From contig DDZT01000018.1 in assembly GCA_002346435.1 (NCBI GenBank), forward strand, positions 61,853 through 114,101: 52,249 nt of DNA, in the 5' to 3' direction. Made by a program: the position numbers and the translations under genes. The stretch is from Anaerolineales bacterium UBA3001 (GTDB lineage: Bacteria; Chloroflexota; Anaerolineae; Anaerolineales; UBA11657). Below the pieces are notes generated by a model. That model did no database searches, had not been told where the DNA came from, and was given only the letters and a program-made list of their open reading frames with translations. This document shows, piece after piece, positions 1-52,249 of this stretch (within the stretch, counting starts at the first letter, position 1; each line of letters starts with the position of its first letter).

Positions 1-881
1 TGTTCAACAAGATATTTGAGGCATAAGGCCATGATTCGATGAGGATCAATGAATTGACCATGGTTGTCCATAATGCCAATGCGGTCTGCATCTCCATCTG
101 TAATAATTGCTATATCACCTTTTCCATTTGCTATCGCGCTAGCTGTTGCCCCTAAATATTTCATTATTGGTTCAGGGTGAATTCCCCCAAATCCTGGATT
201 CATTTCACTACGAATTTCCATAACTTCGATGCCAGTACCGCTCAAGATACTTTTCAAATAACTTCTTCCAGATCCATACATCGCATCTGATATTACGTGT
301 AATCTATCAGGATGGTTTGCAATACAGTCGATGTCTATAATATTGTGAAGATGTTCAGCGTATGGTTGGTAAGGATTGAAACGTGTAATTGTTCCATTTG
401 AGACTGCTTGGTCAAAATCGACCAGGTTAGGACCTCGTGCTCGTGTTTCATTGTCGTTTAGGCATACTTCTACCCTACGGCATTGACTAGGTTGTGCACT
501 CCCACCATAAGCAGCTTTAATTTTTACACCGTTGTAGCGGGGGGCATTGTGGGAAGCAGTGATCATAACTGCCCCAGCAGCTTTTAGGTGTTGTACTGAG
601 TATGAAATTGCTGGTGTCGGTGCGTCGGCATGAGCAAGGTATACCTTAATCCCGTTACCTGCAAGTACTCTGGCTACTTCCCTTGCAAAACGATCTGATA
701 GAAAACGAGTGTCATATCCTACCACCATCAGATTTGGGTCATGATTTTGATGTTCTTCATCAAGCCAGTCTGGAGAGCTAACTGCATCGGCAATTGCTTG
801 AGACACGAGTCGTAAATTTCCGAATGTGAACGTATCTCCAATCACAGCTCGCCATCCGTCAGTACCAAATTGTATACTCAT
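1..881 (-). CDS. alpha-D-phosphohexomutase (phosphoglucomutase/phosphomannomutase family), N-terminal part; the 3' end lies outside the window
   Basis: Not in the ORF track because it runs off the window edge. The reverse complement from CAT at 879-881 reads MSIQFGTDGWRAVIGDTFTFGNLRLVSQAIADAV...VVGYDTRFLSDRFA...AVMITASHNAPRYNGVKIK. It contains the GTDGWR start and the T-A-S-H-N phosphoserine loop typical of this family. Confidence 0.8.
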   Translation of the reverse strand, partial: MSIQFGTDGWRAVIGDTFTFGNLRLVSQAIADAVSSPDWLDEEHQNHDPNLMVVGYDTRFLSDRFAREVARVLAGNGIKVYLAHADAPTPAISYSVQHLKAAGAVMITASHNAPRYNGVKIKAAYGGSAQPSQCRRVEVCLNDNETRARGPNLVDFDQAVSNGTITRFNPYQPYAEHLHNIIDIDCIANHPDRLHVISDAMYGSGRSYLKSILSGTGIEVMEIRSEMNPGFGGIHPEPIMKYLGATASAIANGKGDIAIITDGDADRIGIMDNHGQFIDPHRIMALCLKYLVE

Positions 882-962
882 GGCAATTCTTCAGAACCAA
901 CAATAATGTAGTTGTATATGCATTTGACCATATGGTCATTATAACATTTACACAGCTCTCAA

Positions 963-991
963 TTGACAGCTTGGATGTGGTAGTTTACTAT
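963..991 (+). promoter_or_regulatory. sigma70-like promoter for xseA (TTGACA-17 nt-TACTAT)
   Basis: TTGACA at 963-968, a 17-nt spacer, and TACTAT at 986-991, about 27 nt upstream of the xseA ATG. Confidence 0.45.
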
Positions 992-1017
992 CATATATAC
1001 AGAAATATCAACAGATT

Positions 1018-2256
1018 ATGCATATGAGCATGCAAATACCTTTTCGTCTACCGGGTGTTCATTGGACAGTCAGCGAACTAACAGATTATGTACGAGACTT
1101 GTTTGAGAATGACCTCCAGATGCATGATGTTGCGGTAATAGGCGAATTATCAAATGTTTCGCGTCCGCAATCAGGCCATGTATATTTTTCTCTTAAGGAC
1201 AAAGAGTCTACTATCCAATGTGTCATGTGGCGCAGCGTTGCTGCTCGGTTGGTTTATTTTCCACATGATGGTGATCGAGTAATTGTATATGGACATGTAA
1301 CTATCTATCCTTCTGGGGGGCGATATCAACTTTATGCTAGCATGGTCGAATCAGTTGGAGTAGGTGATTTATTGGTCCAGACGGAGATATTAAAGGACAA
1401 ACTTGCTTCTGAAGGACTGTTCGAATCGGACAATAAAAAAACATTACCGTCTCTTCCAGCTACAATAGCAATAGTTACGTCTTCATCTGGTGCAGCATAT
1501 CATGATATGCTGAATGTGATCAACAGACGTTGGCCTATCGCAAAAGTTCAACTTATACCAACTTCTGTTCAGGGTACCGAAGCTCCTGTAGAAATAGTTG
1601 ATGCTTTAAATGCTGCTGACAATGTGAATGCAGATGTCATATTGTTGGGTAGAGGTGGTGGTGATGCAGAGGACTTAGCAGCATTTAATTCGGAAGATGT
1701 GATACGCTCTATTTCTGCAACAAAAACTCCTATAGTAACTGGGATTGGTCATGAAACAGATTTTACATTAGCGGACTTAGCTGCTGATGTACGTGCGCCC
1801 ACTCCATCGGCTGCTGCAGAGATTGCTACACCGGACCATCATTTACTACGTCAGAAAATTCACTCAGATTTGGAAAAGATTTCGGAGGCAGTTGTGTATA
1901 AAATCCAAATAAGCAGTTTGAGATTGGATGAAATCAACAGTATGTTGCAAGCTTTGTCGCCGGTAAATGCGATACAGACTGCGCGCCAAAAATTAAATCA
2001 CCTGTATAGTACGTGCGTATCTGACATACGCAATAGTATTTACAGAAAGCGATTGACATTGGAAAAGTTTGACCATCTATTAGACAGTCTCGGGCCTAAT
2101 GCGACTTTGAATAGGGGTTATGCTATTGTGACTCGTGCTGGTACAACGCAAACAATATCTGATTCAAGTGTCGTATCGAAGGGCCAGTTGTTAGATGTGC
2201 TTGTAGAAAAAGGAAAATTCGAGGTTGAAGTTGGAAGAGTTATTTCAGAGGAGTAG
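1018..2256 (+). CDS. xseA: exodeoxyribonuclease VII large subunit
   Basis: 412 aa. It has an N-terminal OB fold (SELTDYVRDLFE...VIGELSN..RPQSGHVYFSLKD), the catalytic region GRGGGDAEDLAAFNSEDV...PIVTGIGHETDFTLADL.AD.RAPTPSAAAE, and is immediately followed by xseB. Confidence 0.93.
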   Translation: MHMSMQIPFRLPGVHWTVSELTDYVRDLFENDLQMHDVAVIGELSNVSRPQSGHVYFSLKDKESTIQCVMWRSVAARLVYFPHDGDRVIVYGHVTIYPSGGRYQLYASMVESVGVGDLLVQTEILKDKLASEGLFESDNKKTLPSLPATIAIVTSSSGAAYHDMLNVINRRWPIAKVQLIPTSVQGTEAPVEIVDALNAADNVNADVILLGRGGGDAEDLAAFNSEDVIRSISATKTPIVTGIGHETDFTLADLAADVRAPTPSAAAEIATPDHHLLRQKIHSDLEKISEAVVYKIQISSLRLDEINSMLQALSPVNAIQTARQKLNHLYSTCVSDIRNSIYRKRLTLEKFDHLLDSLGPNATLNRGYAIVTRAGTTQTISDSSVVSKGQLLDVLVEKGKFEVEVGRVISEE

Positions 2257-2258
2257 AG

Positions 2259-2471
2259 TTGATGGGAAAATCTAGGGAGCCAGAGTCACTTGACTTTGAA
2301 GCATCACTTACAGAATTGGAATCCATAGTTAGTAAGCTTGAAAATAGCCAGCTTTCACTTCAAGAATCATTGCAGTTATACAAACGAGGTGAGCTGCTTT
2401 CACAACGCTGCAATCAATTACTTGATGAGGCCGAGTCTCAGATTGATGAACAATCTTCTTCGGATGAATAA
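2259..2471 (+). CDS. xseB: exodeoxyribonuclease VII small subunit
   Basis: 70 aa with FEASLTELESIVSKLENSQLSLQESLQLYKRGELLSQRC, the typical XseB helical hairpin. It starts 3 nt after xseA. Confidence 0.9.
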   Translation: MMGKSREPESLDFEASLTELESIVSKLENSQLSLQESLQLYKRGELLSQRCNQLLDEAESQIDEQSSSDE

Positions 2472-2482
2472 TATATGTGTTG

Positions 2483-4072
2483 TCACGTCCCTAATCTTTT
2501 GATTTGGCGCACAATTATCATAGGTATCTTGTTTGCTTGTTGACTACCACAAGCTGCAGTGATTCCCCAAAATATTGTTATTCCTAGCGTTATTCCACCT
2601 AGAACGGTTACAATAACAGGAAGAGTTGTTATTTGTAACCAAACATATAAAAAGATTGACATAGCTATTGTTCCAATCATAGTTCTCAAAACGCTTTTTA
2701 GTAATATAAAAATTTGCAGGCCTGCAAGTCGTGGTCCGATTATCCAGAGTAAAGCCATCATCTCAGCAGTGGTAGCTATGGTATTAGCTAATGCTAAGCC
2801 ACCATGTGGAAAATAATTGTTGGCTAGGAAAGCACTTGCTAACACAAGGCTAAGTATTACGTTTAATATCATAGAGATGCCCCCGACAATCATTGGAGTA
2901 CGTGTGTCTTTGAAAGCGTAAAATGCTCTTGTGACTATTTCTACTACTGAATGCGATACTAATCCAAGTGCATACCAATTTAGTGCCCAAACTACCATAT
3001 TGGTTGAGTTTGCAGAAAATCTGTCATTTTGGAAGAGGATTTCAATTATGGGGCGTCCAATTATGCATAAACCAGCACTAGCTGGAATGGCAAGATATAG
3101 TGCTCCACGCAAACTAGAATTGAGAGATTGGCGCATTCTATCGGTGTGACCTAGAGCTGCCTGTTTGGAAAATGTAGGGAAAACTGCTGTAGCAATTGCT
3201 TGAGCTATTGCAGCTTGTGGGAACGTAAAAATTTGAAAGGCAATTACTAGAGCAGAGAGACTACCAGGTGGTAATCCAGAGCATATCACCGTATTTATCC
3301 AAAAGTTGATTTGCCATATAGACAATCCAATAGTTCTAGGTAACATTAAGCGTCCGACAGTCTTAACAAATTGATTTTGTATACCTAATGTTAGTGTGTA
3401 TTTGCCAGAATATCTTATTAATCTGGGGATTTGTATTGCTAGATGTAAGAATGCTCCAATCAATACTCCGTATGCCAACCCATAAATCCCCCAATTTGGT
3501 GTAAGTAGTATGGCACCTGCTGTAATCCCAGCGTTGTACAGTATTGGCGCTAAAGCTGGACTAAGGAAATGTTGATGGGAATGGTGTATGCCCATCAATA
3601 GACCACTAGCACCAAAGATTACTGTAGAACCTAACATAATTCGCATCAGGGTTACTACAATAGAGGCTTGTTCTTGTGAGAATCCAGGCGCTAAAAATTG
3701 TTGTGTGAGCCATGGAGCAAATAACCCAGAAATGCCAGCAAAAGCAGTCGATACAATAAATAGCCAATTAATGACTGCGCTAGCAAGTTTCCAAGCTTCT
3801 GTTTTACTTTCTCTTGCAAGTAAAGTGGTAAAAGTTGGTATGAAAGCAGATCCTAGAGCACCTCCTGCAATTACATGGAATATCAAATCTGGTACTCTGA
3901 ATGCAGTAAAATAAGCATCTAGAACAGGACTTGTACCAAATGTGCGATTGATTATCACTTGTCGGACTAATCCGAGCAGGTTTGCAAACACAAATGCTAA
4001 CATAATTGTGCTAGCTGATCTAGCTGTATGGATATTCCCAGTTTTATTCTCAATCATTGTTTTACTGTTCAT
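2483..4072 (-). CDS. murJ: lipid II flippase MurJ (MviN family)
   Basis: 529 aa, polytopic. The N-terminus ...LGLVRQVIINRTFGTSPVLDAYFTAFRVPDLIFHVIAGGALGSAFIPTF is the conserved MurJ/MviN signature region. Confidence 0.9.
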   Translation of the reverse strand: MNSKTMIENKTGNIHTARSASTIMLAFVFANLLGLVRQVIINRTFGTSPVLDAYFTAFRVPDLIFHVIAGGALGSAFIPTFTTLLARESKTEAWKLASAVINWLFIVSTAFAGISGLFAPWLTQQFLAPGFSQEQASIVVTLMRIMLGSTVIFGASGLLMGIHHSHQHFLSPALAPILYNAGITAGAILLTPNWGIYGLAYGVLIGAFLHLAIQIPRLIRYSGKYTLTLGIQNQFVKTVGRLMLPRTIGLSIWQINFWINTVICSGLPPGSLSALVIAFQIFTFPQAAIAQAIATAVFPTFSKQAALGHTDRMRQSLNSSLRGALYLAIPASAGLCIIGRPIIEILFQNDRFSANSTNMVVWALNWYALGLVSHSVVEIVTRAFYAFKDTRTPMIVGGISMILNVILSLVLASAFLANNYFPHGGLALANTIATTAEMMALLWIIGPRLAGLQIFILLKSVLRTMIGTIAMSIFLYVWLQITTLPVIVTVLGGITLGITIFWGITAACGSQQANKIPMIIVRQIKRLGT

Positions 4073-4156
4073 ATAATAAAGTCTGCTTAAAATTATATCG
4101 TAGAGGAGTTGTCTGTATAGTCAATAAAAAGTTCTTATGGGATTTGTATATGATAC

Positions 4157-4200
4157 TTAAAAGATTTGAGAGCTAGGTTTGCTAGCTCTCAATCTTTTAA
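4157..4200. other. strong 17-bp hairpin flanked by A/T runs (orphan terminator-like structure) in a divergent intergenic region
   Basis: TTAAAAGATTTGAGAGCTAG-gtttg-CTAGCTCTCAATCTTTTAA. The arms are complementary except for one bulged T, and T-runs follow on both strands. It lies upstream of both flanking genes, murJ (-) and the 4533 gene (+). Confidence 0.5.
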
Positions 4201-4532
4201 AAATAGGAGAAAAGGGTAAACATTTCTTCAAGATACTACGTTACAATTAAACCATATTCCTAAACTATTACATTATATTCATCTAACGATTGTCTTACGA
4301 TTGTCTATCTGTATCAATTGGTACACTCAAAGTATTTGATGGACATTATTGCAATAATTGGATTATATATCTTGCTGACTATAGATTATGATTTGAGTAA
4401 TAATTGTAGAGTTTAGGCATCCGTGCAGTTTATATTTTCTTCATTATTTAGCAAAACTGTGTTATAAAAGTAACGGATAAGTTAGTTTTATATTCATATA
4501 GTGGGCTATACATTGTATTTTTTGTGTAAATT

Positions 4533-5870
4533 ATGAATTTTGACAAGTTCGTTTCAAGTGTTTCACATAATAGAGTCAGTAGACTATCTTGGGCAGCCGG
4601 TCTATCAGGTATTCTAAGCATTTGCTTGTGGTTTAATGCAGTCTATGCTGCTGTAGATTCTGATGATGATGGAATCCCAGATAGTTCGGATAATTGTGTC
4701 TATGTAAGCAACCCAGACCAACGAGATAATGTTACCGCTTTTATATTAGGGCATGGAGACAAATGGAAAACATCATTTGAGCCATTATGGGCTCCTGCTG
4801 ACAAAAGTACTACTCGAGTTTATGTCGGTGGAACAATACAGGTATCAGTAACTGATTACACATGGAGTTCAGATGGCAAAAAAATAGAGTTCACCACTGC
4901 CCCTAAATTGGACGATGAGGTTCGCCTAGTGGTATTAGAAGACAAAGATGGCAGAGGTGATAAATGCTCTCCTGATCTAACAGTAGATTTTGATGGTATA
5001 CCAGATGAGGGTGACAATTGTCCACTTGTTTACAATCCTTACCAGGAAGATACATGGGGTACAAGTGAAGGTGATGCCTGTGAGACGGGTTCAGGAATTT
5101 CTGAAATATATCAGGTTTGGGCAAAAATATATGAGCATTCTAATTATAATGGGATTGAGGAAGTGATTCGAGTGGACGACGTACTGCTAGCTGGAAATGC
5201 AATAGGAGATGATGCTGTATCATCTATTCGCGTGGGACCACATACAGCTGTATATTTGTATACCTTACCCAATTATGGTGGAATTAGCGAGTTTTTTGGC
5301 AATGACGATTCTGACTTTATGGACAATCAAATTGGTCATGACACTGTGTCATCTATTCGTATGTATAGTACTGCGCCTATACGGGCAACAAAGATAGATG
5401 CAGGCATAGATTTTTGGTCAGGAAATAAAGGGCATGTTGGCCACATTTCGACTGCACAATTACAGACCTTAGTGTCAGGCGGATCAGGTAACAGTATTAT
5501 CCTCGAGCATGAGTATGTGGACAGCGTCCAGTCTATCACAGTTACTTATAATGGTTCTGGCGATTATGTTGTGTCCACAACAACTATAGTTGGAACATTA
5601 GATGAGACTTCACATTTTCATTACGAGGGTGTCGCTGACGTTGCTACTACTGTGGTTGTTACAGCTACTCCTACTCCTACTCCTACTCCTACTCCACTAC
5701 CTGCTACTGTTGTAATGGAAGCTTCTGAGAACAAATATATTGTTCAATCAGGTGATTATTTATTTAAAATAGCTGTGCTTCATAATACATCAGTACAATC
5801 CCTTGTACTTGCAAACAATATAGAGAATGCTGATCTTGTTTTCAAAGGACAGGTTTTAATTCTCCCCTAA
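4533..5870 (+). CDS. secreted multidomain protein: two thrombospondin type-3-like Ca-binding repeats, a beta/gamma-crystallin-like domain, a PT linker and a C-terminal LysM
   Basis: Signal peptide: [21 protein letters not shown]3 motifs: [24 protein letters not shown] and [22 protein letters not shown]. Two Greek-key signatures: YEHSNYNG...DDAVSSIRV and LYTLPNYGG...HDTVSSIRM. Linker: [10 protein letters not shown]. LysM: [29 protein letters not shown]...[10 protein letters not shown]. Confidence 0.75.
5667..5696 (+). repeat. in-frame hexanucleotide microsatellite (ACTCCT)x4 plus ACTCCA, encoding the (Thr-Pro)n linker
   Basis: Direct reading gives actcct actcct actcct actcct actcca, in frame with the 4533 CDS. 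Confidence 0.9.
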
Positions 5871-5892
5871 GTAGTGATATTAAAAGTTAGAT

Positions 5893-6384
5893 TTAGTCGT
5901 GCTTTTGTCCATTTGGTAATGTTGCACCTGTAAGTGTACGGGCGCTTTCAAGCTGATATTCTGTCACCAAAGCACCAGTGAGATTAGCGTCGGCTAAATA
6001 TGCGCCACTTAGGTCAGCACCACGCAGATCTGTGTTGATAAGTTCGGAACTGTTAAGCACAGCGTTTCTAAAAACAGAATTTTGTAGATTGGCTCCAGAC
6101 AGAATAGCATGTCGCATAAATGCTCCTGTGAAATTAGAGTTACTCATATTCGCATCAGTCAATATCGCATATTCGAGATCAGCACCTGCCAAACTAGTTT
6201 CGGGCTTGTTGATTTCGCTTAAATTTATACCTTGCAAATTGCAGCTTATGTTCTTGCCTGTAAGAACTCGAGTAAGGCTGTATATATCAGTATTTCCTAT
6301 GGATGCTATTACCAAATATGATACTAAAACTATTGATACTAAAGCACTGATGAAAACTTTCTCATTTCTTGATCGAGTTGTCAT
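5893..6384 (-). CDS. membrane-anchored pentapeptide-repeat protein
   Basis: 163 aa with an N-terminal TM segment (VFISALVSIVLVSYLVIASIG). It is followed by contiguous A(D/N)LxX pentapeptides: LAGADLEYAILTDANMSNSNFTGAFMRHAILSGANLQNSVFRNAVLNSSELINTDLRGADLSGAYLADANLTGA. Confidence 0.8.
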   Translation of the reverse strand: MTTRSRNEKVFISALVSIVLVSYLVIASIGNTDIYSLTRVLTGKNISCNLQGINLSEINKPETSLAGADLEYAILTDANMSNSNFTGAFMRHAILSGANLQNSVFRNAVLNSSELINTDLRGADLSGAYLADANLTGALVTEYQLESARTLTGATLPNGQKHD

Positions 6385-6473
6385 TAGGCCTCCTTACGTA
6401 ATATACTGTGGCAAAATTTACCGATTTAGAAAGCAAATGGATACTTGGTTGATGTACGTTTCTTACGTTGAAA

Positions 6474-7127
6474 CTAACTCATGCTCCAGGCAATATATAA
6501 AAGGATAATACCTGCTACTCCCATTATCGATGCTAACCAAATCAGCCCAAATGGTTGTTTTGACTTCTGACTAGTTTTTATAATCAGTTGTTCTTTTTGA
6601 AAATATGTTGCCAGATCGGGGGAATCTGTAGATTCAAGACTAGGTTGATCCTGTGCAATATTAGAGTGCTGAGTAATTGTATCTGCTTCAGTTGATTCTT
6701 CAATCTTCTCAACAATCTCTGCTTTATCAATTTCCTGAGTATCTAATTCATCATCTTTAGCACTTTCTTTAGCAATATCTTTGATGTGGCTGTAGTTGTT
6801 CTGTTTGTAACCTAGAGGCTTGTTGTGTTTTTTAGCTTCTATGACCCAAGGGTCTCCAGGCGCCAAGAGTTGTGCTCTTCTAATTGCATCTGAACGTTCT
6901 TTTGAACTTGATGCTAATTCAGCTAGGAATTTCCAAGCAATTAACTTGTTAGGATGTTTTTTGGTAAATGTGCGCAATCCTTCTCTGGCAGCGGTAACAT
7001 CACCAGATTTAGCCAGACTAATAAGTTCATCTAAGTGTTCATCATGCGTATTCACAGAGTAACTATACATGATTGTTCTTGGTATTGCCACATAGCATAA
7101 CATTTCTGGAGTTTCTCTCTGGTACAA
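6474..7127 (-). CDS. hypothetical protein with a TPR-like helical N-terminus, an acidic linker and a C-terminal TM anchor
   Basis: 217-aa ORF. The start is uncertain; Met20 at 7070 is an alternative. The C-terminal hydrophobic segment is FGLIWLASIMGVAGIILLYIAW. I recognise no family signature. Confidence 0.45.
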   Translation of the reverse strand: MYQRETPEMLCYVAIPRTIMYSYSVNTHDEHLDELISLAKSGDVTAAREGLRTFTKKHPNKLIAWKFLAELASSSKERSDAIRRAQLLAPGDPWVIEAKKHNKPLGYKQNNYSHIKDIAKESAKDDELDTQEIDKAEIVEKIEESTEADTITQHSNIAQDQPSLESTDSPDLATYFQKEQLIIKTSQKSKQPFGLIWLASIMGVAGIILLYIAWSMS

Positions 7128-7136
7128 TAGATTTCT

Positions 7137-7472
7137 GTGATTAGTAACTTGCCTAAAGAAATAGCGTCAGAATTGGAATTAGCAGTTGCGGCGCGATCTA
7201 CTGATAACGAAGGAAAAGCGCGTGTGCATGCTCGCAGGGCGGCTGGTTGGGCTATAAGATCATGGTATGTGAGACAAGGTTGTACCAATCGACGGAAGTC
7301 CGCATTTTCTTACTTGCAAGGTGTGTCAAATGATTTATCTATTCCTGGGCACATTCGTGAGGCATCTTCACACCTTATCTTGCGGATTACCGTACATCAT
7401 GAACTGCCGATTGAAAATGATATGTTGGATGATGCTCGGTTGGTAGTTAACTATTTTGTGGACAAAGATTAG
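7137..7472 (+). CDS. hypothetical protein (111 aa, helical, contains an R-x4-H motif)
   Basis: The ORF is divergent from the 6474-7127 gene. I recognise no family. The motif RITVHH is noted. Confidence 0.4.
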   Translation: MISNLPKEIASELELAVAARSTDNEGKARVHARRAAGWAIRSWYVRQGCTNRRKSAFSYLQGVSNDLSIPGHIREASSHLILRITVHHELPIENDMLDDARLVVNYFVDKD

Positions 7473-7522
7473 ATAACATATGATTAAATTTTATTATTAA
7501 AATAGTCTCTGGGAATTGTAAT

Positions 7523-8077
7523 TTGATGACATCAAAGTTTGAGGTTGTTTCCAGTAAATATGTATATCAGGGTAGAGTGGTTCATTTACGTACTGATAAT
7601 GTACGCACTTTTTTAAGTGACAAGACAGTGTGCCGCGAAGTTGTGGAGCATTCAGGTAGTGTTGGTATTGTGGCAATAGATGAAGATGACAATGTGTATT
7701 TAGTGTCCCAGTATAGGCATGCAGTTGACAAGGTGCTAATGGAAATACCAGCAGGCACTCTTGAAAAAGGCGAATCCTCAATTGAGACTGCAAAGCGTGA
7801 ACTTAGGGAAGAGATAGGAATGTCTGCTGATCACTTGATATCTACAGGTAGTTTTTATCTAGCCCCAGGATATTCTTCAGAAATTATGGAAGTCTATATA
7901 GCTAAGGGTCTAAAAGTTGACCCTTTACCTAAAGATGTTGATGAGGATATCGTTGTGCATATGGTCCCGTTTGAAAAATTAGTAGCACAAATATGCTCTG
8001 GTGAATTTACTGATATTAAAACTGTGGCGGCCGTACTACTTGTAGCTCGTAACAATGCATTGCTTGGTTCTAGTTAG
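7523..8077 (+). CDS. NUDIX hydrolase (ADP-ribose pyrophosphatase-like)
   Basis: 184 aa. Nudix box: GTLEKGESSIETAKRELREEIGM (Gx5Ex7REUxEExGU). The overall layout resembles NudF/ADPRase. Confidence 0.85.
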   Translation: MMTSKFEVVSSKYVYQGRVVHLRTDNVRTFLSDKTVCREVVEHSGSVGIVAIDEDDNVYLVSQYRHAVDKVLMEIPAGTLEKGESSIETAKRELREEIGMSADHLISTGSFYLAPGYSSEIMEVYIAKGLKVDPLPKDVDEDIVVHMVPFEKLVAQICSGEFTDIKTVAAVLLVARNNALLGSS

Positions 8078-8220
8078 ATACAGCTTTTGCTCAAGTAACA
8101 CCTGCGGACATCTTGTTGTAGTATGTTGCTAAGTCGACCCTCATGCTATAATCATAATATTGCATTTATCTTAGTGCATAATGTATATATCCTGGTAGCC
8201 TGTTTTTAAAAGTCAATTGA

Positions 8221-11200
8221 ATGTCTTTTGTTCATCTTCATACCCATTCTTCATATTCACTATTAGATGGCCTAAGCAACGTAAGGTCGTTAGCTGCTAA
8301 GGCAAGCGAACTAAATATGCCAGCACTTGCTCTTACTGATCATGGGGCAATGTACGGAGTGGTTGATTTTTTCCATGCATGTAATGAGGTTAATATAAAT
8401 CCAATTTTGGGTATGGAAACTTATATGGCTGCTCGTAACATGAGCGATCGAGAGTCGCAGTATGATGCCAAGAGTTCGCACCTTTTATTGCTTGCTGAGA
8501 ACCAAACTGGCTATCAAAATCTATTGAAGATCGCAACTACATCGCAACTACAGGGTTTTTACCACAAACCTCGTATAGACCATGACTTTTTGTCCTCGCA
8601 TGCTGAAGGCATAATATGTACAACTGGATGCTTGTCAGGGGAAATTCCTAGAGCTTTACTGTCTGGGAATATCAAACGTGCTCACGAACTCATGGATTAT
8701 TATATTCAGGTTTTTGGTACTGAAAGCTTTTTTATAGAGCTGCAAGATCATGACATACCTAGTCTGAACGAGGTAAACAAAGTGCTGTTAGATTTTGGTC
8801 CACAATATGGTCTGAAATTTGTTGCTACTAATGATGTGCACTATGTAGACAATGTAGATGCACAATTGCATGATGTTTTGTTGTGTGTGCAGACTAATGC
8901 TCTTCTTACCGATAAAAAACGTATGCGTATGAATAATGATTCATACTTTTTGCGTTCTCGAGATGAGATGGAGAAGCTTTTCGGACATATTCCTGGAGCC
9001 TTGGATAATACATTGCTTGTAGCAGAGCGTTGCTCTGTTAATCCTTCTACCGATGGTGTACATTTACCAAATTTCGCTGTGCCTGATGGACATGACTATG
9101 CAAGCTATCTTCGCTATTTATGCAACCAAGGTTTAATCGAACGTTATGGCGATTCAGCCTCCGAATCTGTCGTTCAAGATAGGCTTGACATGGAATTGCG
9201 GGTTATTGGTGACATGAATTTTGATGCCTATTTCTTGATAGTTTGGGATCTTTGCAACTTTGCTTCTGAAAAAGGTATTTGGTATAACGCACGTGGTTCC
9301 GCAGCTGGCTCTATTGTTGCCTATGCATTGGGTATTACTCTAGTTTGTCCTTTAGAGCATGGTTTAATCTTTGAACGTTTCCTAAATCCTGGAAGAGCTT
9401 CTATGCCTGATATTGACCTGGATTTTCAGGATGATCGTCGTTATGAGGTATTGGAGTATACATCTAATAAATATGGTGAGGATAGAGTGGCCCAGATTAT
9501 CACCTTTGGCACACTTAAGGCTAGAGCTGCAATTAGAGATGTTGGCCGTGTTATGGATATTCCACTTAGTGATGTTGATCGAGTAGCAAAACTAGTGCCA
9601 AATGTACCTGGTAATCCAGTGAGTATAGGCGGTGCTTTGAAAGATGTGCCGGATTTTATTTCTGTTCATAAGTCTGACACAAAGCTACGGAAAATGATAG
9701 ATCTTGCTCATAGCCTTGAAGGTGTTCATAGAAATGCTGGAACTCATGCTGCAGGAGTGGTGATTGCAGACAAAGCTTTGGTTGAGTATATACCTTTACA
9801 TCGTGCTACGCGAAACAATGCTCAGCAAACTGTTATTCCTTCAACAACTCAATTTGAAATGGAGGTGCTTGATAGCTTAGGGCTTCTAAAGGTAGATTTC
9901 TTAGGTCTTCGTACTTTGACAGTAATGGCACGTGCATGTGAGTTAATTAAGGAAAGGCATGGTGTTGACTACAATTTACGTAATATACCGGTAGACGATT
10001 CAGCAAGCTTCGATTTGTTAGGTCGGGGAGATGTAGCAGGTGTGTTTCAGGTAGAAGGCGCTGGAATACGTCGATTTTTGCGCGAAATGAAACCTACTCG
10101 TTTAGAGCATGTTATTGCAATGGTAGCATTATATCGTCCTGGTCCAATGGATTTTATACCTCATTATATTCGACGAATGCATGGTGAAGAGAAAGTTACA
10201 TATTTGCATCCCTCCTTAGAACCTATCTTTTCGGAAACTTATGGTAGACCGGTTTACCAGGAACAGTTAATGTTTGCTGCAATGGATTTAGCTGGGTATA
10301 CGGCTGAGGAAGCTGATGATTTGCGCAAGGCTGTAGGTAAAAAGATTAGAAACAAACTAATGAAGCATCGAGGTAAGTTCGTTCAAGGTGCAGTCAACAA
10401 TGGGATTCCTGATAGAACAGCAAATGCGATTTTCGATGATTGGGAGGAGTTTGCTCGTTATGGATTTAACAAAGCTCATGCTGCTGATTATGGTGTTATA
10501 TCTGTACAAACAGCCTTTCTGAAGGCTAACTTTCCTTCTGAATACATGACGGCTATGCTGACTGCAGAGAGGGATGATACGGATAAGCTTTCTACTTATG
10601 TCGCTGATGCCCGTCGTATGGGTATAGAGGTGCTTCCTCCAGATGTAAATGATAGTGAACTTGACTTTCATGTGCAGGAATCTAATGATGGCAAAAACGC
10701 AGTGCGTTTTGGGCTAGGTGCAGTTAAAAACGTAGGTGAAGGAGCAGTCATAGAAATATTGAGAGCACGTTCCGAGTATGGTGTTTTCAGTGACCTCGAC
10801 GAGTTTTGTACACATGTAGATCTCAGAAAAGTAGGTAAAAGAGCATTAGACAGTTTGGTGAAAGTTGGCGCACTTGATATGTTCGAAGATAGAAGTAAAT
10901 TGCTTGGATCAATTGAACAATTGGTAGGTGTTAGTAGTGCTATTCATAAAGCTAAAGAAGTTGGCCAAATTAGCATGTTCGACATGATTCCTGATGATGT
11001 TGGCACTGCTAAAATTGACTTAGTTGATGATGTAGACGATTTTTCTCAGAAACAATTGCGTAAATGGGAGAAAGATTTGGTGGGAGTCTATATTAGTGAT
11101 CATCCATTGCTGGCAAATATAGCGCAGATTGAAAATATAATAACCGCATATAGCATGGATTTGTCCGACATGGATGGAAAAATAGTTACATTGGCCGGTA

Positions 11201-11940
11201 CAATTGCTAACATTAGAGTACACATTACTAAAAAAGGCTATCCAATGGCTTTTATTGCTCTGGAAGATTTACATGGCTTTGCAGACCTGGTTGTTTTTCC
11301 TGATGTTTGGAAACAGGTAAATGATTGGTTGGAAATTGACACTCTTGTTGCTGTCAGTGGCAAGGTCGACACAAAACGTGGCGAAGCAAATTTATTAGTC
11401 AATAATATAGACCGTGAGCTCAAGGTAGTGGAGATTGCTGACGAACAGGCAATTCCACGGGACTTACCGAAAAATAGTCGGTCTCAAGAAAACGATCGAG
11501 ATTTTAATACAATACCCGATGAACCAAAAGCGGTTGAAATACATGAAAATAATAAGTTGCATTTTACCGACCATGAGCTCTCTGAATTAAATAGCGAGGA
11601 TTTAATGGTTGTGCATGAGCGCCCTATTTCAGAAACAGTATCTATATCTAAAGAGCCTCCAGAAAACCAATCGAGTGACTCCCCAAGACGGATTGTGGTG
11701 ACTTTACGTCCAGAGGACAAGCAGAGCGATTATCAATTGCGTGTGAAGTGGGCATTCAATGTGTTAAATAGTTTCCCTGGTGACGACAGATTTGTGATGG
11801 TCGTTTATGAAACTGATGATAGATGTTTTGAGTTGGATTTCTCTAATCATACTACCGGGTATTGCGAGGACTTACGTCAGCAACTTATGCAGGTAGTGAA
11901 TTCAGAAGACGATATTGAAATACAATCATTATTACTATAA
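8221..11940 (+). CDS. dnaE: DNA polymerase III alpha subunit
   Basis: 1239 aa. The PHP domain starts MSFVHLHTHSSYSLLDG. Also present are ...ALTDHGAMYG, the palm region PDIDLDF, the finger region LGLLKVDFLGLRTLT and YRPGPMD, followed by an OB fold. Confidence 0.97.
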   Translation: MSFVHLHTHSSYSLLDGLSNVRSLAAKASELNMPALALTDHGAMYGVVDFFHACNEVNINPILGMETYMAARNMSDRESQYDAKSSHLLLLAENQTGYQNLLKIATTSQLQGFYHKPRIDHDFLSSHAEGIICTTGCLSGEIPRALLSGNIKRAHELMDYYIQVFGTESFFIELQDHDIPSLNEVNKVLLDFGPQYGLKFVATNDVHYVDNVDAQLHDVLLCVQTNALLTDKKRMRMNNDSYFLRSRDEMEKLFGHIPGALDNTLLVAERCSVNPSTDGVHLPNFAVPDGHDYASYLRYLCNQGLIERYGDSASESVVQDRLDMELRVIGDMNFDAYFLIVWDLCNFASEKGIWYNARGSAAGSIVAYALGITLVCPLEHGLIFERFLNPGRASMPDIDLDFQDDRRYEVLEYTSNKYGEDRVAQIITFGTLKARAAIRDVGRVMDIPLSDVDRVAKLVPNVPGNPVSIGGALKDVPDFISVHKSDTKLRKMIDLAHSLEGVHRNAGTHAAGVVIADKALVEYIPLHRATRNNAQQTVIPSTTQFEMEVLDSLGLLKVDFLGLRTLTVMARACELIKERHGVDYNLRNIPVDDSASFDLLGRGDVAGVFQVEGAGIRRFLREMKPTRLEHVIAMVALYRPGPMDFIPHYIRRMHGEEKVTYLHPSLEPIFSETYGRPVYQEQLMFAAMDLAGYTAEEADDLRKAVGKKIRNKLMKHRGKFVQGAVNNGIPDRTANAIFDDWEEFARYGFNKAHAADYGVISVQTAFLKANFPSEYMTAMLTAERDDTDKLSTYVADARRMGIEVLPPDVNDSELDFHVQESNDGKNAVRFGLGAVKNVGEGAVIEILRARSEYGVFSDLDEFCTHVDLRKVGKRALDSLVKVGALDMFEDRSKLLGSIEQLVGVSSAIHKAKEVGQISMFDMIPDDVGTAKIDLVDDVDDFSQKQLRKWEKDLVGVYISDHPLLANIAQIENIITAYSMDLSDMDGKIVTLAGTIANIRVHITKKGYPMAFIALEDLHGFADLVVFPDVWKQVNDWLEIDTLVAVSGKVDTKRGEANLLVNNIDRELKVVEIADEQAIPRDLPKNSRSQENDRDFNTIPDEPKAVEIHENNKLHFTDHELSELNSEDLMVVHERPISETVSISKEPPENQSSDSPRRIVVTLRPEDKQSDYQLRVKWAFNVLNSFPGDDRFVMVVYETDDRCFELDFSNHTTGYCEDLRQQLMQVVNSEDDIEIQSLLL

Positions 11941-11969
11941 TCTTGTTTTTCTGCTAATTGAAGAATGGT

Positions 11970-13367
11970 CTAATGCTTGATAGTACTTGACTCTTTTGGT
12001 GGTAATGGGAACTCTACGCATACTTTTGTAGCAGTTAATCCGTCGACTGATAGCACAGTGAACAGTATATTGTCATTGTGTGTATAACGGTCATTTGGTT
12101 GTGGTGGTCGGCCGAGCCACGTCATTAATAAGCCACTGACCGTTTCTACATCTGGAAGATCATCTCGGGAACCTAAATCCACATATTTCTCAAGCATACT
12201 AACTGGACAACTTCCTAAGGTTTCTAGCATTGTAGGGGATGTGATTACTAATGGTTCGGAATACAAATCAAATTCATCGCGCACTTCTCCTACAATCTCT
12301 TCTACTAAATCTTCCAGTGTTACTATGCCAGCAGTACCTCCATATTCATCAAGAGCCACCGCCATGTGAACATGGTTGCGCTTAAAAGCCGACATCATAT
12401 TGGTAATGGGAGTGTGTTCTGGTACGTATGGTGCTGGTCTCATCAGAAGACGTAAGTCAAATAAATTGTGATTATCCGACAATTGTTGGCGTGCTATGTC
12501 TTTCACATGAAGAATTCCAATAATATGGTCAAGATCATTGCGATATACTGGGAAACGACTATAGCGGCTACTAGTAACCTGAGTCATTATTTGGTCTAAT
12601 GGAGTATCATATGAAATGGCTTGAATTCGGTTGCGAGGCGTCATGACTTGATGCACTTTTTGGTCAGCAAATCCGAACACACCTAGTAGCAACTTTTTTT
12701 CATTGTCCTGAAGTTTGCCACCCAACGCACTTTCACTAACGATTTGTGCTAGTTCTCTTGTAGAATGTAAACGAGCATCACTTTCAGGTGGACGTACTTT
12801 TAGTAGACTTAGCAAACTATCTCCTAGAAAATTTAGTCCTGATACTGGTAAGTACAGAAATTTCTGAGCCCAATACATTGTACTCATTATTGTTAAAGAA
12901 GAACGTTTAGGATTGCTAAGTGCTAATGATTTGGGAATCATTTCTCCTAATACTACGTGCATGTAGGTTAATAAAGCAAGTGAAATCAGCATTGCTATGG
13001 AATGTATAACAATATCGTTGAGCGATGTTCCAGTAAATTTATTTATATAAGGCTCGATGAAATGCGCAATGCGTGGCTCGGCATACATGCCAAGACCTAG
13101 GGACGCCAAAGTAATGCCCAATTGGGCAGTTGCTATGTATCTGTTTGTAGCATTTGGGGATTGAAGAATTTCCAAAACTAGCCTTGCGCGTTTGTTTCCT
13201 GCCTTTGCTAGTGGTTCTACTTGAGTAGGCCGCACTCCAATGATTGCGAATTCTGCTGCTACGAACAGACCATTTATCAGAACGAGCAATGTCGTGACTA
13301 GTATTGGCAATATAAGGCTGGTGGGCTCTGCTGAAATTCCTAAGGAGTAAAATGAATGCTGTGTCAT
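11970..13367 (-). CDS. CNNM/HlyC/CorC-family transporter (DUF21 + CBS pair + CorC_HlyC)
   Basis: 465 aa. The DUF21 N-terminus is LVLINGLFVAAEFAIIGVRPTQVE...GEMIPKSLAL. A CBS pair (VMTPRNRIQ..., FPVY...IIGILHVKDI) and the C-terminal segment LEDLVEEIVGEVRDEFD follow. Confidence 0.88.
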   Translation of the reverse strand: MTQHSFYSLGISAEPTSLILPILVTTLLVLINGLFVAAEFAIIGVRPTQVEPLAKAGNKRARLVLEILQSPNATNRYIATAQLGITLASLGLGMYAEPRIAHFIEPYINKFTGTSLNDIVIHSIAMLISLALLTYMHVVLGEMIPKSLALSNPKRSSLTIMSTMYWAQKFLYLPVSGLNFLGDSLLSLLKVRPPESDARLHSTRELAQIVSESALGGKLQDNEKKLLLGVFGFADQKVHQVMTPRNRIQAISYDTPLDQIMTQVTSSRYSRFPVYRNDLDHIIGILHVKDIARQQLSDNHNLFDLRLLMRPAPYVPEHTPITNMMSAFKRNHVHMAVALDEYGGTAGIVTLEDLVEEIVGEVRDEFDLYSEPLVITSPTMLETLGSCPVSMLEKYVDLGSRDDLPDVETVSGLLMTWLGRPPQPNDRYTHNDNILFTVLSVDGLTATKVCVEFPLPPKESSTIKH

Positions 13368-14695
13368 GTCTGGTTTTCCGCAGTATTCATTATGTGAGCA
13401 GCATCAGAAATGGAAACAGAAAGTTTTGTGATCTTTGTGCCTTCCATATCTTCCACTCGTATTTTGATTGTAGATGGTTTTACTATAATTTCATCACCAA
13501 TTTTTGGTGATTGGACCACTTGTTTATGAACTAAGCTACCGATTGTGCCGGATGGCATGGTTGGTAGATGGACGCCCAAGTACTCATTGACATCTGAGAT
13601 GAGCATGTCAGCATGTAATGCTATTCTATTTGCAGAATCTGCTGAAATATTGATGGTCTCTATATCAAATTCGTCCTGAAGTTCGCCAAACACCTCTTCA
13701 AGGAGGTCTTCATATGTGATAATGCCAGTGATTTGCTCATTCATATCTAAAACGATGGATATGTACTGTCGTTTTGCTGCAAGGGTTTCCCATATATCTG
13801 CAGCTGGTAATGCCTCATTGATGAATATGATTTTACGCAATATTGTTGTGATATCCTCATTGCCTTGCCAATACATTCGCAGCAAATCTTTGATATGCAG
13901 GAATCCTATTATGTTTTCTGTGTTGTCACTATATATTGGGATTCTACTGAAGCCTGACTCAGTGAATATCGGTAGTAATTTAGAGACAGGCATTGTGTCA
14001 GGCGCCGACATTAAAAGATGACGAGGCGTCATAATATGTTTTGCAGTGAGATTACGTAATCGTAATGTATTTCTAAGCATCAAATATGCGCCAGACGTCA
14101 GTATTCCAGCATCTTTACTGTCAGCTGCTAATAGTTGTATTTCTGGAAGAGTATGTGCTGTACTGTGTCGATTATCGGTATCCAACCGCAGTGTTTTAAG
14201 GAGTAGTTTCCCACTACCATTAAATATCCATATCAGAGGTTGGAATATACGTAGTGACCATCGCATAGGTATCAGAGTTGCTATAGATACTTTCTCTGGA
14301 TATTGGAGAGCGATGGATTTAGGCAGTAATTCACCAAGTATCATTTGTAGTCCTGTTAGCACTATCAAAGTGGTTGTTATAGATAATGAATGTGCAGTTG
14401 GTCCTGCAAGTGAACCTAATTTATATAATAATGGCTCGATTCGTACTGCCAAAATATTTTGTCCATAAGCACCTAAAAGTAGTGAGGTTGCAGTAATTCC
14501 AACCTGACAGGCAGCAACATAACGATCGAGACGATTAATGTCATTAATGATTGGTAGTAATTGTCGCGCTAGTATATTTCCGTCTTTAGCAATTTGGTTT
14601 ATGCGAGTACGTCTAGCGCTTACTGTAGCAAATTCTGCTGCAACATATAGAGCATTAATTAATACTAGCAGTGTAATAGTTAGAACAGTTATCAA
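13364..14695 (-). CDS. CNNM/HlyC/CorC-family transporter, tandem paralog
   Basis: 443 aa with the same architecture: LVLINALYVAAEFATVSARRTRI, GELLPKSIAL, IMTPRHLL, IPIY...IIGFLHIKDL, YEDLLEEVFGELQDEFD. It has a 4-nt ATGA overlap with the downstream paralog. Confidence 0.88.
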   Translation of the reverse strand: MITVLTITLLVLINALYVAAEFATVSARRTRINQIAKDGNILARQLLPIINDINRLDRYVAACQVGITATSLLLGAYGQNILAVRIEPLLYKLGSLAGPTAHSLSITTTLIVLTGLQMILGELLPKSIALQYPEKVSIATLIPMRWSLRIFQPLIWIFNGSGKLLLKTLRLDTDNRHSTAHTLPEIQLLAADSKDAGILTSGAYLMLRNTLRLRNLTAKHIMTPRHLLMSAPDTMPVSKLLPIFTESGFSRIPIYSDNTENIIGFLHIKDLLRMYWQGNEDITTILRKIIFINEALPAADIWETLAAKRQYISIVLDMNEQITGIITYEDLLEEVFGELQDEFDIETINISADSANRIALHADMLISDVNEYLGVHLPTMPSGTIGSLVHKQVVQSPKIGDEIIVKPSTIKIRVEDMEGTKITKLSVSISDAAHIMNTAENQT

Positions 14696-14972
14696 TATAG
14701 ATTTCTTGTATTATTACAGTAGACTATCCTGGAATGGTTTGCGTGACATGTTTGTCCGTATTTTTGCAGATTTTCATTGTACCTAATTGTAGTTGTTTGG
14801 AGGTGGATGTTGTTTGCCCAATCTATTGTACCAAAATTATTGTAATGTCTTGGTTTCTTACAAATAAAATCTGAACCCATACAGAGACTGTTGTACCAGC
14901 TGTGACATTGATAATAGTCTTGAACTTAAAACGCTAAGAGACATTTGTCATACAAAGTGCTAGAATTATATT

Positions 14973-16415
14973 ATGTATGTTGGCATTAATTGTCTCGAAG
15001 TCCTTTTGATTTCGTGTTACGAGCTTGGTCATCAACCCTTCAGCCTTGCTTCACCATTAAGATTCTTGCGCGATGGTGGAATAAATGCTTCCGGCATAGA
15101 TTTGGCTGTGGAAAATATTAATGATTACGAAGAACACATCAAATCTGCCCGTTTAGTATTGGTGTCAGTCCGAATGCACAATGCATTGAGATTGGGTGTG
15201 GCAGCGTCTAAACGTATTCGTGCATTAAATCCTCAGACCCACATTTGTTTTTACGGAGATTATGCTGGTTTAAACTCTGACTACTTGTGTAAAGAACAGT
15301 ATGCAGATAGTACTATCTCTGGTGAGTTTGAGACCACAATAGTTGAATTGGCCAGAGCTGTTATCGATGATTCCTTTCAAAGTAATGGGCCTCCGTTAGG
15401 AGTTAGTACTTTGCATAGTATGGCTAAACCTGTACTACAGAGGACATCATTTTTGGTGCCTGCACGTGCTGATTTACCCGCTTTTGATAGTTATGCTCGT
15501 TTTAGAGATGATAAGGGTCAATTGCATCTGGCTGGTAGTACGGAGACTACTAGAGGATGCAAATACGTGTGCCGGCATTGTCCGGTAACATCTGTATATC
15601 ATGGCAAGTTTTTTGTGGTCCCTGAGGATATTGTGATTGCTGATATTCGTAATCAGGTTGCTCAGGGAGTGCGACATATAAGTTTTAGCGATCCTGATTT
15701 TCTCAATGGTCCAGGCCACGCGCGGAGAGTTGTGACTGCTATGCATTCTGAGTTTCCAGAAATTACATTCGATTTTACTGCTAGAATCCCTCATCTTTTA
15801 AAATATAGACATTTGTTGTCGGAGATGAAAAGTACTGGATGTGCGTTTGTTATTTCTGCTATGGAGACACTCAATGACGATGTACTGGAGGTGCTTGATA
15901 AAGGTCATACTAAAGCAGACATAATACAAGTGCTCGGTATAATGAAGAAAGCTCAAATACCTTGGCGTCCATCTCTACTTCCGTTTACTCCATGGGCAAC
16001 ATTAGATGATTATCTAGATTTACTTGATTTTGTGCGGAACCATGATTTAGTGCAAAATATAGATCCTGTACAATTTAGTCTTAGGTTGTTAATTCCTCCT
16101 GGGTCTGCACTTTTAGAGCAGAATGCAAACGCAGAATGGCTAGGCGATTTAGATGCAGCAAATTTTAGCTATACATGGTCCCATCCTGACATTCGTATGG
16201 AACAATTGTGGTCGCAAATAAATAGGGCTGTTCGAAAGTCACCAAATGAAGATATAGATCATAGCAAAATGTTTTCCGTTATAGAGGGATTAGCATATGC
16301 TATGGTAAGTAAGACTCCTCCATTTACTAGTATAGTATCTCAGAAACGTCCGATACCTGCTGGATTGACTGAGAGTTGGTTCTGTTGAGCAGAACCTATA
16401 AGCGAGTCAGTCTGA
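14973..16415 (+). CDS. B12-binding-domain radical SAM protein with a CUAEP tail; the in-frame TGA at 16386-16388 is read as selenocysteine
   Basis: The radical SAM cluster motif is C-K-Y-V-C-R-H-C (Cx3Cx2C). The track ORF stops at ...LTESWFC-TGA, but the following codons are GCA GAA CCT = A-E-P, giving C-U-A-E-P-I-S-E-S-V-stop (TGA at 16413-16415). A hairpin starts 14 nt after the UGA. Confidence 0.78.
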
Positions 16416-16420
16416 CTCGT
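16402..16420 (+). promoter_or_regulatory. candidate bacterial SECIS hairpin
   Basis: (G)CGAGTC-AGTCT-GACTCG(T): a 6-bp perfect stem plus a closing G-U pair, with the 5-nt loop AGUCU. The apical loop begins 23 nt after the U of the UGA and has G at its second position. Confidence 0.5.
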
Positions 16421-16727
16421 CTAGTTTGGTTGTAGGTGTTTGCTGCAATATGTCAGCTAAAGCAGCGACATGTTCAGCAAACGCTTGATGTCCTAAGGCA
16501 GTGGTTTCAATATAAGTGCGTGGTTTACGAGATAAGAATGTTTTCTGGATAGAGATGAAACCTTCATCTTCAAGTTTACGTAAATGTGCTCCAAGATTAC
16601 CTGATGTGACTTGAAGAATTTTTTGGAGGTGAGTGAACCCTATCTGTGTTTCACCGTCTAAGGATGTTACTAAAGACATTATTTGCAGACGAATTGGTTG
16701 ATGAATTACTAAATTGAGTTCGCTCAT
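16407..16727 (-). CDS. winged-helix transcriptional regulator (ArsR/MarR-like, HTH_34-type)
   Basis: 106 aa: IHQPIRLQIMSLV....IGFTHLQKILQVTSGNLGAHLRKLEDEGFISIQKTF..RKPRTYIETTALGHQAF.EHV. Confidence 0.8.
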   Translation of the reverse strand: MSELNLVIHQPIRLQIMSLVTSLDGETQIGFTHLQKILQVTSGNLGAHLRKLEDEGFISIQKTFLSRKPRTYIETTALGHQAFAEHVAALADILQQTPTTKLDESD

Positions 16728-16888
16728 TATATAATCCCAACAATTGTTATGGATTTAGTCTGGCCAGCATATCTTGATATCATCTAATTATACCAATGAA
16801 AATCCATGCGGCAGTTAACTCTGAAATACAGAGTACTGTATATTGTAACACAAGTACAGCGGTTACTTTAATAGCTAAGTACCTGTTT

Positions 16889-17902
16889 CTATGAAATCTC
16901 TTTACAATATGTTAATGCTACCCACTCGGATGTTGTAGGAGTTGCTTCTGTCATATTAGTCTTCGATACCAATTTCATTCCAACATTATCAAGTGCTATT
17001 TCTATTTCGGCTGATTGTTCTGCAAGTATTCCAGAAAGTATGAGTAACCCATTATTTGCTACTATATTAGCCAACCCTCTGTTTATTAATTGCATGATTG
17101 TACGTGACAGAATGTTGACCACAACTATTCTGTATAGTTGTTGTTTTTTAATTGTATCTAACGAGCCTTGTACTAACTGAAATTGATCAAACACACCGTT
17201 TGTTGCTGCATTTTGGCGAGCTGAGTGAATAGAATCATTGTCTGTATCTAGTCCGGTTGTCATTGCTGCTCCCAGTTTGATTGCAGCGATGGCTAGAATT
17301 CCAGAACCACATCCTATATCTAGCACACTATCACCAGGAATTAGGTGCTGTTCTATAGCTTGCAAACATAGCTGGGTTGAGGGATGAGCTCCAGTGCCAA
17401 ATGCTTGACCTGGATCAATAATCACAGGTATTTGACTCGATTCGATTTCAATATTAGTCCAAGGAGGAATTATCATCAATTTATGACCTATTCTTATAGG
17501 TTTGTAGCGATTTCTCCATATAGTGGTCCAATTGGTATCTTCGATGGGTTTGTACTGGGTCTTGGGCACCATTAATCCTGATTGACGAGCAATCATACCT
17601 AGTAGCGAGAGTTCCCTTTCAAGTTGTTGTATTTTGTCAGTAAGGTTAGCGCTTACTTCGAAGTATGCACTGATTTCGAAATATGTGTAGGTATGATTGA
17701 CAATTACTTTGTCAGTTATGTCATAAGAGTCATCTTTGTAAGTTTCAGACGGCTGTATTGACACCCCGCCGTAACTACAACGACCCAGTGTTTCGGCCAC
17801 TGCGTCTACAGTATCAGGTTCAACTTTAACAGTAACTTCCAGCCATATATATTTGCTGTTATTATCAAACAGTTGAGAATTGTAAGTTGAGAAAGTATTC
17901 AC
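16889..17902 (-). CDS. prmA: ribosomal protein L11 methyltransferase
   Basis: 337 aa. It has IIDPGQAFGTGAHPSTQLCL and the SAM motif VLDIGCGSGILAIAA.KLGA, and sits directly after dnaJ as in Bacillus. Confidence 0.88.
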   Translation of the reverse strand: MNTFSTYNSQLFDNNSKYIWLEVTVKVEPDTVDAVAETLGRCSYGGVSIQPSETYKDDSYDITDKVIVNHTYTYFEISAYFEVSANLTDKIQQLERELSLLGMIARQSGLMVPKTQYKPIEDTNWTTIWRNRYKPIRIGHKLMIIPPWTNIEIESSQIPVIIDPGQAFGTGAHPSTQLCLQAIEQHLIPGDSVLDIGCGSGILAIAAIKLGAAMTTGLDTDNDSIHSARQNAATNGVFDQFQLVQGSLDTIKKQQLYRIVVVNILSRTIMQLINRGLANIVANNGLLILSGILAEQSAEIEIALDNVGMKLVSKTNMTEATPTTSEWVALTYCKEIS

Positions 17903-19029
17903 ATACCTAGAATTTGTCGTACTTGATCGAAGAATCCCTTTTCCCCTGTTTGCTCTTTAGGTTTGGCCCTGTCTTGGAATGTATTGCCTAACTCATTGAG
18001 TAAGCGTTCCTGTTCAGAAGTTGTTTGCTTAGGAATAGAAACAGTAGTGACCACAATTTGGTCTCCGCGCTTACCATTTCGCACGTTTGGTACTCCTACA
18101 CCTCTGAGTCGCAAGATATCACCAGATTGCGTGCCAGATGGTATGCGAAGTTCTTGCTTATCATCAATAGTAGGTATCATCACAGTAGTTCCTAGAGCTG
18201 CTTCAGTAATATTGATTTCTAATTCAAGTATGATGTCATTATTCCTGCGCTGGAAAAATTTGTGTTGTTCAACAGTAAGTGCTACATAAAGGTCACCATT
18301 GCGTTGTCCAAGCTGACCAGGTCCACCTTCACCTGTAAGACGGATTTGTGTCTCGTTGTCCACTCCGGCTGGTATACTAACGGAGAGTTTTCTTGTTGCA
18401 TTGTGTTGACCAACACCATTGCATTTAGTGCAGGGAGAGTTTATTTTCTCACCACTACCTTGACAATTTGGGCAAATCGCTACATTGACCATGGAACCCA
18501 GGAATGTTTGTCGTACTTCTTGTATTTCTCCATTGCCAGCGCATTGAACACATTTACTTATAGATGTTTCAGGTTCGGCACGATTTCCATTACATCGAGA
18601 GCAAAGCTCTGGACGTGTGATTTCAATTTCTTGAGTTGCACCATGCACAGCTTGGTCAAAAGAGATGTTAAGGTCATATCGTAGGTCAGATCCACGTCTT
18701 GGTTGTCTGCGTGAGCCATGGCGATTGCCTCCAAATCCTCCAAAAAATTGGTCAAAGATGTCGTCAAAAGGGAATCCGCTTGAGAAATCATTTACGCCCA
18801 TTCCCTTAAGACCTTCATGGCCATAACGGTCATATGCAGCGCGTTTCTCAGAGTCGGAAAGTACTCCATAAGCTTCGTTAAGATCTTTGAATTGTGCCTC
18901 AGATGATTCATCAGTATTAACATCAGGATGTAGTTTCTTTGCTAGTTGGCGGTATGCATTCTTGAGAGTAGCTGGGTCTGCATCCCGTGATACTCCGAGG
19001 ATTTCGTAGTAATCTTGTTGGCTAGACAT
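17899..19029 (-). CDS. dnaJ: molecular chaperone DnaJ (type I)
   Basis: The J domain is DYYEILGVSRDA...YRQLAKKLHPD. A G/F region follows. The four CxxCxGxG zinc motifs are CSRCNGNR, CVQCAGNG, CPNCQGSG and CTKCNGVG. Confidence 0.96.
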   Translation of the reverse strand: MSSQQDYYEILGVSRDADPATLKNAYRQLAKKLHPDVNTDESSEAQFKDLNEAYGVLSDSEKRAAYDRYGHEGLKGMGVNDFSSGFPFDDIFDQFFGGFGGNRHGSRRQPRRGSDLRYDLNISFDQAVHGATQEIEITRPELCSRCNGNRAEPETSISKCVQCAGNGEIQEVRQTFLGSMVNVAICPNCQGSGEKINSPCTKCNGVGQHNATRKLSVSIPAGVDNETQIRLTGEGGPGQLGQRNGDLYVALTVEQHKFFQRRNNDIILELEINITEAALGTTVMIPTIDDKQELRIPSGTQSGDILRLRGVGVPNVRNGKRGDQIVVTTVSIPKQTTSEQERLLNELGNTFQDRAKPKEQTGEKGFFDQVRQILGM

Positions 19030-19083
19030 GGTAGTTACTAGTTATGGTGTGATTAATCATTTTCTGTCAGCAATTATGCTATA

Positions 19084-21009
19084 TCATACCTCATTGAAAT
19101 CACCATCAACTACATCAGAGTCCGAGTCAGGTATACTCTCATTCGTTTCATCAGCGTCGGTGTTTGTTTTAGGTGCTTCAGTGTTTTCATCATCTGAACC
19201 TTGATCAGCTTGTGACATCAAGATGGAAACTTTTTCAACTTCTTGTTGTAATTGTGATGTCGAATCCTTTATGCTTGCGATGTCTTCACCTGTCAAGTTT
19301 TCTTGGAGACTATCCATTTTTGCTTGCAAACTCTGTTTTGTGTCAACATCTATGTTGTCGTCCAGTTCGTTGTTAATACGGGATGCTCTATGTAAAACTG
19401 AGTTTCCAGCGTTGTGGACCTCTATGAGTTCCTTTCGTTGATTATCTTCCTCTCTATGTTTTTCCGCAGCAGCGATCATTTTTGCGATATCTTTATCCGA
19501 TAGACCCGAGGAACCTTGAATAGTTACGTTTTGACTACGGTTGCTGGCTTTATCTTTTGCACTAACATTTAATATGCCGTCCGCATCTATATCAAAAGTA
19601 ACTTCTATTTGAGGTGTGCCACGAGGAGCAGATGGTATTCCGTCTAATACAAATTTACCAAGACTTTTATTATCAGTAGCCATGGACCTCTCACCTTGAA
19701 TTACATTTATCTCAACTGCGGATTGGTTGTCAGATGCTGTGGAGAATACTTGACTTTTTGTGGTAGGAACCGTTGTATTACGCTCAATTAGGGCAGTGGA
19801 TATTCCACCAAGAGTTTCAATGCTGAGTGTAAGTGGTGTCACATCAAGTAATAGGACATCTTTTACGTCACCTCCGAGAACTCCAGCCTGTATAGCAGCA
19901 CCAATGGCGACAACTTCATCTGGATTAACTTTCTTGTTCGGTTCGCGATCGAAGAACTGGCGTACAGCCTCTTGAACTCCAGGCATGCGAGTCATGCCTC
20001 CAACTAGTACAACCTCATCTACATCTGATACAGATAAGCGTGCGTCCTCCAAAGCTGTTTCTACAGGTTTAATGGATTGTTCGATTAAGTCCTCCGTTAG
20101 TTCCTCTAGTTTTGATCGCGACAGTGTGTAGTTAAGGTGTTTTGGACCACTTGCGTCTGCAGTGATGAATGGGAGATTGATTTCAGTTTGCATAACAGTG
20201 CTCAGTTCAATCTTGGCTTTTTCCGCTGCTTCTCTAATTCTTTGCAGCGCTTGTTTGTCTTCGTTAAGGTTGATGCCTTGGTCCTTACTGTAATGGTCTG
20301 TAATCCATTCAACAACGCGTACATCGAAATCATCGCCTCCTAGGTGGGTATTGCCATTGGTTGCTTGTACTTCAAACACTCCATCACCCACGTCAAGAAT
20401 AGATACATCAAATGTTCCGCCTCCCAAATCAAAGACTGCTATTGTTTCTTCAGACCGTTTTTCGAGACCATATGCTAGTGCAGAAGCTGTGGGTTCGTTG
20501 ATGATTCGTAGTACCTCCAGACCCGCTATGCGACCAGCATCCTTAGTTGCTTGACGTTGAGCGTCATTAAAGTAAGCAGGTACGGTTATTACTGCTTGTG
20601 TTACTGAGGCGCCCAGGTAAGATTCAGCATCGTTTTTTAGTTTGGCTAGTATCATTGCTGATACTTCTTGCGGCGAGTATTCCTTTTCGTTCATATGTAC
20701 AAGCAATTCTCCATTTTCATCACTACTTACTTTGTAGGGAATATGTTTAAGAGCTCTTTGTACTTCGGGGTCATCAAATTTACGACCCATAAAACGCTTT
20801 ACAGAAAAAAGAGTATTGTCTGGATTTGTAATTGCCTGTCTGCGTGCTACTTGTCCTACCATTCGTTCGCCGGTTTTCGGATTAACTGCTACAACTGAAG
20901 GCACAAGTCGTCCACCTTCTGAGCTAGATATAACATGAGCCTCTCCGGCTTCCATTACTGATACTACTGAGTTAGTTGTACCGAGATCTATTCCAATGAT
21001 TTTTCCCAT
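19084..21009 (-). CDS. dnaK: molecular chaperone DnaK (Hsp70)
   Basis: 641 aa with [34 protein letters not shown] and other canonical Hsp70 signatures. Confidence 0.98.
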
Positions 21010-21039
21010 AATGTTTTAATAAACCTTATAAATTATTCT

Positions 21040-21666
21040 CTACTCAGCAACGCGTACTTGAGCAGGCCTTAATATCCGTTCGCCAAGCAAGTAACCTGGT
21101 CTTACCATAGCGATTATTACATCACTAGCATAATCATCATGGGCTTCTTGCATAATTGCTTCATGTATGTGTGGATCGAATGGTTCTCCTGGCTTAGCTT
21201 TGATAGTTACTACTTTTTCCTTTTCGAATAAAGATAGTATTTTCCGATGAATCATATTAAAGCCCTCGCTCCATTTTGCACCATCTCCTGTAGCTGGCAG
21301 CGATTCGAGTGCTAATTGCAAATCGTCAACTATAGGAAAAAATTGCGATAGCAACTCAGCAGCAGCATTTTGGTGAGCTAGTTGCATTTCCTGAGATTTG
21401 CGACGCTTGAAGTTCTGAAAATCAGCCAAAGCACGTTGTTGTCCCTCTAGTCTATCGGCTGCAAGTGTTTCAGCGGTAGAAAGTTTTTCAAGCCACTGCT
21501 CTATTGTAAGGTCTTCCAAAGCAATAGCATCATCTTTTTTGTTGTATTCTTCATCATCTGTTGTGTCTGTAATGTTCTCCATAGCATTGTCATTTTGATC
21601 TACATTCTCTTTCTGATTAGAATTATTGGACAAATTAGTGTCTGTATTTTGATTTGAATCCTTCAT
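21040..21666 (-). CDS. grpE: nucleotide exchange factor GrpE
   Basis: 208 aa with a low-complexity N-terminus. It then reads RALADFQNFKRR...FDPHIHEAIM...V..GY.L.ERILRPAQVRV. It lies between hrcA and dnaK. Confidence 0.93.
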   Translation of the reverse strand: MKDSNQNTDTNLSNNSNQKENVDQNDNAMENITDTTDDEEYNKKDDAIALEDLTIEQWLEKLSTAETLAADRLEGQQRALADFQNFKRRKSQEMQLAHQNAAAELLSQFFPIVDDLQLALESLPATGDGAKWSEGFNMIHRKILSLFEKEKVVTIKAKPGEPFDPHIHEAIMQEAHDDYASDVIIAMVRPGYLLGERILRPAQVRVAE

Positions 21667-21690
21667 AGTATCTCGTCTCTTTGAAATATT

Positions 21691-22728
21691 TTATCCATAA
21701 CTGTCATGTACTAGTTGTGTCATTAACTTAGCTACATGCCGAACTGCACCTATAGCTCGATCATAAGCCATACGTGTGGGACCAAATACCCCTAAAGTTC
21801 CTGTAGCAATGTTTGGGCTTCCATATCGTGCAAGAACCATCGAACATTCTTTTAACTCTTTCCAATCACCTTCACCTGCGATTACAACTGTAACGCCATC
21901 AAATGGAGACTGTATAGCTGATTCTAAAAAATTTTCCATGTATGTACGCTTCTCTAGTAATTGAAGTGCATTTCTAGCTGGTTCTGAATTGGTAAATTCT
22001 CTTTGTGATAGCACATTTTGAATTCCATCTAAATACAATTCTCCTGCAGCAAATGAATCTGCTTTCTGCATGGTGACTGAAACTTGGTGAAGTATGGTGT
22101 TTTCTAGATTATCCTCAATTAAGCTGCGTTGATTTTCAATGTGGCTTGCACTTCTATTTTTGTAATGTTTAGTTAATCTTTCTGCTAAATCTGACAATTT
22201 TGTCTGTGAGATTGGATAATCAACTGAAAAAATTTCTTGTAGTACTTCGCCTCCTAGTAGAACTAGGACCAATAAAATATGTTGTCTATATGTTGATATA
22301 AGTTCTATATGTTTAACTTGTGCTTTATGGCTGTGCAAAGCTGTTACAAGACCAGCTACTTGAGTATGGCGTGCTAGAACATTGGCTGCAAGCTTACCCC
22401 ATTCATTAACGCTAGTTCGTGCTTGATAGAATTGATGACTAATTTTACGACATTCAGATCGCGGCAAAGCATATGTTTTTACTAGGTATCGTACAAAATA
22501 TCGATAACCTATTTCTGTAGGTATTCGACCAGCAGATGTGTGAGGCTGATGTAGTAAATCCAAATTAGATAGTACAGCCATTTCATTTCTGACAGTGGCA
22601 GTACTCCAATCTAGCCTATGCTTATCAACAAGTGTTTGTGAGCTTACCCCACTATTTTTGGGATTCTTGACGTATTCACGTACTATGAGACCCAAAATTT
22701 TTTCTTGTCTATCAGTTAATATTTGCAT
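21691..22728 (-). CDS. hrcA: heat-inducible transcription repressor HrcA
   Basis: 345 aa: LTDRQEKILGLIVREYV....VSSQTLV......STATVRNEMAVL..LDLL.QPHTSAGRIPT. It is the first gene of the operon, with a CIRCE element upstream. Confidence 0.93.
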   Translation of the reverse strand: MQILTDRQEKILGLIVREYVKNPKNSGVSSQTLVDKHRLDWSTATVRNEMAVLSNLDLLHQPHTSAGRIPTEIGYRYFVRYLVKTYALPRSECRKISHQFYQARTSVNEWGKLAANVLARHTQVAGLVTALHSHKAQVKHIELISTYRQHILLVLVLLGGEVLQEIFSVDYPISQTKLSDLAERLTKHYKNRSASHIENQRSLIEDNLENTILHQVSVTMQKADSFAAGELYLDGIQNVLSQREFTNSEPARNALQLLEKRTYMENFLESAIQSPFDGVTVVIAGEGDWKELKECSMVLARYGSPNIATGTLGVFGPTRMAYDRAIGAVRHVAKLMTQLVHDSYG

Positions 22729-22749
22729 TTATCTCAATTCCATGCTAAT

Positions 22750-22776
22750 TTAGCACTCTAAGCACTAGACTGCTAA
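22750..22776. promoter_or_regulatory. CIRCE operator (HrcA binding site)
   Basis: TTAGCACTC-taagcacta-GACTGCTAA, versus the consensus TTAGCACTC-N9-GAGTGCTAA (1 mismatch). It lies between the predicted -10 element and the hrcA start. Confidence 0.85.
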
Positions 22777-22789
22777 ATCACTGTTATCA

Positions 22790-22819
22790 ATCATACCATG
22801 CGTGCTTTAAGAGTGTCAA
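22790..22819 (-). promoter_or_regulatory. sigma70-like promoter of the hrcA operon (TTGACA-18 nt-TATGAT)
   Basis: The minus strand reads TTGACActcttaaagcacgcatggTATGAT, immediately upstream of the CIRCE element. Confidence 0.55.
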
Positions 22820-22861
22820 GAAACGGGGTATAATCCAATATTAAGGAGCTAGATTTTTGGT

Positions 22862-23287
22862 ATGTCTGACAATCCTATTCGTATTCTTATTGCAAAGCCT
22901 GGTCTAGATGGTCATGATAGAGGCGCCAAGATTATTGCTCGAGCATTGCGCGATGCAGGTTTGGAAGTAATTTACACAGGCCTCAGGCAGTCTCCTATGA
23001 TGATTGTTGAAGCAGCTATGCAGGAGGATGTTAAGGCGATTGGTGTTTCCATTCTTTCTGGTGCGCATCAAGTATTGGTTCCGCGCATAATTAATCTGCT
23101 ACATGAAAAGGGTTTGGGCCATGTACCATTGCTTGTCGGTGGAATAATTCCTGAAAATGATGTTGATGAATTATTCCAGTTGGGAGTAGCTGGTGTATTT
23201 GGTCCAGGTACGAGCACATCAGATATAGTATCACTGGTGCAAGACGTGGTTTCCTCCAACAAGAACAAAATCAATTATTCAGCATAA
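22862..23287 (+). CDS. methylmalonyl-CoA mutase family, stand-alone cobalamin-binding small subunit
   Basis: 141 aa: [39 protein letters not shown], including the DxHxxG B12-binding motif, then ...GVSILSGAH...GGIIP. Confidence 0.88.
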
Positions 23288-23288
23288 C

Positions 23289-24311
23289 ATGTCTTTGACA
23301 AAACAAATAATATCTGGTGACCGGAGGGCATTAGCTCAGGCACTAACGCTCATTGAAAATGATGACCACAGCAGTCAACACATTCTTACTGATGTATATA
23401 GGCATACAGGTTGCGCTCATCTTATTGGTATAACAGGTATTCCGGGTGTAGGCAAATCAACCCTCATAAATTCTTTGGCTAAATTGATGCGAAAATCTGG
23501 TGATAAGCTAGGATTACTGGCAATTGACCCTAGTAGTCAGTTCAGTCAAGGCGCTATTCTAGGTGATCGTATCCGCATGAAAGATTTGTTGGGTGATGAA
23601 GGCATCTTCATAAGGAGTATGGCTAGCCGAGGTGTTCTTGGAGGTCTTTCGTCTACAACAGCAGCTGCGGTTGACCTTCTTGATGCTGCTGGTTTTGATC
23701 GAGTAATTGTTGAAACAGTTGGTGTAGGTCAGTCAGAAGTTGATATTGCCTCTAATGCACAGACTTCAATTGTAGTACTTTGCCCAGGTTTAGGTGATTC
23801 GATTCAAGCCGCTAAATCTGGTATTCTAGAGATAGCCGATATCATAGTTATAAACAAATCCGATTATCCTGAAGTAAATCTTACCAAGAGTTATTTGCGT
23901 GAGATGATTGATATTGGTAGTGCAGCTCAAACTAGTGGTTCAGAGACACAAAATATCATTGATGATATAAATGAAAAGTTAGACACAGACAGTAGTATAT
24001 GGGAAGTACCTATAATTACTACTGTTGCTACTACCGGAGAAGGTATAGGTGATTTGTTTGAGCAGTTGTTAGCTCATTATGAGCATATCAAATCTACTGG
24101 GGAGATTATTAGACGGCGTCATAGCCGGCTGCGTGCAATATTTGAGTCACAGTTGCGCAAACAATTGTATACTAAGTTATCGCAGATGTTGTCTGAGGAT
24201 TACTGTCTTAGACAATTAGAAGTGATTATGGAAAGAGAAACTGATCCATATACAGCAGCTACAAATTGTATCAAACATTTCGAGACAAATTATATCGGTG
24301 ATGAGGATTGA
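23289..24311 (+). CDS. meaB: methylmalonyl-CoA mutase-associated GTPase MeaB/ArgK
   Basis: 340 aa with the P-loop GITGIPGVGKSTLI, then AIDPSS..S.GAILGDRIRM, VETVGVGQSE and INKSD. Confidence 0.88.
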   Translation: MSLTKQIISGDRRALAQALTLIENDDHSSQHILTDVYRHTGCAHLIGITGIPGVGKSTLINSLAKLMRKSGDKLGLLAIDPSSQFSQGAILGDRIRMKDLLGDEGIFIRSMASRGVLGGLSSTTAAAVDLLDAAGFDRVIVETVGVGQSEVDIASNAQTSIVVLCPGLGDSIQAAKSGILEIADIIVINKSDYPEVNLTKSYLREMIDIGSAAQTSGSETQNIIDDINEKLDTDSSIWEVPIITTVATTGEGIGDLFEQLLAHYEHIKSTGEIIRRRHSRLRAIFESQLRKQLYTKLSQMLSEDYCLRQLEVIMERETDPYTAATNCIKHFETNYIGDED

Positions 24312-24314
24312 AAT

Positions 24315-25295
24315 ATGACACGATTAAAAGGTCAAGACACACATATGTATGGTGAGATCCGCCTATATGCAGGATCTTCCTGTCCTGTGCTTGCTCAGGA
24401 GATAAGTGATTATCTAGGGGTGCCACTTAGTGGGCGAGATTTAATTCGGTTCCCTAATGAGAATCAATTTTGCAGATTACATGCAAGTGCTAGAGGACAA
24501 GATGTCTATGTAATACAGAGTACAGCATCGCCTGTTAATGACAATTTGATGGAATTGCTAATTATGTTACAAACTTTGCGTCTCGATTCGGTTGGCCGAT
24601 TGACATCGGTGGTGCCTTATTTATGTTATTCGCGTTCTGACAAGAAGGATCAACCACGTGTACCGATTGCTGCGAGACTCGTAGCTGATATGATAGAAGT
24701 TGCTGGATCAGATCGTTATATGACCTTAGATTTACATGCGGGTCAGATCCAGGGGTTTTTCAACATACCAGGTGACGTGTTAACTGCTTTTCATATGCTC
24801 AGCGCTCATTTCCAGAAATTACGTGATGATATGAAAGATCCTGTAGTTGTGACAGCTGATTTGGGTTTTGCAAAAAAAGGACGTAACTTTGCTGCTAAGC
24901 TTGATATGCCAATTGCTTTTATTGAGAAGCGTCGTAAGCGTAATGAGCCCAAATCAGAGATCGTGGGTGTTATAGGTGATGTAAGTGATCGTGACGTCAT
25001 CATAGTTGATGATGAAGTGGACACAGCTGGGTCAGTTACCCAGGCATTGGAAATTGTTAAAAAACAAGGTGCTCGAGATGTCTATCTTTCATTTGTTCAT
25101 GCAATTCTCTCAGACCCTGCTTTTGAAAGACTTAGCAAAGCAGATTTTAAGAGTATAGTGACAACAAATACTGTGCATATTCCAAATGAAAAAATCCTTC
25201 CTAATATGACAGTATTATCCATTGCACCGCTTCTGGCTGAGGTAATATTGCGTGCTCATGAAGGCCGTAGTGTTGGTGAGATGTTTAATGAATAA
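24315..25295 (+). CDS. prs: ribose-phosphate pyrophosphokinase (PRPP synthetase)
   Basis: 326 aa with ...DVYVIQS...NDNLMELLIM...RLDSVGRLTSVVPY..YSRSDKK, DLHAGQIQGFF and the PRPP loop IIVDDEVDTAGS. The true start may be Met11. Confidence 0.93.
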   Translation: MTRLKGQDTHMYGEIRLYAGSSCPVLAQEISDYLGVPLSGRDLIRFPNENQFCRLHASARGQDVYVIQSTASPVNDNLMELLIMLQTLRLDSVGRLTSVVPYLCYSRSDKKDQPRVPIAARLVADMIEVAGSDRYMTLDLHAGQIQGFFNIPGDVLTAFHMLSAHFQKLRDDMKDPVVVTADLGFAKKGRNFAAKLDMPIAFIEKRRKRNEPKSEIVGVIGDVSDRDVIIVDDEVDTAGSVTQALEIVKKQGARDVYLSFVHAILSDPAFERLSKADFKSIVTTNTVHIPNEKILPNMTVLSIAPLLAEVILRAHEGRSVGEMFNE

Positions 25296-25308
25296 CCCAC
25301 TAAATTAA

Positions 25309-28300
25309 ATGCTTAAAAAGATCCTTACTGTTGTTGGTGGAAATCCTACTGCGCGCGACTTAAAACTATACGAACAAGTTGCTGCAGATATTGATTATCT
25401 AGAGCCTGAATATAAGGCTCTGAGCGATTCTGAACTACGCTCAAAAACCGACTTTTTTAGAGAGAAATTACAATCTGCGATATCTGGTATTCCGGATTTG
25501 GAAGATCAGCTTGAAATGGAATCTCAAGTCATGCAAGATATTCTAACACATGCATTTGCGACTGTTCGTGAGGCTGCGGTGAGAACTATTGGATTAAGGC
25601 ACTATCCAGTCCAGTTGGTAGGTGGTCAAGTTCTTCATGATGGTCGTATTGCAGAAATGAGAACTGGTGAGGGTAAGACCCTAGTAGCTACATTACCACT
25701 TTATTTAAATGCGTTAGTGGGTAGGGGTGCACATTTAGTTACAGTGAATGATTATCTGGCACGTCGAGATGCAAAGTGGATGGGTCCTATTTTCCATATG
25801 TTAGGTATGAGCGTTGGTATATTACAGGATGCATCACGTACAGATAATGCACAAATGGCATACTTGTTTGATCCAACGCAAGAGTCTCCTCAAGAGGACA
25901 ATAACTTGGTTAGATTAGTGCCGCGTAATGAAGCTTATTCTGCTGATATTACTTATGGTACCAACAATGAATTTGGGTTTGACTATCTACGTGACAATAT
26001 TGCCCATCGGATAGAAGATCGTCGTCAACGTGAACTTCACTACTCTATCATTGATGAAGTAGATAATGTTCTGATTGATAGTGCGCGTACACCATTGATT
26101 ATTTCTGGTCCTGCCCAAGATGATCCGGAAATGTATATTGAGTTAGCGAAGGTAGTGCGGAGGCTTAAACCAGAACATTATGAAATTGATGATCGGTCTC
26201 GTACTATGTCCATGACTGATGAAGGTTACGATCGGGTTGAAGAGATTTTAGGCAAAACACTCCGTGATCCAGACAGTCCTGAAGATATAACAATGGAGCA
26301 AGCTCAAATTCAATCTCATCTTGAACAAGCACTGCGTGCCGAATTCATTTTCAAACGCAATAAAGATTACTTGGTTCGCGGTGGTAGAGTAGTAATAGTA
26401 GATGATTTTACCGGTCGAGTAATGCCTGGGCGTCGTTGGTCTGATGGTTTGCATCAAGCGGTGGAGGCCAAAGAGGGCGTGGCAATTCAAGCTGAAAACG
26501 TAACATACGCTACTATAACTTTACAAAACTTTTTTAGGATGTATAACACACTTTCTGGTATGTCAGGTACCGCTGTTACTGAAGCAGAAGAGTTTGACAA
26601 AATCTACCAGATTGATGTTGTTCCAATACCTACCCATCTTGATTTTCGTGCTAGGGTTGATCCTGAGTTAACTGAAATATCTTACAAAGAAGAAGGCTCG
26701 AAATTCTCATATATTGCAAACGTAAATGATCCGGATAATCCATTGCTGCATCGTCGTAAAGACTATGATGACCTAGTATTTCGGACTGAAGAAGCCAAAT
26801 TACGCTCTCTTACTCAGGAGGTGCTTGCTAGACATGTGTCGGGACAACCCATGCTAATTGGCACTACTTCAGTCGAGTCTTCTGAGCATCTATCTATGCG
26901 TTTTAGATCTACTGAGCTAAGACAGATTGCTTTGGTATGGTTGTTGCGTGATATCTGGTTTGAACAAAATGAGCGTGAGGAAGATGGGCGTGCAGTTCCG
27001 GAATTGTCAGACCTAAACTTACCTCTTGATAAGTTGAAGAAATCACATTTACGATCTTTGGGTAAGGATCTCAAAGTTCGACTGAATCCTACAACCCAAG
27101 ATAACTTGGTGCGTTTGTGCAATATTCTGGGATTGGAAGATAGCCTAGCTATAGATTTGAAAACTGTGCTAGAGGCTGGTATGTCCTGCCAAGTATTGAA
27201 TGCCAAAAAGCATGATGAAGAGTCTCGGATTATAGCTCGTGCTGGTTCTCTAGGTGCAATTACTATAGCAACTAACATGGCTGGACGTGGCGTGGATATA
27301 AAGCTAGGTGGGGAGATATCTGAGGACACTCTTGCAAATGTCAACAGAGTACTGAAAAGGTCCGGGCAATTTGATGCATTTGATATGACTCATGAGTCTC
27401 GTAAAAAAGCTCTTCAATTGCTGTCTAATGATGATTACGGAATATATGTAGATGAAGTAAAGACTTTTTTGAAGTATATGCTGGATGAGCAATTAGTAAG
27501 AGAATTAGGTGGTTTGCACGTTGTTGGATCTGAACGACATGAAGCGCGTCGTATAGATAATCAGCTACGCGGACGTGCTTCTAGGCAAGGAGATCCAGGA
27601 TCCAGTAGATTTTACTTGTCACTTGAAGATGAACTGATGCGACGATTTGGCGGGGCTAATGTATCCAGTTTAATGGAGAAATTAAATATTGACGAGGCTA
27701 TGCCTATTGAGCATGGCATAGTGAACAAGAGTATCGAACAATCCCAGACTCGAGTTGAGGGAGCCAATTTTGATGTTCGTAAGCATTTGTTGGAATATGA
27801 TGATGTACTTAATGTCCAACGTACCAAGTTTTATGATCAGCGCGATCGTATATTTGGTAAAGAAGACTTGACTTCCGACGTTGCTGAAATGTTAGCCTCA
27901 GAAGTTAACCGTAGAGTTACCCTATTCACTAAAGATGAAGAGGGATGGTGGCGTCTTTTGGCATGGCTTGACAATGTACAGCCGACTATAGAGAGTAACG
28001 ATAGCGATCTGTTCTTTTCATTTAGCATAGAGTTATTATTAGATGCGCTTGGTGAAACTGTTTCAAGCCTAGGTAATTTGTGGTTGGCACAGCAAGGATC
28101 AGAAGAGACAATAGATTTAGAGGACTGCAAGCGAATTGTTGCAGAAGAACGAAGTAATGTCATTGAAGCTTTGTTGACAATGGCTCGTCGTTCCGCAGAT
28201 CTTGCTTTGGAACGAATGCTTATAGCATATAGTGCTGAGATAAACAATTTGGAAGATCAGATACCAAGGTTTATCAATGAAAAATGTGAACTAGCAGACA

Positions 28301-29508
28301 TGGCATTTGAAGGTGCAGAAATAGAGGCGCGTGAACATGGAAAATCAGTCGATTTGGCGCAGGTTACTAAAACCATGTTTGAAATGTCAGGTGTGGCAGC
28401 AAACTTTAGTCGTTCAGAGTTAGATGAATTGTCATTCGACAATATCAAAGATGCGGTTCATACTCGTATTCAAGATAGGATTGGGACAGACCTATTGACA
28501 AAGTTTCAGCGTAGATTAGAAAAACGTACTGGTTTGGATATGGAGATACAGGTACCAGTCTGGAATGAACTAAATTGGGAAGACTGGAATGATGAAGTTC
28601 TTGAGATTGTGTCGGAATCTCAAAATGCTGTCATAGACAATCACATAAGCGAAATTACGTTGGTGCTAGACAAACAATTGTCAAAGCCAGAAGAACTATC
28701 GCGCAGCGACATGGGGCGTTTGATACTGGATATGGCCTATAGTAAAGATGTTGTTTTTCATGAAAAGAGTCGACAACGTTTGGTGCGGATGGAGCAGCGA
28801 TTTCCTTATGTATATCATGCAGCAGAATTACTTGAAGGAGAATCGGAGAAAAGTGTGATTGAGCAGGTGTTACGACATCTTCAGGCAGCGACAGAACAAC
28901 TTAAGACTGGTTGGGGTGAGTTGGAGATACAACGATTACAGTCTGAGAAATTATCAGATCTGAATGAAAATGCAGCGTTGTTGGTCCAAGAAGAACTCGG
29001 AGAAGAGAATTTTAATTCTGTAGAATCCAGTGATTTGAGCTCTCTTTCTGGAGGCTTGAAAGATCTAGTAAGTTCGGCTCTTGGGCGTGGTGTAATGGTC
29101 GGACTGTATCGTCAGATATTGCTTTCAATTAGTGGTCAATTATGGGTTGATTATCTTACATCTATGGAAGCACTTAGGACGTCAGTTGGGTTAGAAGCTT
29201 ATGCGCAACGTGACCCTTTGACTGCATACAAGAGCCGAGCTTTTGATTTGTTCAGACAGCTGCTTGTTGATATGAGATCCTCGTTGGTATCACGTATGTT
29301 CACATCCACTCCTATAGAACTCACTGGCGTAAATACCCAATCTATTGCAGAAGATTCCAAAGCAGATACTAATAAAGTATTGCGTCGTAACGATCCCTGT
29401 TGGTGTGGTAGTGGTAAGAAATTCAAGAATTGTCACATGAACAAATCTAATACGAGCGGTAACAAACCTCAACAACGTGCAAAGCCATCAATTGCTGATA
29501 TCAAGTAG
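25309..29508 (+). CDS. secA: preprotein translocase ATPase SecA (unusually long, 1399 aa)
   Basis: Walker A: [16 protein letters not shown]. DEAD-like motif: [21 protein letters not shown]. Also present are [53 protein letters not shown] and the C-terminal zinc finger [13 protein letters not shown]. Large extra segments interrupt NBD2 and the helical wing/scaffold region. Confidence 0.95.
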   Translation: [1399 protein letters not shown]

Positions 29509-29526
29509 CAATACTAGGTTTGGATT

Positions 29527-30339
29527 TCAGATAGTTTTGGGACTAGGTTGGCATTTTGGGCAATAGTAAGTTCCTCTTTGTGATACAGTTGTGCGAACAA
29601 TTGTAGAGTCACACATTTGACATGCCTTGCCATGTTGACCATATACACTAAAGTGGTACTGGTGGCTTCCACCTTTATATACCCAATCAATGCTAGAACC
29701 ACCATGACGTATTCCATCACGAAGGACTTTTCGTATGTTTCGCCATAGATTGTGCGAGTCAGTTGTGGATATCATATTACTCAGTGTAGTGGGGTGTAAT
29801 CTTGATAGATGAAGAGCTTCGTCAGTATAGATGTTTCCCATGCCGGCGAGGAAATGTTGGTCTAATAGAAGGGGCTTTAACATTCGTTTGTGTTTACTTA
29901 ACATTTGACAAAAAACTGAGCGAGTAAACTGTTTGGAAAGTGGTTCTGGTCCAAGCTTTGAGGTAATTGTTTCGGCTGATTGAACTAGATATACTCGTCC
30001 GAATTTGCGTACATCTGTAAAACGCAATTCTTGCCGGTTGTCAAAAGTTAGTGTTGTGTGGGCGTACTTATCTATTGCTTTTTCGGGTGCAGCGACATAT
30101 AGGTCACCACTCATTCTAAGATGTATTATCAATACATCAGTGCTAAGTTGGAAGACTAGAAATTTACCACGCCTCTCCAAATCAGTGATTTCCTGCCCAC
30201 AAATTCTTTGTCTGAATTCAACTGGATTTGGAGTATGTATGTGACGCGGCCATCCGATATGTACTTCTTGTATTGTACGGCCTGTACAGGGTGCCTGTAA
30301 TTGCCGTACTCGAGTTTCTACCTCTGGAAGTTCGGGCAT
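29527..30339 (-). CDS. mutM: formamidopyrimidine-DNA glycosylase
   Basis: 270 aa with the MPELPEVE N-terminus, an H2TH region, and the C-terminal zinc finger CQMC...YYCPKCQ. Confidence 0.93.
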   Translation of the reverse strand: MPELPEVETRVRQLQAPCTGRTIQEVHIGWPRHIHTPNPVEFRQRICGQEITDLERRGKFLVFQLSTDVLIIHLRMSGDLYVAAPEKAIDKYAHTTLTFDNRQELRFTDVRKFGRVYLVQSAETITSKLGPEPLSKQFTRSVFCQMLSKHKRMLKPLLLDQHFLAGMGNIYTDEALHLSRLHPTTLSNMISTTDSHNLWRNIRKVLRDGIRHGGSSIDWVYKGGSHQYHFSVYGQHGKACQMCDSTIVRTTVSQRGTYYCPKCQPSPKTI

Positions 30340-30387
30340 TATAAAGTTCGAAGCTTATTTTCTGAAAATACGGTTTACTAAATAGAG

Positions 30388-30460
30388 CTCCTCGGACAGG
30401 ACTTGAACCTGTAACCAATCGGTTAACAGCCGATCGCTCTGCCAATTGAGCTACCGAGGA
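30388..30460 (-). tRNA. tRNA-Asn (anticodon GTT)
   Basis: The minus strand folds as a 73-nt cloverleaf. The acceptor stem is TCCTCGG/CCGAGGA. The D arm is GCTC-AATTGGCA-GAGC. The anticodon arm is ATCGG-CTGTTAA-CCGAT. The T arm is ACAGG-TTCAAGT-CCTGT. No CCA is encoded. Confidence 0.93.
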
Positions 30461-30470
30461 ATGCTTGGCG

Positions 30471-30500
30471 ATTATAGCTGGCGTATTAGCGCAATGTCAA
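30471..30500 (-). promoter_or_regulatory. consensus sigma70 promoter for tRNA-Asn (TTGACA-18 nt-TATAAT)
   Basis: The minus strand reads TTGACAttgcgctaatacgccagcTATAAT, ending 10 nt before the mature tRNA 5' end. Confidence 0.55.
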
Positions 30501-30642
30501 GGCTTAATTAGGTAGTTGTGATTTGAATCAATTGGTTTACAAGTTAGTTTAATTGTGTCTGCAACTATATGCTAACATCTATTAAATGTAATCACTACTC
30601 AATTGACATACTGGAATAAGCGTATTCTTGACTTAATAATTT

Positions 30643-31695
30643 TTATAATGAGTCGTCTTCAATCCAGATAGAAGCATCTGAAGGCAGCTCCAATTTTATT
30701 TTTGTGCCTACTTTTGGTATGAGCGATGGAGTTGGTACTTCAAATTTAAGCTGTAATTCATTTGAGACTATTATCTTCAAATCTACTAGTGCACCTCGAA
30801 ATGATATACCAGCTAATATACCTGACAATGTGCCATGTTCAGACAATTGTGCTCCTCGTGGTCGAACAAGTATCCGCGGATTTTTCATATGTTTAGGTGG
30901 TGGTTGAGACACCGGTATCAAGCTTTTTTCCGAAATTCTCACTCCGTTGCTCTTATCAACAGATACTATAGACTTTTCTAAAATATTAGTTAGTCCAAGG
31001 AAACGCGCTACAAATGTAGACACTGGATGTTCATAAATATCCCTAGGACGACCTATTTGTATTAGTTGCCCGGCATTCATTATCGCTACACGATCGGCTA
31101 TTGCAAAAGCTTCATCTTGGTCATGAGTGACATATATAACAGTTTGTTCAAGCTTAGTAAGTATTTGACGTAATTCATGCAACAGTTGCTCGCGCAAATT
31201 GCGGTCAAGTGAACCTAGTGGTTCATCTAGCATTAGTAATCTTGGCTTTGGTGCAATTGTACGTGCAAGTGCTACTCGTTGTTGTTCTCCACCAGAAAGA
31301 CTTAGTACATCTCTATTAGCTAAGTCTTTCATTCCAACCATATTCAGAATTGCAGACACTTGTTTATCAATTGCTGCTGGATCCAGACGTAGCTGTTTTA
31401 ATCCGAATGCTACATTACCATATACATTTCGGTGGGGAAATAGGGCATTATCTTGGAACATCAGACCGAAATTACGTAGATGTGGTGGTACGCTTGTTAG
31501 TGAGATACCATTCCATCGTATCATACCCGTGTCAGGTATCGTCAGACCGGCCACTATACTCAGTAGTGTAGATTTACCACAGCCACTTGGTCCTAATATT
31601 GAAATAATCTCCCCTTTTGCTACCGAGAATGATATTTGGTTCAAAGCTTCCATACTCTCGTAAGATTTTGAGATATCAATTATTTCTAGCATCAA
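30643..31695 (-). CDS. thiQ: ABC transporter ATP-binding protein (thiamine/iron(III)-type importer, ThiQ/FbpC-like)
   Basis: 350 aa with Walker A GPSGCGKST, the signature LSGGEQQRVALAR, Walker B LLMLDEP and a C-terminal TOBE-like domain. It is the last gene of the riboswitch-controlled operon. Confidence 0.88.
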   Translation of the reverse strand: MMLEIIDISKSYESMEALNQISFSVAKGEIISILGPSGCGKSTLLSIVAGLTIPDTGMIRWNGISLTSVPPHLRNFGLMFQDNALFPHRNVYGNVAFGLKQLRLDPAAIDKQVSAILNMVGMKDLANRDVLSLSGGEQQRVALARTIAPKPRLLMLDEPLGSLDRNLREQLLHELRQILTKLEQTVIYVTHDQDEAFAIADRVAIMNAGQLIQIGRPRDIYEHPVSTFVARFLGLTNILEKSIVSVDKSNGVRISEKSLIPVSQPPPKHMKNPRILVRPRGAQLSEHGTLSGILAGISFRGALVDLKIIVSNELQLKFEVPTPSLIPKVGTKIKLELPSDASIWIEDDSL

Positions 31696-31708
31696 CTACA
31701 CCTTATGA

Positions 31709-33460
31709 TTAGAATTCTGATATTGCGTTTGGCCGAATTGCTTCTATACAAAATATGCTTGTTCCACAAAAGATCATTAGAATTGTGCTTAAGGCCATAG
31801 CTTGACCATAATTTAGAGCGCCGGGTAGCGAAAGGTAGCGATATATCGCCATCGGTACTGTAGTAAATTCAGGACGTGATAGAAGTATCGTTGCTCCAAA
31901 TTCGCCTATTGAAATTGTAAATGCAAAAGCTCCAGCTACTAGTATGGCACGACCAATGATTGGCAGGTCTATTTCGCGCCAAATCTGTATTGGGTTGGCA
32001 CCTAGCATAGCAGCGGCTTTTCGTAGTTGCGGATTGATGATTGTCCATGATGGAAGCAGGCTACGTATTACAAAAGGAAAAGCTACTAGCGTGTGAGCTA
32101 ATGGTACCAGTAATGAAGATGTACGCATATTAAATGGGGTGCGACTAAATACTAGTAATAATCCGAGTCCTAAAGTTACTGCCGATGTTCCTAATGGAAG
32201 CATTAGTATAGGTTCTAACAACTGTGTTAGTCTAGTTTTGCGCGTTAGCATCCATGTTGCAGGCAGTCCTATTGCCAGAGCACTTAGCGTGGTAATCACT
32301 GCATTTCTAAATGAAAATAAGATTGTTTCAATTGGAGTGACGAAGAAGATTGAATTTCTTCTGTTGACAAAAAGTTCATGATAATAGTTGAGTGTGAAAC
32401 CTGTACTTATATTTTCGCGTTCTCCGCGATCAGGTTCGAACTTGTATACAGAACTGAAAGCCAAAGTTATCAGAGGCACTACCAATACGATAATTAGTAT
32501 TGTAATCACGATAACAATAGATATGCGCTTTTTCCAATTAAGCTGTTGTCTTCTAATTGATGGCAAGCGATTAGTTTGCAAAGGTCGGTGTGTTTTTCGA
32601 GAAAGACGCGCGTACAATATAGTTAATCCTAATGTGCATATGAGTTGTATCACAGATAACAAGGCTGCCATCTCCAAGTCAAAGAAATTGATTGTTTGAC
32701 GATAAATTGCTACTTCGAGTGTTGAGAATATAGGCCCTCCTAGTATAAGTATTACACCAAAAGAAGTGAAATTAAATATGAATACCAAGAGAGCAGCTGA
32801 AACAATTGCTGGTGTTAGAAGTGGCAAAGTTATACCTAAAAACGCTCTAAATTGGGTAGCGCCGAGACATCGAGCAGCTTTAATCATTTTTGGGTCCATG
32901 AGAGTCCAGTAATCACCAACCAGTCGTAGTATGATAGTTGTGTTATAGAAGACATGTGCTATTAGTATTGCCCATAGGGTGTGATTAAGAATTATTGGTG
33001 CAGTTTCCAAGTCGAGCCAGGTTATTAGAGTTCTATTTATCCACCCATTTGGACCAAGTGTGGATGTGAAACTTGCAGCTACAACAACCGTGGGTAACAC
33101 AAAAGGGATTGCTGTGATAGCCCTAAGAATACTCTTGCCCCAGAAATTGTAGTGTGCTAATAGGTAGGCTCCTGGGAGTCCGATGGCTAGAGTGAGTATT
33201 GTGGAAAGTGTTGCTTGCCACATGGTAAACCACAGAGTCTTAGTAACATAGGGTTGTCTGACAAGTTCCAGGAGTTGCACGAGACTGCGTAGTCCCACGA
33301 GACTTTTGCTGAGAATTGTTGCCAGTGGATAGAAGTAAAATAGAGTTAGGAATGCTAAAGGTACTATCCATAACAGAGCATATTTAGGGTGAAGGTACTT
33401 ACTTGTTTTATTGTTCACATTGATTAATTCAACATTAGCGCACTCCAGGATTTGATCCAA
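31709..33460 (-). CDS. thiP: ABC transporter permease with two fused BPD_transp_1 domains (ThiP/FbpB-like)
   Basis: 583 aa and about 12 TM segments, with duplicated permease modules. The ATG at 33460 overlaps the upstream gene by 37 nt. A GTG at 33418 is an alternative start. Confidence 0.85.
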   Translation of the reverse strand: MDQILECANVELINVNNKTSKYLHPKYALLWIVPLAFLTLFYFYPLATILSKSLVGLRSLVQLLELVRQPYVTKTLWFTMWQATLSTILTLAIGLPGAYLLAHYNFWGKSILRAITAIPFVLPTVVVAASFTSTLGPNGWINRTLITWLDLETAPIILNHTLWAILIAHVFYNTTIILRLVGDYWTLMDPKMIKAARCLGATQFRAFLGITLPLLTPAIVSAALLVFIFNFTSFGVILILGGPIFSTLEVAIYRQTINFFDLEMAALLSVIQLICTLGLTILYARLSRKTHRPLQTNRLPSIRRQQLNWKKRISIVIVITILIIVLVVPLITLAFSSVYKFEPDRGERENISTGFTLNYYHELFVNRRNSIFFVTPIETILFSFRNAVITTLSALAIGLPATWMLTRKTRLTQLLEPILMLPLGTSAVTLGLGLLLVFSRTPFNMRTSSLLVPLAHTLVAFPFVIRSLLPSWTIINPQLRKAAAMLGANPIQIWREIDLPIIGRAILVAGAFAFTISIGEFGATILLSRPEFTTVPMAIYRYLSLPGALNYGQAMALSTILMIFCGTSIFCIEAIRPNAISEF

Positions 33461-34491
33461 TTCTCCCTGTGAGTGTCGATGTCTTCTGGAGATACTATAG
33501 ATGGATTATTGGCTAGTTGTGCATGTTCAATGAATTCCAATGGTAATTCAGCTTCAGTGTTTACAGGAAACATAAACATTTGCATTGGTATATCTTCTTG
33601 GAAAGGTTTGCTGATCATAAAATCAATCCAAGCTTCTGATAGCATACGATTCGAAGTACCATTCAATATTCCTACGAATTCTATTTGTCGAAAGCATGTT
33701 TCATCTGCTACTATGCTGCCAGTCGGTGCTTCTTCAATTGGTTCAGTCGCAAATATGACTTCAGCAGGAGGGCTTGAAGCGTAAGATACAACTAGAGGAT
33801 AATTGCCTTTTCCGCTGCTGCCACTAAATTCAGTGTAGTAAGCAGTTTCCCAGTTTTCCACTATTTTCACGCCATTGTTTTTTAGATCTAACCAATAATC
33901 CAGATATTGCTCTTGACCAAAATGGCCTATAGTTGCCAGAAGAAATGCCAAACCAGGTGAAGAAGCAGCTGGATTTTGTACCACTAGTAGATTGGCATAA
34001 TCAGGGTTTGTTAGACTTTGTAGAGAGTCGGGTATTTCTATGTCATTAGCATTGAAGTATGACTTATCATAGTTTAGACACACGTCCCCATAATTAATCG
34101 GAGTTACACGTTGTTGCGTGTCTAACAAGAATTCCTTTTCTAGATCATATGCATTTGGTGATTCATATTTTTCCAGAATATCGTTATCCAGTGCTCTAGT
34201 TAGTAAGGTGTTGTCAATACCATAGATAACATCCGCTAGTGGTTCACTCTTATTCAGTATTGCTAAATTCACAGTTGTACTTGCATCACCTGAATTCAAT
34301 ATATTTACTTTCACATTGTGCTGTTCCTGAAAACTAGATATTACTTCTTCAGATACTGCAAAAGAATCATGAGTCATTATTGTTAAAGTCAGACTATCTT
34401 GTGGTTCAGATGTTGCATTGTCACATGATGTCAGTGAGAGTATGCTTGTAAATGATGCTAATATAATAATTGTTTTTGATGCTATATTCAT
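33424..34491 (-). CDS. thiB: thiamine-type ABC transporter substrate-binding lipoprotein (ThiB/TbpA-like)
   Basis: 355 aa with the lipobox SLTSC and LTIMTHDSF... The family 1 SBP layout is typical of thiamine/Fe3+ binders. The assignment is supported by the TPP riboswitch and thiN context. Confidence 0.82.
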   Translation of the reverse strand: MNIASKTIIILASFTSILSLTSCDNATSEPQDSLTLTIMTHDSFAVSEEVISSFQEQHNVKVNILNSGDASTTVNLAILNKSEPLADVIYGIDNTLLTRALDNDILEKYESPNAYDLEKEFLLDTQQRVTPINYGDVCLNYDKSYFNANDIEIPDSLQSLTNPDYANLLVVQNPAASSPGLAFLLATIGHFGQEQYLDYWLDLKNNGVKIVENWETAYYTEFSGSSGKGNYPLVVSYASSPPAEVIFATEPIEEAPTGSIVADETCFRQIEFVGILNGTSNRMLSEAWIDFMISKPFQEDIPMQMFMFPVNTEAELPLEFIEHAQLANNPSIVSPEDIDTHRENWIKSWSALMLN

Positions 34492-35147
34492 TTGTTTCTC
34501 CCGATTACTGTACAGATTAATAATCCTTTTTTTATTTTAATTGTTGCTTGTCTTTTAACTAGCTTATTGCTAAGACTGAATGTTGATCCGAAAGTCAGTG
34601 TTTTATCATCTAGTTTGTATTCTAGACCAGAGGCAGTTGCTCCAACAACAGTGTTGCTTAATGGGATGAACGAGATTGTGTCCCCTGGTGTTCCATTGAT
34701 AGAGTATGTATGGCCAGCACGTATAAGACTTATCTCCTGATTATTATCTACTATACGAATGCGCGCCGATTCGAATCTATTATGCGCTAATAGCATTATG
34801 TTTCCCAAAGTATGATCCCATCGTCCTCCGAGTGCAGACAAAACAATCATTTCTTTCACACCTTTTTTTATAGCAAGGGTAATTGCAAGCTCTAAATCAG
34901 TTTCGTTTTTCCGGACCGGATATGTTAATACTTGGGTTCCAAGCGCGATCAATTCGTTGAGTTCGGGCTTTGAAATTGAATCTAAATCACCAATTATTAT
35001 TTGTGGAGTACAACCGGCGTCTAGACAATGTTTGCCCCCTCCATCTGCGGCTATGAGCAGATCTTTTGAGGAGATCATTGAAGTGAGATCTGTCCGGACA
35101 GACTGATTGCTATTAGCAATTATTATGGCTCGTTCAAATTCTGTCAT
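34488..35147 (-). CDS. thiN: thiamine pyrophosphokinase
   Basis: 219 aa with LLIAADGG, IIGDLDS, the KNETDLELA motif and LGGRWDHTLGNI. There is a 4-nt overlap with thiB. Confidence 0.88.
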   Translation of the reverse strand: MTEFERAIIIANSNQSVRTDLTSMISSKDLLIAADGGGKHCLDAGCTPQIIIGDLDSISKPELNELIALGTQVLTYPVRKNETDLELAITLAIKKGVKEMIVLSALGGRWDHTLGNIMLLAHNRFESARIRIVDNNQEISLIRAGHTYSINGTPGDTISFIPLSNTVVGATASGLEYKLDDKTLTFGSTFSLSNKLVKRQATIKIKKGLLICTVIGRNK

Positions 35148-35170
35148 ACAAAACTACCTTAAACAATAAT

Positions 35171-35199
35171 ACGCCTCCAAAGTTATGTTTGAGAGGCGT
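35171..35199 (-). terminator. riboswitch expression-platform hairpin / putative intrinsic terminator
   Basis: On the minus strand, ACGCCTC-tcaaacataactttg-GAGGCGT is followed by ATTATTGTTT. It lies between the TPP aptamer and the thiN ATG. Confidence 0.45.
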
Positions 35200-35204
35200 A
35201 TAAA

Positions 35205-35300
35205 AGCGATGCTTCCCTTCGCCGGCATTACCCGAATCAGGTTCTGTGGGTCGCAGGATACCATCTGCCTCTCAGCCTGATCAATCAGACTCCCCAAGTA
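35205..35300 (-). promoter_or_regulatory. TPP (THI-box) riboswitch aptamer
   Basis: The minus strand reads CTTGGGGAGTCTGATTGATCAGGCTGAGAGGCAGATGGTATCCTGCGACCCACAGAACCTGATTCGGGTAATGCCGGCGAAGGGAAGCATCG. It contains the conserved CUGAGA, ACCC..GAACCUGAU..GGUAAUGCC.GCGAAGGGA elements. Confidence 0.88.
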
Positions 35301-35318
35301 TTAGTTATTGTTTGCCGG

Positions 35319-35347
35319 AGTGTAACACCTGTGTATTGTAGTGTCAA
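35319..35347 (-). promoter_or_regulatory. sigma70-like promoter for the riboswitch/thiN operon (TTGACA-17 nt-TACACT)
   Basis: The minus strand reads TTGACActacaatacacaggtgtTACACT, about 20 nt upstream of the aptamer. Confidence 0.45.
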
Positions 35348-35351
35348 TCGG

Positions 35352-35380
35352 TTGCTCTACGTCAGCACGCCGCATATAAT
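35352..35380 (+). promoter_or_regulatory. sigma70-like promoter for polA (TTGCTC-17 nt-TATAAT)
   Basis: It lies back-to-back with the thiN promoter, 32 nt upstream of the polA ATG. Confidence 0.4.
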
Positions 35381-35412
35381 GCCAAATACAATATACTAAC
35401 AAATGGTTCTCT

Positions 35413-38238
35413 ATGTCTGAGAAATTGTACCTAATTGATGGTCATGCATTAGCCTATCGCACTTATTTCGCCCTAACAGGATCAGGTTTCCAAGGTACTG
35501 CGCGTAGCGGAGAGCCTACCGCTGCTATCTTTGGATTTACATCAGTTTTATTACGGCTCATTGAAAAAGAATCGCCCGACTACCTTGCAGTAAGTTTTGA
35601 TGTGGGAAAGACATTTCGTGATGAAATGTATCCGGATTACAAGGCTACACGGGAAAAGATGCCAGATGATTTAAGGCCACAGATTGAGCGTATTCAGGAA
35701 GTTGTAGATGCTTTTAATATACCAGTATTTGTGAAAGAGGGTTATGAGGCTGATGATGTTTTAGGTTCCCTTAGTCGAATCGCTGTTAAGCAAAACGTGC
35801 ATGTAGTCATAGTAACTGGTGATCGCGATTTGTTGCAGTTGGTGAATGAGGATGTATCTGTAAGTCTTCCGGGACAAAGCCTAGCTGATGCAAAACTTTA
35901 TAGACCGAGTGATGTAGCACAGAAATTTGGAGTTACCCCTGACCAATTTGTGGATTATAAGTCGATGGTTGGTGATAAATCAGATAATATTCCAGGGGTC
36001 GCAGGAGTTGGCGACAAAACTGCCAGGAGACTTTTGCAGCAATATCTAAATTTAGAAAACATATACTCTAATTTAGATAAGATTGAACCACGTTTCCAGA
36101 AAAAGCTGGCTGCCGACAAAGAAAATGCTTTTCTCTCCAAAAAGCTTGCTGCCATTGTAACTGATTTGGAATTAGATTTTGATCTTGATGCCTGTAGTGC
36201 TCCTGCGCAAGGAAATTTTGATATCAAAAAAGTAGAACAACTATTTCACGATCTCGATTTTCGAACGCATCTCAAGAGAGTTGCAATGTTGGCTAGAGAT
36301 CCTATTATCGAAGTAGAAGCAGATGGTAGTCAATTGAGTTTATCGTTTGGTTTAGGTACTGAAAAACAATCTAGTTATGACGTGGCCTCAGCTGGTTCTA
36401 CCAGAACTATAGTGGTAGACACAATTGAAGGTTTAGAAAACCTAACTAAATGTTTATCTAATGCTGAAACAATTGCGTTTGACACAGAAACGACATCAAC
36501 CAATGTAATGGATGCCGAATTAGTAGGAATTTCTTTGTCTGTAGAGAGTGGAAAAGCTTTTTATATTCCGGTGGGACATGATTCTGAAATGGCTCCGAAT
36601 GGTCAACTCAAATTGAAGCAAGTTTTGGAGGCTTTGTCTGGTTCTTTATGTAATAGATTGATCAAGAAGGTGGCTCATAATGCTAAATATGATTATGTAA
36701 TATTGAAAAGGCTAGGACTAGTTGTTGATCCTATCAGTTCTGATACTATGTTGTTAGAATGGATTTCTGATCCAAATACCCGCAACAAGTCATTGAAAAA
36801 TTTGGCACTCGTACGGTTGGGAGTTGCAATGCAGGATATTCAAGAGTTGATTGGCAAGGGAAAAAAGCAAACAAACATGTCACTTGTACCAGTTGTAAAA
36901 GCATCTGTCTATGCGGCGGCTGATGCGGATATGACATTGCGTCTCTATCATATATTGAGTGAAGAACTACAAGACAGTGATGCGATAAATTTGCTAAATA
37001 TGGAGCTATTATTGATTCCTTTGCTTGCTCAAATGGAAATGACGGGAGTGTTACTAGATACAAGTTACTTGAATAATCTTAGTAGCGATTTGGATACACA
37101 GATAGGATTGTTGACTAGTGAGATCAAGGAGATTGTAGGATATGATTTCAACTTGAATTCTACTCAGCAACTGTCTAGCGCTTTGTTTGACCATATGAGC
37201 ATATCACCGCCACGAGGAACTCGTCGTACTGCTTCTGGTCATTATTCTACAGCAGCGGGTGTTCTATCTGCTTTATCTGAAGATTATGAAGTAGTACGCA
37301 AGATATTAGAGTACAGGGAGATATCAAAACTAAAATCCACATATGTTGATGCGCTACCTATGACAGTGAATCCTGAGACGGATCGGGTACACACTTCTTT
37401 CAATCAGACAGGAACAGTCACCGGTAGATTAGCCTCGTCAAGTCCTAATTTGCAGAACATTCCTATTAGAAGTGAGTTAGGACGGCAAGTGCGGCGGGCT
37501 TTTGTTGCCCCAAGTGGGTCAAAGTTAGTAGCCATGGATTATTCGCAGATTGAGTTGCGAATTGCTGCGCATCTCTCTGGTGATGAGTTTCTAACAAATG
37601 CATTTCAAAATGGTGTCGATATCCATTCGTCCACTGCATCAGCTGTTTTTGATGTTGCTTTAGATGAGGTTAACTCGGAACAGCGTAGACAGGCTAAGGC
37701 AGTGAATTTTGGCTTGCTTTATGGAATGGGACCATATAGATTGGCGCAGTCTACTGGCATCACTTTAGGTGAGGCGGAAGAGTTTATAGAGACATATTTC
37801 CAGCGTTTGCCAGGTGTGAAGAAATATTTGGATGAAATACGGGAGTTCGCAAAGCAAAATGGCTTTGTGCAGACTTTGGAGGGGCGCAGGCGCTATTTTC
37901 CATTACTGAAATCGGAAAGTGGTGGAGATCAGGCTGCTCGTGCTCGTGCTGAAAGGGAGGCTATCAATGCTCCAATCCAAGGCACAGCTGCTGACATAAT
38001 TAAGAAGGCTATGATTGAAGTTGGTCAACTTATTCAAGTGAGTATGCCAAATGTGCGTCTATTGTTACAAGTTCATGATGAACTTCTTTTTGAATGTTTT
38101 GATGGTGAAGTGGAAGAGCTAGTCCAGATGGTTCGTCCGGTTATGGAATCTGCTTACAAATTGTCTGTGCCAATTAAGGTTGATGTTAATGTGGGACAGA
38201 ATTGGGAACAAATGCAAACATTTAGTCTTAAGTCATAA
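35413..38238 (+). CDS. polA: DNA polymerase I
   Basis: 941 aa. The 5'-nuclease domain has LIDGHALAYRTYFAL and VTGDRDLLQL. The 3'-5' exonuclease domain has AFDTETTS. The polymerase motifs are DYSQIELRIAAHLSGD, RRQAKAVNFGLLYGMG and QVHDELLFE. Confidence 0.97.
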   Translation: MSEKLYLIDGHALAYRTYFALTGSGFQGTARSGEPTAAIFGFTSVLLRLIEKESPDYLAVSFDVGKTFRDEMYPDYKATREKMPDDLRPQIERIQEVVDAFNIPVFVKEGYEADDVLGSLSRIAVKQNVHVVIVTGDRDLLQLVNEDVSVSLPGQSLADAKLYRPSDVAQKFGVTPDQFVDYKSMVGDKSDNIPGVAGVGDKTARRLLQQYLNLENIYSNLDKIEPRFQKKLAADKENAFLSKKLAAIVTDLELDFDLDACSAPAQGNFDIKKVEQLFHDLDFRTHLKRVAMLARDPIIEVEADGSQLSLSFGLGTEKQSSYDVASAGSTRTIVVDTIEGLENLTKCLSNAETIAFDTETTSTNVMDAELVGISLSVESGKAFYIPVGHDSEMAPNGQLKLKQVLEALSGSLCNRLIKKVAHNAKYDYVILKRLGLVVDPISSDTMLLEWISDPNTRNKSLKNLALVRLGVAMQDIQELIGKGKKQTNMSLVPVVKASVYAAADADMTLRLYHILSEELQDSDAINLLNMELLLIPLLAQMEMTGVLLDTSYLNNLSSDLDTQIGLLTSEIKEIVGYDFNLNSTQQLSSALFDHMSISPPRGTRRTASGHYSTAAGVLSALSEDYEVVRKILEYREISKLKSTYVDALPMTVNPETDRVHTSFNQTGTVTGRLASSSPNLQNIPIRSELGRQVRRAFVAPSGSKLVAMDYSQIELRIAAHLSGDEFLTNAFQNGVDIHSSTASAVFDVALDEVNSEQRRQAKAVNFGLLYGMGPYRLAQSTGITLGEAEEFIETYFQRLPGVKKYLDEIREFAKQNGFVQTLEGRRRYFPLLKSESGGDQAARARAEREAINAPIQGTAADIIKKAMIEVGQLIQVSMPNVRLLLQVHDELLFECFDGEVEELVQMVRPVMESAYKLSVPIKVDVNVGQNWEQMQTFSLKS

Positions 38239-38248
38239 GAAGTCAATT

Positions 38249-39142
38249 ATGATTATATGGCTTCCGGTAGCATCGGGCATTCTTGCGGTGTGTTTCTGGG
38301 GTGTTTCGTTCGTTGCTATCAAAATCGCACTGCCCCAAATGAAACTGGAGACCATGATTTTCTTAAGGCAGTTATTAGGTACTTTAACAGTCGCTATTAT
38401 TGTTGGATTGCGTGGTGAATGGCAATTTCCTTCAAGGGACAATCTTCCTCGTATATTTCTTACAAGTTTTGTTGGAATAGTGTTACATCAATGGCTGCAA
38501 GCACAGGGCATGCTCACTACAACTGCTATAGTATCATCTTGGTTGTCTGCACTTGCACCTATTTTAATTGCTTGTATGAGTTGGATATGGCTGCGTGAGC
38601 AATTTGTACCTGTTCAAGCAGTTTGGCTGTTATTAGCAGGTCTGGGAGCGGTGCTAGTAGTATCGGGCAGTTGGCAAGCGTTGTTTCAAGGTAGGTTTGG
38701 AGGAATAGGAACTGTGTTAGTACTGTCTAGTGCGATTGTATGGGCATTATATTCCATTATGCTAAAAACCTTAATGTATCAAAGCAATCTAGGAATGACC
38801 ACTCTTAATGTACTGATATTAGGTTTATTGATGCTAATACCACTATTTGTTTATAGTGAGGGCTGGAAAGATATTCGCGCAATTAGTTATCCAGGCTGGA
38901 TTTCAGTAGTTATTTTGGGAGTGGGTAGTACTGGTCTGGCTTCGATACTTTACAATTATTCGTTAAAACATATGTCGGGAACTCTAGCAGCATCACTTCA
39001 ATATCCTGAACCTCTAATAACTGTAGTTGTTGCTAGTTTATTGCTTCAGGAGACTTTTACATTCTCTATGTCAATTGGCGGGTTGCTAATATTGTTCGGG
39101 ATTTGGCGGGTCCAGAGTGCAGATGTACGTATCAAACATTAG
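38249..39142 (+). CDS. EamA/DMT-family transporter
   Basis: 10-TM protein with duplicated EamA halves. The track ORF starts at 38180 inside polA. Met24 (38249, MIIWLPVASGIL...), just after the polA stop, is the more plausible start. Confidence 0.82.
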   Translation: MIIWLPVASGILAVCFWGVSFVAIKIALPQMKLETMIFLRQLLGTLTVAIIVGLRGEWQFPSRDNLPRIFLTSFVGIVLHQWLQAQGMLTTTAIVSSWLSALAPILIACMSWIWLREQFVPVQAVWLLLAGLGAVLVVSGSWQALFQGRFGGIGTVLVLSSAIVWALYSIMLKTLMYQSNLGMTTLNVLILGLLMLIPLFVYSEGWKDIRAISYPGWISVVILGVGSTGLASILYNYSLKHMSGTLAASLQYPEPLITVVVASLLLQETFTFSMSIGGLLILFGIWRVQSADVRIKH

Positions 39143-39147
39143 AAATT

Positions 39148-40584
39148 TCAGTTTTGGATTCTGGCAAATTCAGCCATAGGTAATACGGTAGCACCCCATA
39201 TGTAATTTTGAGCATGACTAGGTGTTCCTGTCTCAGAATCATAAAATTCCCAGAAGTTTTGTGTTCCCCCATCGATTATTTTTTTGACAAGAGGACGCGT
39301 TATATGCTGTGCTTCGTTTATAAAGCTATAATCGACCAGACCTTTTACTACCAGAGTAGTAAGGCTTGGCCACATTCCACCTTGCCAACGGCGTGCGCTT
39401 CCATAGCCATTCTCTCTTTTTCCCAGTGAAGGCAACCCAAACCCAGAGTGAAAATCTCCATTAGGACCTAAGTGTTTTTTCACCAGGCTCTGTGCCTGGT
39501 CAGCTGAAGGTATTCCCGCATAGAGTGGCATGAGTCCGCCAATATCGCGTACTCGTACTTGACCTCCACGTCGAGATATTCCGTAGTAGAAGCTATCTTC
39601 TTCATTCCACATAAGACTATTCATCAGATTTGATAGATGGGATGCACGAGCATTGAAAATATCCGCGCGGCTATCTCCTAGCTCTATTGCCATAAGATAG
39701 AGTGCTCGATCATTAGCTACCAAGTAAGCATTTAAGTCCACCGCACACTGGTTTTGTGCTCCATTTGTAGATGTCCAGGTGATTAATTCAGCATCATCTC
39801 TTACAGATTCCCAATGATTTTTCCAAAAGAACATGCCCTGGCATCGGTCGTGGTCACGGCGATTGGAGTGTAACCACCACCAGTCATCATTTTTAGCACC
39901 AGCCTCGAATGAATCCTTTAAAAATGTTTTATCTCCACATTTGCTATATATTTGTAATGCTTCCCATGCGAGTACTGGTAAGGTTATGTTGGTAGTTGTT
40001 GTAGCTCCGGGGCCAGTTTCGGCTGTTACCAAATATGGAAATCCACCATCTGAATTCTGAGCGTAATAAAAAGCTCGTAACATGCCCTGTGCTTCTGAGC
40101 ATTTACCCAAACTAGCATATGCTAATGAAGCGAGGTTTTCATGCGCATGATTTCGGATGGATTGAAACCAATATGTTCTTGGTTGACCTTCATCTACAGG
40201 AGTGAATGAATAGTATACACGGTCCCCAACTCTTTTCTGGACAAAAGGTTTGTCTAAGAAGTCACTTACGGATTTGCGTAAAACGGTATTAGATAAATAC
40301 GTGGGTCTTATTTCATTGGGAGCATTTGTGCTTTTACCAGGAATATTAACGGATTGTCCTACCCATATAAAGTTTGCGTCTGTGATTTGATTGTACGTAG
40401 TTAATATAGTGACTGTGGTGCCATAACGTGCTGCTATTGTCGATAGATTATCTCCAGGCTGTACTACGTGTACTACTTCTCCTGTAGCAGATGTTTGTTG
40501 TGGCGCTATAAATAGGTGTGCGCATATCAGTATTAATACTGATATGCGCACACCTATGGTCACGTTCAACATTGTGGTTTTCAT
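39148..40584 (-). CDS. secreted LysM-domain protein fused to an (alpha/alpha)6-barrel glycoside hydrolase (GH63/GH37 trehalase-like)
   Basis: 478 aa with a signal peptide and the LysM domain VVHVVQPGDNLSTIAARYGTTVTILTTYNQI...VGQSVNIPG. The C-terminal catalytic-type region has DDWWW, GLMPLYAGIP, GFGLPSL, GGMWPSLTTLVVKGL and FWEFYDSETGTPSHAQNYIWGATV. Confidence 0.72.
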   Translation of the reverse strand: MKTTMLNVTIGVRISVLILICAHLFIAPQQTSATGEVVHVVQPGDNLSTIAARYGTTVTILTTYNQITDANFIWVGQSVNIPGKSTNAPNEIRPTYLSNTVLRKSVSDFLDKPFVQKRVGDRVYYSFTPVDEGQPRTYWFQSIRNHAHENLASLAYASLGKCSEAQGMLRAFYYAQNSDGGFPYLVTAETGPGATTTTNITLPVLAWEALQIYSKCGDKTFLKDSFEAGAKNDDWWWLHSNRRDHDRCQGMFFWKNHWESVRDDAELITWTSTNGAQNQCAVDLNAYLVANDRALYLMAIELGDSRADIFNARASHLSNLMNSLMWNEEDSFYYGISRRGGQVRVRDIGGLMPLYAGIPSADQAQSLVKKHLGPNGDFHSGFGLPSLGKRENGYGSARRWQGGMWPSLTTLVVKGLVDYSFINEAQHITRPLVKKIIDGGTQNFWEFYDSETGTPSHAQNYIWGATVLPMAEFARIQN

Positions 40585-40594
40585 TATTCTAAAC

Positions 40595-41743
40595 TTAGTG
40601 CGTATCCGTTGATGTTTTCTCGTATCTATAATGTTCCAAATATATTTCTATAGTGGTGACCAAGAAAATCATAACCACTGGACCATATATTACCCCTAAG
40701 AATCCAAAAAGTCTTAGTCCTCCGAGGGCACCAATTAATACAAGTGCAGGATTCAGGCTAGCTTCCTTTGGTACAAGCATTGGCCGCAGAAATGTATCTA
40801 TGTTGCTGACCACTACAAGACCTCCTAATAGTACTAGTAGACCTTGCCACACGCTACCAAAAACTACTAGTGTAATGCCCGCTGGGATAGTTATCACATT
40901 TACCCCTAATGGTAAGAGTGCGAACACAATACATAGCAGAGTCCAAAAAGCCACATATGGTACGCCACCGACCGCAAGAAAAATACCTGCTGCAACTCCT
41001 TGAGCTAATGCAATGACAAAAACGCCACGTACCATAGCACGAGCCATGGCTGTTATACGTTGAATGTATTTTTGATCAAGTTGATCGTCTAGTGGACTGA
41101 GATCCTTCACTATTTGGAAAGCTTTTGGTGTGATAGGCAGCAAAGTAATCAGAACAGAGACAAAAACTATTGCTTGAGTAATTATTTGAATCGATGAGGT
41201 GCCAATACTAAGAGCATTGTTGGCAATGTATGTACTGATAGGACCTACCGTTTTCTGGACGCTAGTAATTAGCGCTTCCTCAGTCACTTGATAATCTACT
41301 AGCGGTATCGCACTTAGTAGTGTGTTGGTTTGTGAGATTGCATTAAGCAGTGTGAGATTGTTTCCAGTAACAAGTTTGCTGACGTCTTGAGTAAATTGTA
41401 GAGATTGCCTAATTGTAATATTGCCTACTAGCCATAATGGTGCAAGTAAACTTATAGACAGCGCTATCATCGTAATCGTCATTGCTAGAAATTTATATCC
41501 ACGACACCATCCGAGGAACCGCAAGTACAGTGGGCGATACATAATAGCGGTCAAAACTGCGAGTACTATGCTGGAAAGGTAAGGGCGAATGGTAACGTAG
41601 GTTAGGTAGCATGCGATTAGCACTACTATATAGAAAAAGTTACGGGTTTTACTAGTAATTATGCTCATAACATTGTTAGTATACGTCACATGTGACTTTT
41701 TTTCAGAAATTGCCTTGACTGATGATTGTAAAATTATCCACAA
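40595..41743 (-). CDS. AI-2E family transporter (PerM/UPF0118)
   Basis: Polytopic membrane protein with ...LLVLLGGLVVVSNIDTFLRPMLV......P.LVLIGALGGL..FG.LG.IYGPVV, typical of the family. The likely true start is Met26 (41668), which removes the 10-nt overlap with the upstream gene. Confidence 0.85.
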   Translation of the reverse strand: MWIILQSSVKAISEKKSHVTYTNNVMSIITSKTRNFFYIVVLIACYLTYVTIRPYLSSIVLAVLTAIMYRPLYLRFLGWCRGYKFLAMTITMIALSISLLAPLWLVGNITIRQSLQFTQDVSKLVTGNNLTLLNAISQTNTLLSAIPLVDYQVTEEALITSVQKTVGPISTYIANNALSIGTSSIQIITQAIVFVSVLITLLPITPKAFQIVKDLSPLDDQLDQKYIQRITAMARAMVRGVFVIALAQGVAAGIFLAVGGVPYVAFWTLLCIVFALLPLGVNVITIPAGITLVVFGSVWQGLLVLLGGLVVVSNIDTFLRPMLVPKEASLNPALVLIGALGGLRLFGFLGVIYGPVVMIFLVTTIEIYLEHYRYEKTSTDTH

Positions 41744-42666
41744 CCATTTTGTGATGCTTTCCAGAGGGTGTCCATCTTATCTGTTGGAAAAATTGCGGTG
41801 TTATCTACTAGACTAATGGCAGTAGATGTCCGCACGTTGAAGCTGACATCTGATCCCTCCTCAAGTGCCCAGGTTATAGTATTGCCTTGCGATATAAGGG
41901 TACCATCCCACAGATTATAGTTGCCATCAGAATCATACTTTAGGTTTACTATTTTGCCGTTATCGAGAATGCGGTGTGCGTATCGTTCCAGGCCAATTCT
42001 TAGCTCTATGTTTTCAAATGATGTCTCATATATACCATCGTTAGGAGCACTTGTAGTTAACCTAACTATGTACCCTCCATCTTCTGCAAATTGTCTTTCA
42101 ACTGATATTACATCGAGTGCAGGTTTGAGGTTGCCTATGTCCCCAGCATCATCGTATATAGTCTGGCTTAATATATCTCCATCTTTTGTGCGGATCTCCG
42201 CAGAGTCAGTATTGGTGTCATAAAGTATGTTACTATCCGATTTAAGGTTGGATGATACACTAAGGATTTCTGGTGAAGGATATCGATGGACAATTAATAA
42301 GCGACGTATACCACTTGCGAGATTGACAGGGCCTTGGATTGTGATTGGACCACCTCGTGTTTCAAGTTCTAGGTTTTCTTCTCCTGATATCCAGTTGAAT
42401 CGATAGACAGCAGCCTCGTCATTTTGCCCTATTTCTTCATTGAACACTGGAAACACACATACATCTGGAATTTTTTTTGGTAATGGTGTTGATGGAACCT
42501 CAGATGAGGAAGGTGTTTTTATAGCTGTGCCGAAAAGTGTGGGAGTTGGCTCTCTTATGGATTCTTCATTAGTCTGGTCATCTTGATTGATTTGGCAGCT
42601 TACTATGAATAGAGAGCCTAAAACCCCAAGAACAAATTTACTTGGTATTTTACGCATAAGCGCCAT
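41734..42666 (-). CDS. lipoprotein of unknown function
   Basis: 310 aa with the lipobox LFIVSC, a Ser/Pro/Thr linker and a beta-rich body. I recognise no motif. It appears co-transcribed between an M23 peptidase and the AI-2E transporter. Confidence 0.6.
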   Translation of the reverse strand: MALMRKIPSKFVLGVLGSLFIVSCQINQDDQTNEESIREPTPTLFGTAIKTPSSSEVPSTPLPKKIPDVCVFPVFNEEIGQNDEAAVYRFNWISGEENLELETRGGPITIQGPVNLASGIRRLLIVHRYPSPEILSVSSNLKSDSNILYDTNTDSAEIRTKDGDILSQTIYDDAGDIGNLKPALDVISVERQFAEDGGYIVRLTTSAPNDGIYETSFENIELRIGLERYAHRILDNGKIVNLKYDSDGNYNLWDGTLISQGNTITWALEEGSDVSFNVRTSTAISLVDNTAIFPTDKMDTLWKASQNGCG

Positions 42667-42714
42667 TATATTTTATGTATTTTACAAGCAATAATATCAT
42701 GTGCATTATCTGGT

Positions 42715-43845
42715 TTACTCAGATGAATGTTGTAATACAACAAACACTATGTCTTGTGGCTTTATGTAAATAGATTGACTAAGTGTATCACCTGCATATT
42801 CAGATTCTACTGTACATTGCATTTCGGGAATGTCACTAAAAACGAAATTTTCACTAAACTTGTCATCTGGTGGAGTCCATTGATTCCAATAAGTTTGTAC
42901 CCATCGTACACCATGGTCAACACAGGTGATTTTCACCATGTGTCCAGGGATAAAGAGACCATTTTTGTCTAGTATGCGCCCAGCAACAACACCGGTTCCT
43001 GGCAATGGTGAGTACCACAATTCTGGGTTACGAGTTGACATATAATTTCTGGCATCGTCAATTCGTATCTCGAGGTGGAGGTGTGGTGCTAATGCTGCAC
43101 CAGATTCTCCTACCTTTCCAATCATGTCTCCTTGTACCACTTTTTGTCCAATTGCGACATCTGTTTCGCTTAAGTGAGCATATAGGGCGTAAACCTGCCT
43201 ATCATTCCATTTTTGATCCAAACTTAACACTACTAGGTTGCCATAGAATTCGTTTCTGAACCCAAACAGTTCAGTATCATCATTTCCTGAATACATTACT
43301 GTACCGTTACCAATGGCTACTACCGTAGAGCCTGTATCGTTAGCTAAATCTACACCTAAATGGGGTGCTAACAGTCCATTCCAAGTCATACCATAACGGT
43401 AGTGTGAAACCGGATAATTGTTGCCTTCCAACATTGGACGTCCATAGAACAAGTGTGTTTCACTTGCAAAATCCTGTCTTGGTAATGGTAGTTGCTCTGG
43501 AAGGGCTTTCGGTACTATAGGAGTCCGAGTGGGTGTTACCGTAGGTGTGTACGTGGCGGTATATGTGGAAGTCAATGTTGGCTCTTTCGTCTCCGTAGGC
43601 ATGGGAGTAATGGTAGGCGTAGTACGTTGTGGTGGTAATGGGGGCGGTAGAGTTTTTTGATAAGCAACAAAAGTAGCAGTTTTCGCGGTTTCAATGTGGT
43701 TTGCAGTGTTTTTGTCTTGATCTTGGTAACTGCATGCGTAAAGGAGGTTTAGAACCACTAAACAAAATAGTGCTGTGTTAAACCACCTTTGAGTTAAACG
43801 TTTTATTGTTTTGGTGTAGGAGTTGTAATTGGTGTAGGAGTCCAT
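42715..43845 (-). CDS. M23-family metallopeptidase lipoprotein with a PT-rich linker and a C-terminal CarboxypepD_reg-like beta-sandwich
   Basis: 376 aa with the lipobox LLYAC and the linker TPTITPMPTETKEPTLTSTYTATYTPTVTPTRTP. The M23 motifs are HLGVDL (HxxxD) and PHLHLEI (HxH). It then reads GRILDKNGLFIPGHMVKI. Confidence 0.85.
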   Translation of the reverse strand: MDSYTNYNSYTKTIKRLTQRWFNTALFCLVVLNLLYACSYQDQDKNTANHIETAKTATFVAYQKTLPPPLPPQRTTPTITPMPTETKEPTLTSTYTATYTPTVTPTRTPIVPKALPEQLPLPRQDFASETHLFYGRPMLEGNNYPVSHYRYGMTWNGLLAPHLGVDLANDTGSTVVAIGNGTVMYSGNDDTELFGFRNEFYGNLVVLSLDQKWNDRQVYALYAHLSETDVAIGQKVVQGDMIGKVGESGAALAPHLHLEIRIDDARNYMSTRNPELWYSPLPGTGVVAGRILDKNGLFIPGHMVKITCVDHGVRWVQTYWNQWTPPDDKFSENFVFSDIPEMQCTVESEYAGDTLSQSIYIKPQDIVFVVLQHSSE

Positions 43846-44981
43846 GTTAAAGGTGGATTAACATTTACAAATTCTATCCAATTCAGTATATCTGGTAATA
43901 TAGTGATGTCCTGTCTTTGAATAGTTTTTCCTGTGTTGATTCCAACAGTATATATGCCGGGAGGCAAATCAGCCAATGCAAAATTTTCGCCCAGAAGTTC
44001 GTCTGGGTTTACCGGGCCTTCAGCATATGTGGTTAAGTATCGACGCACAGGACTAATATCAGTCTCATCTAATTTCTTGGAAATCACTGTAATATTCACT
44101 AGTGGAATAAGTTTGCCTTCGTTGTCTGTTATTCTACCAGCTAGTGTACCCCAGTCGGGGTATGGGCGTATCCACAACTCTGGATTTCTTGTTGAAAGAT
44201 AATCATTATGTCCAACTCGTATTTCCATGTGCAAATGACTACCACCTTTAGCTACTCCTGCCCCTCCCACAGTTCCTAGTATTGTTCCCGTTTCTACGGT
44301 TTGTCCCTTCGAAACTAGAATAGTATCAAGATGACCGTAGAGGACAAAAACCGGCTGATGTAGAAAATGATTGAATGTATGGACAATAATGGCTCGGCCA
44401 TAAAAATCTTTTGTCGGACCTAATTTAGAATAATAATCACTACCTGCAAAAACAACCTTGCCAGATATTGTAGACTTGATTGGTGTGCCTAATGAATTGA
44501 CGAAATCTACACCATGATGCACTCTTAATGTTCCTCCTTGTGTAGACCCATATCTATATGTTGGTATGACGTAGTCATTGTATTCGTCTGAGATTGGGCG
44601 ACTCAGCCAGAAATGAGGATCAGGCAGGTTAGATATCGGCGAGTAGATCGGTACTATAGTGCTTGTGGCGCTATAATCTCGCGTGGGAAACATAGTAGGT
44701 GTGGCAGTATTAGTTGGTGTGGATGTCGACGTATTAGTAGGAGTTGAAGTTGGTGTCATAGTAATAGTGTTTGTGGGACTGATGGTTGTATTAGTAGCTG
44801 TGTTTGTAAATGTGGCACTAGCATATCTTACTTCCGGGGGCCGGAGTGTTGAATTGGGTTGTAGATTGGGTTGACTACAAGACGTGAAGTTCAATATAAG
44901 TAATGTAGTACATATCTTAAACCAGTTTGAACTCATGGATGGTAGATGTACATTGTGTGTATGAGACTTTGGATTACGCAC
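43803..44981 (-). CDS. M23-family metallopeptidase lipoprotein, tandem paralog
   Basis: 392 aa with the lipobox NFTSC and the linker TPTSTPTNTSTSTPTNTATPT. The M23 motifs are HHGVDF and SHLHMEI. It shares the STRNPELW block and has GRITDNEGKLIPLVNITV. The start may be Met16 (44936). Confidence 0.85.
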   Translation of the reverse strand: MRNPKSHTHNVHLPSMSSNWFKICTTLLILNFTSCSQPNLQPNSTLRPPEVRYASATFTNTATNTTISPTNTITMTPTSTPTNTSTSTPTNTATPTMFPTRDYSATSTIVPIYSPISNLPDPHFWLSRPISDEYNDYVIPTYRYGSTQGGTLRVHHGVDFVNSLGTPIKSTISGKVVFAGSDYYSKLGPTKDFYGRAIIVHTFNHFLHQPVFVLYGHLDTILVSKGQTVETGTILGTVGGAGVAKGGSHLHMEIRVGHNDYLSTRNPELWIRPYPDWGTLAGRITDNEGKLIPLVNITVISKKLDETDISPVRRYLTTYAEGPVNPDELLGENFALADLPPGIYTVGINTGKTIQRQDITILPDILNWIEFVNVNPPLTWTPTPITTPTPKQ

Positions 44982-45065
44982 GTGAGTAATACGGAAATTC
45001 TATCAGATTATTTAGAGCAGTATTTGTATAATTATACACTTAGTGATGCGGTAGAATATTAATTA

Positions 45066-46673
45066 ATGAATTACAAGCAATTGTTTATAGCTGTGAAGCG
45101 ACTGCAGCAAAAGTTTCCCACGCTTCTCGAAGAGCATAGGCCTATCATGATGTTTGTTTTAATGGTATCAGCAAGTATTGCTTGTGTACGACATGAAGTT
45201 GGCAATATGGACGATATAGATGGAAGGGTTACTCCAGTGGGAAACAATGTTGATATTCCTCGGACGTTGCCTGGGACTTATATGCCAGGTGAGGTACGTG
45301 AGATAGTTTATTCTACTGTTGTTGTTAGTGGTACACCCACTCCTGATGCCACGCGTCCTGCGCAAGTAGTGCCGACAGTAAAGAATTATGTGGTTCAATC
45401 TGGCGACACTTTGAGTGCAATAGCACGTATGTATAAGGTGTCGGTTAAAACCCTGCGAGAAGCAAACAGTTTGCCGGCAAACGACATGTTGGTGTTAGGA
45501 CAATCCTTGGAAATACCAGATAATTATCTCCCATTAGGCTCTAATCATAAACTTATTCCTGACTCTGAACTAGTCTATGGTCCAGGTCAGATAGGATTTG
45601 ATATTACAGAGTATTTGAGCAAATGGGACAGTTATTTAAATACAGTTAGTGAAACAGACCATCGTGGTATTACTCGAAATGGGGCTGAAATTGTTAAGTA
45701 TGTATCTGAGAATTACTCAGTTAATCCTCGTTTATTGATTGCTATTTTAGAGCAACAAACTGGTTGGGTGATGGGGTCCAGTGCGGGTGATGTTTCGCTA
45801 ACATATCCCTTTGGATATGTTAGATCAGGATACAAAGGACTCTTAAGACAATTGTCGTGGGTGGCTGATACTCTAAATTATGGTTTTTACGGATGGAGAG
45901 AGGATGCTTTGCAAGTACTAGATTTGATAGATGGATCGCAGTTAGCAATTGCGCCTGGTATCAATGCTGGTACAGTGGCTGTACAATTTTATTTTAGTAA
46001 GATGTACTCTGCTGATGTCTGGCCCGACATTGTTGGTGAGAGTGGCTTTGATAGACTTTATACCGAAATGTTCGGTAGTGCGTTTGGATATGCCTATGAA
46101 CCGTTATTACCTGCATATTTGGAGCAGCCGGACTTTGAATGGCCTTGGGATAGAAATGAGGTATGGTATTTTACAGGAGGACCTCATGGAGGTTGGGATT
46201 CTGGTAGTGCTTGGGCGGGGATCGATTTTGGTCCACCTGACGGTGCAAGTGGATGTCAAGTTTCTCAAGCGTGGATACGTGCTTCTGCTGATGGGCAAAT
46301 AGTACGATCATCTGAAGGTGCAGTGGTTCAGGATTTTGATGGTGATGGGTATGAGCAAACCGGCTGGAACTTATTGTATATGCACATCTATTATGCTGAC
46401 AGAGTGCCAGTCGGGAAGATTTTGAAAACTGGCGACTTAATTGGTCACCCATCATGTGAGGGGGGTTATTCTAGTGCCACACACTTGCACTTTGCAAGGA
46501 AATATAATGGGGTATGGATTGCAGCAGATGATCCGGAAGTACCATTTAATCTCGATGGTTGGACGGCTGTATCAGCGCAAAGGGAGTATGATGGATGGCT
46601 TATGAAGGATGATAAATGGATAGAAGCTTTATACTATTCTAGCAGTATAAATTCAGTAATCTTATCTCCCTGA
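45066..46673 (+). CDS. LysM-domain M23-like peptidase
   Basis: 535 aa. The LysM domain is YVVQSGDTLSAIARMYKVSVKTLREANSL...LGQSLEIP. The C-terminal motifs are PHGGWD (HxxxD) and ATHLHFA (HxH). It is divergent from the M23 operon. Confidence 0.78.
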   Translation: MNYKQLFIAVKRLQQKFPTLLEEHRPIMMFVLMVSASIACVRHEVGNMDDIDGRVTPVGNNVDIPRTLPGTYMPGEVREIVYSTVVVSGTPTPDATRPAQVVPTVKNYVVQSGDTLSAIARMYKVSVKTLREANSLPANDMLVLGQSLEIPDNYLPLGSNHKLIPDSELVYGPGQIGFDITEYLSKWDSYLNTVSETDHRGITRNGAEIVKYVSENYSVNPRLLIAILEQQTGWVMGSSAGDVSLTYPFGYVRSGYKGLLRQLSWVADTLNYGFYGWREDALQVLDLIDGSQLAIAPGINAGTVAVQFYFSKMYSADVWPDIVGESGFDRLYTEMFGSAFGYAYEPLLPAYLEQPDFEWPWDRNEVWYFTGGPHGGWDSGSAWAGIDFGPPDGASGCQVSQAWIRASADGQIVRSSEGAVVQDFDGDGYEQTGWNLLYMHIYYADRVPVGKILKTGDLIGHPSCEGGYSSATHLHFARKYNGVWIAADDPEVPFNLDGWTAVSAQREYDGWLMKDDKWIEALYYSSSINSVILSP

Positions 46674-46681
46674 TAAATATA

Positions 46682-47380
46682 ATGCGTAAATATATTCGCA
46701 AACAACCTGATGACATAAGGTTTATGTTTAACCTTGTTGCTCATCGTTATAATCTTATGAATAGCCTAATCACATTCGGATATGATAAATATTGGCGTCG
46801 TACTTTGCTAAATCAGACTAGATTGCCGAATAATGGACGTGTTTTGGATATCGGTACAGGTACAGGAGATCTTTTGTTAGAAATTGTACATGACAATACT
46901 GACATAATGTGTGTGGGCGCAGATTTTTCCGAGAACATGTTGAATGTAGCGCGTGCTCGTAGGAATGCAGATAGTGTTTGTTGGCTGGCCGCTGATTCGC
47001 TCAGTTTGTCGTTCCAAAAAAACAGTTTTGATGTAGTGATGTCGGCATTTCTCTTGCGTAATGTGGGCAATGTGACATCGGCACTAAAGGAACAATATCG
47101 TGTATTAAATAAAGGGGGAAACTTGTTGTGTTTGGATACTAGTCCATTTCGACACACATGGCTAAGATCGATGCTTAAGCCATATTTTTTTGGTGTGATT
47201 CCATTGTTAGGACAATTAATCTCTGGACATGGTGCTGCCTACAAATATCTTTCTGAATCAACGGATAAGTTCTTGTCAGCTGAGGATTTGGCAGAATTAA
47301 TGTCTAGTATTGGTTTCAGAAATGTCGGTTTTAGCAAGGTGATGTTGGGGTCGGTAGCGTTTCATTGGGGTATGAAATGA
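46682..47380 (+). CDS. ubiE: demethylmenaquinone/ubiquinone methyltransferase (UbiE/MenG family)
   Basis: 232 aa with FNLVAHRYNLMNSLITFGYDKYWRR and the SAM motif VLDIGTGTGDL. Confidence 0.82.
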   Translation: MRKYIRKQPDDIRFMFNLVAHRYNLMNSLITFGYDKYWRRTLLNQTRLPNNGRVLDIGTGTGDLLLEIVHDNTDIMCVGADFSENMLNVARARRNADSVCWLAADSLSLSFQKNSFDVVMSAFLLRNVGNVTSALKEQYRVLNKGGNLLCLDTSPFRHTWLRSMLKPYFFGVIPLLGQLISGHGAAYKYLSESTDKFLSAEDLAELMSSIGFRNVGFSKVMLGSVAFHWGMK

Positions 47381-48150
47381 ACCAGTATTCTAACCAAGCT
47401 GCTTTAAGAGGAGAGCCTTCCTATTTATGGAGAGAAGGTCAGCAGCGACGTTTGCAAATGATACTATCTGCACTACCTGTACACTCTGCTAGTCGTATCT
47501 TAGTAGATGGATGCGGATTGGGTATGTATGTGCGTGAGTTGAGTAAATATTATAAAAGTGTACATGGACTTGATATTGAAGTATCACGTTTGACATCTTC
47601 CGTTGTTGATTCAGACCTTTTGGTTGCTGGTCAGTGTGAATATTTGCCGTATTCGGATGGGTGCTTCGATTATGTTATTTCTCACGAAGTTCTAGAACAT
47701 GTTCAAGATGACAATATAGCGGCCAATGAAATTATACGTGTGTTGCGGATGCCTGACAAAGAAAACGGTGTTGGTGGAGGACGAGCTATAATTTTTGTTC
47801 CGAACCGTTGGTATCCTGTGGAAACACACGGAATTTATTGGCGAGACAAATATCATTTCGGTAATGTACCTCTTATTAATTATTTACCTAATGCTTTGCG
47901 CAATATTTTGGCACCACATGTGCGCACTTACTTGCCTTCCGAAATCAGAAGTTTGTTTAGTGAACATCAGGTAAAAATTGTTTCACATACAGTAATTTTT
48001 GGGGGATATGACAATATTGTGCGTAAATGGGGTGTGCTTGGTAGGATGATCAGATATGGACTACAGGCTCTTGAGGGCACTGTTTTACGATGGTTAGGTT
48101 TATCGCATGTGCTTGTTATAGAAAGGAAATTGCCAGAATTAGGCGACTAA
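47365..48150 (+). CDS. class I SAM-dependent methyltransferase
   Basis: 261 aa. Motif I is ILVDGCGLGMY. It also has YSDGCFDYVISHEVLEHV (Methyltransf_11-like). There is a 16-nt overlap with ubiE. Confidence 0.72.
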   Translation: MGYEMNQYSNQAALRGEPSYLWREGQQRRLQMILSALPVHSASRILVDGCGLGMYVRELSKYYKSVHGLDIEVSRLTSSVVDSDLLVAGQCEYLPYSDGCFDYVISHEVLEHVQDDNIAANEIIRVLRMPDKENGVGGGRAIIFVPNRWYPVETHGIYWRDKYHFGNVPLINYLPNALRNILAPHVRTYLPSEIRSLFSEHQVKIVSHTVIFGGYDNIVRKWGVLGRMIRYGLQALEGTVLRWLGLSHVLVIERKLPELGD

Positions 48151-48192
48151 ATATTAGAGATGGTTTTAGTTTACTAGTACTATAATCACAAA

Positions 48193-51100
48193 ATGCCTAA
48201 CGCAATACATATTGTTCGCGACAGGCGCGCACGTCGTCGTCGTGCCAAAAGTGGTCTACGTAGTATGCGGCCGTGGTTTGTTGGCTTGTTGCTAATGGCT
48301 GTAATGATTATTTTTGCGTCTATTACTGCTGGAGCCGTAATAGTGCTGGGAGTATATTCTGAGGTTGTTGTTGATTTGCCTAGTGCTGCGTCTCTGGAAT
48401 TAGCATTTCATACTTCCAGTAACCAGTTTTTTCAGACTACAAAGGTTTTTGATCGTACTGGCCAGAAGGTTTTGTACGAAGTGATTGATCCTCGTGCTGG
48501 AGATAGGCAGTGGTTAGATCTTGAGCAGATACCAGTGCGTTTCCAGACGGCTACTATATCCATAGAAGACAAAACTTTTTATCAAAATGCAGGTTACGAC
48601 CTACTTGGTATGTTAAGGGCTTTTGGTGCCAACTTAAGCAGACCAATTTGTGTATTGCGCCCTGAGGATTGTCCCGGTCTTATCCAAGGTGGGAGTACTA
48701 TTACTCAACAGTTAGTAAAAAATGTGATTATTGCTCCTGGTATGTATGCGGACACCAGTTACTCTCGTAAGTTGCGTGAAGTGCTAATTGCACGTGAAGC
48801 TACGACAAGATACAACAAAGCACAAATACTTGAGTGGTACCTAAATACTAATTTCTATGGGAATCTTGCTTATGGAATAGATGCAGCATCAAGAGTATAT
48901 TTTGGAAAGCCTGCAGTGCAACTGAGTTTGTCTGAGAGCGCATTGTTAGCCTCGATTCCGCAGTCACCAGGTCTAAATCCAATTGATGCTCCTGAATCAG
49001 CAAGGAAGCGACAGGTTTTAGTTTTAGATTCGATGTTAGAACAAGGTTATATTTCTGATGAAGATGTACGTGCAGCTCTCGCTGATGATGTTTTTGCCAG
49101 GTTGCAACCGGCAAGTAGTCGATTTAACATTGATGCTCCACATTTTGTTTTCCATGTATTAAATGAGGCTGAATCGTTATTAGGGGAGGATTTAGTCCAG
49201 CGCGGTGGTTTGCGCATCACCACTACATTAGATCTTGATTTACAGCAACAGGTAGAGTGTGTTGCTCGTACTCACGTTGACCGTCTAAGTGGTTTAGATC
49301 CAAATACAGTTGTATCAACGTCTGACAGTAGTGATTGTAAGGCGGCGGCATATTTACCGCCCATCGCTAGCAAATATGTAGGTGTTGATCGTAACGTTAG
49401 TAACGTGGCGGTTGTTGTACAAGATCCGGGAACCGGTGAGATACTATCGATGCTTGGTTCTTATGATTACTGGAATCGTGCCATAGATGGTAGTTATAAT
49501 GTAGCTACAACTGGATTGCGTCAACCTGGTTCTACAATCAAGCCTTTTACCTATCTCACTGCATTTTCACAGGGATATACTCCTGCTAGCATGGTGCTCG
49601 ATGTAAGGACAGCATTCCCATTAGATTCTGGTGTTTCATATGTGCCCGAAAATTATGATCGCTCTTTTAGTGGCCCCGTTAGCTTTCGTACAGCACTTTC
49701 TCAATCACTCAATGTACCTGCAGTAAAAGTAATGACCATGGTGGGTGTAGATAATGTACTCCGCACTGCTCATAAATTAGGGATTAATTCATTGGATGGT
49801 GATACTGACAATTATGGTCCAGCTTTAACTTTAGGTGGAGGTGAAGTCAGCTTGATGGATCTAACCTATGCTTATAGTGTGTTTGCTAATAATGGAATTA
49901 TGTCTGGTAAACCTGCGCATGAATCTCAGATTCGAACTGGTTTTCGATCTTTGGATCCTGTTGCGATTCTTAACATTAAGGACAGGGATGGTAGTGTATT
50001 GACATACTGTGGAATGGACGGCGAATCATCCTGTGAGTTTACAGGTCCTGATACCCAACCCGTACTTAGTCCTGAACTAGCTTATTTGATGAATCATGTT
50101 CTTTCTGATGAACGATCTCGCATTCCTGCTTTTGGTCATCCTAATTCTTTGGAGTTGGGACGTCCCGCTGCGGCCAAAACTGGCACAACAAACAATTATG
50201 TTGATAGCTGGACTGCAGGTTACACACCTCATTTAGTGGCTGGAGTTTGGGTAGGAAATAATGACTCCACAGGAATGCTAGAGGTTACCGGGTCTAATGG
50301 AGCCGCTCCTATTTGGAATGCCGTCATGACTTATGGCGTGCGTTCTATGAATCTTGCACCTATTGGATGGGATCGTCCTGTAGGTATTAAGGAGACTAAA
50401 GTATGTTATCCATCCGGTTTGTTACCAACTGATGACTGTCAGGATATTGTTCGCGAGGTATTTGTCATTGGAACTGAGCCGGTCTCCCTGGACGACATAT
50501 GGCAGTCGTTTAAGATTAATAGAGATACCGGTAAGTTAGCGACTGTTTATACGCCGCCAGAGTTAATTGAAGATAGAGTTTTTCAGATTCTTCCTTCAGG
50601 GGCTGCTGATTGGATTGTAAATGAGGGTATACCACAGCCGCCATACGAGTATGATACGGTTCAAGGGAATGAGCAAGCTGCAACTATGGAAGCAGCCGAA
50701 ATTGCTTTACCTCTACCATTTGATTATGTAAGAGGAAATGTTTCTATAGAAGGTTCTGCAACAGGCAATGACTTTCAATACTATCGATTACAGTATGGAC
50801 AAGGCATGAATCCAGATAAGTGGTCTCAGCTTGGAGAAGACAATTATGAAAGAGTAGATGACGGTGTTTTACAACAGTGGGATACTACTGGATTGTCTGG
50901 ACTATATACTCTACAGCTGCTACTAATACGGAATGATCAACAATTTGACATCTCTACAGTCCAGGTGACAGTAGACAATGAGCCTCCTGTTGTTAGTATA
51001 ACTGCCCCATGGGCTGGACAGGTTGTCAATATTGATGAAGAGTCGATTGTCATTCAACCAGATGTCAGCGATGATTTCTCAGTGGCTTTTGTAGAAATAT

Positions 51101-51258
51101 GGGTTGATGACAAACAAGTTGAAACTAGGACAATTGCTCCTTTTGCTACGCGTTGGAAAATAGATACATTGGGTTCACATACTATTCATATTCGTGCGGC
51201 TGACGCAGCTGGAAATGTTACTCGGAGTGAAGATGTACCTATTTTTGTTCAGCGTTAG
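48193..51258 (+). CDS. class A penicillin-binding protein (PBP1A family: GT51 transglycosylase + transpeptidase) with a long C-terminal extension
   Basis: 1021 aa with an N-terminal TM segment. The GT51 motifs are EDKTFYQNAGYD, GGSTITQQLVKN and RKLRE. The transpeptidase motifs are STIKP (SxxK), SLN (SxN) and KTGTT. About 300 aa follow, including an Ig-like segment (PPVVSITAP...HTIHIRAADAAGN). Confidence 0.93.
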   Translation: MPNAIHIVRDRRARRRRAKSGLRSMRPWFVGLLLMAVMIIFASITAGAVIVLGVYSEVVVDLPSAASLELAFHTSSNQFFQTTKVFDRTGQKVLYEVIDPRAGDRQWLDLEQIPVRFQTATISIEDKTFYQNAGYDLLGMLRAFGANLSRPICVLRPEDCPGLIQGGSTITQQLVKNVIIAPGMYADTSYSRKLREVLIAREATTRYNKAQILEWYLNTNFYGNLAYGIDAASRVYFGKPAVQLSLSESALLASIPQSPGLNPIDAPESARKRQVLVLDSMLEQGYISDEDVRAALADDVFARLQPASSRFNIDAPHFVFHVLNEAESLLGEDLVQRGGLRITTTLDLDLQQQVECVARTHVDRLSGLDPNTVVSTSDSSDCKAAAYLPPIASKYVGVDRNVSNVAVVVQDPGTGEILSMLGSYDYWNRAIDGSYNVATTGLRQPGSTIKPFTYLTAFSQGYTPASMVLDVRTAFPLDSGVSYVPENYDRSFSGPVSFRTALSQSLNVPAVKVMTMVGVDNVLRTAHKLGINSLDGDTDNYGPALTLGGGEVSLMDLTYAYSVFANNGIMSGKPAHESQIRTGFRSLDPVAILNIKDRDGSVLTYCGMDGESSCEFTGPDTQPVLSPELAYLMNHVLSDERSRIPAFGHPNSLELGRPAAAKTGTTNNYVDSWTAGYTPHLVAGVWVGNNDSTGMLEVTGSNGAAPIWNAVMTYGVRSMNLAPIGWDRPVGIKETKVCYPSGLLPTDDCQDIVREVFVIGTEPVSLDDIWQSFKINRDTGKLATVYTPPELIEDRVFQILPSGAADWIVNEGIPQPPYEYDTVQGNEQAATMEAAEIALPLPFDYVRGNVSIEGSATGNDFQYYRLQYGQGMNPDKWSQLGEDNYERVDDGVLQQWDTTGLSGLYTLQLLLIRNDQQFDISTVQVTVDNEPPVVSITAPWAGQVVNIDEESIVIQPDVSDDFSVAFVEIWVDDKQVETRTIAPFATRWKIDTLGSHTIHIRAADAAGNVTRSEDVPIFVQR

Positions 51259-51493
51259 TATCTACTCGGTCTAGATTTACCACGGTTTTTTAATACTCAA
51301 TATAGAATTGATAATGCTATTCAATAGCAATAATGTAATTTACTATTAACATTTGTTTGATTTAGGCAAAAGTTTGTGTTATGATTGCCACTATTGCTAT
51401 TGCGAATCAATTGCAATAGCTGTTTGTTCTCACAAATTGTATGATTAATGTAATAGTTATACAGTACATTAATGACAAAGTCAGAGGTGTAAG

Positions 51494-51943
51494 ATGGAAT
51501 CAAAAAATTCTCTTGAATCACGTTTAAGGGCTGCAGGTCGAAGGATGACGCCTCAGCGCAAACTTATTCTTTCTATACTAGATCAAACTGGAGATCATCT
51601 GGACGCGGAAGAGGTGTACAGAAGAGCCAAGCAACAAAATAGCAATTTGAATATTGCGACCGTGTATAGGACGCTTAGTATTCTCAAGGATATGGAATTA
51701 ATTGAGCAGCGCTATTTTGCTCGTGATCATAATGTAGAGTATTATGAATCGGTTAATAAAGGTGAGCATTACCATTTTACATGCCTTGGCTGTCGTAAGA
51801 TCATAGAAGTTGAAACCCCCAAGATTGTTCAAGTCCAAAAAGAATTTTCGGCATTAACTGGCGCGAAATTCACTCATGCTTGTGTGTGTTTTGAGGGTTA
51901 TTGTGCTAACTGTGTTAATGATGAAGAAAATTTGACATTGTGA
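51494..51943 (+). CDS. Fur-family metalloregulator (Fur/Zur/PerR type not resolvable)
   Basis: 149 aa with RMTPQRKLILSIL....HLDAEEVY...........NIATVYRTL..L. The metal sites are HYHFTCLGCRKI and ...C..C. Confidence 0.9.
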   Translation: MESKNSLESRLRAAGRRMTPQRKLILSILDQTGDHLDAEEVYRRAKQQNSNLNIATVYRTLSILKDMELIEQRYFARDHNVEYYESVNKGEHYHFTCLGCRKIIEVETPKIVQVQKEFSALTGAKFTHACVCFEGYCANCVNDEENLTL

Positions 51944-52096
51944 TTTAAGCGTTATCCACTTAGGTATTACTACATAGTCAACATATTATATATATCAATA
52001 TTGATCAGGAGAGTGTTAATGTAAATAATTATTATATTTTGTTGTTTTAATGTTGCGTTTTACCAGAAAAAAATTTTTTAGGAGGCAAATAGCTAT

Positions 52097-52249
52097 ATGT
52101 ATAAGATTGGATTTCAGAACACTGTTAGTAGTACAAAAATGATATTGTATTCATTAATAGTTTCTAGTTTGTTTGTAGCATCTTGTCAGCCCGAAGTAGT
52201 AGAGGTTGTCAAGGAGGTTCCTGTTGAAAAGGTGGTAGAGGTCGAAAAG
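52097..52249 (+). CDS. lipoprotein, N-terminal fragment (possibly a solute-binding protein); continues beyond the window
   Basis: AGGAGG at 52080-52085, 11 nt upstream of the ATG. The sequence reads MYKIGFQNTVSSTKMILYSLIVSSLFVASCQPEVVEVVKEVPVEK, with the lipobox FVASC. Confidence 0.5.
   Translation, partial: MYKIGFQNTVSSTKMILYSLIVSSLFVASCQPEVVEVVKEVPVEKVVEVEK

Follow-up and report, generated by a model that had tools for sequence, protein, structure and literature searches.

The window analysed here, a 52,249-nt stretch of DNA from Anaerolineales bacterium UBA3001, contains on its forward strand an open reading frame (ORF) that the mechanical ORF list places at 14973..16388 (471 aa) and that stops at the first in-frame TGA. 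The sequence at 16383-16415 reads TGT TGA GCA GAA CCT ATA AGC GAG TCA GTC TGA, in which TGT (16383-16385) and TGA (16386-16388) are followed by the codons GCA to GTC (16389-16412) and a second TGA (16413-16415). Inspection of these bases bore out both the ORF end and the read-through product C-U-A-E-P-I-S-E-S-V-stop that the initial annotation had proposed. The full coding sequence (CDS) of this putative CUAEP-tail radical SAM selenoprotein would span 14973..16415 (+ strand) and encode 480 aa, residue 472 being selenocysteine (Sec), and would end at the true stop 16413-16415. The recoded codon forms part of a predicted Cys471-Sec472 dyad (TGT TGA, 16383..16388, + strand), placed by codon alignment across homologues, and the post-Sec tail A-E-P-I-S-E-S-V (16389..16412, + strand) consists of the conserved family motif A-E-P and five last codons that appear to serve mainly as part of the SECIS element. 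Upstream, the previously noted CKYVCRHC (CX3CX2C) motif was found as C196-K-Y-V-C200-R-H-C203 (15558..15581, + strand) and assigned as the radical SAM [4Fe-4S] ligands from the translation, Pfam and homologues; C196, C200 and C203 were invariant in 60 homologues and the Pfam Radical_SAM model PF04055 scored 47.7 bits against a cutoff of 29.5.

Convergent to this gene lies a winged-helix (wHTH) regulator gene of the HTH_34 type (16407..16727, − strand; 106 aa without cysteine; PF13601, 71.7 bits), which ends in ...LDESD-stop and shares its last 9 nt (16407-16415) with the extended CDS. A predicted bacterial SECIS (bSECIS) hairpin occupies 16402..16420 (+ strand), and the last four codons (D-E-S-D) and the stop of the wHTH gene lie inside it, so that the SECIS, the true stop and the end of the convergent gene fall within the same 19 bases, an unusually compact arrangement. 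The other neighbours in the window are two CNNM genes, prmA and dnaJK. The stops in use across the 38 genes of the window are TAA (15), TGA (13) and TAG (10). An alternative genetic code in which UGA encodes Trp or Gly was rejected, as 13 ordinary genes of the window terminate in TGA, and a check of the 13 TGA-terminated ORFs for other read-through candidates gave none that was convincing.

We then evaluated family membership with the NCBIfam model NF040546, ‘CUAEP/CCAEP-tail radical SAM (seleno)protein’, to which the gene had initially been assigned. The read-through protein (with U written as C) scored 620.1 bits against a cutoff of 500, confirming the assignment, and the 471-aa form scored 602.9 bits; the nine added residues contributed 17 bits and moved the end of the alignment from model position 457 to 464 of 468. 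Among 79 homologous loci from many phyla, the codon aligned to the TGA was TGA in 60 and TGT or TGC in 19, and never TAA or TAG, and [A/S/T/V]-E-P followed it wherever the locus extended beyond the codon. The alignment proposed in the initial annotation thus placed Sec or Cys at the TGA with x-E-P conserved, and the opposite pattern, relatives that stop at this position without conservation of the A-E-P codons, was not seen. Most of the best 120 database homologues end in ...ESWFC, and the remainder read on as CCAEPT.... Two Thermomicrobium strains that are 98.5% identical carry TGA and TGC, respectively, followed by an identical tail. All 7 determinable loci from Nitrospirota were of the Cys form, a pattern that fits a lineage-level Sec trait.

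The family occurs in Chloroflexota, Acidobacteriota, Planctomycetota, Gemmatimonadota, Methylomirabilota and Nitrospirota. Compared with NF040546 members such as that of Thermomicrobium roseum (WP_012643191.1), the window protein has the same domain order, CX3CX2C motif, ...ESWFC-U/C-AEP tail and distance to a SECIS-like hairpin, but it belongs to a divergent marine clade whose identity to sequences from elsewhere does not exceed 59%. CUAEP had been described as the extreme C-terminus, which was not correct: about 8–35 further residues, poorly conserved and predicted to be disordered, follow it in family members, and in the window clade the tail after AEP is shortened to five residues. In the relatives within this clade (59–99% protein identity), UGA, reading frame, stop and hairpin are all retained, and the 33 nt after the UGA are more conserved there than the CDS.

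The core of the hairpin (CGAGTC/AGTCT/GACTCG, 16403-16419) is perfect over 6 bp and starts 14 nt after the UGA, exactly as first described. Its full stem pairs 16402-16409 with 16413-16420 (core, 16403-16408 with 16414-16419), giving 8 pairs around a 3-nt loop GUC (G16410-U-C), or the 5-nt loop AGUCU with G16410 as its second base if the A-U pair is open. Published criteria for bSECIS elements are an apical loop of 3–9 nt, an upper stem of 4–16 bp, a minimum free energy (MFE) of −7.5 kcal/mol or lower and a G at loop position 1 or 2, with G or U as the usual next base (PMC13188914). In the window, the loop has 3 or 5 nt, the stem 6–8 bp and the MFE is −10.4 kcal/mol (z = −3.7; 0 of 200 shuffled sequences folded as well), and A-G-U-C-U fits the pattern N1-G-[G/U]-N-N2 with A and U able to pair. 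The initial annotation gave 23 nt from the UGA to the loop, which holds only when counted from the U of the UGA; 20 nt separate the UGA from the loop base A16409 (21 if the A-U pair closes the loop), a spacing that also agrees with the bSECIS model, and its placement of G at the second loop position was correct. The bacterial SECIS geometry that had been claimed agrees with all of the published bSECIS criteria (PMC13188914), and covariation and linkage to the UGA, described below, also support the element. Like the elements of the Zhang and Gladyshev model (summarised in PMC13188914), the hairpin is a stem-loop in the coding region right after the UGA with a loop of 3–5 nt presenting G and then U; it differs in lying at the extreme end of the gene with the true stop in its 3' arm and in overlapping a convergent gene, and SelB binding to it is predicted.

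A hairpin of 6–8 bp is by itself unremarkable in 52 kb, and its significance comes from comparison, because the same place is occupied by a hairpin in nearly all TGA homologues and because the stem covaries. Of 62 Sec loci, 56 had a hairpin with the loop (A)GU[U/C]N, as did 1 of 18 Cys loci (Fisher's exact test, 1.6e-11); the spacing from codon to hairpin was 19–21 nt in 53 of the 62 family members, and the G-U of the loop was nearly invariant (alignment A2, columns 31-32). In covariation analysis, computed on an unfitted MAFFT alignment, 87.9% of the cells were paired against 69.8% after shuffling and at most 60% in slid controls, and double-change cells numbered 91 against 35 in shuffled alignments, none of 500 shuffles being as high. 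A covariance model of the family matched the window only at this hairpin, with 48 bits. The hairpin of the window clade lies one nucleotide off (+1) relative to the frame, and the peptide reads ISESV* in place of the TxxQ[L/F]... found elsewhere; here it is the RNA that is conserved and not the peptide. Rfam at gathering thresholds reported only a TPP riboswitch and a tRNA in the whole window, with no match to a SECIS family, and at permissive E-values gave only chance-level matches in 16340-16480.

These results bear directly on a first alternative, that the UGA is an ordinary stop, the protein ends in ...WFC, and the hairpin is a 3'-end or terminator structure of convergent genes or a by-product of wHTH coding. 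Gene callers, GenBank (MBS60965.1, 471 aa) and RefSeq (T. roseum WP_012643191.1) all end the CDS at the TGA, which is also the normal terminator of 13 of the 38 window genes, but TAA or TAG was found at this codon in none of the 79 loci, the 19 Cys loci continue in frame through x-E-P, and the family score rises upon read-through. The hairpin does have a convergent gene on either side and overlaps the end of the wHTH gene, and its additional coding of the wHTH C-terminus could add conservation in this subclade. The initial annotation had pointed to bases that code on both strands and also form an RNA structure; the 9-nt overlap is real in the window, and the wHTH gene is syntenic in all clade members, but in two 59%-identical relatives (L084 and L089) the wHTH gene stops 3 nt past the stop of the radical SAM gene and the overlap is absent, indicating that it is clade-specific and not conserved. 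The hairpin persists in these relatives and in phyla with different downstream genes, following the TGA and not the gene arrangement, and its identity as a terminator was rejected, given that it has no T run and was not called by a consensus terminator scan. The Sec machinery is likewise not visible in the window: no tRNA-Sec was found in the 52 kb or in 50 homologue loci, and neither were selA, selB and selD, in the window with NCBIfam annotation of 20 further ORFs included, or within the 50 loci. When Escherichia coli SelA, SelB and SelD served as tblastn queries for the window and all loci, the only match was one to selD, located beside a Cys-form gene in L020 and too isolated to use. These null results, like the lack of an Rfam match for the hairpin, speak against recoding, for which a Sec-decoding trait of the source genome is presumed. 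Taken together, we regard an ordinary stop as hardly tenable, and the TGA at 16386-16388 is almost certainly a selenocysteine codon with an RNA insertion signal downstream, as judged from comparative sequence evidence.

With selenocysteine read at this codon, a ribosome at the UGA would encounter the hairpin acting as a bSECIS, whose apical loop would display G-U 20–21 nt from the UGA and recruit SelB-GTP-Sec-tRNA(Sec). Selenocysteine would be inserted beside Cys471, and translation would run eight codons further and terminate at the UGA within the 3' arm of the hairpin itself. Where Sec insertion fails, the product would lack U-AEP and, by analogy with ArsL deprived of its C-terminal tail, would probably cleave SAM without forming a product. 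As a whole, the best explanation is that the gene at 14973 encodes a 480-residue NF040546 radical SAM selenoprotein with a recoded UGA and a more tentatively proposed chemistry, and we put its probability at roughly 85%.

The N-terminal B12-like domain that had been recognised initially received support from the fold but not from Pfam, in which the B12-binding model PF02310 scored 17.1 bits for the window protein against a threshold of 32.1. No PDB entry was matched by sequence. The AlphaFold2 (AF2) model of a Cys-form homologue (P0043; mean pLDDT 93) superposes on AprD4 (PDB 6fd2), TsrM and OxsB with TM scores of 0.67–0.70, AprD4 being the closest (0.70), and the predicted domain of the window protein is thus supported by fold only. 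The two-domain architecture would be the same as in AprD4 and in the class B radical SAM enzymes TsrM and OxsB, but sequence identity to them is only 15–19% and they have no CU tail. In the P0043 model, order in the tail extends to the C-C dyad, and the residues after AEP are disordered (pLDDT below 50).

The only characterised relative is ArsL, the arsinothricin C-As bond-forming enzyme and one of two enzymes known to form a 3-amino-3-carboxypropyl (ACP) radical from SAM. ArsL converts SAM to MTA and this radical, and adds the radical to As(III) held by the three cysteines of its RCCLKC tail (10.1101/2024.02.01.577332; 10.64898/2026.04.29.721666). The window protein is 35% identical over 416 residues to a Bacillus cereus RCCLKC-tail protein that ends in ...FKRCCLKC and scores 706 bits on the ArsL model NF040542. 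This identity covers the catalytic body (residues 8-416), and the N-terminal Rossmann-like domain, the CX3CX2C core and a short chalcogen-rich C-terminal tail are common to both, suggesting that the enzyme body is a sister of ArsL. On NF040542 itself, the window protein scored 322.6 bits, below the cutoff of 450, over model positions 1-409 of 423. It also differs from ArsL in its tail, which reads ...LTESWFC-U-AEPISESV in place of the arsenite-binding RCCLKC motif, is some 40 residues more distant from the core and offers two ligands, one of them Se, where ArsL has three Cys. Two further cysteines, C15 and C92, are nearly invariant in the CUAEP family and absent from the one ArsL-family sequence compared.

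The gene neighbourhoods were compared in the same way. Arsenic genes (arsM, arsR, ACR3 and similar) that form the context of ArsL were not present around the window gene, no ars genes were found among the recurrent neighbour families when 86 CUAEP loci were clustered, and neighbour clusters 9-35 contained no metal or metalloid genes. An ATP-grasp gene homologous to that of the CUAEP loci is found in the B. cereus ArsL-family arsenic locus. Among the CUAEP loci, 33 of 86, from six or more phyla, have an ATP-grasp neighbour of the L-amino-acid-ligase (LAL) type, exporters also adjoin the gene in many other phyla, and YggX (oxidative-damage and Fe trafficking) is translationally coupled in 30 loci. 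In the clade loci examined, the window clade has no LAL, YggX, Fmt-like or DUF169 neighbours, which are replaced by the two CNNM genes, the Cys-free HTH_34 gene and prmA-dnaJK.

On these grounds, an ArsL-like chemistry, in which the Cys-Sec tail would hold a soft atom for alkylation by a SAM-derived radical, is the preferred but tentative proposal, possible but somewhat short of probable. By analogy, the docked C-terminal dyad would keep a metalloid or chalcogen beside the cluster-bound SAM, and the radical would form a carbon-heteroatom bond to give an unusual amino acid; the LAL-type ATP-grasp and exporters found elsewhere could process the product, which would not apply to the marine Chloroflexota clade of the window. 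CU motifs are rare and have been tied to heavy-metal chemistry (Haft 2022 preprint). Adjacent Cys-Sec near the C-terminus is also found in the GCUG of thioredoxin reductase, the SAO system and HgcA and MerT variants (Haft 2022), but their folds and cofactors are unrelated, and here the dyad is carried on a radical SAM core. Against such a chemistry stand the presence of only two chalcogen ligands in the tail, the absence of RCCLKC, the ArsL score below the cutoff, the lack of arsenic or other metalloid genes flanking the examined CUAEP loci and, in the window clade, the missing LAL, YggX, Fmt-like and DUF169 neighbours. Homology to ArsL does not fix the type of radical, ACP or 5'-deoxyadenosyl (5'-dA), either. 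An extended version, which we consider speculative and improbable, is that CUAEP enzymes are non-canonical and ArsL-like, taking the 3-amino-3-carboxypropyl radical from SAM and placing it on a chalcogen or metalloid bound by the Cys-Sec dyad. This would give a seleno- or metalloid-amino acid, from which, in many phyla, the neighbouring L-amino-acid ligase would make a dipeptide for export by an Atg22-type or MFS transporter. The atom could then be selenium from selenide or selenophosphate, or the enzyme's own Sec, with a selenohomocysteine-type product.

Two other chemistries would also be compatible with Sec insertion. The dyad could be a redox-active selenenylsulfide or H-atom donor on a mobile arm, comparable to the GCUG of thioredoxin reductase, in an enzyme performing 5'-dA radical chemistry on an organic substrate with no metalloid. 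Many CUAEP host groups are largely aerobic, the coupling with YggX and the absence of metalloid genes from all CUAEP neighbourhoods examined point in the same direction, and the closest solved fold, AprD4, is a diol dehydratase with canonical 5'-dA radical chemistry, and its B12-like domain is of a non-cobalamin type. Most bacterial Sec replaces a redox-active Cys (PMC1794560). This possibility is nevertheless somewhat less likely than the ArsL-like chemistry, since ArsL is by far the nearest sequence relative and its Cys-rich tail is a substrate-binding site, the dyad is predicted to be docked instead of being carried by a long flexible arm, and the ATP-grasp partner is common to an ArsL-family locus. 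The enzyme could instead be a cobalamin-dependent (class B) radical SAM methyltransferase acting on a CU-held metal or metalloid, or on carbon, as HgcA does. The B12-binding-like N-terminal fold agrees with this, as does the occurrence of TsrM, OxsB, MgmA, TokK and CysS among the best structural matches, and PF02310 is precomputed for many of the homologues, but the window protein itself falls below the Pfam threshold. AprD4, the best fold match, is not known to use cobalamin. The linkage of CU motifs with HgcA (Haft 2022) also favours a class B enzyme, but the ArsL reconstitution lists only SAM, reductant and As(III), with no cobalamin among its components, and no conserved cobalamin-specific neighbours were found, making a class B enzyme very unlikely.

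Returning to the selenoprotein reading, gene callers, GenBank and RefSeq cut CUAEP proteins at the UGA (...WFC), though RefSeq uses the CUAEP family name, and the Cys-Sec dyad is missing from the deposited proteins because their genes were ended at that codon. The family is absent from the table of prokaryotic selenoproteins in a 2026 review, and our literature search for CUAEP/CCAEP found one relevant passing mention (Haft 2022). It is already named and biochemically uncharacterised, and the window gene is one further member, from a marine Chloroflexota lineage. In sum, the locus belongs to a widespread radical SAM selenoprotein family with no known reaction, for which the family-specific SECIS consensus, the natural Sec/Cys pairs and the conserved L-amino-acid ligase partnership supply experimental handles. 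If the transfer of the SAM-derived radical to a chalcogen or metalloid on the dyad were true, the family would form carbon-selenium or carbon-metalloid bonds by a new enzymatic route, and its products would be a natural-product family of soil and marine bacteria that is widespread yet unrecognised.

The radical SAM gene was called mechanically as a 471-aa ORF (14973..16388, forward strand) that contains CKYVCRHC and ends at TGA (16386-16388), directly after a Cys codon, TGT (16383-16385), read from the DNA. The initial annotation had proposed this TGA as a missed selenocysteine (Sec) codon, and the sequence in the window is as it described. The frame continues with GCA GAA CCT ATA AGC GAG TCA GTC to a second TGA (16413-16415), giving C-U-A-E-P-I-S-E-S-V-stop on read-through, and a hairpin, CGAGTC-AGTCT-GACTCG (16403-16419, forward strand), starts 14 nt after the UGA. 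The extended CDS shares 9 nt with a convergent winged-helix (wHTH) regulator ORF (16407..16727, reverse strand) with the C-terminus LDESD-stop, the stop codons of the two ORFs being the symmetric TGA/TCA of the palindrome. The Sec-recoding interpretation was supported by our analysis with minor corrections.

The proposed membership in the CUAEP/CCAEP family was borne out by the NCBIfam model NF040546, 'CUAEP/CCAEP-tail radical SAM (seleno)protein', on which the read-through product (Sec entered as Cys) scored 620.1 bits (cutoff, 500 bits). The truncated ORF scored 602.9 bits, so that the nine extra residues added 17 bits and carried the alignment on to model position 464 of 468, as against 457 without them. 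The window gene is thus a further member of a named, uncharacterised family. A Radical_SAM domain was found by Pfam, while the B12-like N-terminal domain that had also been suggested was only partly corroborated: the Pfam B12-binding domain scored 17.1 bits, below its threshold of 32.1, but a natural Cys-form homologue modelled with AF2 (mean pLDDT 93) had AprD4, TsrM and OxsB as its top structural matches.

Among the best 120 database homologues, the majority terminate in ...ESWFC and the remainder run on as CCAEPT... We surveyed the aligned codon in the DNA of 80 loci from species-representative genomes and found TGA in 60 and TGT or TGC in 19, one being lost at a contig end; neither TAA nor TAG occurred among the 79 readable loci. 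TGA is one of three stops used in the window (TAA 15, TGA 13, TAG 10). In every locus with sequence past the codon, [A/S/T/V]-E-P followed. The Cys codon was found in all seven determinable Nitrospirota loci and TGA in most loci of Chloroflexota, Acidobacteriota, Planctomycetota, Gemmatimonadota and Methylomirabilota, as would be expected of a codon that tracks the Sec-decoding ability of its lineage. The T. roseum DSM 5159 locus (L090, NC_011961.1, 7935-9371) carries TGA, and a metagenomic strain 98.5% identical to it over 4.5 kb (L096) carries TGC, has the same tail and keeps the hairpin, suggesting that the switch between Sec and Cys was very recent.

The hairpin was extended by ViennaRNA to 8 pairs with a GUC loop and an MFE of -10.4 kcal/mol (z = -3.7; 0 of 200 shuffles folded as well), and it agreed with all four published bSECIS criteria, namely loop size, a G at loop position 1 or 2, a spacing of 16-37 nt and an MFE of -7.5 kcal/mol or less (PMC13188914). 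When 62 distinct TGA-bearing sequences were aligned with MAFFT without fitting to any structure, it fell on a family-wide hairpin in which 87.9% of cells were paired (69.8% in shuffles) and 91 cells were double changes (35 in shuffles; 0 of 500 as high), whereas sliding the 3' arm as a control lowered pairing to 17-60%. Within the 5' arm, the five inner bases took 27 different sequences, the apical loops were of the form (A)GU[U/C]N, and the loop of the longest stem lay 19-21 nt past the UGA in 53 of the 62. Of the Sec loci, 56 of 62 had a stem of 5 bp or more in that place, compared with 1 of 18 Cys loci (Fisher 1.6e-11), with mean folding z-scores of -2.2 and 0.0, respectively, at equal G+C. 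Covariation and this Sec/Cys difference bear out the SECIS-like character first claimed for the hairpin. A family covariance model found 16380-16434 as its sole window match (48 bits); its source alignment included the window sequence, so the specificity is informative and the score is not. A terminator reading was rejected, as a T run is lacking and the hairpin was not called terminator-like.

The codons TTC TGT TGA GCA GAA (F-C-U-A-E, 16380-16394) are themselves self-complementary (UUCUG/UUGAG/CAGAA) and could form a 5-bp mini-hairpin with the UGA in its loop, also possible with G-U pairs in the family consensus UUCUGCUGAGCGGAR and seen as a weak reverse-strand match of the covariance model (10.9 bits). 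It may be a mere by-product of the conserved peptide, wobble pairing making covariation uninformative.

Relatives of the window gene, from marine metagenomes and MAGs (one labelled Anaerolineaceae bacterium), retain at 59-99% protein identity TGT TGA [G/A]CA GAA CCN, the frame, a stop eight codons past Sec and the hairpin, and conservation is higher in the 33 nt past the UGA than in the CDS (e.g. 0.75 versus 0.65 and 0.92 versus 0.80). Compared with the rest of the family, this clade has its hairpin shifted by 1 nt against the reading frame, and the peptide differs (ISESV-stop versus T-x-x-Q-[L/F]... elsewhere) with the RNA unchanged. Since the hairpin is kept while frame offset and peptide change, sequence comparison indicates that selection acts on the hairpin RNA. 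The dual-strand coding noted initially is real in the window but is not conserved and cannot account for the hairpin, because in the most distant clade members (L084 and L089) the stop of the wHTH gene is 3 nt further on than that of the radical SAM gene.

Synteny in the clade is fixed (CNNM, CNNM / radical SAM / HTH_34 / prmA dnaJ dnaK grpE). The two tandem CNNM/CBS/CorC-type transporter genes (11970-13367 and 13364-14695, reverse strand, 4-nt overlap), divergent from the radical SAM gene, are kept in every member with a contig reaching far enough upstream. Elsewhere in the window, a stand-alone small B12-binding-domain protein (~131-141 aa) and, after it, a MeaB-type G-protein chaperone (22862-24311, forward strand) form a pair kept in relatives, with no adjoining mutase large subunit, and a TPP riboswitch (35197-35306, reverse strand, 71.7 bits) sits upstream of an operon (30643-35147, reverse strand) for thiamine diphosphokinase and an ABC transporter of the thiamine type. 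A protein with thrombospondin type-3 repeats and LysM domains (4533-5870, forward strand) was rejected as a selenoprotein, its match to the 'Omp28-related selenoprotein' model being weak (44 bits, cutoff 200) and confined to residues 151-220.

Neighboring ORFs were clustered across 86 loci. An L-amino-acid-ligase-type ATP-grasp enzyme was found near the radical SAM gene in 33 loci of six or more phyla, a YggX (Fe(2+)-trafficking) gene immediately upstream and overlapping its start in 30, mostly Chloroflexota, an Fmt-like formyltransferase in 25, DUF169 in 16 and an Atg22-type MFS transporter in 7; none of these neighbors occurs in the window clade. Example neighbor positions among homologous loci L002-L080 are 5648-5983 in L013 and ~3510 onward in L073. 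No selA, selB, selD or tRNA-Sec was found within the 52-kb window. In a Blastocatellia MAG locus (L020), selD (3188-4285, reverse strand; TIGR00476, 357 bits) divergently adjoins the ligase (4337-5671, forward strand) and a Cys-form CCAEP radical SAM gene (5947-7401, forward strand), the only sel gene in ~95 loci searched; this may hint that selenium is a pathway substrate, or may be coincidence.

The runner-up NCBIfam model for the read-through product was that of ArsL (NF040542; 322 bits, below its cutoff of 450), and residues 8-416 were 35% identical to a B. cereus RCCLKC-tail protein scoring 706 bits on the same model. ArsL converts SAM to MTA and a 3-amino-3-carboxypropyl radical that is added to As(III), the arsenic being bound by three C-terminal cysteines, and tail-less ArsL still cleaves SAM without forming product (10.1101/2024.02.01.577332; 10.64898/2026.04.29.721666). 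In the AF2 model confidence was high to about residue 460 and first fell below 50 at residue 466, just beyond the C-C dyad, with nine residues from there on scoring below 50. C15 and C92, near-invariant in the CUAEP family and missing from the B. cereus protein, could be further ligands. A serious rival explanation is that the Cys-Sec pair has a redox or H-atom-donor role. No metalloid genes were present in the neighbor clusters alongside any CUAEP locus, and the wHTH protein contains no cysteine and is therefore unable to sense As(III) via cysteine thiolates. The B. cereus ArsL-family arsenic locus also carries a homologous ATP-grasp gene (hmmsearch 3.6e-33).

The family was already named in NCBIfam, and Haft (10.1101/2022.07.06.499078) refers to it briefly as an uncharacterised CU selenoprotein; a 2026 review of prokaryotic selenoproteins does not list it in its table. 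GenBank MBS60965.1 is the truncated 471-aa protein, and the RefSeq T. roseum CDS stops at the TGA despite carrying the family name. This analysis adds a family-level demonstration of a SECIS and its frame-shifted form in the window clade, documents natural Sec/Cys allele pairs, quantifies the relationship to ArsL and points to a partnership with the ligase. We infer that a pathway making, and then ligating, an unusual amino acid would fit both the neighboring genes and the kinship with ArsL.
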